NCBI GenBank assembly: GCA_034669905.1
Contig: JAXMOL010000057.1
Span: 1-47,079 of the forward strand
Reading direction: 5' to 3'
Length of the DNA stretch: 47,079 bases
DNA from: Candidatus Hydrogenedentota bacterium
GTDB taxonomy: Bacteria; Hydrogenedentota; Hydrogenedentia; Hydrogenedentales; JAEUWI01
The notes below the pieces were generated by a model. The model saw nothing but the letters and a program-made list of their open reading frames with translations. It was not told the DNA's origin and searched no databases. Below are positions 1-47,079 of the stretch, piece after piece (position 1 is the first letter of the stretch; each line of letters begins with the position of its first letter). The position numbers were made by a program, and so were the translations under genes.

Positions 1-3
1 CTC

Positions 4-357
4 GGTGCGCTCACACCATACAAGCCACTCCCTGGAGTGCGTAAGCTTGCTTACGCTTTCATTCAGCAAGCTTGCTTGCGTCCCCACGCGAGCCACCAGA
101 ACCCCATCCCCATGACGACGGGAGCAAGCTCCCTCAACAAAGTGGCAGCAAGCTGCCACACTCCAAAGGCAATGCCACCGGGTGCGCTCACACCATACAG
201 GCCACTCTTTGGAGTGCGTAAGCTTGCTTACGCTTTCATTCAGCAAGCTTGCTTGCGTCCCCACGCGAGCCACCAGAACCCCGTCCCCATGACGACGGGA
301 GCAAGCTCCCTCGTTAAGGGTGGCAGCAAGCTGCCACACTCCAAAGGCATTGCCACC
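4..357. repeat. Two tandem ~177-bp REPIN-like units (inverted GGAG-type REP palindromes); may continue left of the window
   Basis: Units 4-180 and 181-357 are near-identical. Each has TGGAGTG...CACTCCA outer inverted ends and internal palindromes, e.g. GCGTAAGC-TT-GCTTACGC (39-56), GGGAGC-AA-GCTCCC (120-133), GTGGCAGC-AA-GCTGCCAC (142-159). Confidence 0.85.
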
Positions 358-378
358 GGGCCGGTGGTGCTCCATAGA
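350..378. repeat. REP-like palindrome, copy 1 (second copy at 12920-12948)
   Basis: TTGCCACCGGGCCGGTGGTGCTCCATAGA vs TTGCCACCAGGCCGGTGGCACTCCATAGA: 26/29 identical. Confidence 0.7.
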
Positions 379-388
379 GTGTCCCTCG

Positions 389-406
389 TGGGATAGGCAT
401 TCCTGC
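389..406. repeat. Partial copy of the GGGATAGGCATTCCTGCCTGTC REP-like family
   Basis: GGGATAGGCATTCCTGC matches copies at 7758-7786 and 20898-20925. Confidence 0.6.
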
Positions 407-410
407 ACGC

Positions 411-1745
411 CTACGATGCGTCTGCCTCAAATCCGTCGGCAGGGGCTGTTTCTTCGGGGAACGAGACGAGACCGCCGGCAGGCAGGATCGTAGAGACCCA
501 GGGCCAGCCCATGGCACCTTCCTTCACAAGTGCCACGCCCTCATCGCCCCCCATAAGCATGAACAAGCCCAGCGGCGAGGTGGAATGATCGCGTGTTTTT
601 GTCTCCCCCGCCAGGATGTACTCCACCTTGTATTGCCGAAAAACGAACGACTGGGTCTCGGTGAAACGGTCCCCCAAGGTCACGGGCACCTGCCGGGGTT
701 CCGACGTGTCCAGAAAGCCATTCAGAAACAACAGGGATGTCCCCGTAAGCAGGCCGCCCATGAGCGACGCCCCCGCGATAAGTGCCAGCATGAGAAGCAT
801 CTGCTGGAACTTTCCGAATCCTTTTTCCGGAGGCCGCTCCAGTTCCAGAACCCCGCCGGAAACCAGCGCTGCCTCGTTACGTGCGCGCTGTTCCCGGCGC
901 TGCTTACGTTGGTAAAGGTATCCCCCAATCAAACAGGCCAACCCGGCGAAGGCCCCCAATGCCACGACCGAAACTGTCAGGGCGTTGAACGGGAACGCGA
1001 GGGTCTCATAGCGCTCCATGGAATAGAGCGCCATCATAAGGCCCCCTACGATGAGCACCACGGTAATGGCCGTAACGACATCTGTAAAGGCACTGTTCTT
1101 CTCTTCCAGTTCCAGGTAGTTCACTTCGGGATTGAAGCCCAGGAATCCATAGATCTTGAACGGCTCGCTGGTGTTCTCTGGCAGATAGAGGGCGGTGGCA
1201 TAGTCGCCCACCTTGAGAGTGGTGTGGTAGCGGGCCTTGGTGTCGGTGGCAAAGTTGTCGGACGACACGGTCTCGACGACCAATTCGCCCGTATCAGGAT
1301 GGCGCAACTGCACCACGGCCACAAAGGCAAAGTGGGTTTCGGAGCCATTCATGATGACCGTGGGCTGCTTCACCAACTCGAGTACCTGCACCACAACGGG
1401 CTGCCCGTGGGTAAAATACTTTAACGGACCGCCCCCCCGGGTAAGTGACACTACCGCACCCAGATACAACAGGATGAGTACCACCCCCAGCCACCCTGCG
1501 TACCCCAGGGGCAAGACATAAGCGGACAGGTCCTGCACGAAGGGAAGGAATTGGAGTGCCATGCAGAAGACAGCCGCAGAAAGCAGCCCCCGCTGAACCT
1601 GCTTGGCTTTCTTGACGTAGGAACTGTCGTAGACGAATCCCGGAATCTGTCGGGGCGTCTCCTCGAGCAACTCCGGTTCCAGGGGATAATCCGCCGGGGG
1701 CGAAAACACCGGGATATTTTCCGGGGGTATGGGCAAGTTTTCCAC
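411..1745 (-). CDS. Hypothetical integral membrane protein (~444 aa)
   Basis: Long ORF with about five hydrophobic segments. Start moved from 1904 (overlaps rsmE) to GTG at 1745, which has GGAGG upstream. Confidence 0.75.
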   Translation of the reverse strand: MENLPIPPENIPVFSPPADYPLEPELLEETPRQIPGFVYDSSYVKKAKQVQRGLLSAAVFCMALQFLPFVQDLSAYVLPLGYAGWLGVVLILLYLGAVVSLTRGGGPLKYFTHGQPVVVQVLELVKQPTVIMNGSETHFAFVAVVQLRHPDTGELVVETVSSDNFATDTKARYHTTLKVGDYATALYLPENTSEPFKIYGFLGFNPEVNYLELEEKNSAFTDVVTAITVVLIVGGLMMALYSMERYETLAFPFNALTVSVVALGAFAGLACLIGGYLYQRKQRREQRARNEAALVSGGVLELERPPEKGFGKFQQMLLMLALIAGASLMGGLLTGTSLLFLNGFLDTSEPRQVPVTLGDRFTETQSFVFRQYKVEYILAGETKTRDHSTSPLGLFMLMGGDEGVALVKEGAMGWPWVSTILPAGGLVSFPEETAPADGFEADAS

Positions 1746-1822
1746 GACACTTCCTCCCTGATGTGGTAAACCGACACAGCGTAGCAAGGAAACGAAAGAA
1801 TTGCAAGCGCCTGTCGGCAGCC

Positions 1823-2545
1823 TTACCGGGGCCCCACGAAGCCCAGGTGATGTTGAATCAGGGTAATCCCCACCTGGGCGGCCATCTCTGCCCGATAGGT
1901 GCAATCCCCCAGGGAAATGGGCAACGCGTCCGCCGCCCGGGCCTCGGCCAGTTCCTCGTCGCTGAAATCCCCCTCAGGCCCCACCACATAGGTGATGGGT
2001 GCCTCCGTGACGGCCTCAGCGAGGGGCACATGGGGCCCTTCCATCTGGGCCAGCACCAGACGTTGACCTGCCACGTGGGCGAGGGCTTCCGTCAGGTTTT
2101 CCACCACGGTAAAACGGGGCAACCAGCGTCGACCACATTGTTTGCAGGCTTCGATGGCGATGCGCTCCCACTTATCGGAGAGACGGGGCTGCTTTTCGGA
2201 GTGGGCCCCGCGGAAGAACAGGAACTCGGCCACCCCTAGCACGGTGCCCTGTCGCACCATCTCATCGAGAATCTTGTCGCGGTGAAGCCACGCCTGCGCC
2301 AGGGTCAGTTCCGGCGTCGGGCGGGCGATAGCGTTCGACTCCGTAACCGCCACCACCACTTCGTTGCGGGCCAGCACGGAGATTTCCCCGTGTGCCACCG
2401 TGCCCTGGCCATCAAAGAGGACCACGGAATCCCCTCTTCGCGCGCGAACCACGCGCATCGCATGGTGAGACTCGTCGCGGGAAAGGGTGATGTCGCCGCT
2501 GTCGGGCAGGGTATGGGGATGGTAAAAACGGTGCAAGTGGGCCAT
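1823..2545 (-). CDS. rsmE: 16S rRNA (uracil-1498-N3)-methyltransferase RsmE
   Basis: HHAMRVVR N-terminus, EACKQCGR and VGPEGDFS SPOUT motifs, ISLG...RAEMA C-terminus. Confidence 0.95.
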   Translation of the reverse strand: MAHLHRFYHPHTLPDSGDITLSRDESHHAMRVVRARRGDSVVLFDGQGTVAHGEISVLARNEVVVAVTESNAIARPTPELTLAQAWLHRDKILDEMVRQGTVLGVAEFLFFRGAHSEKQPRLSDKWERIAIEACKQCGRRWLPRFTVVENLTEALAHVAGQRLVLAQMEGPHVPLAEAVTEAPITYVVGPEGDFSDEELAEARAADALPISLGDCTYRAEMAAQVGITLIQHHLGFVGPR

Positions 2546-2604
2546 GCCCCATGATACCGTAGGAGCGATTCTGGATTACAGAAAGACGTACCACGGAGTC
2601 TGCC

Positions 2605-3117
2605 ATGATATTGCGCCCTGTCGCCCCCTTCCCCCACCTGCTCGCCATCGCCTTGCTTGCCCTCGTCGGGTGCAGTGCGCCCGTGCCCGAAATCGCCCCG
2701 TCACCGGAGAAGGTCGTGGAAACACCGCCATCAAAAGACGGCCCCTTCGTGGTGACCCAGACCCTGGCCAACCCCTATCGGCCTGGCGAAGCCAACACGG
2801 CCACGCTGACGATGGATTATCAGGGCAGCGACCCCGTGACGGCATTGGCCCTCCAGGTCAAACTACCGGTAGCCTGGCAGTTTGTGGCCCTGACCGACGG
2901 CGAGAAACCGGCCATCGTGCCCAAAGCCGAAACGAGTGACCAACTCACCTTTGTGTGGATTACCGCCCCGGCCTTTCCCGCTACCCTGACCTATACCCTT
3001 TCCATACCCGAATGGGCAGAAGGCACCTATGCCCTGGAAGCCCAGGCCATCTATCGGTGCCTGGAGGGGGAATTGCAGTCTCCAAAGCACCGTATCGAGA
3101 CCACCTTTGTCCCCTGA
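2605..3117 (+). CDS. Hypothetical lipoprotein, probably beta-sandwich
   Basis: Hydrophobic stretch ending in lipobox LVGC; beta-rich mature region; host-like codon usage. Confidence 0.7.
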   Translation: MILRPVAPFPHLLAIALLALVGCSAPVPEIAPSPEKVVETPPSKDGPFVVTQTLANPYRPGEANTATLTMDYQGSDPVTALALQVKLPVAWQFVALTDGEKPAIVPKAETSDQLTFVWITAPAFPATLTYTLSIPEWAEGTYALEAQAIYRCLEGELQSPKHRIETTFVP

Positions 3118-3174
3118 AATCCTCTTCCGGGGGTCCCACGGGGCTTCGACACTAAAATGAATGGGGTGAATCGG

Positions 3175-3204
3175 TTGCACCGCGTGTGTTTCCTTTGCTA
3201 AACT
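3175..3204 (+). promoter_or_regulatory. Candidate sigma70 promoter for ndk
   Basis: TTGCAC (3175-3180), 18-nt spacer, TG-n-TAAACT (3199-3204). Confidence 0.4.
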
Positions 3205-3318
3205 AAACCTCCTCTGTCGTGAAAATAGTTTTTCGGGCAGAGACCGTCTGTATTCTCTCTCATCAGCTACCGCTGCGGTAACGCTGATGGACTACAACCC
3301 GATGGAAAGTCTCGTACT

Positions 3319-3768
3319 GTGAGCGAACGTACTTTTGTAATGGTGAAGCCCGATGGCGTAGGCCGTCGTCTGGTCGGTGAATGCATCCGCCGCTTTGAAC
3401 AGCGCGGGCTGAAACTGGTGGGACTCAAGATTCAGATCCTGAGCGAAACCATCGCCAAGAAACATTATGAAGAACACGCCGACAAGCCCTTCTTCGGCGA
3501 TCTCGTGTCCTTCATCACTTCCGGCCCCACCGTGCAAATGGTTTGGGAAGGTCCGGACGCGGTCGCTCAGGTCCGCAAGATGAATGGCGCCACCAATTGC
3601 GCCAAGGCCGATGTGGGCACCATTCGTGGTGACTTCGGTCTGAGTATGCAGAACAACCTTATCCATGCTTCGGACGCCGTCGATACGGCCGTCCGTGAAA
3701 TTGGCCTCTATTTTGAGGACAGTGAATTAATTTCGTATAGCCAACCCGACGATCAGTGGCTCATTTAG
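3319..3768 (+). CDS. ndk: Nucleoside diphosphate kinase
   Basis: [19 protein letters not shown] and NLIHASD (catalytic His) motifs. Confidence 0.98.
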
Positions 3769-3824
3769 AGGCCCCCTTTCGGGAATCATATTAAAAAGCA
3801 AGCAACGCTTCAGGAGGTAATGCA

Positions 3825-3917
3825 GTGGCTGGTGGACGTAAAGCCCGTAAGGCGAAAATCAATAAGCATAAGCGCAAGAAGAAACGTCGTAATAATCGCC
3901 ACAAGACCAAGAAATAA
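3825..3917 (+). CDS. Small basic protein, bS22/mS38 (AURKAIP1/COX24, DUF1713)-like 30S ribosomal protein, 30 aa
   Basis: AGGAGG at 3812-3817 and GTG start. Translates MAGGRKARKAKINKHKRKKKRRNNRHKTKK*, with the HKRKK..R.NRHK pattern of this family. Followed by a hairpin. Confidence 0.8.
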   Translation: MAGGRKARKAKINKHKRKKKRRNNRHKTKK

Positions 3918-3953
3918 GGTCTTGTTCCTTCTATAGCTTAAAGTCTTCAGACA

Positions 3954-3991
3954 CCCGGCCTCGAAACATTTCGGGGCCGGGCGCAGTCCTT
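3954..3991 (+). terminator. Hairpin, possible intrinsic terminator after the bS22-like gene
   Basis: CCCGGCCTCGAAA / TTTCGGGGCCGGG stem; the T-tract is weak. Confidence 0.45.
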
Positions 3992-4023
3992 TATAGCAAC
4001 GGATTATGGGAGTCATCCAACTC

Positions 4024-4479
4024 ATGAGCGAAGAAGAACCAAAAATCATCATCGACGAGGGTTGGAAAGCCCAGGTCCAGCGCGAAAAGGAACTGGCGAC
4101 CCAGGCGCCGGAAGAAGAAGCACCTGCTGCCGCACCCGAAGCCCCACTCCCCCCGGAGGAAGCGGAAGGTGCAGAAGAGGGCGCTTCTTTCACCGCGCTT
4201 ATCGGTAGCCTCGCAACCCAGATCATGTTTGCCCTGGGTTTGGTCGCCGATCCCGATAACGGCCAGGTCATGGTCAATCTGGACGCGGCCCGCTACACCC
4301 TCGATGCCCTGACCATTCTCGATGAGAAGACCCAGGGCAATCTCACCGAAGAGGAAAGCGCCATGCTGACCCAGACCCGCGCCGAACTGGAGCAGGTTTT
4401 TGTCATGCGTGTACAGCAGTTTGAAGAGCAGGCCCTGCAGCAGGCGGGCGTGGACCTGACCAATCTCAAGGGCGAATAA
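4024..4479 (+). CDS. DUF1844 domain-containing protein
   Basis: IIDEGWKAQVQREK, F..LI.SLATQ..FALG...P and LTILDEKTQGNLTEEE motifs. Alternative start 4006. Confidence 0.85.
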   Translation: MSEEEPKIIIDEGWKAQVQREKELATQAPEEEAPAAAPEAPLPPEEAEGAEEGASFTALIGSLATQIMFALGLVADPDNGQVMVNLDAARYTLDALTILDEKTQGNLTEEESAMLTQTRAELEQVFVMRVQQFEEQALQQAGVDLTNLKGE

Positions 4480-4500
4480 GCCCTTCGTGCGCGGCATGTG

Positions 4501-4530
4501 TTGACTCCATCACGGGGGAATCAGTAGACT
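4501..4530 (+). promoter_or_regulatory. Candidate sigma70 promoter for the TolC-family gene
   Basis: TTGACT, 18-nt spacer, TAGACT. Confidence 0.4.
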
Positions 4531-4675
4531 TTGGCCTGCGCAGTCGAATCCGCTCCCAACCTGTAACAGGGTGGGGCACTGTACACACCGTACAGATAGT
4601 GGGAAGGAATTGTGCTGTTCCCGACTAACCCGGCAGGTCACCCAGGCGCTTCATGACCTGTTGATGGAGAATTGA

Positions 4676-6460
4676 ATGCTGCGAAAAAGCTTGTGCACCT
4701 TGGGAATTCTTTTGGCCTGTTCGACGGTGGCCCAGGACGGCAGCGAAGGGGAAGTGGTTACGGAGGAGGCGGTAGACGCCGTCTCTGAATCCGTCGCCCC
4801 GCCGCCGCCAGCGGACTTTCAACCCACCCCGCCCAATGAGCTGACCTTGCGTTATGGCGACGAACTCGGTGAGGGCGCGGCCATCAACATCCGCGAAGAG
4901 ATCAGTATCGATCTCATCGATCTTGATCCGCTGCGCGAACGTCTGGGCGGAGCCCTTTCTGAAGAACAGTTTAACCTCACCCTCCAGGAATGTATCCTCA
5001 TCGCCCTGGCCGACAACCTCGATATTCAGGTGACCGGCTTTGAACCCCTCAAGTCGGATCAGGATATCTTTACCGCCAAGGGTGAGTTTGACCCCATCCT
5101 TCAGGGCTCGGCCAACTACTCGCGCTCCAATCAGTCGCAGAGCCAACAGGTCGTGGCCTTCGGTGGTGTTTCCAGTGTGGAGTCCTTCACCACCGTCACC
5201 AACGCCACACTGGCGGGCAAGCTCCACCTGGGCACCCAATATTCCCTGGCGTGGAACATGGAAAAATCCGAGTCCACCTTCAGTAATTTCATTGAAGAGC
5301 ACAGCGGCACCCTCTCCCTCCAGCTGACCCAGCCCATCCTCCGCGGCTTCGGCGCCAAATACAATAAGGTCCGCATTAATATTGCCAACAACACGCGCAT
5401 CGCTTCTGAGGCTCAATTGCGGCTCACCGTCCTCAACACGGTCGCCGATGTCATCAAGGCCTATTGGGACCTGGTCGGGGCCATGGAAAACCTCAAGGTC
5501 CGCGCCGAGTCCCTGGATAACGCCGAACGCCTCTTGAAGGTCAACGAGAAGCGCCGCGAAATCGGAACGGCCGCCGACATTGAAGTGCTCCAGGCGAAGG
5601 CCGGTGTGGCCACGCGCCAGAGTGAATTCATCAGCGCCCGACAAAACATCACCGACGCCAGTAACTACCTTAAGAACCTCTTGAATCTGCGCGATGGCGA
5701 CCTCTTCTCCAAGGCGCTCGTCGTCCCCATCGACCGGCCCAACCCCCGGGACCCCGACGAATTTGACCCCAGCGCCTATGAAACCCAGGTGATGGCCAGC
5801 ATCGACGAAGCCCTGGAAAATCGGCCGGAAGTCTTGATTCGTCAGATCGAGATCGACAACGCCGCGCTGGAAGAATACCGCACGAAAAAGGAAATGCTCC
5901 CCCAGCTCGATCTGGTCTACAACTACACCACGGGCGGCCGTGATCATAAACTCCGCGAAACCCTCGACGGCATCTATGAGCGCCAGGATTACGCCTACAC
6001 CTATGGCATCCAGGGTTCCATTCCCATTTTGAATCGGGCGGCCCGGGGCAGCCACAACCGCGCACGCCTTACGCGACGCCAGGCCGAACTGAGCCTCGAG
6101 CAGGCCCGCCAACAACTGATGTTGAGCGTGCACCTGGCGGCCTCCAAGGTCGCTTCCAACGCCATTCTCGTTCAGAGCAACAAGCAGGCCACCCGCCTCC
6201 AGATTGCCAATGTGGCCGCCGAAGAAAAACGCCTCCAGCTGGGCGTCACCACGAGCTGGCAGGTCCTCCAGATTCAACAGGATCTCACCGCCGCCCAGGT
6301 GCAGGAGCTCATCTCCAACATCGAATATGAAAAAGCGCTGGTGGAATTGCAGCTCGCCGAAGGCACCCTGCTCGACACCCTCAATATCGAACTCGACGTG
6401 CCCGAACCCGACGAGAAGCCGGTGGGCTACCTGGAGAGCCTCCGCCCCCGCTGGGAATAA
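4676..6460 (+). CDS. TolC-family outer membrane efflux (OEP) protein
   Basis: Signal peptide; two OEP halves (LTLQECILIALADNLDI, LTQPILRGFG, VIKAYWDL, ALENRPEV, LPQLDL, EEKRLQLGVTT). Confidence 0.9.
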   Translation: MLRKSLCTLGILLACSTVAQDGSEGEVVTEEAVDAVSESVAPPPPADFQPTPPNELTLRYGDELGEGAAINIREEISIDLIDLDPLRERLGGALSEEQFNLTLQECILIALADNLDIQVTGFEPLKSDQDIFTAKGEFDPILQGSANYSRSNQSQSQQVVAFGGVSSVESFTTVTNATLAGKLHLGTQYSLAWNMEKSESTFSNFIEEHSGTLSLQLTQPILRGFGAKYNKVRINIANNTRIASEAQLRLTVLNTVADVIKAYWDLVGAMENLKVRAESLDNAERLLKVNEKRREIGTAADIEVLQAKAGVATRQSEFISARQNITDASNYLKNLLNLRDGDLFSKALVVPIDRPNPRDPDEFDPSAYETQVMASIDEALENRPEVLIRQIEIDNAALEEYRTKKEMLPQLDLVYNYTTGGRDHKLRETLDGIYERQDYAYTYGIQGSIPILNRAARGSHNRARLTRRQAELSLEQARQQLMLSVHLAASKVASNAILVQSNKQATRLQIANVAAEEKRLQLGVTTSWQVLQIQQDLTAAQVQELISNIEYEKALVELQLAEGTLLDTLNIELDVPEPDEKPVGYLESLRPRWE

Positions 6461-6496
6461 GCCGCGGGCGCAACGGCGCGGAACACACGGATTTTA

Positions 6497-6544
6497 CGGA
6501 CGGGATGGACTGCCCTTTGGGGCCATCCCGTTCCGCTTGTTTTG
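6497..6544 (+). terminator. Probable intrinsic terminator after the TolC-family gene
   Basis: CGGACGGGATGG / CCATCCCGTTCCG stem followed by CTTGTTTTG. Confidence 0.5.
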
Positions 6545-6581
6545 AGTACCCCAACACATACCGCATGGAAAGTCTGTAACA

Positions 6582-7679
6582 ATGAGCAAAACCTTTTCTA
6601 TCGCGTTGCTGGAAGGCGACGGCATCGGCCCGGAACTCGCTGTGGAAGCGGTCAAAGTTCTTGAAGCCGTCGAAGCCATCAGCGACGTCAAATTCGACAT
6701 CATGAAGGCCGACTTCGGTGGGGCCGCCTACTTCAAGCACGGCCAGGCCTTCCCCGAAGAAACCAAGGCCATCTGCGACAAGGCCGACGCCATCCTCAAG
6801 GGACCCATCGGGCTCAGCTTTGAAGAGTCCAAGAAAATTCCCGTGGACGAGCAGCCCGAGCGCGGCGCCCTCCTCCCCCTTCGTCGGCGCTACAACACCT
6901 TCGCCAACTTCCGCCCCGTCTACCTCCCCGCCGAGCTCGCCCACTTTTCGCCCCTCAAGGCCCACGTGGTTGAAGGCGGCATCGACCTCATGATGATCCG
7001 CGAGCTCGTCGGTGGCCTCTACTTCGGCAAAAAAGAAGTGGGCGTCAACGCCGCGGGCAAACGCTACGTCGATGAGCACCTCGAATACGACGAAGACCAG
7101 ATCAACGCCATCATGCACGTGGCCTTCAAAGAAGCCATGGGCCGCAAGAAGGTCCTGCACAACGTGCACAAGAGCAACGTGCTGAAATCCAGCGTGCTCT
7201 GGAACGAAGTGCTCGAAGAAGTGGCTGTCGAATATCCCGAAGTCGAAATCAAGCACATCATCGTCGACGCCGCGGCCACGGCCCTCGTCGTCAACCCCCG
7301 CCAGTTTGACGTCATGGTCATGGAAAACATGTTTGGCGACATCCTCAGCGACCTCGGTGGCGGCATCCTCGGCTCCCTCGGTCTCATGCCCTCCGCCTGC
7401 GTCGGCCCCGACAAAGCCTACTACGAACCGTCCCACGGCTCCGCGCCCGACATCGCCGGCCAGGGCATCGCCAACCCCTACAGCATGATCGGCTCCGTGG
7501 CCCTCATGCTCGACAAGAGCTTTGGCATGAAAGACGAGGCCCGCAAGGTATGGGACGCCATGCGCAGCGTATTCGGCGCCGGCATCACCACCGCCGACCT
7601 CCGCGACCCCGAAGGCAAGCTCACCATCATGAAGACCAGCGAGTTTGGCGATAAGGTCGTGGCCTCGCTCAAGGGCTGA
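6582..7679 (+). CDS. leuB: 3-isopropylmalate dehydrogenase
   Basis: GDGIGPE, PERGALLPLR, FANFRP, RELVGGLYFG, ENMFGDILSD and EPSHGSAPDIAG motifs. Confidence 0.96.
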   Translation: MSKTFSIALLEGDGIGPELAVEAVKVLEAVEAISDVKFDIMKADFGGAAYFKHGQAFPEETKAICDKADAILKGPIGLSFEESKKIPVDEQPERGALLPLRRRYNTFANFRPVYLPAELAHFSPLKAHVVEGGIDLMMIRELVGGLYFGKKEVGVNAAGKRYVDEHLEYDEDQINAIMHVAFKEAMGRKKVLHNVHKSNVLKSSVLWNEVLEEVAVEYPEVEIKHIIVDAAATALVVNPRQFDVMVMENMFGDILSDLGGGILGSLGLMPSACVGPDKAYYEPSHGSAPDIAGQGIANPYSMIGSVALMLDKSFGMKDEARKVWDAMRSVFGAGITTADLRDPEGKLTIMKTSEFGDKVVASLKG

Positions 7680-7702
7680 GACAGCACACCAATCATCAAT
7701 CC

Positions 7703-7736
7703 ACGGCACGTCCACTATCGGGCGTGCCGTTTTTAT
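7703..7736 (+). terminator. Intrinsic terminator after leuB
   Basis: ACGGCACGTCC / GGGCGTGCCGT stem followed by TTTTAT. Confidence 0.75.
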
Positions 7737-7757
7737 GTATCGACACCGATGCGAACA

Positions 7758-7786
7758 ACAGGGGGATAGGCATTCCTGCCTGTCAC
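7758..7786. repeat. REP-like palindrome (GATAGGCA-TTCC-TGCCTGTC family)
   Basis: ACAGGGGGATAGGCATTCCTGCCTGTCA is near-identical to 20898-20925. Confidence 0.75.
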
Positions 7787-8004
7787 AAAGTGAACGAAGG
7801 ACAACAGGCAAACTCCATGTCACGTCCCAACACCACGCCGCCATCAAATTTGTGCCCATATCCTCCGCGATTCGGGATTTCCGAAACCACGCTCTGATAC
7901 TCAACAATCTGGAATGTGGGACGACTAGGCTCTATACTTTCTTTGGGCCAGTCGGGCACTAATTTGGGGCAGCCAACACATAGAACAACTTGGGGGTAAC
8001 GACC

Positions 8005-11000
8005 GTGGTATTCGATATCACCTCCGACCATATCGCCGGGCTCTCCGACGAGGACCTTAGGATTCTTGTAGCCTATCTCTGCGAACAAGAAGTACTGAGA
8101 AAAGGATTTTCCCCATCAGCGGTAACCTACGGTGGGAACCAAAATGCACCCGATGGAGGAATCGACGTACGCGTCGACTTGGGCGATGTCAACATTGAAG
8201 GATATCTACCACGCGCCAAGGTCGGCTTTCAGGCTAAAGCAGAAAACTTCCCGCCCGAGAAAATCAAGAAAGAGATATCTCCGAACGGGAAATTGCGCGC
8301 CTCGATTGAAGGCTTGATCTCACTTGGGGGCGCATATATTATCGCAAGCTCTCGAAGCTCAGTCTCCGACTCCTTCCTGGAAAAACGCAAGCAGGCCATG
8401 ACAGACGCAATAGCGTTTGCACCTGGTGCCAATGTACTGTTCCTCGACTTCTATGACAGCCAACGCCTCGCAACTTGGACAAACCAACATCCTGGTGTCG
8501 CTCTGTGGCTGCGAGGACGTATCGGCCAACCGTTACATGGCTGGAAACCTTTCGGCGATTGGTCCAGTTCTCCCGGAGACACGGATGAGGGCTATCTGGT
8601 CAGTGAAGATACACGCCTGAACGATGTAAGAAAACCTAGTCAAGGGTCCCTAGACATAGTCGCCGGAATAGAGCGAATCAGAGGCATTCTAAAGGAGCCC
8701 AACGGGGTAGTTCGTCTCGTCGGCTTGTCAGGTGTAGGCAAAACGAGATTCGCACAGGCGCTCTTCGACGAACGGCGAGGCCAGAATTCCATCTCGCCCC
8801 ACCTGGCAGTCTATACCGACATTTCAGACGAACCTGATCCGCCTCCGCTTGCACTCTTGGAGAGACTGGCAAGTTTCGGCCAGCGCTGCATCATGATCGT
8901 GGACAACTGTGGCCCGGAACTCCACGGAAAACTCGCCAAAGCGCTCAAAGACCCTAATACTCCCGTCAGCCTCCTAACGATTGAGTATGACATCAGCGAC
9001 GACGAACCAGAGGGAACCGATGTCTTTTCACTGGAGCCCGCGACGGATGATTTAATCAAGGAAATCCTCAAACGCCGATACCCGGTCTTGTCCCAACCTG
9101 ATATCCAAACCATTGCCGAATTCTCTGGCGGCAATTTTCGTATCGCTCTTGCATTGGCGAATACGGCGAAAACCGGAGATTCGCTGGCAAAGTTAACGGA
9201 CTCGGTACTATTCGAGAGACTATTTCAACAAAAAAACCCACATGACCCATCCCTCCTTAAAACGGCCAGGGTGTGCTCATTGGTCTATTCATTTGACGGA
9301 GAAACTCTTGACGGTGAAGAGGCAGAGCTACCCATTCTCGCCGAGATTTCAGGTCAGACGGTCAGAGACTTCTATGACAACGTAGCGACATTGAAGCAGC
9401 GCAAATTGGTCCAATCACGGTCAAAATGGCGCGCCCTACTTCCCCAAGCGCTTGCGCACAAATTGGCCAAAGAGGCACTTCAAACCAGCCCTCAGGGATT
9501 TCTAATTACGCAGTTTAGAGAACGCGCGCCGAAGCGACTACTAAAGTCTTTTGCCCGAAGACTAGGGGGATTGCATGATTCCTCAGAAGCACGCTCAATT
9601 GTAGAGTGCTGGCTTGGTACCAACGGATGGTTATCCTCAATCGAGAATCTAAGCGATTTTGAACTGGCAGTTCTTCATAAGATTGCGCCTGTGATGCCTG
9701 AATCCGTACTGGAAATTATTAAGTTCGCTGAAGATCGCAATCCCAAATTACTTAGCCGTGAAGCCAAGTATCGAGAGGGAACTCTTCATCTACTTCGATC
9801 TATCTCCTACGATTCGACTCTATTCGACGACGCCATAGAAATAATTGCCAAACTTGTCCCGAATGATGCCAATGACGTCAATGCGGCAACGGGAGTTTAC
9901 AAATCGCTTTTCTTCATCTATCTATCTGGCACGCTCGCACCTCCAGAGCAACGCGCCAATTTCCTCCGAACGCTGCTCCAGAATCCCACACCCAAGGATT
10001 GTAAATTATTTCTTATCGGATTGGAAGCAATGTTCGAATGTATACACTTCTCATCCACCTACAACTTCGAATTTGGAGCGAGAAAACGAGGATTCGGTTT
10101 AACTCCACGAAGCAGAGAGGAAATCAAGGGCTGGTATTGGCACGCCATTCAAGTCGCTTCTGAAGCGAGTAAACTGGCCCTATATCGAGGTGAGGTACGA
10201 AAACTGGTTGCGAATCAGTTCTGTAACCTTGTATGCGACGAACGGTTAACGAATGAGCTGGTCCTGCTGGGGGAGGAACTCATGCGAGATGGTGGATGGC
10301 CTCAGGGCTGGGTCAACGTTCGCAAAGCAGTCCGAATTCTTCGCCACACAAAACGACGCAGCGATTACAAGATACTTTCGAAACTTGCGAAGTCGCTTTT
10401 TCCACGGAGCCTATGGGAGCGTATTGTCACATACGTACTCCCAAAGCAGTGGTCCGAAGACGACATTTCGATGTTGCACATTGGCAACGAATCGTACCAA
10501 GCCTCAGAAAACGAAAAGATTCACGCAATCTGCGAGGAGATAGGTGCGGAGCTAGGTTGCAACCTAGTCTTGCTCAAGGAATTCCTACCTACGCTACTGG
10601 ATTCCGACACAGCCCAGAACCGGGTCAGACCCGTTATTGAGTCCATTGGAAAGGAAAGTGTAGACCCCGCTCGCACTTGGGAAACTATGGCTGAAACGGT
10701 ACTGTCCGGGCGATATGGCACACAGGCCTCTGAGCCACTCAATTGGCTCCTTTCTGGTTTGAGGGAGATTAATGTTCCACTCGTAGAATTCATACTCGAC
10801 AATGCCTTGAAGGATGTGACCTACCATCCCTATTTCATAGGACTACAGGTCTGCGCTGGCCTCGGCGAGTCTGGGTACCAACGGCTGATGGAAGCAGTCG
10901 AACTGGAAACCGTGCCAACACTGACTTTCCGACATCTCCACCAAAACGGTGGATTGGGTGATAGCCTGAAGCCGAATCAGTTTCATCTTCTCTTAACGAA

Positions 11001-11826
11001 ACTGACACAAAGAGATGGTGGGCTCTCCATCGCACTCAGAATATTGTACATGCGAATTCTACGTCGTCCTGGAGACCCAAAACGCCTGAGCAAACCAGAA
11101 AAAAATTTGGGGCGTGAGTTGCTAATACAATTCGACTTTTCTCACGAATTCCAGATTGAAGACTATCTGCTAAAAATAATCATCGATACATGCTTGTTCA
11201 CACCAGAAGATGCGGACGTGTGCATGCGCCTATGTGAATCCCTCTCAAGTGCAACCAAGTCCGGAGCCACTTGGGGCCAACGCCACAAGTATGCATTGGG
11301 CAGTTTGCTCAACGCCCACCCAAGGATTGTTCTTGACATATTGTTGAACAATGACCACCTCGAGCATAGTCGACTTTGGGATGATTTTGGCGATCCCGAC
11401 GCACGGACCGACTACCCACTGGATAAGGTCAGCGGCGACGAACTGACGGCTTGGGCAGATGTAGAACCCGCCACTCGATATTTGCTACTCGCAAGATTTG
11501 TCCGGGCATGGAATACAACAACGGAAAAGGCTCCGCAAAACCTACATTGGACACACACAGCAAGAGTGCTCATTCGACGGGCGCCAGAGCCGTTGACCAT
11601 CTTAGAAACATTTTTTAGGCGTTTCGAACCACAATGCGTATGGCGTGATGAGCTTGCAGAGATTCTTCGCAACAGAATGGTGCTACTCGACGCGCTGCTA
11701 GATGAACCCGATGTCCAAATAGCGGCGTGGGCACAAGAAGCCAAGGCTACATTGCAGCAAAAAATTGACCAAGAGATTGAGCGGTCGCGAGTTCGGTGTC
11801 GCGAAACGAACGTGCGCTTCGAATAG
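8005..11826 (+). CDS. Large N-terminal PD-(D/E)xK (Mrr-like) nuclease + STAND-type P-loop NTPase + helical C-terminal region; putative Avs-like anti-phage protein
   Basis: DGGID (8152-8166) then FQAK (8227-8238); Walker A GLSGVGKT (8722-8745); Walker B IMIVD (8890-8904); FSGGNFRIA resembles the STAND GxP region. AT-richer than neighbours. GTG at 8005 has a G-rich RBS; the track start is 7990. Confidence 0.7.
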   Translation: MVFDITSDHIAGLSDEDLRILVAYLCEQEVLRKGFSPSAVTYGGNQNAPDGGIDVRVDLGDVNIEGYLPRAKVGFQAKAENFPPEKIKKEISPNGKLRASIEGLISLGGAYIIASSRSSVSDSFLEKRKQAMTDAIAFAPGANVLFLDFYDSQRLATWTNQHPGVALWLRGRIGQPLHGWKPFGDWSSSPGDTDEGYLVSEDTRLNDVRKPSQGSLDIVAGIERIRGILKEPNGVVRLVGLSGVGKTRFAQALFDERRGQNSISPHLAVYTDISDEPDPPPLALLERLASFGQRCIMIVDNCGPELHGKLAKALKDPNTPVSLLTIEYDISDDEPEGTDVFSLEPATDDLIKEILKRRYPVLSQPDIQTIAEFSGGNFRIALALANTAKTGDSLAKLTDSVLFERLFQQKNPHDPSLLKTARVCSLVYSFDGETLDGEEAELPILAEISGQTVRDFYDNVATLKQRKLVQSRSKWRALLPQALAHKLAKEALQTSPQGFLITQFRERAPKRLLKSFARRLGGLHDSSEARSIVECWLGTNGWLSSIENLSDFELAVLHKIAPVMPESVLEIIKFAEDRNPKLLSREAKYREGTLHLLRSISYDSTLFDDAIEIIAKLVPNDANDVNAATGVYKSLFFIYLSGTLAPPEQRANFLRTLLQNPTPKDCKLFLIGLEAMFECIHFSSTYNFEFGARKRGFGLTPRSREEIKGWYWHAIQVASEASKLALYRGEVRKLVANQFCNLVCDERLTNELVLLGEELMRDGGWPQGWVNVRKAVRILRHTKRRSDYKILSKLAKSLFPRSLWERIVTYVLPKQWSEDDISMLHIGNESYQASENEKIHAICEEIGAELGCNLVLLKEFLPTLLDSDTAQNRVRPVIESIGKESVDPARTWETMAETVLSGRYGTQASEPLNWLLSGLREINVPLVEFILDNALKDVTYHPYFIGLQVCAGLGESGYQRLMEAVELETVPTLTFRHLHQNGGLGDSLKPNQFHLLLTKLTQRDGGLSIALRILYMRILRRPGDPKRLSKPEKNLGRELLIQFDFSHEFQIEDYLLKIIIDTCLFTPEDADVCMRLCESLSSATKSGATWGQRHKYALGSLLNAHPRIVLDILLNNDHLEHSRLWDDFGDPDARTDYPLDKVSGDELTAWADVEPATRYLLLARFVRAWNTTTEKAPQNLHWTHTARVLIRRAPEPLTILETFFRRFEPQCVWRDELAEILRNRMVLLDALLDEPDVQIAAWAQEAKATLQQKIDQEIERSRVRCRETNVRFE

Positions 11827-11968
11827 TAAATGGCCGTAAGAACTTGGCAGGTGCCAACAGTGTATGCCTTGCCTCCTTTTCAAAGTAGTTCAGCAGACCC
11901 CGTGACCCATGGTTACCAAAAAACTCGATATTCGAAAAACCTCCGGCGGGCAGCCCTTGCGTACTTTC

Positions 11969-12018
11969 CCGCAGGAGCGGAAAGGCAGGCATTACGACGG
12001 GGGACCGTCGTAACGAGG
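11969..12018. repeat. 50-bp direct repeat, left copy, with a TTACGACGG/CCGTCGTAA hairpin
   Basis: Identical to 12861-12910. GGCAGCCCTTGC also lies just upstream of both copies. Confidence 0.9.
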
Positions 12019-12035
12019 GCAACTTCATTCCTCGC

Positions 12036-12329
12036 TTACTCAAAGAGGGGCGGCAAATCTCGTGCTCCATGAAGCACCCGTAGAATTTCCACGGTTTCCC
12101 CGGAAATTCGGTAGAACAACACATGGTTGCCCACAGGAAAACTTCGGACCCCATCACCCAAATCATCGTCGCGCTTTCGTCCAAGCTCGGGCGACTCGAC
12201 TAAACACTCGGCACCCTGAAATAGACGGGTCAGCAATTTTACCGCGGCAGGCTCGTTATCTTTCGCAAGGTATTCATAGATGTCCGCTAGGTCATGCATC
12301 GCGGCGGGCGTGAAAAAGGGCTCTTTCAT
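12036..12329 (-). CDS. parE: Type II toxin, RelE/ParE family (ParE)
   Basis: FTPAAMHDLADIYEYLAKDN..AA, PELGRKRDDL, VRSFPVGNHVLFYR, EILRVLHGARD. Overlaps the antitoxin stop (ATGA). Confidence 0.93.
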   Translation of the reverse strand: MKEPFFTPAAMHDLADIYEYLAKDNEPAAVKLLTRLFQGAECLVESPELGRKRDDDLGDGVRSFPVGNHVLFYRISGETVEILRVLHGARDLPPLFE

Positions 12330-12589
12330 TGACCCGCCACACCCCTCCTACGGGCTTTCGCGAGCTGAATAATGTCTTCCGGGGTGCAGGTCTTGCTTTC
12401 ACCCCGGTCAGCCTGTTCAATCCCCCTATCAATCGCGGCACGCAGACCGTCCCGCTCCTGGTCGTAACCCTGTTTCTCCATCAGAAGACGCAAGGCCGCA
12501 CGATGGACTTCGCCACTGGATTCATAGAGGCCGGACTCGACCTGTTTTCGAACAAACTCCTCGAGCGCGTGAGGCAGTGAAATATTCAT
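12326..12589 (-). CDS. parD: Type II antitoxin, ParD/CC2985 ribbon-helix-helix family
   Basis: MNISLPHALEEFVRKQVESGLYESSGEV.RAALRLL...LRAAIDRGIEQADRG; AGGAG RBS; directly upstream of parE. Confidence 0.93.
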   Translation of the reverse strand: MNISLPHALEEFVRKQVESGLYESSGEVHRAALRLLMEKQGYDQERDGLRAAIDRGIEQADRGESKTCTPEDIIQLAKARRRGVAGQ

Positions 12590-12657
12590 GAAAAGCTCCT
12601 CTCAACAACACGTCCAACGAATAAGGCTCCGTATGTAATAAGTCGGAAGCCTCCTCA

Positions 12658-12663
12658 ATTATA
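12658..12663 (-). promoter_or_regulatory. Candidate -10 box (TATAAT) for parDE
   Basis: Perfect TATAAT on the minus strand about 70 nt upstream of parD; no convincing -35. Confidence 0.35.
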
Positions 12664-12860
12664 CACCAGACTGCGCCAACAGGAAGTCACGCCCTGCAAC
12701 CGGTGGTTTGGCGGTCGTTCTAGCGTCGACCATCTTTCCCTGGACTCCGACACGGATAGGTTCGACGTGGGTGGTGCCCCCCGATCGTGTAACACACGTT
12801 CGGGTGCGTTGACACGCGGATTCGGGCGACGTAGTGACAGGCAGCCCTTGCACCACGTTT

Positions 12861-12910
12861 CCGCAGGAGCGGAAAGGCAGGCATTACGACGGGGGACCGT
12901 CGTAACGAGG
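12861..12910. repeat. 50-bp direct repeat, right copy
   Basis: Identical to 11969-12018. Confidence 0.9.
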
Positions 12911-12919
12911 ACACAAGTG

Positions 12920-12948
12920 TTGCCACCAGGCCGGTGGCACTCCATAGA
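12920..12948. repeat. REP-like palindrome, copy 2 (see 350-378)
   Basis: 26/29 identity to 350-378. Confidence 0.7.
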
Positions 12949-13126
12949 ACTTCCATCGTGGGGAAAGTCACCGCACCATGGCCTACGTCGCCAGGTGTCA
13001 GCCGAGACGGCTAACCCACGATAGGCCCCCTCCCCCCTATGCTTGTCGCCCGCCGCTTTCCACTGCTACTATGAGCCAGAGGCCTCTCCGGGCTCTTTTC
13101 ATCGGGAAATCCACGAAGAGGTACCT

Positions 13127-15979
13127 ATGCGCATCCTGCTATTCTGCTCGCTCACTGTTTGTCTTGCCGCCCTGGCCCAAGAGCCACCACCGAGCCCCGA
13201 TGAGGCGGACTGGAAGTTCGTCGATGTCCTGTCGGCCCCCATGACGTGGCACCCCCATTGGACCCGCGACACGGTCGCCCATGGCGAAGTGAGTCTCGCG
13301 GGGGGCGTCCAGGTGGCGGCCCAATTCCCCGACGAAGCGGGCACCCTCGAAACGGCCTATAAAGACCTGAGCAATTTCTTTGCGGCGGTCGACATCCCCA
13401 CGGACGGCCCTTTTCGGATCATCACGGAGCGGGTGCCCGACGTCGGCACGGAAGCATTCACCCTCTCCGTTTCCGAGAACGAATGCCGCATCCAGGCAAG
13501 TGACACCGAGGGCATACGGCGGGCCATCTATTTTCTGGAAGACGAGCTGCTGCGCGCGGACGGCCCTTTCCTGGCCATCGGGGAGACCACCCGTTCGCCC
13601 TTCATCAAGACGCGCATTTCCCGCTGTTTCTTTGGCCCCATAAAGCGGCCGCCCATGAACCGGGATGAACTCCTCGACGGGGTGGACTACTATCCCAACG
13701 AATACCTCAACCGCCTGGCCCATGACGGGGTGAATGCCCTCTGGCTGACGGTTACGCTTAAGGACCTGCGGAAGACGTCCCTGGACATCCCCGTCAGTCC
13801 CGACCGGGAGCAGCGCCTGGAAAAACTTCGCAAGACGGTGGCGAAGTGTCGCCGCTACGGCATCGATGTGTTCCTCTTCACCCTTGAGCCCATCTACATG
13901 ACGCCCGGCGATCCCCTCATACTGGCCTACCCGGAACTGGGCGGGATAACGGTGACCGGCAACTACGCCAAGACCTTCTGCCCCACCTCTGAGCTAGCCC
14001 AGACCTACCTGCGCGAATCCCTTTACAGCATTTTTTCCGAAGTCCCCGACCTGGGGGGCCTCATCAACCTCAGCTATGGCGAAGCGCCCACCACCTGCCT
14101 CAGTGAGGCCACGGGCGAAGAGGGCACGATGGACTGCCCCCGGTGTGGCGACAAAAAACCGTGGGAGACCCTCAGCGCCTCTCTGTCGGCCATGGAGCGG
14201 GGCGTCCATGAGGCCGCACCCGACGCCCAGGTGATCTCGTGGCTCTATGTCCCCCATGGCGATTCCGAGATGGTCCTCGACCTGGTCCGCCACACCCCAC
14301 CCGGCGTCACGGTCCAGTTCAATTTCGAATCGGGCGGCAGCAAGGTCCAACTCGGAAAAGCACGCAGCGCGAGCGACTACTGGCTTTCCTATGTGGGCCC
14401 GAGTGACGCCTTCCGGCGCGTGGCCGGTGAGATCAACCCCGAGGCCGGTGGGATGGCCGCCAAAATTCAGGCCTGCAATTCCCACGAGGTCGCCTCCATC
14501 CCCTTCGTCCCCGTTCCGGGTCAACTCTTTGGAAAGTATGAGGCCATGCGCGGCCTGGGCGTGAACACCGTCATGCAATGCTGGTACTTCGGCAACATGC
14601 CCTCCATGATGAACCGGGCGGCAGCCAGTGCCTTGCCCTTTGCACCAGAAGGCCAGCGCGCCGACGCATTCCTGGAGCAACTGGCGCGCCGTGATTGGGC
14701 CGCGGACGATGTGCCCCAGGTGGTGGAGGCCTGGCGTCTCTTTGCCCAGGCCTATGAGCACTATCCCCTGAGCAACGCCTTCCAGTTCTACGGCCCCATG
14801 ACCGACGGCCTCGTGTGGCCCCTCCACCTGAAACCGGTCCACCTCCCCCTCGGACCCACCTGGCGCACCGACTACCCCATTTCCGCCGACCGTATTGGTG
14901 AGAGTTTTTCGGGAACCCACACCTATCCCGAAGTGCTCCAGCTCTGTGGCGCCCTATCCGACACCTGGAATCGCGGGGTCGAAATGCTTGGCGCCCTCCA
15001 GCCGAAGTATGCGGACGAAGAAGATCGGCGGATGGATATCTCCGTGGCCCAGGCCCTGGGCATCCAGTTTCGCTCGGGCTACAACATCCTCCGCTTCTAT
15101 GATCTCCGGGAACAACTCCTCTACGGACCCGCAGACACGCGCGCGGAAAGCCTCGATACCTTGCGCGCCATCGTGAAGGAGGAAATAAAAAATGCCCAGG
15201 ACATGGCCGTGCTGTGTGAGGCGAACCCCTTCCTCGGATTCCACTCCGAAGCGGAAGACTACAAATATTTCCCCGCGAAACTGCAATGGCGCGCCGGGCT
15301 CTTGCGCACCCTCCTCAACACCGAGTTTAGCGAGGCCGCGCGCGCAGTGGCTGCAGGCGCGCCGGTCTTTCCCGTGCGCTCCGGCATGAGTGACGAAACC
15401 CTCGCCTATACGTGCCCGACCGCACCGCCCTCCTTCGCCACCGCATGGCGTAGCGATGCCTCGTGGCAATCCATAGTCGAATCCAGCGCGGAGGTGGCCC
15501 CCCTCACACCCAGCGCGCCTGCCGTATCCTGGCGGGCCGTCCACGACGCGGATGCCCTCTACGTAGACATCCAAAGTGCCGTCGGCGAAAATGCGCCCGC
15601 CCTGTCCGCCGTCGTACATGTCCAGGCGGCCCACATTTATCCCCGCCTGAGCTTTACCCTTGACGAAAGGGGTGTCCGCGAGACCCAGCTCGGCTGGCAC
15701 GTCGAATCCGACCAATGGGAGGCCGAAACGACAACCGCCGACGGATTCCGCACCTTCCGCTTCCGCATTCCCTTTGAGATCTTCAACGGCGAGTACGATC
15801 CCGACACCTACCCATCGCGGCCCCTGCGTATCAACGTCCAGCTCCATTCCAATCCCCGCGGGACCCCCACGAACATTATCCAGACCTGGGCGCCCCTCTC
15901 GGACAGTCCCCCGCGCTACCGCCTGGGCTACGGTGCCGAAGACCCCGCCGAAATGGGTTGGCTACACCTCGTCCCCTGA
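13127..15979 (+). CDS. Secreted hypothetical protein, glycoside-hydrolase-like (GH20/GH67-type N-terminal domain, probable TIM barrel, C-terminal beta domain)
   Basis: GAGG RBS, ATG 13127, signal peptide MRILLFCSLTVCLAALA. EAFTLSVSENECRIQASDTEGIRRAIYFLE resembles hexosaminidase domain 2. Paralogous to 37738-40125. Confidence 0.7.
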   Translation: MRILLFCSLTVCLAALAQEPPPSPDEADWKFVDVLSAPMTWHPHWTRDTVAHGEVSLAGGVQVAAQFPDEAGTLETAYKDLSNFFAAVDIPTDGPFRIITERVPDVGTEAFTLSVSENECRIQASDTEGIRRAIYFLEDELLRADGPFLAIGETTRSPFIKTRISRCFFGPIKRPPMNRDELLDGVDYYPNEYLNRLAHDGVNALWLTVTLKDLRKTSLDIPVSPDREQRLEKLRKTVAKCRRYGIDVFLFTLEPIYMTPGDPLILAYPELGGITVTGNYAKTFCPTSELAQTYLRESLYSIFSEVPDLGGLINLSYGEAPTTCLSEATGEEGTMDCPRCGDKKPWETLSASLSAMERGVHEAAPDAQVISWLYVPHGDSEMVLDLVRHTPPGVTVQFNFESGGSKVQLGKARSASDYWLSYVGPSDAFRRVAGEINPEAGGMAAKIQACNSHEVASIPFVPVPGQLFGKYEAMRGLGVNTVMQCWYFGNMPSMMNRAAASALPFAPEGQRADAFLEQLARRDWAADDVPQVVEAWRLFAQAYEHYPLSNAFQFYGPMTDGLVWPLHLKPVHLPLGPTWRTDYPISADRIGESFSGTHTYPEVLQLCGALSDTWNRGVEMLGALQPKYADEEDRRMDISVAQALGIQFRSGYNILRFYDLREQLLYGPADTRAESLDTLRAIVKEEIKNAQDMAVLCEANPFLGFHSEAEDYKYFPAKLQWRAGLLRTLLNTEFSEAARAVAAGAPVFPVRSGMSDETLAYTCPTAPPSFATAWRSDASWQSIVESSAEVAPLTPSAPAVSWRAVHDADALYVDIQSAVGENAPALSAVVHVQAAHIYPRLSFTLDERGVRETQLGWHVESDQWEAETTTADGFRTFRFRIPFEIFNGEYDPDTYPSRPLRINVQLHSNPRGTPTNIIQTWAPLSDSPPRYRLGYGAEDPAEMGWLHLVP

Positions 15980-16022
15980 GGGCGTCCTATTGGTTCCCAT
16001 TGTCAGCAACGCGACAAGCGTG

Positions 16023-16051
16023 TTGACAGCTTTCACTTTTTCTTGTAAAGT
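16023..16051 (+). promoter_or_regulatory. sigma70-type promoter for the four-gene membrane-protein operon
   Basis: TTGACA (16023-16028), 17-nt spacer, TAAAGT (16046-16051). Confidence 0.65.
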
Positions 16052-16094
16052 ACTTCTTGTGAGCGAACCATAGCGAGAGGGGAAGCTTCCGAAA

Positions 16095-17369
16095 ATGTCG
16101 ATCTTCATCAAGGAAAACCATTCGGGCGCAAGCGACGGAGATATCTGTCTGAGTCTGGCCCTTGGCGCACCCATAATCGGGGCCGTGGTAGGTGCCGGAC
16201 TCAAGACAGCGGGACATGAGTTCGCTCTTGATGCCTGGATCGGACTGTGCCTGGGCCATCTTGTGTTGGCTTGCCTCCTCGGCTTTTCGGCCTTTAGCCC
16301 GGTGGGGAATGAGGATGGGGTCCGCCGTTCATACGGATCTGCCGTAGTTGGAACCTTCATCGCGGCCTCCATCCTCATCGCATGGATCTTTCTATTGCCC
16401 GCCATCGTCCACCAGGCGAACGCCTTCCACAAACGTGGATGCCACCACAATCTCAAATACCTGGGCTTGAGCCTGGCCATGTACGGCAACGAACAGGACG
16501 GTGAAGCCTATCCCCCCCTGAGTCCAAAGGCGGGTTGCCTGATGCCGGAAATGAGCGAGCTCCACCCCGAATACTTGGATGATCTCACCCTGATTCACTG
16601 CCCGGAATTCCGGGACCCGCGCTTGCCTCTCTCCCCTGAATCCGAATTTGCTGCGGTACTTAGCGATCAGAGTTACTTCTATCTGGGCTACATGATCGAT
16701 GGTCCAGACACGCTCCGGGCCTTTCAAACGGCCTATGAAAAGGTCATTGCGGAAGGGGGAAGTTTCGAATCGGATCTTCCCGTGCCAGCCGGGCAAGGCA
16801 CGTGGGGTGGCGATACTATCCCCCGGCTGAGTGATGACCTGTCCCTCGTCTACCCCGGCTTCGACGAAGCGAAAGAAGATCACGTTGCCGCTGCGCACAA
16901 ACTGCAGCACCAAATCCCGGTGATGATTGAGCGCGTCGGGCACCACCCCATTGATGGTGCAAAACCCAGGCAACTCGGCCATGTGCTCTATCTGGATGGT
17001 TTTGTGGAGCCATTGGACTATGCAGGTGAATGGCCCATGACGAAAGAGACCCAGGATATCTTACATGCCTTGGATAAGCTGGGACCCTATGTGCCCGAAG
17101 GTGCGATCACCCTACCTCGGAAGCCACCGTATGAACAGTGGGCAGCGCTAGCCTTCGTTATCGGAACGGTGCTCTTCATACTCTGGCGTTACCTCCGCTT
17201 TTCCGCCCTGACCCTCCCCCTGTTTTACCTGCTTTTCGGTCTGACCGTTTATGGATTGGTACACACCCGAGGCTCCGTACCTCCGGGACTCCTTGTGGCG
17301 ACGCCCGATGGGGAGGTCACCTATCACGTCTTGGAGCCCGCACCCGGTCCGAAGGGCATGGCACGATGA
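16095..17369 (+). CDS. Membrane protein with inserted DUF1559/H-X9-DG-like domain, paralogue 1
   Basis: About 3 N-terminal TMs; CHHNLKYLGLSLAMYGNE...YPPLS, SYFYLGY, IPVMIER..H..HVLYLDG; 2 C-terminal TMs. Confidence 0.8.
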   Translation: MSIFIKENHSGASDGDICLSLALGAPIIGAVVGAGLKTAGHEFALDAWIGLCLGHLVLACLLGFSAFSPVGNEDGVRRSYGSAVVGTFIAASILIAWIFLLPAIVHQANAFHKRGCHHNLKYLGLSLAMYGNEQDGEAYPPLSPKAGCLMPEMSELHPEYLDDLTLIHCPEFRDPRLPLSPESEFAAVLSDQSYFYLGYMIDGPDTLRAFQTAYEKVIAEGGSFESDLPVPAGQGTWGGDTIPRLSDDLSLVYPGFDEAKEDHVAAAHKLQHQIPVMIERVGHHPIDGAKPRQLGHVLYLDGFVEPLDYAGEWPMTKETQDILHALDKLGPYVPEGAITLPRKPPYEQWAALAFVIGTVLFILWRYLRFSALTLPLFYLLFGLTVYGLVHTRGSVPPGLLVATPDGEVTYHVLEPAPGPKGMAR

Positions 17370-18622
17370 ACCCATTTTCTATCCTTCGCAAAAAGCATGA
17401 CCCCGCCAACGATGGCACTTGCGCGCTGCTCCTCCTCTTTGGCACCCCCATCGTCCTCTGCCTCGGGGGCCATCTGCTGGATGGCATGGACAACCCCGTG
17501 GTCCTTACAACCCTGTGGGTCGTCTACATGGTGCATGGGGTGGCCGGGCTGCTCTTTGGCTTGAAGGCACCCAGTCCCCTGGCCAGGCACGGGGCGCCGA
17601 CTAGCACCAGGCGGCGGGTCCTCATGGTGACTCTTATCGTGGCGGGCCTCTTGTCCCTCGTTGAATTGTTTCTGCCCGTGACCGCCCTTTCTCGGTCAAC
17701 CGCCTACGCCGAGCGAGGCCCGTCGTGCCGGAACAATTTGCGAAGCTGGGGGCTCGTCCACAAGATGTACGCCAGCGAGAGCGAAGGCAGTATGTTCCCG
17801 CCCCTGAGCCCCAATCCGGGGCAGCTGACACCTGCGTTTGACGAAGTCTATCCCAGGTATTTGACCGGTCTCAGCGTTGTCCAGTGCCCGGATATCTCCC
17901 CATCCCTTCGGAGAATCTCCTACGGCTCCGATTTTTTTGGAATCGCGGCGGACCAGAGTTATTTCTACCTGGGATACCTCATCGACGGCCCCGAGACCCT
18001 TCGCGCCTTTCATGATGCGTACCAGAAAACAGTCGCCGAAGGGGGCCAACTCTTGTCCGACATGGTTGTCACTGCGGGTCAGGGCACCTGGGGCAGCGAC
18101 CGGATCCCCCGGCTTAGCGACGATGTCAACGTCTTCCGACACCATCCCGACTTCGACTCCGTGAATCCGACCCAACCGGCCCAACGGCAAAGCGAAATTC
18201 CCATCATGATCGAGCGGCCGAACATTCATAAGTCCTATCTCCGAGGGGGAGGCAACGTTCTCTTTATGGATGGCCACGTGGAATTCCGTCGCTACCCGGG
18301 CGCGTGGCCTATGACCGAAGAGGTCATGGAACTGCTCCACGCCATGGACGCGCTGGGCCCCCACATTCCCCACGGCACCTCCCACGGCGATAGAAATCTG
18401 GTAGGGGCCGCTTTGCCTTTTGTCGTCGTCCTGATGGGCGTCGGCCTGTTTAGCCTCTGGCGCTTCGGCCCCTATCCCGCCATAGCCGTACCCCTGGCCT
18501 ACGTACTCGTCGGGATTGGCATCTACGTCCTGGTGACCATACTCCCTGTCGCCACCCCCGATGGGGTGGTCACCTATCACGTCGTTGGTTTCGAGAATCC
18601 AACCCACGGAGGCCATCGATGA
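17366..18622 (+). CDS. Membrane protein with inserted DUF1559/H-X9-DG-like domain, paralogue 2
   Basis: Start placed at ATG 17366 (ATGA overlap). SCRNNLRSWGLVHKMYASE...FPPLS, SYFYLGY, GGNVLFMDGHVEF. Confidence 0.82.
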   Translation: MNPFSILRKKHDPANDGTCALLLLFGTPIVLCLGGHLLDGMDNPVVLTTLWVVYMVHGVAGLLFGLKAPSPLARHGAPTSTRRRVLMVTLIVAGLLSLVELFLPVTALSRSTAYAERGPSCRNNLRSWGLVHKMYASESEGSMFPPLSPNPGQLTPAFDEVYPRYLTGLSVVQCPDISPSLRRISYGSDFFGIAADQSYFYLGYLIDGPETLRAFHDAYQKTVAEGGQLLSDMVVTAGQGTWGSDRIPRLSDDVNVFRHHPDFDSVNPTQPAQRQSEIPIMIERPNIHKSYLRGGGNVLFMDGHVEFRRYPGAWPMTEEVMELLHAMDALGPHIPHGTSHGDRNLVGAALPFVVVLMGVGLFSLWRFGPYPAIAVPLAYVLVGIGIYVLVTILPVATPDGVVTYHVVGFENPTHGGHR

Positions 18623-19809
18623 GCCCTACGGTAAAATGGATGAACGAGACAAGCCCCCGCAATCCCCATTGCTGTCTCCTCGTCGGTATGCTTGGCTGCA
18701 CCCTGGCGACGCAGGGGCTTGGGCATTTCGGATACGACGAGGTGGCGGACACCGTATGGCCCATCCTTTTCTTCGCCCACACGATGGCGGCACTGCTGTT
18801 CTTGTTGGACGGCGATGACCCATCCGTCCCGAAAAGACTTCCGGGAAGGTGGGCCGCCATCCTGGGCACGCTGGCGGCGACCTTTGTGTGTGTCCATATT
18901 CTCTCGCCGGATATCTTCGCCTTCAAGGGCCACTACCCCTCGCAGCACTGCGCCGACAATTTGAAACATTTGGGCCTCGTCTATCGGATGTATGGTGATG
19001 ACCGCGATGACGGGCGCTTTCCCCCGCTCAGCGCGGAAGCGGGACACCTGATGCCGGCGACCGAAGACCTTTTTCCCCAGTATCTCACCGACCTCACCGT
19101 CATGGCGTGCGACGGGCGCCCCAGGAACGGCGAGGAAGATACTGCGCTCGCCGAAGCGCTCCGAGATCGGAGCTATTTCTATCTCGGATACGCTATCGAC
19201 CGTCCTGAGGCCCTTCGGGCCTTCCAGAAGGCCTACGTGGAAATCGTGGCGGCCGGTGGCGACTTTACCGCGGATATTTCCGTACCCGAAGGACAGGGAA
19301 CGAACGGTGGAGACCGCTTGCTGCGCTTACGGAAGCTCCCGGAAATGGGGCTCTCGAGGGAGGATGCACGCCGAATCCCCGTCCTCATCGAGCGTGTCGG
19401 CAATCACAATCGCGGTGGCCTCGATGACATCTTCGGCTGCAATGTGTATTACCTGGATGGCCATGTCGCACTCAGGACCTACCCGAGGGAGTGGCCCGCA
19501 ACACCCGAAGCGATGCAGGCGCTCCACGCGCTTGACCAGCTGGGTCCCCATATCCCACCCACCATTCCTGCCAACGTGCCCGTCCTCCCACTGGTCGCCC
19601 TGCTGGGGTTTGTCCTCTTTCTCGTCGTAGGCCGCTCCCCTTCCCTATGGGTCGTGATGACGGTGGTCTACCTGATTGTTGGTGTCGGATTCTTTGGCTA
19701 TTGTGAGCCCATGCCCGGGGAAGCCACCGTCACGTTGAAGGACGGGCGGGAGATAGTGGTTCCCATCCATACGGATGGACTCGTGCAATGGCGGACGCCA
19801 CCGTGGTAG
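18619..19809 (+). CDS. Membrane protein with inserted DUF1559/H-X9-DG-like domain, paralogue 3
   Basis: ATGA overlap with the previous gene. CADNLKHLGLVYRMY...FPPLS, SYFYLGY, NVYYLDGHV. Confidence 0.8.
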   Translation: MSPTVKWMNETSPRNPHCCLLVGMLGCTLATQGLGHFGYDEVADTVWPILFFAHTMAALLFLLDGDDPSVPKRLPGRWAAILGTLAATFVCVHILSPDIFAFKGHYPSQHCADNLKHLGLVYRMYGDDRDDGRFPPLSAEAGHLMPATEDLFPQYLTDLTVMACDGRPRNGEEDTALAEALRDRSYFYLGYAIDRPEALRAFQKAYVEIVAAGGDFTADISVPEGQGTNGGDRLLRLRKLPEMGLSREDARRIPVLIERVGNHNRGGLDDIFGCNVYYLDGHVALRTYPREWPATPEAMQALHALDQLGPHIPPTIPANVPVLPLVALLGFVLFLVVGRSPSLWVVMTVVYLIVGVGFFGYCEPMPGEATVTLKDGREIVVPIHTDGLVQWRTPPW

Positions 19810-19860
19810 CCCTCGTGGATGGCGGACCGCAGAGACAACATGGAGAAGAGGTGTATTACG

Positions 19861-20757
19861 ATGAACGACAATACGGAAGCCAACGACTCACTCGAAAACT
19901 TTCGCATCGTGGATGAAGACACCGAGGCCTTTCCCTATGCGGACCGCTGCGAGATTCTCGGCCTCGGCAGCACGATTGCTTTTGTCCTGGGTGCTTTCGT
20001 GTTGTTTCCCATCGGAGATTTGGCAACCACCCTGGGCTGGATCGGCCTCTTTCTGTACCACGCGTCTTTGACTTCCTACTACAGAAACAAGGTGCGGGAC
20101 GATGAGGATGCCTGGGCCGACCCCGAAAATCGTGCGAAGGTGCGCCTGGGTCGTTTCTTCTGCTTGCCCGTCGCCCTCTTTGCGATGCTCTTCCTGGCGG
20201 GCAATCTCTTCTTGTTGTTACCCCAACTCGAAGTCATCAGGGTCCAACTGGCCTCGGGGTCCCTACCCGCCGCACTTCGGAGGGAGTTCATCTGGAGCGC
20301 CTTCATTTTCCTGCTCCTTGCGGGCGGGCTGTGGGCCGTCTGGCGATGCTACCGCCATCCGGTGATTCGTGTGGTGGCCTTCTACGGCTTTCTGGTGCTG
20401 GTCCTGATTTACGCCGTGCCCAGAACGCCCCTCTCCCAGCGTGTCACAAGCACCGATGGCAAGATTGAATTTCGCATTCCAGAAGGCTGGCCCGTGGCCT
20501 ATCCCACCTCCGACAGCATTACCACGAGCAACGCGACCACCGGCTCCCGATTCAGCGCATCCTGGCAACCGAAGGATGACAAATACAAGACCCTGGCGCA
20601 CATCGTCCGTCCGGCCCTCCGTTCCAATTGTGACGGGAACTGTCCGGAGACGACACCCAAGCTGGTGCAGATGACGCCGTCCATTGATGGCCGCCCCACG
20701 GCGCGGGTGCAATCGAGCGAAATGCAGCGGATGGCAATCTGGGGTGGGGTTCAATAG
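19861..20757 (+). CDS. Membrane protein sharing the TM scaffold of the three upstream genes but lacking the insert; frame continues past TAG to 20889 (possibly a nonsense-truncated gene)
   Basis: GAGG RBS before ATG 19861. WIGLFLYH matches WIGLCLGH of paralogue 1. VTSTDGKIEFRIPEGW begins a soluble domain. Confidence 0.7.
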   Translation: MNDNTEANDSLENFRIVDEDTEAFPYADRCEILGLGSTIAFVLGAFVLFPIGDLATTLGWIGLFLYHASLTSYYRNKVRDDEDAWADPENRAKVRLGRFFCLPVALFAMLFLAGNLFLLLPQLEVIRVQLASGSLPAALRREFIWSAFIFLLLAGGLWAVWRCYRHPVIRVVAFYGFLVLVLIYAVPRTPLSQRVTSTDGKIEFRIPEGWPVAYPTSDSITTSNATTGSRFSASWQPKDDKYKTLAHIVRPALRSNCDGNCPETTPKLVQMTPSIDGRPTARVQSSEMQRMAIWGGVQ

Positions 20758-20897
20758 GAATATGAACGAACCTTCGTGGAGTATCCCGATGGGTTTGTCA
20801 TCATGTCCATCACGGAGACGAACAGTCCCCCGGGGGCCCTTGGTGTGATGCACCGTATCGCCCGGAGCCTGCGGGTAGACGGCGCGTAGCCGGACCC

Positions 20898-20925
20898 ACA
20901 GGGGGATAGGCATTCTTGCCTGTCA
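20898..20925. repeat. REP-like palindrome (GATAGGCA-TTCT-TGCCTGTC family)
   Basis: One mismatch to the copy at 7758-7785. Confidence 0.75.
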
Positions 20926-21162
20926 TGAGGCGGGTTATGGATTGAGCAACGGCCATGTCGGTGTGACACGTACGAACGGCTCCCATTCAGCGTGAACCAA
21001 GACAGCGTTGAACGGGCCGCGCGATCACGCTTCGGAAGCGACGCAGGCGCGCCGAAGCGGGTTCGTGCGCTGGGGGGCCCGCCCCAACACCGCCAGCCAC
21101 CTGTGGAGAGAGCAGGTCAGGCAGCTGGCGGGCGCTTAGAGAGCGCGTCGTTGGGGGAGCAC

Positions 21163-22563
21163 TCAAACGACGGTGCGGCGTTCCCAGGGGCCGGTGATGG
21201 CGAGGGTGATGCCGTCGTGCTGAATGTTCACAAAGAGGGTGGTGCCGTCGGGGGAAAAGGTCGCCCCGGCGAATTCGGAGTTGCGGGCCGTGGCATTCCG
21301 CGCGAACTTATAGATCTTTCCCTCGGGCGTGATGCCCACGAGAAACTGTTCGCCCGAGCCGTCTTCGCAGACCACCAGGTCGCCCCAGGGGCTCACTGTG
21401 ATGTTGTCGGCGTTGTCGAGGATGCCGGCACTCGTGGATTCGATGCTGAGCTGGAGGTAGGCGGGGGAAACCCGTTCGGCGTCGGTGCCTTCCCCTTCGC
21501 TGGGGAAGTAACGCCAGATTTGGCCTTTCTTGATGGGCCCACCGTTGGTACAGGCGAAGTAAATGGAGCCATTGCCATACCACATGCCTTCGCCGCGGGC
21601 GAATCGGGCGGCACCGGCTGCAAACCCCGTAAAACGCATGTCATCTTCCGGCGAAAGGGGATCGGCCATGTCCATCCACTCCACCGCAATGTTTTCACCG
21701 GTCTTGACGGGCACGTCTTCGTCCCAGTTACGCGTGTCGGCACTGGGCCGGTCTTTGAAGCACAGGGCCTGAAGGCGGCCGCCCTGTTTCATATCACCGG
21801 GTGTGTTGGGAATGAAGCGGTAGAAGAGGCCGTCATGGCGATCTTCGGTCAGATACACACAGCCACTCCCGGGGTCGACGGCCACGGCCTCGTGGTTGAA
21901 GCGGCCCATGTCGGTAAGGGGTATGGGATCCACCAGGCCCTCAGCGCTGGCGGGCACTTCAAAGACAAAGCCGTGATCTTTCTCGGCGATGTCGTCGGTC
22001 TTCTGCACCGTCTCTTCACAGGTCAGCCACGAGTTCCACGGCGTGGGTCCACCGGCGCAGTTACGGGTGGTACCGGCGAGACTCATGAACTGACGCGTTA
22101 CTCCGCCGGTGCGGGTATCAAAGTGGACCGTTGTGGTACCGCCAAGGGCCGGAGTCTTGCCATAGCCCTGGTCGTAGAGACGTTCTGTGTTCAATTGCTC
22201 AAGGCGCTCCAACTTCCGGCCAAAGCCGCCAGAGTCGTTGGCCCCGGGGGAAAGTTCGTGATTTCGGACCAGCACCGTGATGCCGTCTTGTCCGGCGAAG
22301 GCCGCCATACCGTCGGGCGCGCCGGGCACGAGCAGGCCGTCGTCCATGCGGTCCCCCACCCAGGAAAGAACGCGGTATTCAAACCCTTCGGGCAGATCGA
22401 GGATGCGGTGGGGATCCCGCTTGAGGGGACCATAGCCTGCGGGGATCTCAGGGGCGCTGATTCCGGCGTAAGCGGTCCGTTGAAAGAGGGTTTCCAACCC
22501 ATGAAAGCCGAGTGAAACGGCGGCCGCCTGCTTGATGAAGGTACGACGTGAATGGGTGCTCAC
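21163..22563 (-). CDS. phoX: Tat-exported alkaline phosphatase PhoX (DUF839)
   Basis: SRRTFIK twin-arginine signal; PDGMAAF, LVRNHE, NCAGGPTPWNSWLTCEE, MGRFNHEA, FARGEG, DNADN, SEFAG motifs. GTG start with AAGGAG. Confidence 0.92.
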   Translation of the reverse strand: MSTHSRRTFIKQAAAVSLGFHGLETLFQRTAYAGISAPEIPAGYGPLKRDPHRILDLPEGFEYRVLSWVGDRMDDGLLVPGAPDGMAAFAGQDGITVLVRNHELSPGANDSGGFGRKLERLEQLNTERLYDQGYGKTPALGGTTTVHFDTRTGGVTRQFMSLAGTTRNCAGGPTPWNSWLTCEETVQKTDDIAEKDHGFVFEVPASAEGLVDPIPLTDMGRFNHEAVAVDPGSGCVYLTEDRHDGLFYRFIPNTPGDMKQGGRLQALCFKDRPSADTRNWDEDVPVKTGENIAVEWMDMADPLSPEDDMRFTGFAAGAARFARGEGMWYGNGSIYFACTNGGPIKKGQIWRYFPSEGEGTDAERVSPAYLQLSIESTSAGILDNADNITVSPWGDLVVCEDGSGEQFLVGITPEGKIYKFARNATARNSEFAGATFSPDGTTLFVNIQHDGITLAITGPWERRTVV

Positions 22564-22672
22564 GATATCCGACTCCTTATACGGCCCCAAATGCCGTGGT
22601 CTTATTCCAAGTAACGTAACGGGCGTAAGGATAATCCACGGGCATTTCGGAGCCATAAGGGCTCTGTTCGGT

Positions 22673-25435
22673 TTATGTGAGGGGCGCCTGGAGCGGAAAG
22701 GTCAGCAATCCGTAGTACCCCAGGGGCAGGTAGATGGCACCGTCACCCACACGGAATCGGGATGGATAGCCCGTGCTGTTCACGAGTTGCACCAGTCTCC
22801 CTTTGCCCTCATCGAATTGATAGTGGGCCACCGCACCTGCGCCGCCCAGGGCCACCAGGGCGTGGTCCCCCGTGACGCCGAGCAGGTTCCCATAGGCCGG
22901 TCCATAATCGATTCGATCCCCCAGGGTCAGCGAGCCATCGCCATTCACGGTCACCTGTTGGAAGGTGATCCCCTCCCCATAGGATTCATAATAGACCCGA
23001 CCTTCCGATGCCTGGAAATTGAAGCTGTAATCCGGCATTCTCCGGCTGGCGACAGGAATCACCGTGTCGCCACCATCCCAGGAAACCGTCTTGAGGCTGG
23101 TGATCGTCTCTCCACTCGCCGCCCACTGATGGTCGACCAGGGTCAACACGTCGTTTTGGGGGGCGTAGGCGAGGAAGGCACCGGGCACATTCACGGCGGG
23201 ACCGTCTTCCTCACCTTCCACATCGATGGACTGCACATAGTAGGCCGCCATGGGGTTGAAGATGCGCCGTCCGGCCTGTTCTTTACTACTGAGGTAAAGG
23301 GTATCCTCCACGGTATGGAGCGAAACAACCTGCGCGGCACCAAAGCCGATGGTCTGGCCCACCGTGGCGGTGCGGAGATCGACGGTGGCGATTCCCTGGT
23401 AGGCCACGCCATTCCCCACGACCCGGTCGAAATGCTCGGAAAAGCAGCGAAGGACCAATTGATTGCCCACCCGGTAAATGCTGTCTTCGACGGGGCTGTA
23501 GTAGTAGGGCTGGGAGGTCTTGGAGGCGACGCCATCTTCCGGAAAACCTTCGTCTCGGAAAATATCAAAGCCGTAGTAATAGGAGAAAAAGGGGTCCACC
23601 TCTACGGTGAGGCTCTCGGTCACCTCGGGTGCCGCGGGGTTGGCAATGTCTACCAGGGTGACCACATAGTGGGCCTGCCCCTCGTAGTCTACACTCACGA
23701 CTACCGCCGTGTTCTCGTAAATTACCGCATCCTGATAGTACCCGCCCCGAAGGGACACTTCGCCCAGGAGCGCCTGTTCGCCATCCACCGTGCGGAGGAG
23801 CAGGGCGTCGCCTTCCCGGGGCGCGATCAATTCGACTCCCAGGTCGCTGTCCACAGGAAGAAAGTCCACGAGATTCTCCGCAAGCACCACGGAGGCCACC
23901 ACCTTGGGCACATCCAGGTCCGCGGCATCGATTCGTGATACGCGCTCCGTCGTCACACCAAAGTGAAAGGCGTCATAGTCGAAGGAGCGAAGGATGGTCC
24001 CTTCCACATCCACACTCCCCCGGAGCGTGAGAGAATCGGCGGTGTAGGAAATAAACTGGAGCCGGTCAAAGCCGCCACCGTAGCCATTCCATCCCGAGAA
24101 GGGCACGATAAGCAAATCGTCCAATACGGTGAAGGCCTTTACATCGCTGTACGCGCTCGACCACGTCCAGTTTTCCCCAAAGCTGACCCGGTCCACCAGG
24201 GTGGGCGCACCATTTCCCGACACGTCAAAAATACTCACGGTGACCTGGTTGCCATTGCGATTGGTATTGTCGACGCCCAGGGCAATCAGGCGGTCCCCCT
24301 GGGTTTCGATGTGGGTCGAATAGCCCGGCACCTCCAACGCACCCAACACGACGGGGTTCGTGGGATCACTCAGGTCAAGCACGAAAAGCGGGTCTACCAC
24401 CAGGAAGGTAACGACATAGGCCCGGGCACCGTCGAAGCGCGTAGCAAAGAGGGTCTCCCCGGCGGCCCCTTCGATGGCCCGCTCGGCCAGTCGGGACAGG
24501 GCCGGGTCGCGGAGGTCAAAGGTGCTCACATAGACCTGGCGCTCCTGCTGCCAATCCGAAGACACTACCCGCAACACGCCATTCCAGGCGTCCAGCTTGA
24601 AACGATCGCCCACATAACCCCGTACCGCCATCTGGCCCCGTTCCACAATGGCGCCGTCGGCATCCGTGATATCCAGGTAGGTGATTACGGTGCGGGTCGA
24701 CCCCCAGTCGTTGGTCACCACAAAAACGGCTTCCGAATTGACGTGGATGAGATAGCCCGTGCCGGCCACATCCACCCGATCCACCGCCTCCAGTGACGCA
24801 GGGTTCGACACATCGATGCTGGTAACAATCATGCCGGGCTCGGTCGTCCGGGGCGTAAAATCGGCGTCATAGCTATAGCCATAGTCCACCGTGACCGCAT
24901 AGAAAATCGACCCGACCAGGCGGCTGTCCACCAGGTCGCCCGTCAACGCCAGCGCGCCCTGAATGCGTGCGGTGGCGGGATCCGACACATCAACGGCGTA
25001 CATGTGGGAACTCAGCGAAACGGAGAGGGAATTGCCTTCGGCCTGGACCTGCTGGCTCCCCCCCACCAGGACGTAGGCCACACCCTCCGCAAAATAGAGA
25101 TCTTTCGGGATCCCCAAGGTCGGCACCTGGACCAGGAGGGTATCCGTATCGAGGTCAACAATACTCAAACCACGAAACTGATTGAGCACGTAGAGGAGAT
25201 TGCCTTCCCGACGGATGACGTCGGGCTCCACAACGGTCCGCCCTCCCCCTCCCTCGCCCTCGCCAGCGTCATCTTCGGCAGTATTTTCCCCAAAGGCTTC
25301 GGGCCCATTGCCCCGTCCCCCGTCGTTGGAGATATCGGCACTGGTAAAGGTCCGCTGTTCGACCGTAATGAGGGGGCAACCCACCAGTCCGATGGGTATT
25401 GCAAGTGAAATCAGGAAAAGACACCAGGATCGCAT
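22673..25435 (-). CDS. Beta-propeller domain (Beta_propel) lipoprotein
   Basis: Lipobox LVGC; EPDVIR, DSRLVG, ETLFATRFDG, VTFLVVDPLFVLDLSDP and LEVPGYSTHI motifs. ATG 25435 with GGAGG. Confidence 0.85.
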   Translation of the reverse strand: MRSWCLFLISLAIPIGLVGCPLITVEQRTFTSADISNDGGRGNGPEAFGENTAEDDAGEGEGGGGRTVVEPDVIRREGNLLYVLNQFRGLSIVDLDTDTLLVQVPTLGIPKDLYFAEGVAYVLVGGSQQVQAEGNSLSVSLSSHMYAVDVSDPATARIQGALALTGDLVDSRLVGSIFYAVTVDYGYSYDADFTPRTTEPGMIVTSIDVSNPASLEAVDRVDVAGTGYLIHVNSEAVFVVTNDWGSTRTVITYLDITDADGAIVERGQMAVRGYVGDRFKLDAWNGVLRVVSSDWQQERQVYVSTFDLRDPALSRLAERAIEGAAGETLFATRFDGARAYVVTFLVVDPLFVLDLSDPTNPVVLGALEVPGYSTHIETQGDRLIALGVDNTNRNGNQVTVSIFDVSGNGAPTLVDRVSFGENWTWSSAYSDVKAFTVLDDLLIVPFSGWNGYGGGFDRLQFISYTADSLTLRGSVDVEGTILRSFDYDAFHFGVTTERVSRIDAADLDVPKVVASVVLAENLVDFLPVDSDLGVELIAPREGDALLLRTVDGEQALLGEVSLRGGYYQDAVIYENTAVVVSVDYEGQAHYVVTLVDIANPAAPEVTESLTVEVDPFFSYYYGFDIFRDEGFPEDGVASKTSQPYYYSPVEDSIYRVGNQLVLRCFSEHFDRVVGNGVAYQGIATVDLRTATVGQTIGFGAAQVVSLHTVEDTLYLSSKEQAGRRIFNPMAAYYVQSIDVEGEEDGPAVNVPGAFLAYAPQNDVLTLVDHQWAASGETITSLKTVSWDGGDTVIPVASRRMPDYSFNFQASEGRVYYESYGEGITFQQVTVNGDGSLTLGDRIDYGPAYGNLLGVTGDHALVALGGAGAVAHYQFDEGKGRLVQLVNSTGYPSRFRVGDGAIYLPLGYYGLLTFPLQAPLT

Positions 25436-25515
25436 GAAACTTGGCCTCCGAAAAGACAATTACTGCCTTGGGCAGGGATCCGCAGCGATCCCTGTATACA
25501 GAATACCATGCTTCT

Positions 25516-25703
25516 TGCCAGAATGTTACAGGCTGTCCCAGCGCCACCCGACCAATCCGGCTACCCTGCGGCGTGGAAATTTGACTTCCAATCCAGTCGA
25601 TGACAGTATGGGAGTATAGTACGCAGCGAAAGCAGTCGGCTCCGGCTGGCTTCACCCAACTTACGAAACGGGTCGGACAGGCTGGCGCATTCGGCACCGA
25701 CGG
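25516..25703 (+). ncRNA. Candidate 6S-like structured RNA
   Basis: Long imperfect closing stem 25516-25538 / 25675-25696. Contains GGGAG, CACCCAACTT...ACGGGTC and CGGCAC, which resemble 6S conserved regions as recalled from memory. Confidence 0.35.
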
Positions 25704-25786
25704 AAATCAGAGATCTCCGGGACAACCGCACGCGTCATACCCCTTTTCTTTTCCAATCCACGCAGACCGATCAGGGAACGAAACCC

Positions 25787-26443
25787 ATGTATTTAACCAC
25801 ACGCCAAATGCGGGAAGCGGACCGCCGGTGTATCGAAGATATTGGTATCCCCGGGGCCGTCCTCATGCACAATGCCGGCACGGCGGTTTTCCATGAGATC
25901 AACCAGGAGTCCATCGGCGTCATTTGCGGAAAGGGCAATAACGGCGGCGATGGCTTTGTGGTGGCCCGCCTGGCCCTTCAGGCTGGCCTGCAGGTGCGCG
26001 TGGCGCTGGTGGCGGACCCCGAAGACATTACAGGCGACGCAAAGACCTACCTCAACGCGTATCAGCGTCTGGGAGGGGAGGTGGTGCACGTAGATTCATC
26101 GGAGGTGGCCCGCCCGCTTCTGGAGAGCATGGCCGACGAAGGGCTCCTAATCGACGCCCTGCTCGGCACCGGCATTCAGGGGGAGGTGCGGGGGCTGGCG
26201 CGCGAGGTCATTGAAAACTGGCCTCCCGTACACACCATTGCCGTCGATCTGCCTTCGGGCATGAACGCGGACACGGGTGAAGCCTGCGGCGTCTGTGTGA
26301 AAGCCGCAACGACGGTTACCTTCCAATACCCCAAAACCGGTTTCAAGAACCCCGCAGCCCAAATCTATCTCGGGAGACTTGTCGTGGCCGATATTGGGAT
26401 ACCGGCCTGCTGCGCCGACTTTCGTGGAGAATCACGCGCGTGA
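25787..26443 (+). CDS. nnrE: NAD(P)H-hydrate epimerase (stand-alone YjeF N-terminal domain)
   Basis: QMREADR, LMHNAG, CGKGNNGGDG, DALLGTG and AVDLPSG motifs. Confidence 0.93.
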   Translation: MYLTTRQMREADRRCIEDIGIPGAVLMHNAGTAVFHEINQESIGVICGKGNNGGDGFVVARLALQAGLQVRVALVADPEDITGDAKTYLNAYQRLGGEVVHVDSSEVARPLLESMADEGLLIDALLGTGIQGEVRGLAREVIENWPPVHTIAVDLPSGMNADTGEACGVCVKAATTVTFQYPKTGFKNPAAQIYLGRLVVADIGIPACCADFRGESRA

Positions 26444-27039
26444 GTTTCAGTACCTTTCGGGCCTTCCTGGGCCTACCTTTGCCCGCACCCATTCGCGCGA
26501 ACCTCTCCGCGGCTCAGGCACCCTTTCGCGAGGCCGGTGTCCGGGCGAGCTGGGTGCCGGAAGAGAACTTTCACCTCACCCTCTGTTTTCTCGGTAACAT
26601 ATCCCACGATGATGTCGTCGCCCTCGACGAAGCCGTGTCGGATTCCCTGGCGGAACACGACGCCCTTCAACTCGCACTCGGTGGCATCGGTGCCTTTCCC
26701 AGCGCGCGCAGACCCGCCGTTGTCTGGAATGGCGTGGAAGTCCTGCAGGGGAATCCCGCGGGCTTATATGAGACCCTCTCCGCCGTCGTCGCCGACTTCG
26801 GTATCCCGTTAGAACGGCGGGCCTTCCAACCCCACGTGACCCTCTTTCGCATGCGGCGGGGCCATGGAACGGGAGCGGTCACCCGGTGTCTTGAGCGCGC
26901 TTCCGCGCCCGCGTCAGATGCATTCTGGGTGGACAATGTGGCATTATGGCGGAGTGAACTCAGACGCGGCGGGGCCGCGTATCACGTCTTGAAGGAGTAC
27001 CCCTTGAAATGTCTGCCCAGCACCTCGTCGTATCCCTGA
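26440..27039 (+). CDS. thpR: RNA 2',3'-cyclic phosphodiesterase (2H family)
   Basis: RAFLGL and two HxT motifs (HLTLCFLG, PHVTL); GAFPS.RRP.VVW; GTGA overlap with nnrE. Confidence 0.93.
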   Translation: MSFSTFRAFLGLPLPAPIRANLSAAQAPFREAGVRASWVPEENFHLTLCFLGNISHDDVVALDEAVSDSLAEHDALQLALGGIGAFPSARRPAVVWNGVEVLQGNPAGLYETLSAVVADFGIPLERRAFQPHVTLFRMRRGHGTGAVTRCLERASAPASDAFWVDNVALWRSELRRGGAAYHVLKEYPLKCLPSTSSYP

Positions 27040-27263
27040 TTTTTTCCGGCCTCACCCTTTACATGATGGCCATTCTCCTCCAGTGGTTGGGACCCCGTCT
27101 GGAACTGGAGTTTCGTGGATTCTGGACCATTATCCCGAAAAGCACCGAGCCCATCATCGAATTGATGAAGCGGATATTGCCCCCCATGGGCCCCATGGAT
27201 ATTTCACCCCTGGCCGCTGTCGTGGCCGTCTATATTGTGCGCCTGATCATCGTGGGCTCCTGA
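27009..27263 (+). CDS. yggT: YggT family membrane protein
   Basis: TEPIIELMKRILPPMGPMDISPL motif flanked by hydrophobic helices. Confidence 0.88.
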   Translation: MSAQHLVVSLIFSGLTLYMMAILLQWLGPRLELEFRGFWTIIPKSTEPIIELMKRILPPMGPMDISPLAAVVAVYIVRLIIVGS

Positions 27264-27305
27264 GTCCCGGGACGTCACGAGGCCAGACCCGGAGGGGAAC
27301 AGGCC

Positions 27306-27950
27306 ATGTTGGAATCAGACTACCGCGCACTGCGACTCGCCATGGTCGAAAATCAGTTGCGCAAACACGCGACCGAAGACCCCGAACTTCTCGCCCGTAT
27401 GGAAGTGGTGCCGCGCCATTGTTTTGTGCCCCACGCGCTGCGCCATATGGCCTATGCCGATCACCCGCTCTCCATTGGCGACGGGCAGACCATTTCCCAG
27501 CCCTATATGGTTGCGTACATGACGGCCCTCCTCCAACTGCAGCCCACCGACCAGGTATTGGAAATCGGCACGGGTTCGGGCTATCACACCGCCGTACTCG
27601 CAGGCTTGTGTGGCCATGTGGTGAGTATCGAACGCCATCCGCGCCTGAGCGAACAGGCCCGCGCCTGCCTGGCGCAACTACGGATTTCCAATGTCACCCT
27701 GCACTGCGGTGACGGGAGTCTGGGCTGGGCGCCCACCGCCCCGTATGACGCTATCGTGGTGGCGGCGGGGAGTCCGAAAGTACCGCCGGAACTCATCCGG
27801 CAGCTGGCCGAAGGCGGCCGACTGGTGTGCCCCGTGGGCGATCGAAAACGGCAGGAGCTTCTCTGCGTCCGGAAAAAAAGAGGCGGGTTCGCCACCACGA
27901 CCCACACCGCGTGCATCTTCGTACCCCTGCTGGGAAAAGATGGCTGGTGA
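27306..27950 (+). CDS. pcm: Protein-L-isoaspartate O-methyltransferase
   Basis: VPRHCFV, IGDGQTISQPYMVA, VLEIGTGSGY, GDGSLGW, PYDAI and FVPL motifs. Confidence 0.96.
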   Translation: MLESDYRALRLAMVENQLRKHATEDPELLARMEVVPRHCFVPHALRHMAYADHPLSIGDGQTISQPYMVAYMTALLQLQPTDQVLEIGTGSGYHTAVLAGLCGHVVSIERHPRLSEQARACLAQLRISNVTLHCGDGSLGWAPTAPYDAIVVAAGSPKVPPELIRQLAEGGRLVCPVGDRKRQELLCVRKKRGGFATTTHTACIFVPLLGKDGW

Positions 27951-27996
27951 TGAAGGCTGTGGGCGAACCCGCCTTTTTCAATCTGAGAACCGAATA

Positions 27997-28410
27997 CTAG
28001 CCCAGGATTTCGTAGGGCTGGGCGTTGCCGTCGATGGCCGCCTTCACATACTTCCGCACGTCGGTGGCACTGATGCCACTGGCAATACATTCGGCAACGG
28101 CATCACGCAGGTGGGCCTGAACCATGGTATGGATACGGTCGGTGCAAAGACCGGGGGCCGCATCGGAAACGGTCACACCTACGCCACGGCGTGTGTGGAC
28201 CAACTGCATGAGTTCCAGATCACGGTAGGCTTTGGTCACCGTATTCGGATTAATCTCAAGCATGCTCGACATGTCGCGGACCGAGGGCAGGGTGTCGCCC
28301 GGGGCCAACTTGCCGGATGCAATTGCAAATTGCACGAGGTTCTCGATTTGAACATATACGGCAATCGGGCTGTCAAGGTTTATGCTGAAACTTACATCAT
28401 TCTTAGCCAT
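27997..28410 (-). CDS. GntR-family (YtrA subfamily) transcriptional regulator
   Basis: PIAVYVQI, GKLAPGDTLPSVR, INPNTVTKAYRDLE, RRGVG with a short C-terminus. ATG 28410 with AAGGAG. Confidence 0.92.
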   Translation of the reverse strand: MAKNDVSFSINLDSPIAVYVQIENLVQFAIASGKLAPGDTLPSVRDMSSMLEINPNTVTKAYRDLELMQLVHTRRGVGVTVSDAAPGLCTDRIHTMVQAHLRDAVAECIASGISATDVRKYVKAAIDGNAQPYEILG

Positions 28411-28708
28411 AAACGTACTCCTTTTAGTGGCTAAATCCCCAACGCGGAAGGCTTCCGCCGTTGGGATACAAGGGCCGACCTCGGCCAAAGACAACGGACA
28501 ACCCCCACGACGCGCCTCAAGGCAAAACGCCGCACTCACTGATAAATTGGTTCTACGCGAAATACCGGGTGTACCCCGGCACCGTAGTATGGCGCGAATG
28601 CACCGCGCGGAATTGAGCAACGTAGGAGAAACTCAACTTGCTCCACCAGTTTACTACATCACTTCGGTCGACTTCAACCCAAGCGACAGGGCATTCCCCT
28701 CATACCCC

Positions 28709-29407
28709 TTATTCTGCTCGCAAAAACTTAGGATTATTTCCGGCAATCACCACACAGATCTCGCCCTTGACCTTCTTATCGGCAAATTGCGCCGCCAAAT
28801 CGCCCAGGTAACCCCGCTCTACCCGCTCGAATTTCTTCGTCAACTCGATACACACAGCCGCCTGCCGATCACCCAGTACCTCATAGGCATCCGCCAGTAA
28901 TTTTCCGATGCGGAAGGGCGACTCATACATAATCTGTGTATGGGGCGACGCACCATCTTCCTCAATAAACCGCTTCCGTTGGCCCGACTTCCGCGGCGGA
29001 AAGCCCTTGAACGTAAACGTCGCGGTCGACAATCCCGAAGCCAGTAGGGCCGTCGTCACCGCGGTAGGGCCCGGCAACACATCGACCGCATGGCCGGCGG
29101 CCTGGCAATCGCGAATAATACGGTAACCCGGATCGCAAACTCCCGGGCATCCCCCGTCGGAGCACAACGCAACCGACACACCATCGGCCAGGAATCCCAG
29201 TATGCGGGCACCGGCCCGTTCTTCATTGTGTTCGTGATAACTGAACAAGGTCCGGGGCCGTTCGATTTCATAGCGATCAAAGATGCGGCGGGTCATCCGC
29301 GTATCTTCGCAGGCCAGGACATCTACTTCACCCAGTATCCGGAGCGCACGGTGGGTAATGTCTTCGAGATTACCTATCGGTGTCGCGATAACGTAGAGGG
29401 TACCCAT
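28709..29407 (-). CDS. rsmI: 16S rRNA (cytidine-1402-2'-O)-methyltransferase RsmI
   Basis: MGTLYVIATPIGNLEDIT, ACEDTR, SDGGCPGVCDPG, YESPFR, ELTKKFE and KGE motifs. Confidence 0.96.
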   Translation of the reverse strand: MGTLYVIATPIGNLEDITHRALRILGEVDVLACEDTRMTRRIFDRYEIERPRTLFSYHEHNEERAGARILGFLADGVSVALCSDGGCPGVCDPGYRIIRDCQAAGHAVDVLPGPTAVTTALLASGLSTATFTFKGFPPRKSGQRKRFIEEDGASPHTQIMYESPFRIGKLLADAYEVLGDRQAAVCIELTKKFERVERGYLGDLAAQFADKKVKGEICVVIAGNNPKFLRAE

Positions 29408-29435
29408 AGGGTGCATTCTCCTGGTTGCGGGGCAT

Positions 29436-30440
29436 TCAGGACGTGGCGCAAATCGCCGGCTTGAACAGGGCGATATCGGCCTCGGCCATGGTCTCGGCCA
29501 GCGCACTGTACATCGCTTCGTCTTCGTAGACCCCAACAATCGCACCACCGGAGCCCGAAAACTTGGCGTGGGCACCCACCGAACGGGCACGCTCTACCAT
29601 GTCTATATTCCGTGGGTCCAAGGTATAGAGGTCACGACGCCGATTAAAATTTTTGTCGAGCAACGGGCCGATTTCTGCACCACGACCAGCCACCAGCAAA
29701 TCACGGGTGTCCTGGGCATAGGAAGCAAAATCTTTCATGGCTTGGATGACTTCACGGTCACCGGCCGCCCATCGCTCCCGTATATTATTGTGAAAGGTTT
29801 CCGAACCTTCGCCCAGATCCTGCCGGTAGGCGATAAAAAGCGGCGGCAAGGCCTTCGGATCCAGCGACTCGTAACGTCCGTAGCCCTTTTCTTTCATATG
29901 CTCTTCATCGAAGTCCATGAAGACACAGCCTTCATAAACCTGAATCACCCGGTCCTGTAGGCCTGCCGCGATGCCGAGCTTCTCGGCTTCCACACTGAGA
30001 ATTATATTGGGCTGGATGGACTCGGGAATCTCTACCTCGTAGTATTCCATCAGACAGCGCAGGGTCGCCGTAATTAAGGCACTCGACCCGGCGAGGCCCA
30101 GGCGACGGGGAATGGTGGAGCGATACCGGATAGAAAAATTCTTGTCTTCCAATACGATGTCGTGCTCGCGACAATATTCGATAAACCGGCAGATCGTGGC
30201 CTTCATGAGGCGGATGCCCCCATAGTAGCCGTTATTTTTCACATCTTCGTATAAATCATGGGGGGACTTATACTTGGATCGATCCTGCAGGCTGGGGACG
30301 ATTTCGATTTCTCGACTTTCGTACAAACTTACTTTGGCCGCAAACTGGCGAATGACAAAACTGATGGTCTTGCCGTAGTAGCCGTCGGACGGGTTGCCGA
30401 TGAGCCCGGCGCGGGCGTAGGCAGTGGCTTCACACGCCAT
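29436..30440 (-). CDS. GHMP-family sugar kinase, glucuronokinase-like
   Basis: ARAGLIGNPSDGYYGKTIS, PRRLGLAGSSA (GHMP ATP loop), GLQDRVIQVY and AKFSGSGGA. ATG 30440 with AAGGAG. Confidence 0.8.
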   Translation of the reverse strand: MACEATAYARAGLIGNPSDGYYGKTISFVIRQFAAKVSLYESREIEIVPSLQDRSKYKSPHDLYEDVKNNGYYGGIRLMKATICRFIEYCREHDIVLEDKNFSIRYRSTIPRRLGLAGSSALITATLRCLMEYYEVEIPESIQPNIILSVEAEKLGIAAGLQDRVIQVYEGCVFMDFDEEHMKEKGYGRYESLDPKALPPLFIAYRQDLGEGSETFHNNIRERWAAGDREVIQAMKDFASYAQDTRDLLVAGRGAEIGPLLDKNFNRRRDLYTLDPRNIDMVERARSVGAHAKFSGSGGAIVGVYEDEAMYSALAETMAEADIALFKPAICATS

Positions 30441-30738
30441 GGGGATACTCCTTCTACGGGCATTTGGAGAGAGGCGAAGCATACGCAAAGTGACATCCAC
30501 TTTGCAACCAGCAAGACAGAAAAGGGGCACAAAAAGGGGGATTTCGCGCCTAACCACTGCAGTATTCTCCCTATTCCCCCCTATCTCCATTTCACCCGCT
30601 GCCGCCCCAATCCCCCCTGCCCCACAAAAAACATTCAGCCTGGCTAAGCCCGTGCCGACAAAAGAACTTAGCGAACCGCGCCGCCCGGTAGTACGCAGGG
30701 CTGACCCCGTGATTCGCCGACACGAGTTCAAGACCATA

Positions 30739-30747
30739 TGTTATCAT
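30739..30747 (+). promoter_or_regulatory. Extended -10 promoter (TG-n-TATCAT) upstream of the giant surface protein leader
   Basis: TG at 30739-30740 and TATCAT at 30742-30747; the predicted start coincides with the base of a long stem. Confidence 0.4.
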
Positions 30748-30754
30748 TAGGGCG

Positions 30755-30908
30755 GTATTCTGCTGACAGTGATCGGAAGCTGGCCCGCCCGGGCAGCGAT
30801 GGGTGGGAGAGCACATGCCCGTTTCCGGCCCGTGCAGTGCGGCACGGGTAATCGTCCCCCGATGGGGATGTGTCCGAAAAATCGGCCCTTTGTCAGCAGT
30901 GGGAGTGC
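30755..30908 (+). promoter_or_regulatory. Candidate structured 5' leader or sRNA
   Basis: CTGCTGACA (30760-30768) / TGTCAGCAG (30891-30899) encloses nested helices 30784-30807, 30811-30820/30864-30873 and 30829-30848. Confidence 0.35.
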
Positions 30909-31004
30909 TCTGGCCAGGATGGTAACAACCGACTGGCCGACCGTTCGTATTATCCGCACAATACAGCATGAAACCCGATGGCATTCAGAGGGGAAGGAAT
31001 AACC

Positions 31005-34000
31005 ATGTTTTCATTCATGACGAAGTACGGGGTGCGATGCGCCCTGATAATCCTGGGGCTCTTGGCCACACAACGTGCCTTGTCCATCACGGTGACGACG
31101 GACCAGTTGGATGTCGTCGATGGGACGCCCTCCGCAGACGGTGGCGACCTCAGTTCCCTCGCCAATTTCATGGCGACACCCGGTAGCAACGGGATCGGTT
31201 TTGATGAGTTACTCTATATCGCCACCAATTCCGGCATCAGTCTCTCCATCGACTTTGACCCGTCGGTTACCGTGCTCTCTCTTGCCAATGAACTCCCTGT
31301 CATCACCACGACTGTCAACATTGACGGCGGCGGCACAGTGACCATCGATTGTAACGGGGACAATTTCGGTGTGGCCGCCCTCGACATATTTGGAGGCACC
31401 GGCGGTACTATCCAGGGATTGACTATTGTCGATTCTGGCGAAGAAGGCATTCGCCTGTCGTCGACTGCGTCGGGGTACCAGATTCTCGACTGCACGATCC
31501 TCAACAGCCGGACCGAGGGCATCAAGATCGAAGGACCCACCAGTGGCGGGCACACGATCCGCCGCTGTTTTATTGGCACCGATGGCGTTTCATCGAATGA
31601 TGGCAATGGCAGCCACGGCATTTATGTCAGCGCATCCTCCAACAACATTATCGGCAGCCAGACCGAAGCCGAGCGCAATATCATCTGCCAGAACAACGGT
31701 GCCGGCATTATGATCAACACCATCGGCACCGGCGACGTGGCGAGTAACAATGCTATCTATGGCAACTATATCGGCGTCGGATCAGACGGCGTGACCGCCA
31801 TCCCCAACATCCGGGGGATCTATGTGAACGCGGGTTCCGGCGACCCCAATTCGATTGACAATACCGTCATCGGGCAACTGGAAGTTACCGCCCGCAATAT
31901 TATCTCCGGAAACAACACGGCCAACGTCGTGCTCGAGGGCGCAACCCTGCGCAACACCGCCATCTACAACAACTATATCGGCACCAACCAAGACGGTACC
32001 GTGGCCGTGCCCGCTGATTCCGCGCGGGGCATCACCATCTCCAATGGCGTCGAAGGCACCCTGGTGGGTGGCGAAGTCGCCGCAAAACGCAACATCATCT
32101 CCGGCAACGATGCGTCGGGCATTGTTATTTCCTCCGCCAGCAACAACACCATTCAGGGCAATTACATTGGGGTGCAGCCCGACGGCGAAACGGCCCTCGG
32201 TAACGGTGGCAGCGGCATCGAAGTACGTTCTCCCAACGCCGCCTCTATGGACAACCTGATTGGCGGCAGTGTGGCCGGCGCCAACATCATCGCGAATAAT
32301 GGTGCCAACGGCGTCCTCCTCCAGCGGGCCACGAGCACCGTGGTCAATACCACCATTACCTACAATTCCATTTACAGCAATTTTAACGACGGCATCGATT
32401 TCAGTTTCGGCACGGAGAACAACGGTATCGCGGCCCCCAGCATCACCGGGTTGACCACCGGTTCTATGCCCTACTCGGTCGAGGGTAATGTCCCGATGAA
32501 CACCACCGGTCAGACCGATACCATCCACCTCTACGCCGACCTGAACAATCAGGGCGAGATTTTTATCGGAGAAGGTTTCGTTGGCGTGGGTGGCAGTGCA
32601 TTTTCCATTCCGGTCAACCTGGCCCCTTACGACAGCCTGAGTATTACCGCGACGACCACCGATCAGGACGGCAACACGTCGCGTTTCAGTTTCATCAGCG
32701 GGGTTACTGACGTGGGGGCCATTCCTCCCACCCTCACCCTGGATGTGAACGGTAGCCAATCCGACCCGACCAACAGCCTCCCCATTACCTTTGACCTCAC
32801 GGCGGACGAACCCATCAAGGTCTTGGGTGGCGGTCTTGTAGCAGGCTCGTCGGTCGTCTCCGACTCCGGCACGGCGGGCGCGACCTTTACGATTACCAAC
32901 CCCAGTGGTGATGAAAAAACGTTTGTAGTACAGGCGACGGCGACCTCGGGCGATGGTACTATCATTCCGCAGGTGCTGGCCGCGACGGTAGAAGACTTGG
33001 CGGGCAACGACAGTACCGCCACCTCCTCCAACGACACGAGCGATGGCACGGTAACGCTGGACACGACAGCGCCCACCGTAACCGTCAATTCGTTGTTGAC
33101 CAACGACACCTCCCCCACCCTGAGTGGCTCCGTCGATGATGGGGATACCGCGCGCACCAATGCCACAACCATCAGCGTTAACATTGATGGCAACGACTAC
33201 CCTGCCACCAACAACATGAATGGGACCTGGACGCTTGCGGACAACACCATCACGCCGGCCCTTACGGAAGGGCAGTTTGAAGTTGCGGTCACGGCTACAG
33301 ACACGGCAAGTAATGTCGGAACAGACGGTACATCCCTCGAAGTGACCGTAGATCTGACGCCCCCTTCGGCCTCCATGACGCCCTTCACCACCAACGACAG
33401 CACCCCAGACCTCTTTGGCTCGATTACCGAAAACGGCACCATCCTGGTAACCGTTGCCGGACAGGCCGAGGGGGGCAGTATCAGCACGGGCAGCTGGAAC
33501 GTCGATGGCACGAGCCTCACTACCATCGCCGATGGCACCTACAACGTCCAGCTGGATGTGGCCGATAACGCAGGCAACACCGACTCTATCACCATCCCCA
33601 ACGGACTGACGGTAGATACCACAGCGCCCGTGGTGACCATCGATGCCGTTTCCAGCAACAATCGCCGGCCCACCTTTACCGGCACAGTAACCGACAGCAC
33701 CATGACGTCCATGTCGATCACTGTGGACGCCCAGACCTTCGGCGCGACAGTCGTGGGCAGCGCCTGGAGTGCCGTCCCCCCGGCGGACTTACCCGACGGC
33801 CTCTTCAATATCGTCGCCAACGCCACCGACGCCGCCGGCAACATGACGATGGAGACCCGAAGCAATGGTGCGGCGATTGATGCCACCGCCCCGACGGTAA
33901 CGGTCACTTCGCTCACCACCGCCGATGCGACCCCCGCCCTTTCCGGCATGGTCGATGATGGCACCACGGACAAGACCAACGCGGTGACCATCAGTATCAT

Positions 34001-37000
34001 GGTGGGGGGGGCGACTTATGGTGCCACCAACAATATGGACGGCACGTGGTCGCTTCCGGACAACACGATTTCACCCAACCTCCTCGATGGGGATCATGAT
34101 GTGGTCGCCACGGCTACCGATGCCCTGGGGAACGTGGGTACCGATGGCTCGACCAATGAGTTGTTTGTCGACACAACCGATCCCGTCGTCACGGTCGATC
34201 CGCTGCAGACAACTAATACCACGCCAACCGTGACAGGTACGGTCGCCGATTCCTCCAGCACGACCCTGACGGTCGATGTCGATGGAAACACCTACACGGC
34301 AACCGTAACAGGGGGCACCTGGAGCGCGACCATCACCAACGCCCTGGCCGACGGGGAATTTGATGTCACCGCCACCGCCACGGACAGCCTGGGCAATGAG
34401 GGCACCGACGCCACCTCCAATGAGTTGACCATTGATACGACCGTGCCCACTGTTGCGGTGGATACCCTCTTGACGGCGGACTCCACCCCCACCGTAACCG
34501 GAACCGTTTCTGATGCCTCGACCACCACGGTTTCTGTGGAGGTATCGGGCAACACCTACGCGGCGACGGTTACAGCAGGCACCTGGAGTGCGGCCATCAC
34601 CAACGCCCTCGCCGATGGCACCTTTGACGTCATCGCCACGGCGACGGACAGCGTGGGCAATGAAGCGACCGACGTAACCGACAATGAGCTACAGGTAGAC
34701 ACGACGGATCCGGTGGTCACGGTCGATTTCCTGACCACATCTGATGCTACACCCGTGCTCACCGGCACGATAACGGATGCATCCACCACGACGGTCGATG
34801 TCACCGTGATGGGCACCACGATCACGGCCCTGGTTGACAACACGACGTGGTCGGCTACCGTGCCATCTGCCCTCGCCGATGGCACCTATGATGTGGTCGC
34901 CCTCGCGACCGATGCCCTGGGCTTCACCGACAGTGACAGCAGCACGGGAGAACTCACTATCGACACCACGGCCCCATCGGTGACCGCCATCGCACGGGCC
35001 ACGGCGTCGCCGACCAACCTGGGTACCGTTGATTTTTCCGTTACCTTCAGCGAAGCGGTGAGCGGCGTGGACGCGCTCGATTTCGACATCATCGTCGATG
35101 GCGAGTCCCAATCGAGTGGCGCGGGTTCCAAGCTCATCGATGGCCTGCCCCTCCTTTATACCGTGAACGGAGGCGGAGACCAGTACACCGTCTCCGTGGG
35201 CACCGGAACGGGTGACGGCACCATTGAACTCGAATTGCTGAACGACGGCACCATTGTTGACGGTGTTGGCAACCTTTTGAGCGCGGGCCTCCTGGGACCC
35301 GACGGCTATACCCTGGATCGGACGGCACCAACGCTTACCATTACCAGCACGGAGAGCGACCCAACGGGCGCCGGGCTCATTCCGGTTACGATTAGCTTCA
35401 GCGAAGAAATTGGCTCCTTCGACGAAACCCAAATCTCGTTGACCAACGCCGTACCCGAGATCTTCTCCGGAGATGGAACTACCTATATCGCTCAGCTGGT
35501 CCCCCTGGCAGGAGGGATCATCACGGTGAACGTGTTTGCCAATGCGGTACAGGATCTCGCCGGGAACGATAATCAGACCGGTGCGATGTTCGCAATCACC
35601 TACCAGATGCCAGGTGAAGGTGAAGGTGAAGGTGAAGGTGAAGGTGAAGGTGAAGGTGAAGGTGAAGGTGAAGGCGAGGGTGAAGGCGAGGGTGAAGGCG
35701 AAGGCGAAGGTGAAGGTGAAGGTGAAGGTGAAGGTGAAGGTGAAGGCGAAGGTGAAGGCGAAGGTGAAGGTGAAGGCGAAGGCGAGGGTGACGTGGATGA
35801 CTGTTTGGCCCTGTGTCCCGAAGAGGATGTGGACGCCGACGGTGACGGACTCACCGCCTGTGAGGAAGCCTGCTACGGATTGGACGATAACAAGACCGAC
35901 TCCGACGACGACGGTATGGCCGATGTATTCGAAGTGCGTTTCGGGCTTGATCCCTTGTTTAACGATGCCGACGACGACCTCGATCTCGACGGACTCACCA
36001 ACCTGGATGAATTCCTGGAGAACAGTGACCCATCCAACCCCAACAGCCCGAACGAGACCTTCTTCGTGGATAACGGCGGCAGCGACATCACCGGCAACGG
36101 TAGCGCCGCGCAACCCTTCCAGACCATTGGCCATGCGATTGCCCAGGCATCGCCGCGGGTTGGCTTCCCCTCCCGAATCATGGTCCGCGATGGCACCTAC
36201 GTGGAAGACATCACCCTTCGCAAGCGCGTGATCGTGGAGGGTCAGTCCCGCGATGGCGTGGTGCTTATGGGTCAGGTCGTCGGCGCCACCAACAGCATCA
36301 TTCGCCGCCTCACGCTCATGCCGTCCGGCGATGAACGCTACATGATGGATATCAATGACGTAACCATGCGGGTCGTCCGCGTTTCCTTCGTTGGAACGAC
36401 GGCACGGGACGTCACCGGCATTCTGGTCGATGGAGAAGCCGCCGCGAAAACAGTGATTGACCTGTGCTCCTTCCGGTCCCTCGGTGTGGGCATTGATATC
36501 GGGGGCGCGGTACCTGTCATTCGCCGCTGTTCCTTCGGGGACATCCCCGCCTCCTTTGGCGACCCGGCTGCTCCGGGTGCGGGCATTATCATCCGCGCCC
36601 TCGAAACGGAGACCACCAGCACCAAGTCTCTCGGTGATGCGACCGACCCGGAAACGGGTTGGAACGACTTCCTCATGAGCATCGAGGGAGACGCGGTCAT
36701 CAACGAGCGCGATGAGTCCATCAATATGCAGTCCAACTACTGGGGTGTAGACAACCTCTCCGAAGCGGAGGCACGGGTTTCCGGCCCCGCCGTGGTCGAG
36801 CCTATCCTGGCCACCAGTTCTGCCGTGCTGGCCGCCTCCGTCTTCTGCACGGTATGGCAGGAAACCGATCAGAAGCGTATCGGCGACGCCGAGTTGACGC
36901 TGGAAGTCAGCGCCTTCAAGACCGTTACGGATAACACGGATGGCATTTATGCTTTCCCTGCCATCTCCGAGGGACAATACTCCGTCGTCGTGAATGCCCT

Positions 37001-37244
37001 GGGATTCCAGGAGCGGCGCATGGATATTACGGTGGCCGCCGGCGAATTGAAATCGGTGACCATCGCCATGCGTGCGGAGACCACCGGTGGCGAAGGTGAG
37101 GGAGAAGGCGAAGGCGAAGGGTGCCCCCTGAATACCAATGCCCAGAAGACCATTGCCGATCACGGCAGTGATATCTTCCTCGGCGGCATGACCCTGCTGG
37201 CCATGCTGGCCACCTCGTTGGTCTACCGCCGCAGGGAGCGTTAA
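31005..37244 (+). CDS. Giant cell-surface protein: right-handed beta-helix, tandem bacterial Ig-like repeats, poly-GE linker, DxDxDG Ca-binding repeats, DUF1565-like beta-helix, carboxypeptidase-regulatory-like domain, C-terminal anchor
   Basis: Signal peptide; repeated GNYIG/NIISGN; DTTAP/DTTDP-delimited repeats; (GE)29G; DADGDG/DSDDDG/DLDLDG; GNGSAAQPFQTIGHA; C-terminal GC...TM-RRRER. Confidence 0.9.
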   Translation: MFSFMTKYGVRCALIILGLLATQRALSITVTTDQLDVVDGTPSADGGDLSSLANFMATPGSNGIGFDELLYIATNSGISLSIDFDPSVTVLSLANELPVITTTVNIDGGGTVTIDCNGDNFGVAALDIFGGTGGTIQGLTIVDSGEEGIRLSSTASGYQILDCTILNSRTEGIKIEGPTSGGHTIRRCFIGTDGVSSNDGNGSHGIYVSASSNNIIGSQTEAERNIICQNNGAGIMINTIGTGDVASNNAIYGNYIGVGSDGVTAIPNIRGIYVNAGSGDPNSIDNTVIGQLEVTARNIISGNNTANVVLEGATLRNTAIYNNYIGTNQDGTVAVPADSARGITISNGVEGTLVGGEVAAKRNIISGNDASGIVISSASNNTIQGNYIGVQPDGETALGNGGSGIEVRSPNAASMDNLIGGSVAGANIIANNGANGVLLQRATSTVVNTTITYNSIYSNFNDGIDFSFGTENNGIAAPSITGLTTGSMPYSVEGNVPMNTTGQTDTIHLYADLNNQGEIFIGEGFVGVGGSAFSIPVNLAPYDSLSITATTTDQDGNTSRFSFISGVTDVGAIPPTLTLDVNGSQSDPTNSLPITFDLTADEPIKVLGGGLVAGSSVVSDSGTAGATFTITNPSGDEKTFVVQATATSGDGTIIPQVLAATVEDLAGNDSTATSSNDTSDGTVTLDTTAPTVTVNSLLTNDTSPTLSGSVDDGDTARTNATTISVNIDGNDYPATNNMNGTWTLADNTITPALTEGQFEVAVTATDTASNVGTDGTSLEVTVDLTPPSASMTPFTTNDSTPDLFGSITENGTILVTVAGQAEGGSISTGSWNVDGTSLTTIADGTYNVQLDVADNAGNTDSITIPNGLTVDTTAPVVTIDAVSSNNRRPTFTGTVTDSTMTSMSITVDAQTFGATVVGSAWSAVPPADLPDGLFNIVANATDAAGNMTMETRSNGAAIDATAPTVTVTSLTTADATPALSGMVDDGTTDKTNAVTISIMVGGATYGATNNMDGTWSLPDNTISPNLLDGDHDVVATATDALGNVGTDGSTNELFVDTTDPVVTVDPLQTTNTTPTVTGTVADSSSTTLTVDVDGNTYTATVTGGTWSATITNALADGEFDVTATATDSLGNEGTDATSNELTIDTTVPTVAVDTLLTADSTPTVTGTVSDASTTTVSVEVSGNTYAATVTAGTWSAAITNALADGTFDVIATATDSVGNEATDVTDNELQVDTTDPVVTVDFLTTSDATPVLTGTITDASTTTVDVTVMGTTITALVDNTTWSATVPSALADGTYDVVALATDALGFTDSDSSTGELTIDTTAPSVTAIARATASPTNLGTVDFSVTFSEAVSGVDALDFDIIVDGESQSSGAGSKLIDGLPLLYTVNGGGDQYTVSVGTGTGDGTIELELLNDGTIVDGVGNLLSAGLLGPDGYTLDRTAPTLTITSTESDPTGAGLIPVTISFSEEIGSFDETQISLTNAVPEIFSGDGTTYIAQLVPLAGGIITVNVFANAVQDLAGNDNQTGAMFAITYQMPGEGEGEGEGEGEGEGEGEGEGEGEGEGEGEGEGEGEGEGEGEGEGEGEGEGEGEGEGEGDVDDCLALCPEEDVDADGDGLTACEEACYGLDDNKTDSDDDGMADVFEVRFGLDPLFNDADDDLDLDGLTNLDEFLENSDPSNPNSPNETFFVDNGGSDITGNGSAAQPFQTIGHAIAQASPRVGFPSRIMVRDGTYVEDITLRKRVIVEGQSRDGVVLMGQVVGATNSIIRRLTLMPSGDERYMMDINDVTMRVVRVSFVGTTARDVTGILVDGEAAAKTVIDLCSFRSLGVGIDIGGAVPVIRRCSFGDIPASFGDPAAPGAGIIIRALETETTSTKSLGDATDPETGWNDFLMSIEGDAVINERDESINMQSNYWGVDNLSEAEARVSGPAVVEPILATSSAVLAASVFCTVWQETDQKRIGDAELTLEVSAFKTVTDNTDGIYAFPAISEGQYSVVVNALGFQERRMDITVAAGELKSVTIAMRAETTGGEGEGEGEGEGCPLNTNAQKTIADHGSDIFLGGMTLLAMLATSLVYRRRER
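35613..35789 (+). repeat. In-frame hexanucleotide repeat GG(T/C)GA(A/G) encoding (GE)29G
   Basis: 177 nt = 59 codons, mostly perfect GGTGAA units. Confidence 0.97.
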
Positions 37245-37272
37245 GTCAAACGACGCAGACCCGCTACATCAC

Positions 37273-37305
37273 GGGACGCAGGCTCAGGCTTGCGTCCCTT
37301 TTTTT
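37273..37305 (+). terminator. Intrinsic terminator after the giant surface protein gene
   Basis: GGGACGCAGGC-TCAG-GCTTGCGTCCC followed by a T7 tract. Confidence 0.9.
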
Positions 37306-37332
37306 GTATACCCGGGGCCCCCGCAGGACCTC

Positions 37333-37548
37333 GTGCCACGTCACAGACGCGCCGGAGGGCGATGCCGAATACAACGAGGTTTCGTGTGCGTGGAGGAATA
37401 AGAGCTCCCCGGCTACAAGACTCCATGAACGGGGATGTCCATTCTTTCCGCTGATAGAAGGACGCCCGAGTTAGATCATCCACCATGGCCCCACTCCAAC
37501 ATCGCTCCATGCCCACGAAACCTCGCGTAGCTCGGCATTGCGTGGCAC
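37333..37548 (+). other. 216-nt long inverted-repeat element (candidate ncRNA or MITE-like)
   Basis: Nested arms GTGCCACG/CGTGGCAC, GCGATGCCGA/TCGGCATTGC, perfect 12-bp CGAGGTTTCGTG/CACGAAACCTCG and GCGTGGAG/CTCCATGC; two inner hairpins. Confidence 0.55.
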
Positions 37549-37737
37549 AGAATCAACACGTCAAATGTATCCTCTCACATAACGAAGTCTGAAAATCCCC
37601 GCTGCACGCGATTCGCCGATTACACATCTACTTCGAAAGTTTGTTTGGACCGAGCCACTTGGTTTCCCGCCCGAGTGACGCGTAGACTGACTCCACTACG
37701 AATGCGAACCGCACCTCAGACGCTGACTGGAGTCCCC

Positions 37738-40125
37738 ATGAAACCCGTTGCCCTTCGAAGCCATCTCCACTTTTGCAATCGCCTCCCCCACGCCCCCATG
37801 CTGCTCGCCGTGGCCCTCTTCTTGCCGTGTCTGCACGGGGTAGCCGATGATCGGGATTACAGCACCGAAGCCTTCGCACAGGAAATCGTACAGACCCTGC
37901 CGAAAGAAGCGCCCTACGCCTACCACCAACAACTCTCCACCGGCCCCATTCATCGGCCCCGTCGAAGCCCGGACGCGACGCCTCAACCCGGTGAAATCGC
38001 CATCGCCGCGACCGGTTGGACGCTCCATTGGAATCCCGTTCACGCGACCATGCTCAAGAACACAGTGGCCGATTTTCAGGATTACCTGAAGGTGTCGATG
38101 GATGTTGCGATATCGCCCGTGGAGCAGTCTGATTTCGCCAACCTTCCCGAGGGAAGCCCGTGCATCGTTGTGGGAACGCGGGAAGAACTCCCCGAGTATG
38201 GTTCCGAACTCACGGGCCCGAAAGACTACGCAATTTCGGTTGCACCGAACCGTATCACGGTGTGCGGCTTTGACGAGCGGGGCGCCATGTATGGCCTCTA
38301 CAATCTGGAAGCCCGGATGAACCTTCGGGAAGCGCCTTTCCTGCCGGAAGACCTCCAGACTACCCGACACAGCCTCTATGATTCCCGGATGGTGCAGTCG
38401 TGGATGGGTTGGATGGAGTTTCCCGATGCCCTTCTGGCCCACCTGGCCCACGATGGCTTTGACGCGGTCTTTGCCTCGGTCTACACCAATCCCAACGGCG
38501 ACCGGACGACCGCCGATAACTCCACCGACTTCTATGCCCGTCTCATGGCCCGCATCCGTCACCAGGATCCCGCCCGGGTGCGGAGTCTCATCGACCGGGC
38601 GAAAGGCTATGGCATCAAGGTCTACACGCCCATCATCTATCAATATGTGGGCACCCCGGAAAGCGAAGCAGAGCTCCGGCGCCTGGTCCGGGAGCTGCTC
38701 CAGGAATTCCCCGACATCACCGGCTACGTCTTGCTGACCGAAGGGTTCTGGTATAAGAAGTGGGGCGGTGGCCATGGTGCCAGCAAGGAATACATCGAAG
38801 ATTGGGCGCGCAATTGGTGTTACGCCGTGGGCGTTGTGGCGGAGGAATGCCACAAGGTCAATCCTGATATTGAGATTCTCCCCTGGGAATACAATATTGA
38901 TTTTCGCCCCCAGAACGTGGAGACGAAGAAGTACTTCATCCAGCAATTGCCCCAGGACACGACCCCTCTGTTGACCTGGGAGAATGGCAAGAGTTTCGAG
39001 ATCGACGGACTCCACGGCCACCTCAAAGACTACGCCATCAACCAGGTGGGCCCTGCTGAGGTGACGGACGCCCAAATTGCCGAAGCCCACGATCGGGGCA
39101 TGCGGGTCTTCTCCAACGCCCAGACCTTTTCTTGTGGGGCCCAGCTACAGACCGTGCCCTATCACCCCTTTCCCCAGCAGTGGCATGCACGCTATGAAGC
39201 CATGGAGCACTATGGTATCGACGGCACGCTCGAAAGTTGGTCGTCGGGTTATACCCCCAATTTCATGACGGAGTTCCGGGCCTGGTATTGCTGGAGCGAT
39301 GCGCCCGCCCGAGACGCGCTCTTGAAGCAGATTGCCGCCCGAGACTTCGGGGCCGCGCATGCGGACCAGGTGGTAGAGGCCTGGGACCTCTTCAGCCAGG
39401 GTGTGCGCCTCGTGCCCGACACGGGCCCCTATATGGGCACGACCAATGCCATCGGGAACCCCATCTTCTTTGAGCAGCCCCCGGCGCGTACCGCCACCTT
39501 CCGCTACTCCTGGATGGATCAAAACCAGTGGATGGGCTACCTGGGAGCCGAGGTCAACCCCTACTGGCCCTTCACCGTCACCCGCCTCGTGTTCCTCCCT
39601 GATTTCTCAAACAATTCCAACCGGGCCGAGAGCTATGCCCGTGGCGTATCCGGCATCTCCCCACCAGCTGGCACCCCCATCCTGCCCACCTTCCTGAAGT
39701 ACCTTCGCCTGACGACGGAGACGTGGGAAAAAGGCCTGAATCTCTATCGGGAAGCCGCGCTCAACAGCCCCCCGGAAAAGCGGGCCGGGGCCCTGAAGGA
39801 AGTGATCATCGCGGAGCAACTCCACCGCATGCTCATGAGCAATCAGGCCATTCTCACCTTTGAATCCCTCCGCCTCCAACTGATGGCCGAGACAGATTTG
39901 GAACAGGCGAACACCTTGCTGGATGACATGACGGCAATCATTCGGAGTGAGATAGCCCGCACCGAGCGTGCCCTCCTGGCCATGAACCACGACTCCCGCA
40001 TCGGCTTTCAGTATGAAGTCGATTACGTGTACACGCCCTATTCCATGCAGGAGAAATTACGCGTCCTGCACGACACCCTCGACCGCCAACTACCAACATA
40101 CCGCGCGCAACGCAACGGGGAATAG
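37738..40125 (+). CDS. Secreted hypothetical protein, glycoside-hydrolase-like; distant paralogue of 13127-15979
   Basis: GGAG RBS before ATG 37738; hydrophobic signal-like segment; DYAISVAPNRITVCGFDERGAMYGLYNLE; several motifs shared with the 13127 protein. Confidence 0.72.
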   Translation: MKPVALRSHLHFCNRLPHAPMLLAVALFLPCLHGVADDRDYSTEAFAQEIVQTLPKEAPYAYHQQLSTGPIHRPRRSPDATPQPGEIAIAATGWTLHWNPVHATMLKNTVADFQDYLKVSMDVAISPVEQSDFANLPEGSPCIVVGTREELPEYGSELTGPKDYAISVAPNRITVCGFDERGAMYGLYNLEARMNLREAPFLPEDLQTTRHSLYDSRMVQSWMGWMEFPDALLAHLAHDGFDAVFASVYTNPNGDRTTADNSTDFYARLMARIRHQDPARVRSLIDRAKGYGIKVYTPIIYQYVGTPESEAELRRLVRELLQEFPDITGYVLLTEGFWYKKWGGGHGASKEYIEDWARNWCYAVGVVAEECHKVNPDIEILPWEYNIDFRPQNVETKKYFIQQLPQDTTPLLTWENGKSFEIDGLHGHLKDYAINQVGPAEVTDAQIAEAHDRGMRVFSNAQTFSCGAQLQTVPYHPFPQQWHARYEAMEHYGIDGTLESWSSGYTPNFMTEFRAWYCWSDAPARDALLKQIAARDFGAAHADQVVEAWDLFSQGVRLVPDTGPYMGTTNAIGNPIFFEQPPARTATFRYSWMDQNQWMGYLGAEVNPYWPFTVTRLVFLPDFSNNSNRAESYARGVSGISPPAGTPILPTFLKYLRLTTETWEKGLNLYREAALNSPPEKRAGALKEVIIAEQLHRMLMSNQAILTFESLRLQLMAETDLEQANTLLDDMTAIIRSEIARTERALLAMNHDSRIGFQYEVDYVYTPYSMQEKLRVLHDTLDRQLPTYRAQRNGE

Positions 40126-40127
40126 AA

Positions 40128-40545
40128 ATGGGGTTTTCGTGATTGGACCCTTGAGTTGAAACGCTCTCAAGAAAGTCGGGGAGCCACACCGATGGGTGTC
40201 AGTGACCACCCGCAGAGCCGGTGGATTGAGGAAGGCCCCCAAAAGGCGCCCAATCATTAAACCCATGTACGAAGCAAAAGCAGTTAGTCCCTGCGGGACT
40301 AAAGAAGAACGTGGCCCACAACGCACCGTGTATCAATGCCAACAACTGACGCAGGGACGGCAAAGCCTTATGAATCCTCACCGGTAGCGCCGGTGGTTTA
40401 ATTCAGGATAGTTAGTTATCGGCGGGCTACACATGGGGCTGGACTGCTGGTCCTGTAAGAATTGTTATCGAACGGGAGGTGCATACCTTACCAGCCTGAG
40501 GCAACGCCCCAGGACACCTACCGGAACCATTTACAATCAGGGCTG
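40128..40545. repeat. Intergenic cluster of palindromes, degenerate REP-like elements and a multi-branched hairpin between convergent genes
   Basis: IR 40128-40146 / 40250-40266; hairpins TTAGTCCC-T/GC-GGGACTAA, CACCGG-TAGCG-CCGGTG, CCTGAGGC-AAC-GCCCCAGG and GGGCT-GAA-AGCCC. Confidence 0.5.
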
Positions 40546-40634
40546 AAAGCCCGAACCATTCTTAACAGGCAGCTAACTACTCGTTCCCCCATCACTCTCC
40601 AACGTGCAGCAACGATGCTTCGAGTGCATTGCTT

Positions 40635-41735
40635 TCACTGCCCCAGCTCCCGACGTTGCTGGGCAATTTCCCGACGGTATCGGGCCACCGCACGTTCATG
40701 TTCCGCCAGGCTGCTGCTGAAGGTGTGGGTGTTACCATCGGCGTTGGACACGAAATAGAGATAGTCTACCTTCGCAGGGGCCAGCGCCGCCCGGATACTC
40801 GCGGCACCGGGGCTGGAGATGGGGCCCGGAGGCAGGCCCGCATACTTGTACGTGTTGTAGGGCGAGTCCACTTCTTTGTCGGCATGCAGCATGCGCTGCC
40901 CGTACTTCTCGAGCACAAACTGTAGGGTCGAGTCCATCTGGAGGGGCATCCCTTTTTCCAGGCGGTTATACATGACCGCGGCAATCAGGGGGCGTTCTTC
41001 TTCCACCCGGGCCTCTTCCTCCACCAGGGAGGCGATGGTCATGATGGCGTGCTTGTCATAGGCATCACTGCCCGGAATCTCTTCAACTAAGTCCGCATAG
41101 ACCGACTCGAAATGTTCCACCTGCCGGGCCACCAGCTCGTCGGGGTCGGGCTCTTCGTCGAAGAAATAGGTGTCGGGCATGAGATAGCCTTCCAGCGTCT
41201 CTGTTTCCAGCCCGAGCCGCGCAATCAAATCGGGATTGGCCGCGGCCGTGCGAAAGGCATCCCCATCGGGACGCAGTTCAGCGATCTGGGCAATGGCCAG
41301 CCCTTCCGGAATCGTGATTTTTACCCGGTCCACCTCCAGGGGGCGGAGGGAACCGGCCTGTAGCTGATGGAGGAGTCCCGTGGCGGAGAGGCCTTCGTTC
41401 AGCTCATAGTGTCCGTGTTGGATGACGGCGTCGGAAGCGTCGAGCTGGAGGGCCAGTCGAAAGAAGCCTTCGTGTTCCAGCAGTCCGGCCTCGACCAGCA
41501 GCCTGCCGACATCCCGACCGGTGGCCCCTTTGGGCACAGAAAAGGGCACGGCCGCCCCGCCATCGGCGGTGTGGGTCACATGATCATAGAGCACGTAGCC
41601 CAGCCCGACCGCTCCGGCCACGAGCAAGATACTGGCCGCCAGGGTATACATGAAGAGCGAGACCATCCACCGCCAGAATCGAAAACGACGCCGTTCTTCT
41701 TTCTTAGCTTCGTGAATTTGTGCTTCACCCGACAT
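40635..41735 (-). CDS. mltG: Endolytic transglycosylase MltG (YceG)
   Basis: N-terminal TM; ITIPEG, LEGYLMPDTY, IASLVEEE, MPLQMDST, DSPYNTYKYAGLPPGPI and YLYFV motifs. Confidence 0.96.
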   Translation of the reverse strand: MSGEAQIHEAKKEERRRFRFWRWMVSLFMYTLAASILLVAGAVGLGYVLYDHVTHTADGGAAVPFSVPKGATGRDVGRLLVEAGLLEHEGFFRLALQLDASDAVIQHGHYELNEGLSATGLLHQLQAGSLRPLEVDRVKITIPEGLAIAQIAELRPDGDAFRTAAANPDLIARLGLETETLEGYLMPDTYFFDEEPDPDELVARQVEHFESVYADLVEEIPGSDAYDKHAIMTIASLVEEEARVEEERPLIAAVMYNRLEKGMPLQMDSTLQFVLEKYGQRMLHADKEVDSPYNTYKYAGLPPGPISSPGAASIRAALAPAKVDYLYFVSNADGNTHTFSSSLAEHERAVARYRREIAQQRRELGQ

Positions 41736-41780
41736 GATCATACTCGTGGTTCAGATTTAAGGTTTAATGCGCCTTTGGGC

Positions 41781-42203
41781 CTACTCGGAGCGCTGCAGGT
41801 AGCTCTGAAGAATTTGCGCTGCTGCAATCTTATCAATCACCCCTTTACGTTTTCGACCTTTTCCGCCCGTGGCCCGAAACACCTCATCGGCCGCCAAGGT
41901 CGTATAACGCTCGTCCTCAAAGACAATGGGCACGTCAATGCGCGCTTCCAGTAAGCCTACAAAGGTCTGCACACGCTTCGCCTGGGGGCCCACATCGCCA
42001 TTTTCCAGTAACGGCAGCCCCGCCACCACCAACACGGGCTTCACCTCCTCGATGATGCGGCACAGGGCCACCAGGGCCTTCTCCCGAGAGGGCTCTTTCA
42101 CCACGGCATGGGGACTGACAATGGTCTGAGACAGATCGGTCACCGCCACCCCCGTCCGCACATCACCCACATCCAGGGCCAGTATCCGGCCTAATTCTTC
42201 CAT
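41781..42203 (-). CDS. ruvX: RuvX/YqgF pre-16S rRNA nuclease (Holliday junction resolvase-like)
   Basis: RILALDVGDVRTGVA, VAGLP, EDERYTT and IDKIAAAQILQSYL; lies upstream of mltG. Confidence 0.95.
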   Translation of the reverse strand: MEELGRILALDVGDVRTGVAVTDLSQTIVSPHAVVKEPSREKALVALCRIIEEVKPVLVVAGLPLLENGDVGPQAKRVQTFVGLLEARIDVPIVFEDERYTTLAADEVFRATGGKGRKRKGVIDKIAAAQILQSYLQRSE

Positions 42204-42231
42204 TTTCTTTGCCTGTCTCTCATGGTCTATA

Positions 42232-42264
42232 GGAAAGGCGCCAGCCCCACGACGAGGCTGGCGC
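42232..42264 (-). terminator. Probable terminator after the CFI-box surface protein gene
   Basis: GCGCCAGCC / GGCTGGCGC stem; on the minus strand it is followed by CTTTCC. Confidence 0.5.
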
Positions 42265-42290
42265 CCGGATTCTAACAATTTTTCTGGACG

Positions 42291-45200
42291 TTAACGGGCG
42301 AAACGCCGTCGCACCCGATGCAGGCCTGCGGCGAAGAGGAGCAGCAAGGCCGCGGTGAGCAGGGGAGATTGCATCCACAGTCCCGTCAACACCAACACCG
42401 GGATGAGCAAGACGCGCACCGCCAAGGAGGCCACGGGATGGCGGGCAATCCAATCGGCCAGCGGCGGGCTTACGTGATAGTAGCTATCTACCACCAGGGT
42501 GCCCAAGCTGTTGCTGAGCAGCCATTCATCGCGGAAGCGGCGCAGCACATCGATTTCCGGTGCCATGGGAGTACCGGAGGCGGCCGTGGCGATAAAGCAC
42601 GGCCCAATAGTGCCGCTCTCCCCATTCTGAATCAGGAAGATGGCCAACAGCGAGAAGAATCCTGTCAGGTCCTCCGATTCGGGGATGACGTAGACCGTCA
42701 CCGGCACATTTACAATGCGGGTCCCCGTGCTGTCCGCCACGAAGATCGTCGCCTGCCCCTCCGCCTCTGCGGTCACAACACCGCTCGGGTCCACCGTCAC
42801 GATATTGGGATTATTGGAGACAAACTGAAAGGCCACCTCGTCGGGGTCTTCACTGGTTACGGTGAGTTGGGCAGTCCCGTCCACCGCTAAAATCAGGCGC
42901 CTCGGGGTTACGGTCAACGCCGCCGCTGCGGTAGTAAATTGCCCGGTCGCGCTCGTGGCGTTCTGATTCTGGTCTACGGCCCGCACCGTATAACCATAGG
43001 TCGTTCCGGGGACGAGATTGGTCAACAGGAGGGTCTGTCCGGTACCCAGGGTCGACGTCGCCTGCACCGACCCGAGGGTCGCCTGCGTAGCGGTAAGGGT
43101 CACATCGGCACCGGCAATCTCGTTGGCGCTCCATTGCAACACGGCGGTGTTGCTGGTGACCGACGTTATAACCGGGCCACTGTTGAAGACGGGATCCGTG
43201 CTGTCGATACCCACCGTGGTCGTCGCCATGAGGGGTGCCGCCGACACGGGACCATTGCCTGAGGCATCGGCCGAGTTTACCACCAGTTCATATTCGGAAT
43301 CGGACACCAGGCCACGAATCGTAACGATATGCTCGGTGCGCAGCGTATTATCCTGGTATTCCTGACGACCCACGGCCGATACAAGTCCATAACGGACATA
43401 ACTGTCGGCCAACTCGTCGGTGGTCCAGACCACTGTAAAGCCTTCGTCGGTTGCCCCCACCACGATCGGACCTTCAATGATGCGTGGGGCGGTGACATCG
43501 GGCGCCGCCGCCGTGGTGAAGGTCAGGGCCAGCCCCCCCGTTGCACCCGGGGTCGCCGTGGTACTGGCCGTCGTCATCGCACCGGCCATATCCCGGGAGG
43601 TGGCATTGAAGCGATAGGTCGTCCCAGCTTCCAGTCCCGTCAGCACTACCCGGTGAGCGAGCCCCTGGGTACTGTCCGCAATGGTCCGTGCCGGAATGTT
43701 GTCCGCACTGAAACGGACCGAAGCATCGGCGGCATGGTCGGTTTCCCAGGCGATCACCGCGCGGGTATCCGTGACCCCCACAACTTCGGGTGCCGCCAGA
43801 AAGCGCGGGGCTTCGTCGCGGGCTGTTGCCCGGGTCGTGGTCGTCGCCACCGTACCACGGGCCGTGCCATTGTCACGCCAGTCCACAGACCGCACTTCGA
43901 TGGTGTAGGCCGTCTCAGGGCTGAGGCCCACAAGCGTAACGTGGTGATCACGGCGAAGGCCCGGCAGCGTTTGCTCGAGAGAAAGGCTGTCGTCTTCACT
44001 GAATACCACCGTAGTCGTGGCCGGCTCATCGGTGGCCCAACGCAATCCAATCTGGGTATCAGATATACGGGTAATCAACACGCCGTCCACAATTCGGGCG
44101 GGGGAACGGTCGGGTTCGGCCATGGTGCCCACGGAAAGCATGACGGTGTTCAGATTCCCGGACGTATCACGGGCCGTCACCAACAGGTCATAGTCGGTGT
44201 CCGGTGTCAGCCCTTCGAGGGTAATCGCATGGGAACGGGCCGCCTGTTCTGTGGTGCTGGTGGTATTGCCGTTCTCATCGCTGACCACCAATTCACCGGT
44301 CGTAAACTCGTCGGTGCGCCACACGAGGTGGAGCGCCGTATCAGAAACGCCGGTCACCACGGGCAGGGCGCTGAACTGGGGCGCCGTCGTGTCGGCTACA
44401 GCGGCCGTCGTGAAAGAGACCACAGGACTGCTGCCGGTCAGACTCTCGTCGTCGGCGGACACCGAGTCTACCCGCACATAGTAGGTCGTGTTTTGCGCCA
44501 GTCCCGTCAGGGTAACCTGATGCGCACCGGTCGGCGTCGCCGACGGTGCCGTCATGTTCAGGGTGCCCATCTCGGTTCCAAAGCGCACGGTGGCCGTGGA
44601 GGACACCTGGGTCTTCCACGTTACCAGGGCCGACGTCGGGGTGATGCCACCAATGGTGACACCTTCAACAACAACGGGGGCCATTGGTACCGGGTCATCC
44701 CGCGTCGCTTCGGCATCCAATTCTTCTTCGGAAAGTTCACCGTCGTCGTTGCTATCCAATTCCTGGAATTGACTCAGGGTGAGGCCCGGCAGAACCGTTG
44801 CGGCCTCTTCCCGGCTCAGGCCACCACTTTCATCGGCGTCGGCTCCGGCAAAACCAGCGACCAGCGTTTCGGCCGCCGTTTCGAGTGCCTCATCCCCCAC
44901 GGCCGCCCCAGCGGAGACCTCCGCGCGGGATAACAGGCCATCGCCATCACCGTCGAGCTCCTGGAAATCCCGGAGGGTCAGCGTGGAAATACCACGCACG
45001 GCCTCTTCACGACTTACGAAACCATCCCGATTCAGGTCGGCCTCATAGAAGAATTCTTCGATCAGTTCCGCGGCCGACTCCAGATCCGCGTCCCCCGTCG
45101 TGGCGATGGTGGTCAATTCGCTCTCCGACAAGTGACCGTCCCGATTCAGATCGTGATCCTGGAAGTCTTCAAAACTCAACTCGGCGACTATCGCCACCGC

Positions 45201-46649
45201 TTCTTCGCGCGACAGAGCGCCATCCTCATCGCTGTCACCTGCGACGAAACCTTCGAGCAGCAACTCGGCCTGGGTCTCGAGGCGGACAGCGCGGGCCGTG
45301 GCCACCGTCGAAATCTCTGCCTCCGAAATAAAGTCGTCGTCATTGGCGTCGATGGCGGCAAACTGCTCCACCGTCAGTCCCGATACGGCCGCCTCGGCCT
45401 CCTCGGAACTGAGCAGCAAATCTTCGTTTGCATCGGCCGTGCTGAAAGCGTCCAGCAGGGACTGGGCCACGTTTGCGAGGTTGTCCTCCGAAATCGTGGC
45501 AAAGGGCAACAGTTCAGACTCCGACAGTCCGCCATCCTGGTCACTGTCCATGGCATTAAAGCGGCTTTCCAGGAATTCTGCGATCAGGGCCTGGGCCTCT
45601 TCCAGACTCAACAGCCCATCGCTATTGGTATCGGTGGCGGTAAAGTTTTCCAGGAGCGTTTCGGCATCCGCTTCGAAAACCGCGCTCGGGTCCAGCGGCG
45701 TCACTGTAATCACGAAGGCTTCCGTGTCGCTCAGCACCGGGTTTCCGTTGTCCCGAAGCCCCGCCACCACCGCATAGTCTCCGGCATCCCCCAGCTCCGG
45801 GGTGTAGGAAAGCGTGGCCGTGGGCGCATCAAAGACCGCGCCAGCCGGCAAACTATCCATAAAAAAGGTAACTTCGTCACCATCCGGGTCACTACCGGTA
45901 AGGCGAAGGGCAAGGGTGCGCTCTTCGCGGACTTCCATGTTGCCAATGGCATCCAGCACGGGCGCCCGGTTCGTATCACTAACCGTAATGGCGAACGTCT
46001 CACTGACCATGACCGTCTCATCGGCCCCGTCGACCACCGTCACCACGATATCTTCGTAGAGACCGGCGGCGTCAAAGTCGGGAATCCAATTGATCACGCC
46101 CACGCTGGCGTCGAAGGTCGCGCCAGTCGGCAGGTTTTCCACCGTAACCACCGGCGACTCATCGTCGGCGTCCGAAGCCGCCACGGCAATCAACAGGGTC
46201 GCGCCCTCGGCCACCGTACGGTTGCCAATGGGGGCAAGGACCGGCGCATCGGGCTCGGCGTTAATCGTTACGTTTACCAGGATGAGGTCGGTGCCACCGT
46301 TGCCATCGGCCACCTGGATACCGAAACTATCCGTACCGTTAAAATCGGTATTGGGTACGTAGCCGACGGTCGCCGATGTGTTGGCCCCGGTCACCGTCGC
46401 CGTGCCACTGGCGGCCCCACTGGCGACAGTCCACAGGATTTCGTCCATATCTGCGTCGGTGGCGTTCAGCGTGAGCGCAAAGGCCGTCGGCGCACCGTCT
46501 TCACTCATGGTGACAGCGACCACGTCGCCCTCGGTAATAACTGGCGGATTGGCCTGCTTGGACGCGGCCCCTGCCGTCCCCGAAAGACCGGCCACCGCCA
46601 GCAGTGCAACAAGAAGAGTATACTGAGAGATTCGTAGCCATTTTTTCAC
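42291..46649 (-). CDS. Large surface protein: Ig/cadherin-like domains, ten EF-hand-like loops, multiple FN3 domains, Big_2, CFI-box C-terminal domain
   Basis: GTG 46649 gives signal peptide MKKWLRISQYTLLVALLAVAGLSGTAGA; YVPNTDFNGTDSF; DxxxDGxLSxxE-type loops; W.TDE...H.V.L.GL repeats; PCFIATA...LRRFRD...YY.VSPP.A followed by a TM. Confidence 0.9.
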   Translation of the reverse strand: MKKWLRISQYTLLVALLAVAGLSGTAGAASKQANPPVITEGDVVAVTMSEDGAPTAFALTLNATDADMDEILWTVASGAASGTATVTGANTSATVGYVPNTDFNGTDSFGIQVADGNGGTDLILVNVTINAEPDAPVLAPIGNRTVAEGATLLIAVAASDADDESPVVTVENLPTGATFDASVGVINWIPDFDAAGLYEDIVVTVVDGADETVMVSETFAITVSDTNRAPVLDAIGNMEVREERTLALRLTGSDPDGDEVTFFMDSLPAGAVFDAPTATLSYTPELGDAGDYAVVAGLRDNGNPVLSDTEAFVITVTPLDPSAVFEADAETLLENFTATDTNSDGLLSLEEAQALIAEFLESRFNAMDSDQDGGLSESELLPFATISEDNLANVAQSLLDAFSTADANEDLLLSSEEAEAAVSGLTVEQFAAIDANDDDFISEAEISTVATARAVRLETQAELLLEGFVAGDSDEDGALSREEAVAIVAELSFEDFQDHDLNRDGHLSESELTTIATTGDADLESAAELIEEFFYEADLNRDGFVSREEAVRGISTLTLRDFQELDGDGDGLLSRAEVSAGAAVGDEALETAAETLVAGFAGADADESGGLSREEAATVLPGLTLSQFQELDSNDDGELSEEELDAEATRDDPVPMAPVVVEGVTIGGITPTSALVTWKTQVSSTATVRFGTEMGTLNMTAPSATPTGAHQVTLTGLAQNTTYYVRVDSVSADDESLTGSSPVVSFTTAAVADTTAPQFSALPVVTGVSDTALHLVWRTDEFTTGELVVSDENGNTTSTTEQAARSHAITLEGLTPDTDYDLLVTARDTSGNLNTVMLSVGTMAEPDRSPARIVDGVLITRISDTQIGLRWATDEPATTTVVFSEDDSLSLEQTLPGLRRDHHVTLVGLSPETAYTIEVRSVDWRDNGTARGTVATTTTRATARDEAPRFLAAPEVVGVTDTRAVIAWETDHAADASVRFSADNIPARTIADSTQGLAHRVVLTGLEAGTTYRFNATSRDMAGAMTTASTTATPGATGGLALTFTTAAAPDVTAPRIIEGPIVVGATDEGFTVVWTTDELADSYVRYGLVSAVGRQEYQDNTLRTEHIVTIRGLVSDSEYELVVNSADASGNGPVSAAPLMATTTVGIDSTDPVFNSGPVITSVTSNTAVLQWSANEIAGADVTLTATQATLGSVQATSTLGTGQTLLLTNLVPGTTYGYTVRAVDQNQNATSATGQFTTAAAALTVTPRRLILAVDGTAQLTVTSEDPDEVAFQFVSNNPNIVTVDPSGVVTAEAEGQATIFVADSTGTRIVNVPVTVYVIPESEDLTGFFSLLAIFLIQNGESGTIGPCFIATAASGTPMAPEIDVLRRFRDEWLLSNSLGTLVVDSYYHVSPPLADWIARHPVASLAVRVLLIPVLVLTGLWMQSPLLTAALLLLFAAGLHRVRRRFAR

Positions 46650-47016
46650 GAGTGAACAGACCTTATCTGTTGTTACGTTACCGTCAACCGATGCCTCCGA
46701 AAAGGTCACCGTGCTTTGAAGGGACAGTTTACCACGGGGAACCCTGCCGTCTCCCCCCGAAACCGACCACTGCTTCCAGGCTCCCACCCCAATCAGCCTA
46801 CGCGATACGCATCTTTCTGTCAAAACCACCGGACGGCACCGTCCGATCACACACGTCCATTGCCCTACCCCACCCCACTGAAACCTAAATAAGCGAAGGT
46901 AGACCTCGATCGAATCCAACTCGTTCGGTACGACAGCGCATGCAAGCGCCTGCAAAAGGCCAACGGACGTTCGGCTTGGCCACTATTGATTAAAGAAGTC
47001 TTTGACATTTGGGAGC

Positions 47017-47033
47017 GCAGGCGGCCCGCCTGC
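47017..47033. repeat. Short REP-like palindrome
   Basis: GCAGGCGG-C-CCGCCTGC, preceded by GGGAGC. Confidence 0.4.
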
Positions 47034-47079
47034 CTCGGGCCGAAGGCACGTAGTTTTTACGTCTTCGACGTAATGCAGG

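Follow-up and report, generated by a model that had tools for sequence, protein, structure and literature searches.

In the 47,079-nucleotide stretch of Candidatus Hydrogenedentota DNA that we analysed (the window; contig JAXMOL010000057.1), a variable site bounded by leuB and a conserved 978-codon gene holds a gene for a homologue of the antiphage protein Avs8A, beside a ParDE pair (Table 1). Its reading frame on the + strand is uninterrupted from TTG 7990 or GTG 8005 to 11826. We take the GTG as the likely start, because a run of GGGGG ends 8 nt before it, because homologues begin with M-x-F-[ED]-[IV]-T, and because the public gene call on the same contig (P0002) is 1273 aa long; the in-frame TTG is an alternative start. 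A putative terminator 3' of leuB would separate leuB from the Avs8 transcription unit. Upstream of the gene, a scan for promoters detected no sigma-70-like site, and Rfam returned nothing at E ≤ 0.1 between 7600 and 13100. No RNA run among the listed sequencing runs held the gene, which is neutral with respect to its activity.

Table 1. Features of the Avs8 locus; positions are those of the window and residue numbers follow the 1273-aa protein.
Feature	Position	Strand	Remarks
Terminator-like hairpin + T-run 3' of leuB	7703..7730	+	consensus scan, 11-pair stem; consensus match only
Segment missing at this site in G007, the closest relative searched	7786..12849	.	holds Avs8, one REP-like repeat, ParDE
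avs8A homologue gene	8005..11826	+	ORF list and translation; 1273 codons plus stop
Predicted nuclease domain, Mrr-like PD-(D/E)xK	8005..8529	+	aa 1 to ~175; boundary approximate
Catalytic signature DGGID...FQAK	8152..8238	+	DGGID aa 50-54 (8152-8166), FQAK aa 75-78 (8227-8238)
STAND-type P-loop NTPase with helical and winged-helix modules	8647..9639	+	aa ~215-545
Walker A GLSGVGKT	8722-8745	+	aa 240-247
Walker B IMIVDN	8890-8907	+	aa 296-301
C-terminal all-alpha solenoid sensor	9640..11823	+	aa ~546-1273; ends in conserved ...RFE
REP-like 59-nt dispersed repeat	11963..12021	+	second copy 12855-12913, 95% identical; pair flanks ParDE
ParE toxin	12036-12329	-	Pfam ParE_toxin E 5e-22
ParD antitoxin	12326-12589	-	Pfam ParD_antitoxin E 1.3e-6

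The composition of the gene marks it as foreign to its surroundings. Its GC content is 50.3%, compared with 59.0% for the genome, and a value that low occurs in just 0.37% of 7105 equally long genome windows; its GC3 is 51.5%, compared with 83.6% for leuB and 77.5% for the downstream 978-codon gene. The preliminary description of this DNA had called the composition foreign on the strength of two spot counts, 26/60 at 9661-9720 and 44/60 in leuB at 6841-6900; both counts are exact, and the whole-gene values bear the claim out.

The occupancy of the site varies within the genus. In a BLAST comparison of window positions 5000-16500 with the other genomes, the match to a contig of G007 (C664) runs to 7785 and resumes at 12850, and leuB and the 978-codon gene lie 235 bp apart in G002 and about 1 kb apart in G006. 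The site holds LRR and pentapeptide-repeat proteins in G007, and a CHASE4/HAMP histidine kinase with a response-regulator GGDEF protein in G008. We found an Avs8 homologue in none of the eight same-genus genomes (0/8); this absence and the variability of the site point to horizontal acquisition of the gene. The window has no recognisable defence island: PADLOC matched 0/31 of the other window ORFs. It also matched 0/5 ORFs at the site in G007 and G008; among the relatives that we looked at, this is not a hotspot for defence genes. The ParDE pair is genomic context, a neighbour without an assigned part in the Avs8 system; the same cassette, 94% identical, lies at another locus in G007, which lacks Avs8. 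The REP-like repeat, which folds as two hairpins (z -4.0), gave 43 blastn matches to the genome, including 37 of 45 nt or longer, on 20 contigs.

In a second study, contigs that span some 3356 nt of the gene share both the leuB-side and the ParDE-side junctions with the window copy. They list eight differences within the gene (~0.3%) and no gained or lost letters. Between the two studies' contigs, the Avs8 cassette differs by about 0.3%, the adjoining leuB side by about 7%. We also considered that the Avs8 and ParDE segment might exist as an excised circle or in tandem, since at ≥90% similarity a joint from 13017 to 7758, going back 5260, appeared in contigs of three runs with a short side of 23-32 letters. 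This joint vanishes at ≥97% similarity, and we attribute it to repeats or other organisms.

The gene product is a member of a described family over its full length. The PADLOC model PD-Lambda-4_A (PDLC03991) matches it with E 8.8e-258 and 856.5 bits, residues 7-1278 aligning with model positions 3-1283 of 1283, and a six-frame profile scan of the DNA gives the identical result. With this model the window protein scores 856 bits, a Tatumella (Enterobacterales) protein 781 and a Pseudomonas protein 875, within the span of 781-1113 for the five relatives scanned. BLASTP against the Tatumella ptyseos homologue is colinear from end to end, with 31% identity over 1300 columns. We found 3623 homologues at E ≤ 0.001, and nearly all of the 120 among the matches listed are 1250-1305 aa long; the homologue loci (at least 80) span Pseudomonadota, Acidobacteriota, Bacillota, Chloroflexota, Bacteroidota and other phyla. 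In our tree, the window protein and two relatives (P0003 and P0004) form a well-supported clade of their own, distant from the enteric and Pseudomonas clade.

PD-lambda-4, since renamed Avs8, was defined by Vassallo et al. 2022, according to a preprint (bioRxiv 10.1101/2025.07.02.662641); a term search of the main text of Vassallo et al. (PMC9519451) did not return 'PD-lambda-4'. The preliminary description had proposed an unclassified Avs-like protein, and this part fails on the full-length match. By the reckoning of the preliminary description itself, such a match to a characterised system tells against the novelty only. The proposed architecture (predicted Mrr-like PD-(D/E)xK nuclease, STAND NTPase and helical sensor, in that order) and the Avs-type antiphage logic that goes with it are supported. 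This is a real gene of an already-described defence family, predicted to act against phages, and not one of a new kind.

The N-terminus is predicted to be an Mrr-like nuclease with an intact active-site motif. All of the motifs named in the preliminary description, DGGID...FQAK, GLSGVGKT and IMIVD(N), are present in the translation, and D54, Q76 and K78 of the first are conserved in 41/41 aligned family members. In the AlphaFold2 model, the N-terminus has an alpha-beta-beta-beta-alpha-beta order (helix 15-32; strands 40-42, 55-58 and 72-78; helices 84-106; strand 110-115), with D54 immediately preceding the second strand and QxK inside the third. Aligning the region to 19 Mrr_cat domains with hhalign placed DGGID on DGGID and QxK on QxK, although the alignment is weak (probability 25%, E 7.6e-4). 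An Atlas feature search with residues 1-200, which we treat as a lead only, returned Mrr_cat clusters as 19 of its 30 named matches, at ~0.90. For the window protein and for 41 N-terminal halves, the Pfam matches were to P-loop families, all weak, with no nuclease family among them. The structure-search matches listed for the N-half model cover only about residues 152/175-550 and so do not confirm the putative nuclease fold.

The middle of the protein is a STAND-type NTPase in which both Walker motifs are present. Residues G240-T247 of Walker A and D300-N301 of Walker B are invariant in 41 family members; the Walker B motif ends in D-N rather than D-D/E, and it does so throughout the family. 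In Foldseek searches, the best matches of the N-half AlphaFold2 model (pLDDT 85.3) were Avs3 (8dgc), the STAND-TPR protein 6mfv, Avs4 (8dgf, E 4.8e-8) and NOD2. Over model residues ~152/175-550, VIA-align gave Z scores of 13.8 for NLRC4, 12.9 for Apaf-1 and 12.9 for 6mfv. An N-half profile searched against the sequences of solved structures found matches at the P-loop level only (best E 0.003) and no solved Avs8.

The preliminary description had noted a long helical C-terminal region, which the modelling confirms: AlphaFold2 folds the C-terminal 734 residues into some 40 helices, any strands being short (mean pLDDT 86.0, pTM 0.75). The Foldseek matches of this sensor model are generic alpha-solenoids only, such as transportins and importins, at E 9e-5 to 1e-3. 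The family profile and BLASTP alignments extend to the final residue, and the C-terminal ERFE/RFE is present in 40 homologue loci.

The mechanism of the family has been described for E. coli. Avs8A alone gives full defence against lambda, Avs8B being dispensable; the protein binds gpE with a KD of 127 nM, the capsid protein triggers Mg2+- and ATP-dependent degradation of dsDNA, and mutants of the nuclease active site lose defence, as reported in the preprint cited above (bioRxiv 10.1101/2025.07.02.662641). A second preprint reports that Avs8 senses major capsid proteins and is modelled on the A-domain (bioRxiv 10.64898/2026.01.04.697583). By analogy, the C-terminal solenoid of the window protein would bind HK97-fold major capsid protein in its monomeric form as infection produces it; activation would depend on ATP, probably proceed through oligomerisation, and turn on the N-terminal nuclease, which would then degrade phage and host dsDNA and abort the infection. 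A candidate partner is encoded in the same genome, an HK97 capsid protein (G000:C69:32713-33846; PF05065, 82.6 bits; phrog_10, E 1.9e-34). We put at about 0.85 the probability that the gene product is a full-length Avs8 (PD-lambda-4A) member that acts like the E. coli protein, its DNase activity and protective effect being expected by homology. The suggested novelty of sensor and trigger is unsupported, given that an HK97-fold capsid trigger and dsDNA degradation are known for E. coli Avs8.

We can only infer the capsid trigger for the window protein because its sensor half, although colinear with 40 aligned relatives, is just 22-34% identical to them (median 26%); for the nuclease-NTPase half, the identities are 41-58%. 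It is conceivable, if unlikely, that in the deep-branching clade of the window protein, P0003 and P0004 the sensor is specialised for capsids from still unknown Hydrogenedentota phages or for another trigger, and that the cassette has spread very recently between diverged strains, as the two divergence values, ~0.3% and ~7%, might suggest. We know of no isolated phages of Candidatus Hydrogenedentota.

A related proposal, that this nuclease-STAND sensor has been retargeted to some other phage protein, or recognises only the capsids of an unknown phage group, seems to us quite improbable. It draws on the uneven divergence of the two halves and on the separate clade, but the sensor is colinear throughout with the family profile and with the enterobacterial member, and fast-evolving sensors that retain their target are usual in Avs families. 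E. coli Avs8 also tolerates capsid proteins with less than 15% identity, according to a preprint's Discussion, and two tested homologues, EcAvs8 and KpAvs8, are both modelled on capsid protein in a preprint figure legend.

The claim that the gene stands alone is borne out by a genome-wide profile scan: nothing in the genome (95.7% complete) matches PD-Lambda-4_B (PDLC03992), nor do any of the 12 ORFs near the gene. Nor did we find it in 118 flanking ORFs at 20 relatives' loci, and Avs8B was linked to A in 0/5 other genomes searched. The missing Avs8B is no argument against Avs8A membership, because B is dispensable in E. coli and unlinked in relatives. That the gene is an inactive or decaying passenger, acquired horizontally and since deprived of its defensive role, for instance for want of a partner, is very improbable: the genome does lack Avs8B and the gene stands apart from other defence genes, but its 1273 codons stay open, every family-invariant catalytic residue is retained, the second-study copy shows eight differences without a listed gain or loss, and relatives, too, lack B beside the gene.

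Among characterised systems, E. coli ECOR07 Avs8A (WP_000963924.1) shares with the window protein its family assignment, predicted domain order and length class (~1270-1290 aa); according to the preprint, the E. coli protein suffices on its own. In contrast, the window protein falls in a separate clade and is about 31% identical to the Tatumella protein, the sole Enterobacterales member compared; its genome lacks Avs8B, and its host belongs to Candidatus Hydrogenedentota rather than Gammaproteobacteria. PADLOC-DB v2 presumably includes models for AVAST types I-V, and at E ≤ 1 PADLOC returned only the three PD-Lambda-4_A models, and thus no Avs4 profile. Avs4 (AVAST type 4) has the design predicted for the window protein: an N-terminal nuclease that the preprint describes as Mrr-like (bioRxiv 10.1101/2025.07.02.662641), a STAND NTPase, a repeat sensor and a tetrameric active form. 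Unlike the Avs8 family, which senses major capsid protein, Avs4 is bound to the PhiV-1 portal in the structure named by the title of 8dgf. Avs7 and Avs10 are other capsid-sensing Avs families, with sensor architectures that a preprint describes as different.

On these results, what was a 'hypothetical protein' can be named as a defence gene whose trigger is predicted, and they extend Avs8 to a poorly known candidate phylum, where it occurs as a single gene without Avs8B. The conceptual novelty is small, given that the family is very widespread and its mechanism has been described for E. coli. The gene is chiefly useful for its diverged sensor sequence, with which the recognition of the HK97 fold by Avs8 can be studied.

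The window protein belongs to Avs8/PD-lambda-4A as a fairly distant member that stands alone and was acquired horizontally; the family is already known, and the protein is a further member of it, not a new type. PADLOC matches it to the model PD-Lambda-4_A (PDLC03991) with an E-value of 8.8e-258, residues 7-1278 aligning to positions 3-1283 of the 1283-position model, and this full-length match shows that the preliminary description, correct in calling the protein Avs-like, was wrong to call it unclassified. A six-frame search of the genome with the same model returned this locus as its sole match. The score of 856 bits falls within the range of relatives scanned by the same method (Tatumella 781, Pseudomonas 875, Brevundimonas 952, Paenibacillus 1113), and BLASTP against the Tatumella ptyseos protein gives 31% identity across 1300 columns, colinear from residue 7 to the C-terminal residue. 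Pfam and NCBIfam scans of the protein yielded weak P-loop signals only. There are 3623 homologues at E<=0.001; among the matches listed, the top two are 82% and 56% identical, the others are at most 46% identical, and those carrying a source name are termed hypothetical. Nearly all of 120 listed homologues are 1250-1305 amino acids long. With each species represented by a single genome, a scan found 80 loci, distributed over Alpha-, Beta- and Gammaproteobacteria, Acidobacteriota, Chloroflexota, Bacillota, Bacteroidota and other phyla, and relatives are present in 43 plasmid records.

The gene is one open frame on the plus strand, running from TTG 7990 or GTG 8005 to a stop at 11826. We take GTG 8005 as the probable start because it is preceded by a GGGGG run whose end lies 8 nt upstream, because the frame read from there has the N-terminus M-x-F-[ED]-[IV]-T common to relatives, and because the public gene call for the contig is 1273 amino acids long (database entry P0002). 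All four motifs named in the preliminary description are present in this frame, with IMIVD here extended to IMIVDN. Its GC spot counts of 26/60 in this gene and 44/60 in leuB are exact, and the foreign-looking composition that it noted is borne out by the whole gene, which has 50.3% GC compared to 59.0% for the genome; GC is as low as this in 0.37% of 7105 genome windows of equal length. GC3 is 51.5%, whereas leuB has 83.6% and the 978-codon gene on the downstream side 77.5%.

Positions of features in the window
Feature	Position	Strand	Remark
leuB/978-codon-gene intergenic site	7680-13042		
Terminator-like hairpin	7703-7730		3' of leuB
DGGID	8152-8166	+	residues 50-54
FQAK	8227-8238	+	residues 75-78
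GLSGVGKT	8722-8745	+	residues 240-247
IMIVDN	8890-8907	+	residues 296-301
Sensor hairpin F-G-A-R-x-R-x-x-G	10072-10098		residues 690-698
C-terminal RFE	11812-11823		
59-nt repeat, two copies	11963-12021 and 12855-12913		95% identical; either side of ParDE
ParE/ParD cassette with both repeats	11964-12909		
Very long ORF	22673-25459	-	928 codons
Very long ORF	30978-37244	+	2088 codons
Very long ORF	42291-46955	-	1554 codons

In an alignment of 41 N-terminal halves (A2), D54, Q76, K78, G240-T247 and D300-N301 are invariant. The Walker B motif reads D-N in all family members aligned. The AlphaFold2 model of the N-terminal half has a mean pLDDT of 85.3 and a pTM of 0.77. The NTPase is STAND-like, because the PDB structures that Foldseek ranks highest for this model are Avs3 (8dgc), a STAND-TPR protein (6mfv), Avs4 (8dgf) and NOD2, and VIA-align matches it to NLRC4 (Z 13.8), Apaf-1 (12.9) and 6mfv (12.9); these matches span residues ~152/175 to 550, which is the NTPase and not the nuclease domain. 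Three points speak for an Mrr-like fold in the N-terminal domain. The modeled order is helix, three strands, helix, strand, with D54 immediately preceding the second strand and QxK within the third. Profile-profile alignment with 19 Mrr_cat domains drawn from related genomes places DGGID over DGGID and QxK over QxK, although the match is weak (probability 25%, E 7.6e-4). Finally, in a language-model look-alike search with residues 1-200, Mrr_cat clusters made up 19 of the 30 named matches, at ~0.90, which is a lead only. Pfam nuclease families matched none of the 41 members.

The C-terminal region, described earlier as apparently helical, indeed forms ~40 helices in an AlphaFold2 model of the C-terminal 734 residues (pLDDT 86.0), and the likeness of this sensor model is limited to generic alpha-solenoids such as transportins and importins. 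Identity to relatives is 22-34% in the sensor half versus 41-58% in the N-terminal half. Within the otherwise fast-evolving sensor, the hairpin listed in the table, several tryptophans and the C-terminal RFE are almost invariant across the 41 family members of the sensor alignment (A3).

The PD-Lambda-4_B model (PDLC03992), representing Avs8B, has no match in the whole genome (95.7% complete) and none among the 12 ORFs surrounding the Avs8 gene. Five other A-carrying genomes gave one unlinked partial B-like match and, in four cases, none, and among 118 ORFs that flank the gene at 20 loci of relatives, none matched at E<=1e-15. An A gene without B is the usual state. In an E. coli control genome the B model matches and the A model does not, so B-like genes also occur without A.

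Upstream of the gene lie housekeeping genes encoding an RsmE-like methyltransferase, ndk, a DUF1844 protein, an outer-membrane efflux protein and leuB; on its 3' side, a ParE/ParD pair on the opposite strand is followed by the 978-codon gene. The 59-nt repeat that brackets ParDE folds into two hairpins (z -4.0) and has 43 blastn matches in the genome (37 of at least 45 nt, on 20 contigs), with more copies in same-genus genomes; Rfam has no match for it, and it looks like a REP-type dispersed element. The cassette with both repeats is 94% identical at another locus of the closest relative searched (G007:C244:12867-13812). Given that this relative is without Avs8, ParDE seems to move or recombine independently of it.

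The leuB-side region and the 978-codon gene are each matched in all eight same-genus genomes. In assemblies that keep both flanks on a single contig, the distance separating them is 235 bp (G002), ~1 kb (G006), ~2.9 kb (G007), ~4.9 kb (G008) and, in the window, ~5.4 kb; within the genus, the cargo carried at this intergenic site varies. G008 has a CHASE4 histidine kinase and a GGDEF regulator there, and G007 has LRR and pentapeptide-repeat proteins; PADLOC matched none of these five ORFs, and this cargo is not defense-related. The PD-Lambda-4_A model matches 0/8 same-genus genomes, 0/46 other same-order genomes and 1/14 same-family genomes, the last through a fragment of 66 residues at the edge of a contig in G012, a 60% complete genome. 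We built a FastTree tree with 52 rows (45 loci with an intact frame, the window protein and six database proteins; loci without one were left out), in which the window protein forms a clade with the database homologues P0003 and P0004. A Novosphingobium/Brevundimonas/Sphingobacteriales group is the sister of this clade, and the enteric/Pseudomonas clade is distant from it. The window's housekeeping proteins, for their part, belong to clusters at 90% identity that include members labeled Candidatus Hydrogenedentota bacterium. Next to the Avs8 gene there is neither an integrase nor another mobility gene. Its composition, its scattered occurrence and a tree that conflicts with taxonomy together point to horizontal acquisition.

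Words sampled from the gene turn up in 16 sequencing runs from 8 studies, none of them RNA, with at least half of the words in 7 runs from 2 studies. One contig of the second study spans 7446-9625, from the leuB 3' end into Avs8, with 7 differences in 1976 nt from 7650; another spans 10760-12609 (Avs8 3' end, repeat, ParE, ParD), with 22 differences, mostly outside Avs8. A run of a third study gave a contig on 7706-9395 with 54 differences. An assembly error in a single data set therefore does not account for the gene arrangement. In run X3 of the second study, the efflux protein/leuB side (6000-7414) differs from the window at 101 of 1415 positions (~7%) versus ~0.3% in Avs8, which could mean that the cassette moved from strain to strain recently; the two lie on separate contigs.

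PADLOC matches none of the 31 other ORFs of the window. The three very long ORFs listed in the table have host-like GC3 and no PADLOC match. We also scanned up to six of the longest flanking ORFs at each of 20 relatives' loci (25 were chosen and 5 oversized ones dropped): 7/20 have at least one match at E<=1e-15 and 13/20 have none, figures that describe the loci and do not measure enrichment. The clear defense systems are Qat and SoFic (L004), type I restriction-modification (L024, L027), Rmr with an ApeA-like protein (L025) and Olokun (L051); an RtcR-like match (L012) and a mad2-like match (L037) are doubtful.

The sole HK97-family capsid gene in the genome (G000:C69:32713-33846; L094:1486-2619, minus strand) matches PF05065 with 82.6 bits and phrog_10 with E 1.9e-34. 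It lies near a contig end, followed by two small uncharacterized ORFs and then by a gene that appears folE-like from its translation; it represents either the edge of a prophage or a remnant. The same genome thus carries both this gene and an Avs8 protein predicted to sense such proteins.

One preprint (bioRxiv 10.1101/2025.07.02.662641) gives PD-lambda-4 the new name Avs8 and reports that Avs8A of E. coli ECOR07, which combines a STAND NTPase and an Mrr nuclease domain, defends against lambda as well alone as in the two-gene operon, Avs8B being dispensable. There, Avs8A binds both lambda gpE (KD 127 nM) and the capsid protein of Bas21; capsid monomers, not assembled virions, trigger dsDNA degradation, which requires Mg2+ and ATP, and nuclease active-site mutants lose defense. 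A second preprint (bioRxiv 10.64898/2026.01.04.697583) counts Avs8 among the families sensing major capsid proteins and models its TPR-like sensor on the capsid A-domain, at the penton/hexon interface. Beyond these two, a full-text literature search for 'Avs8' returned one passing mention. Purely by homology, the window protein is likewise predicted to sense capsid proteins.
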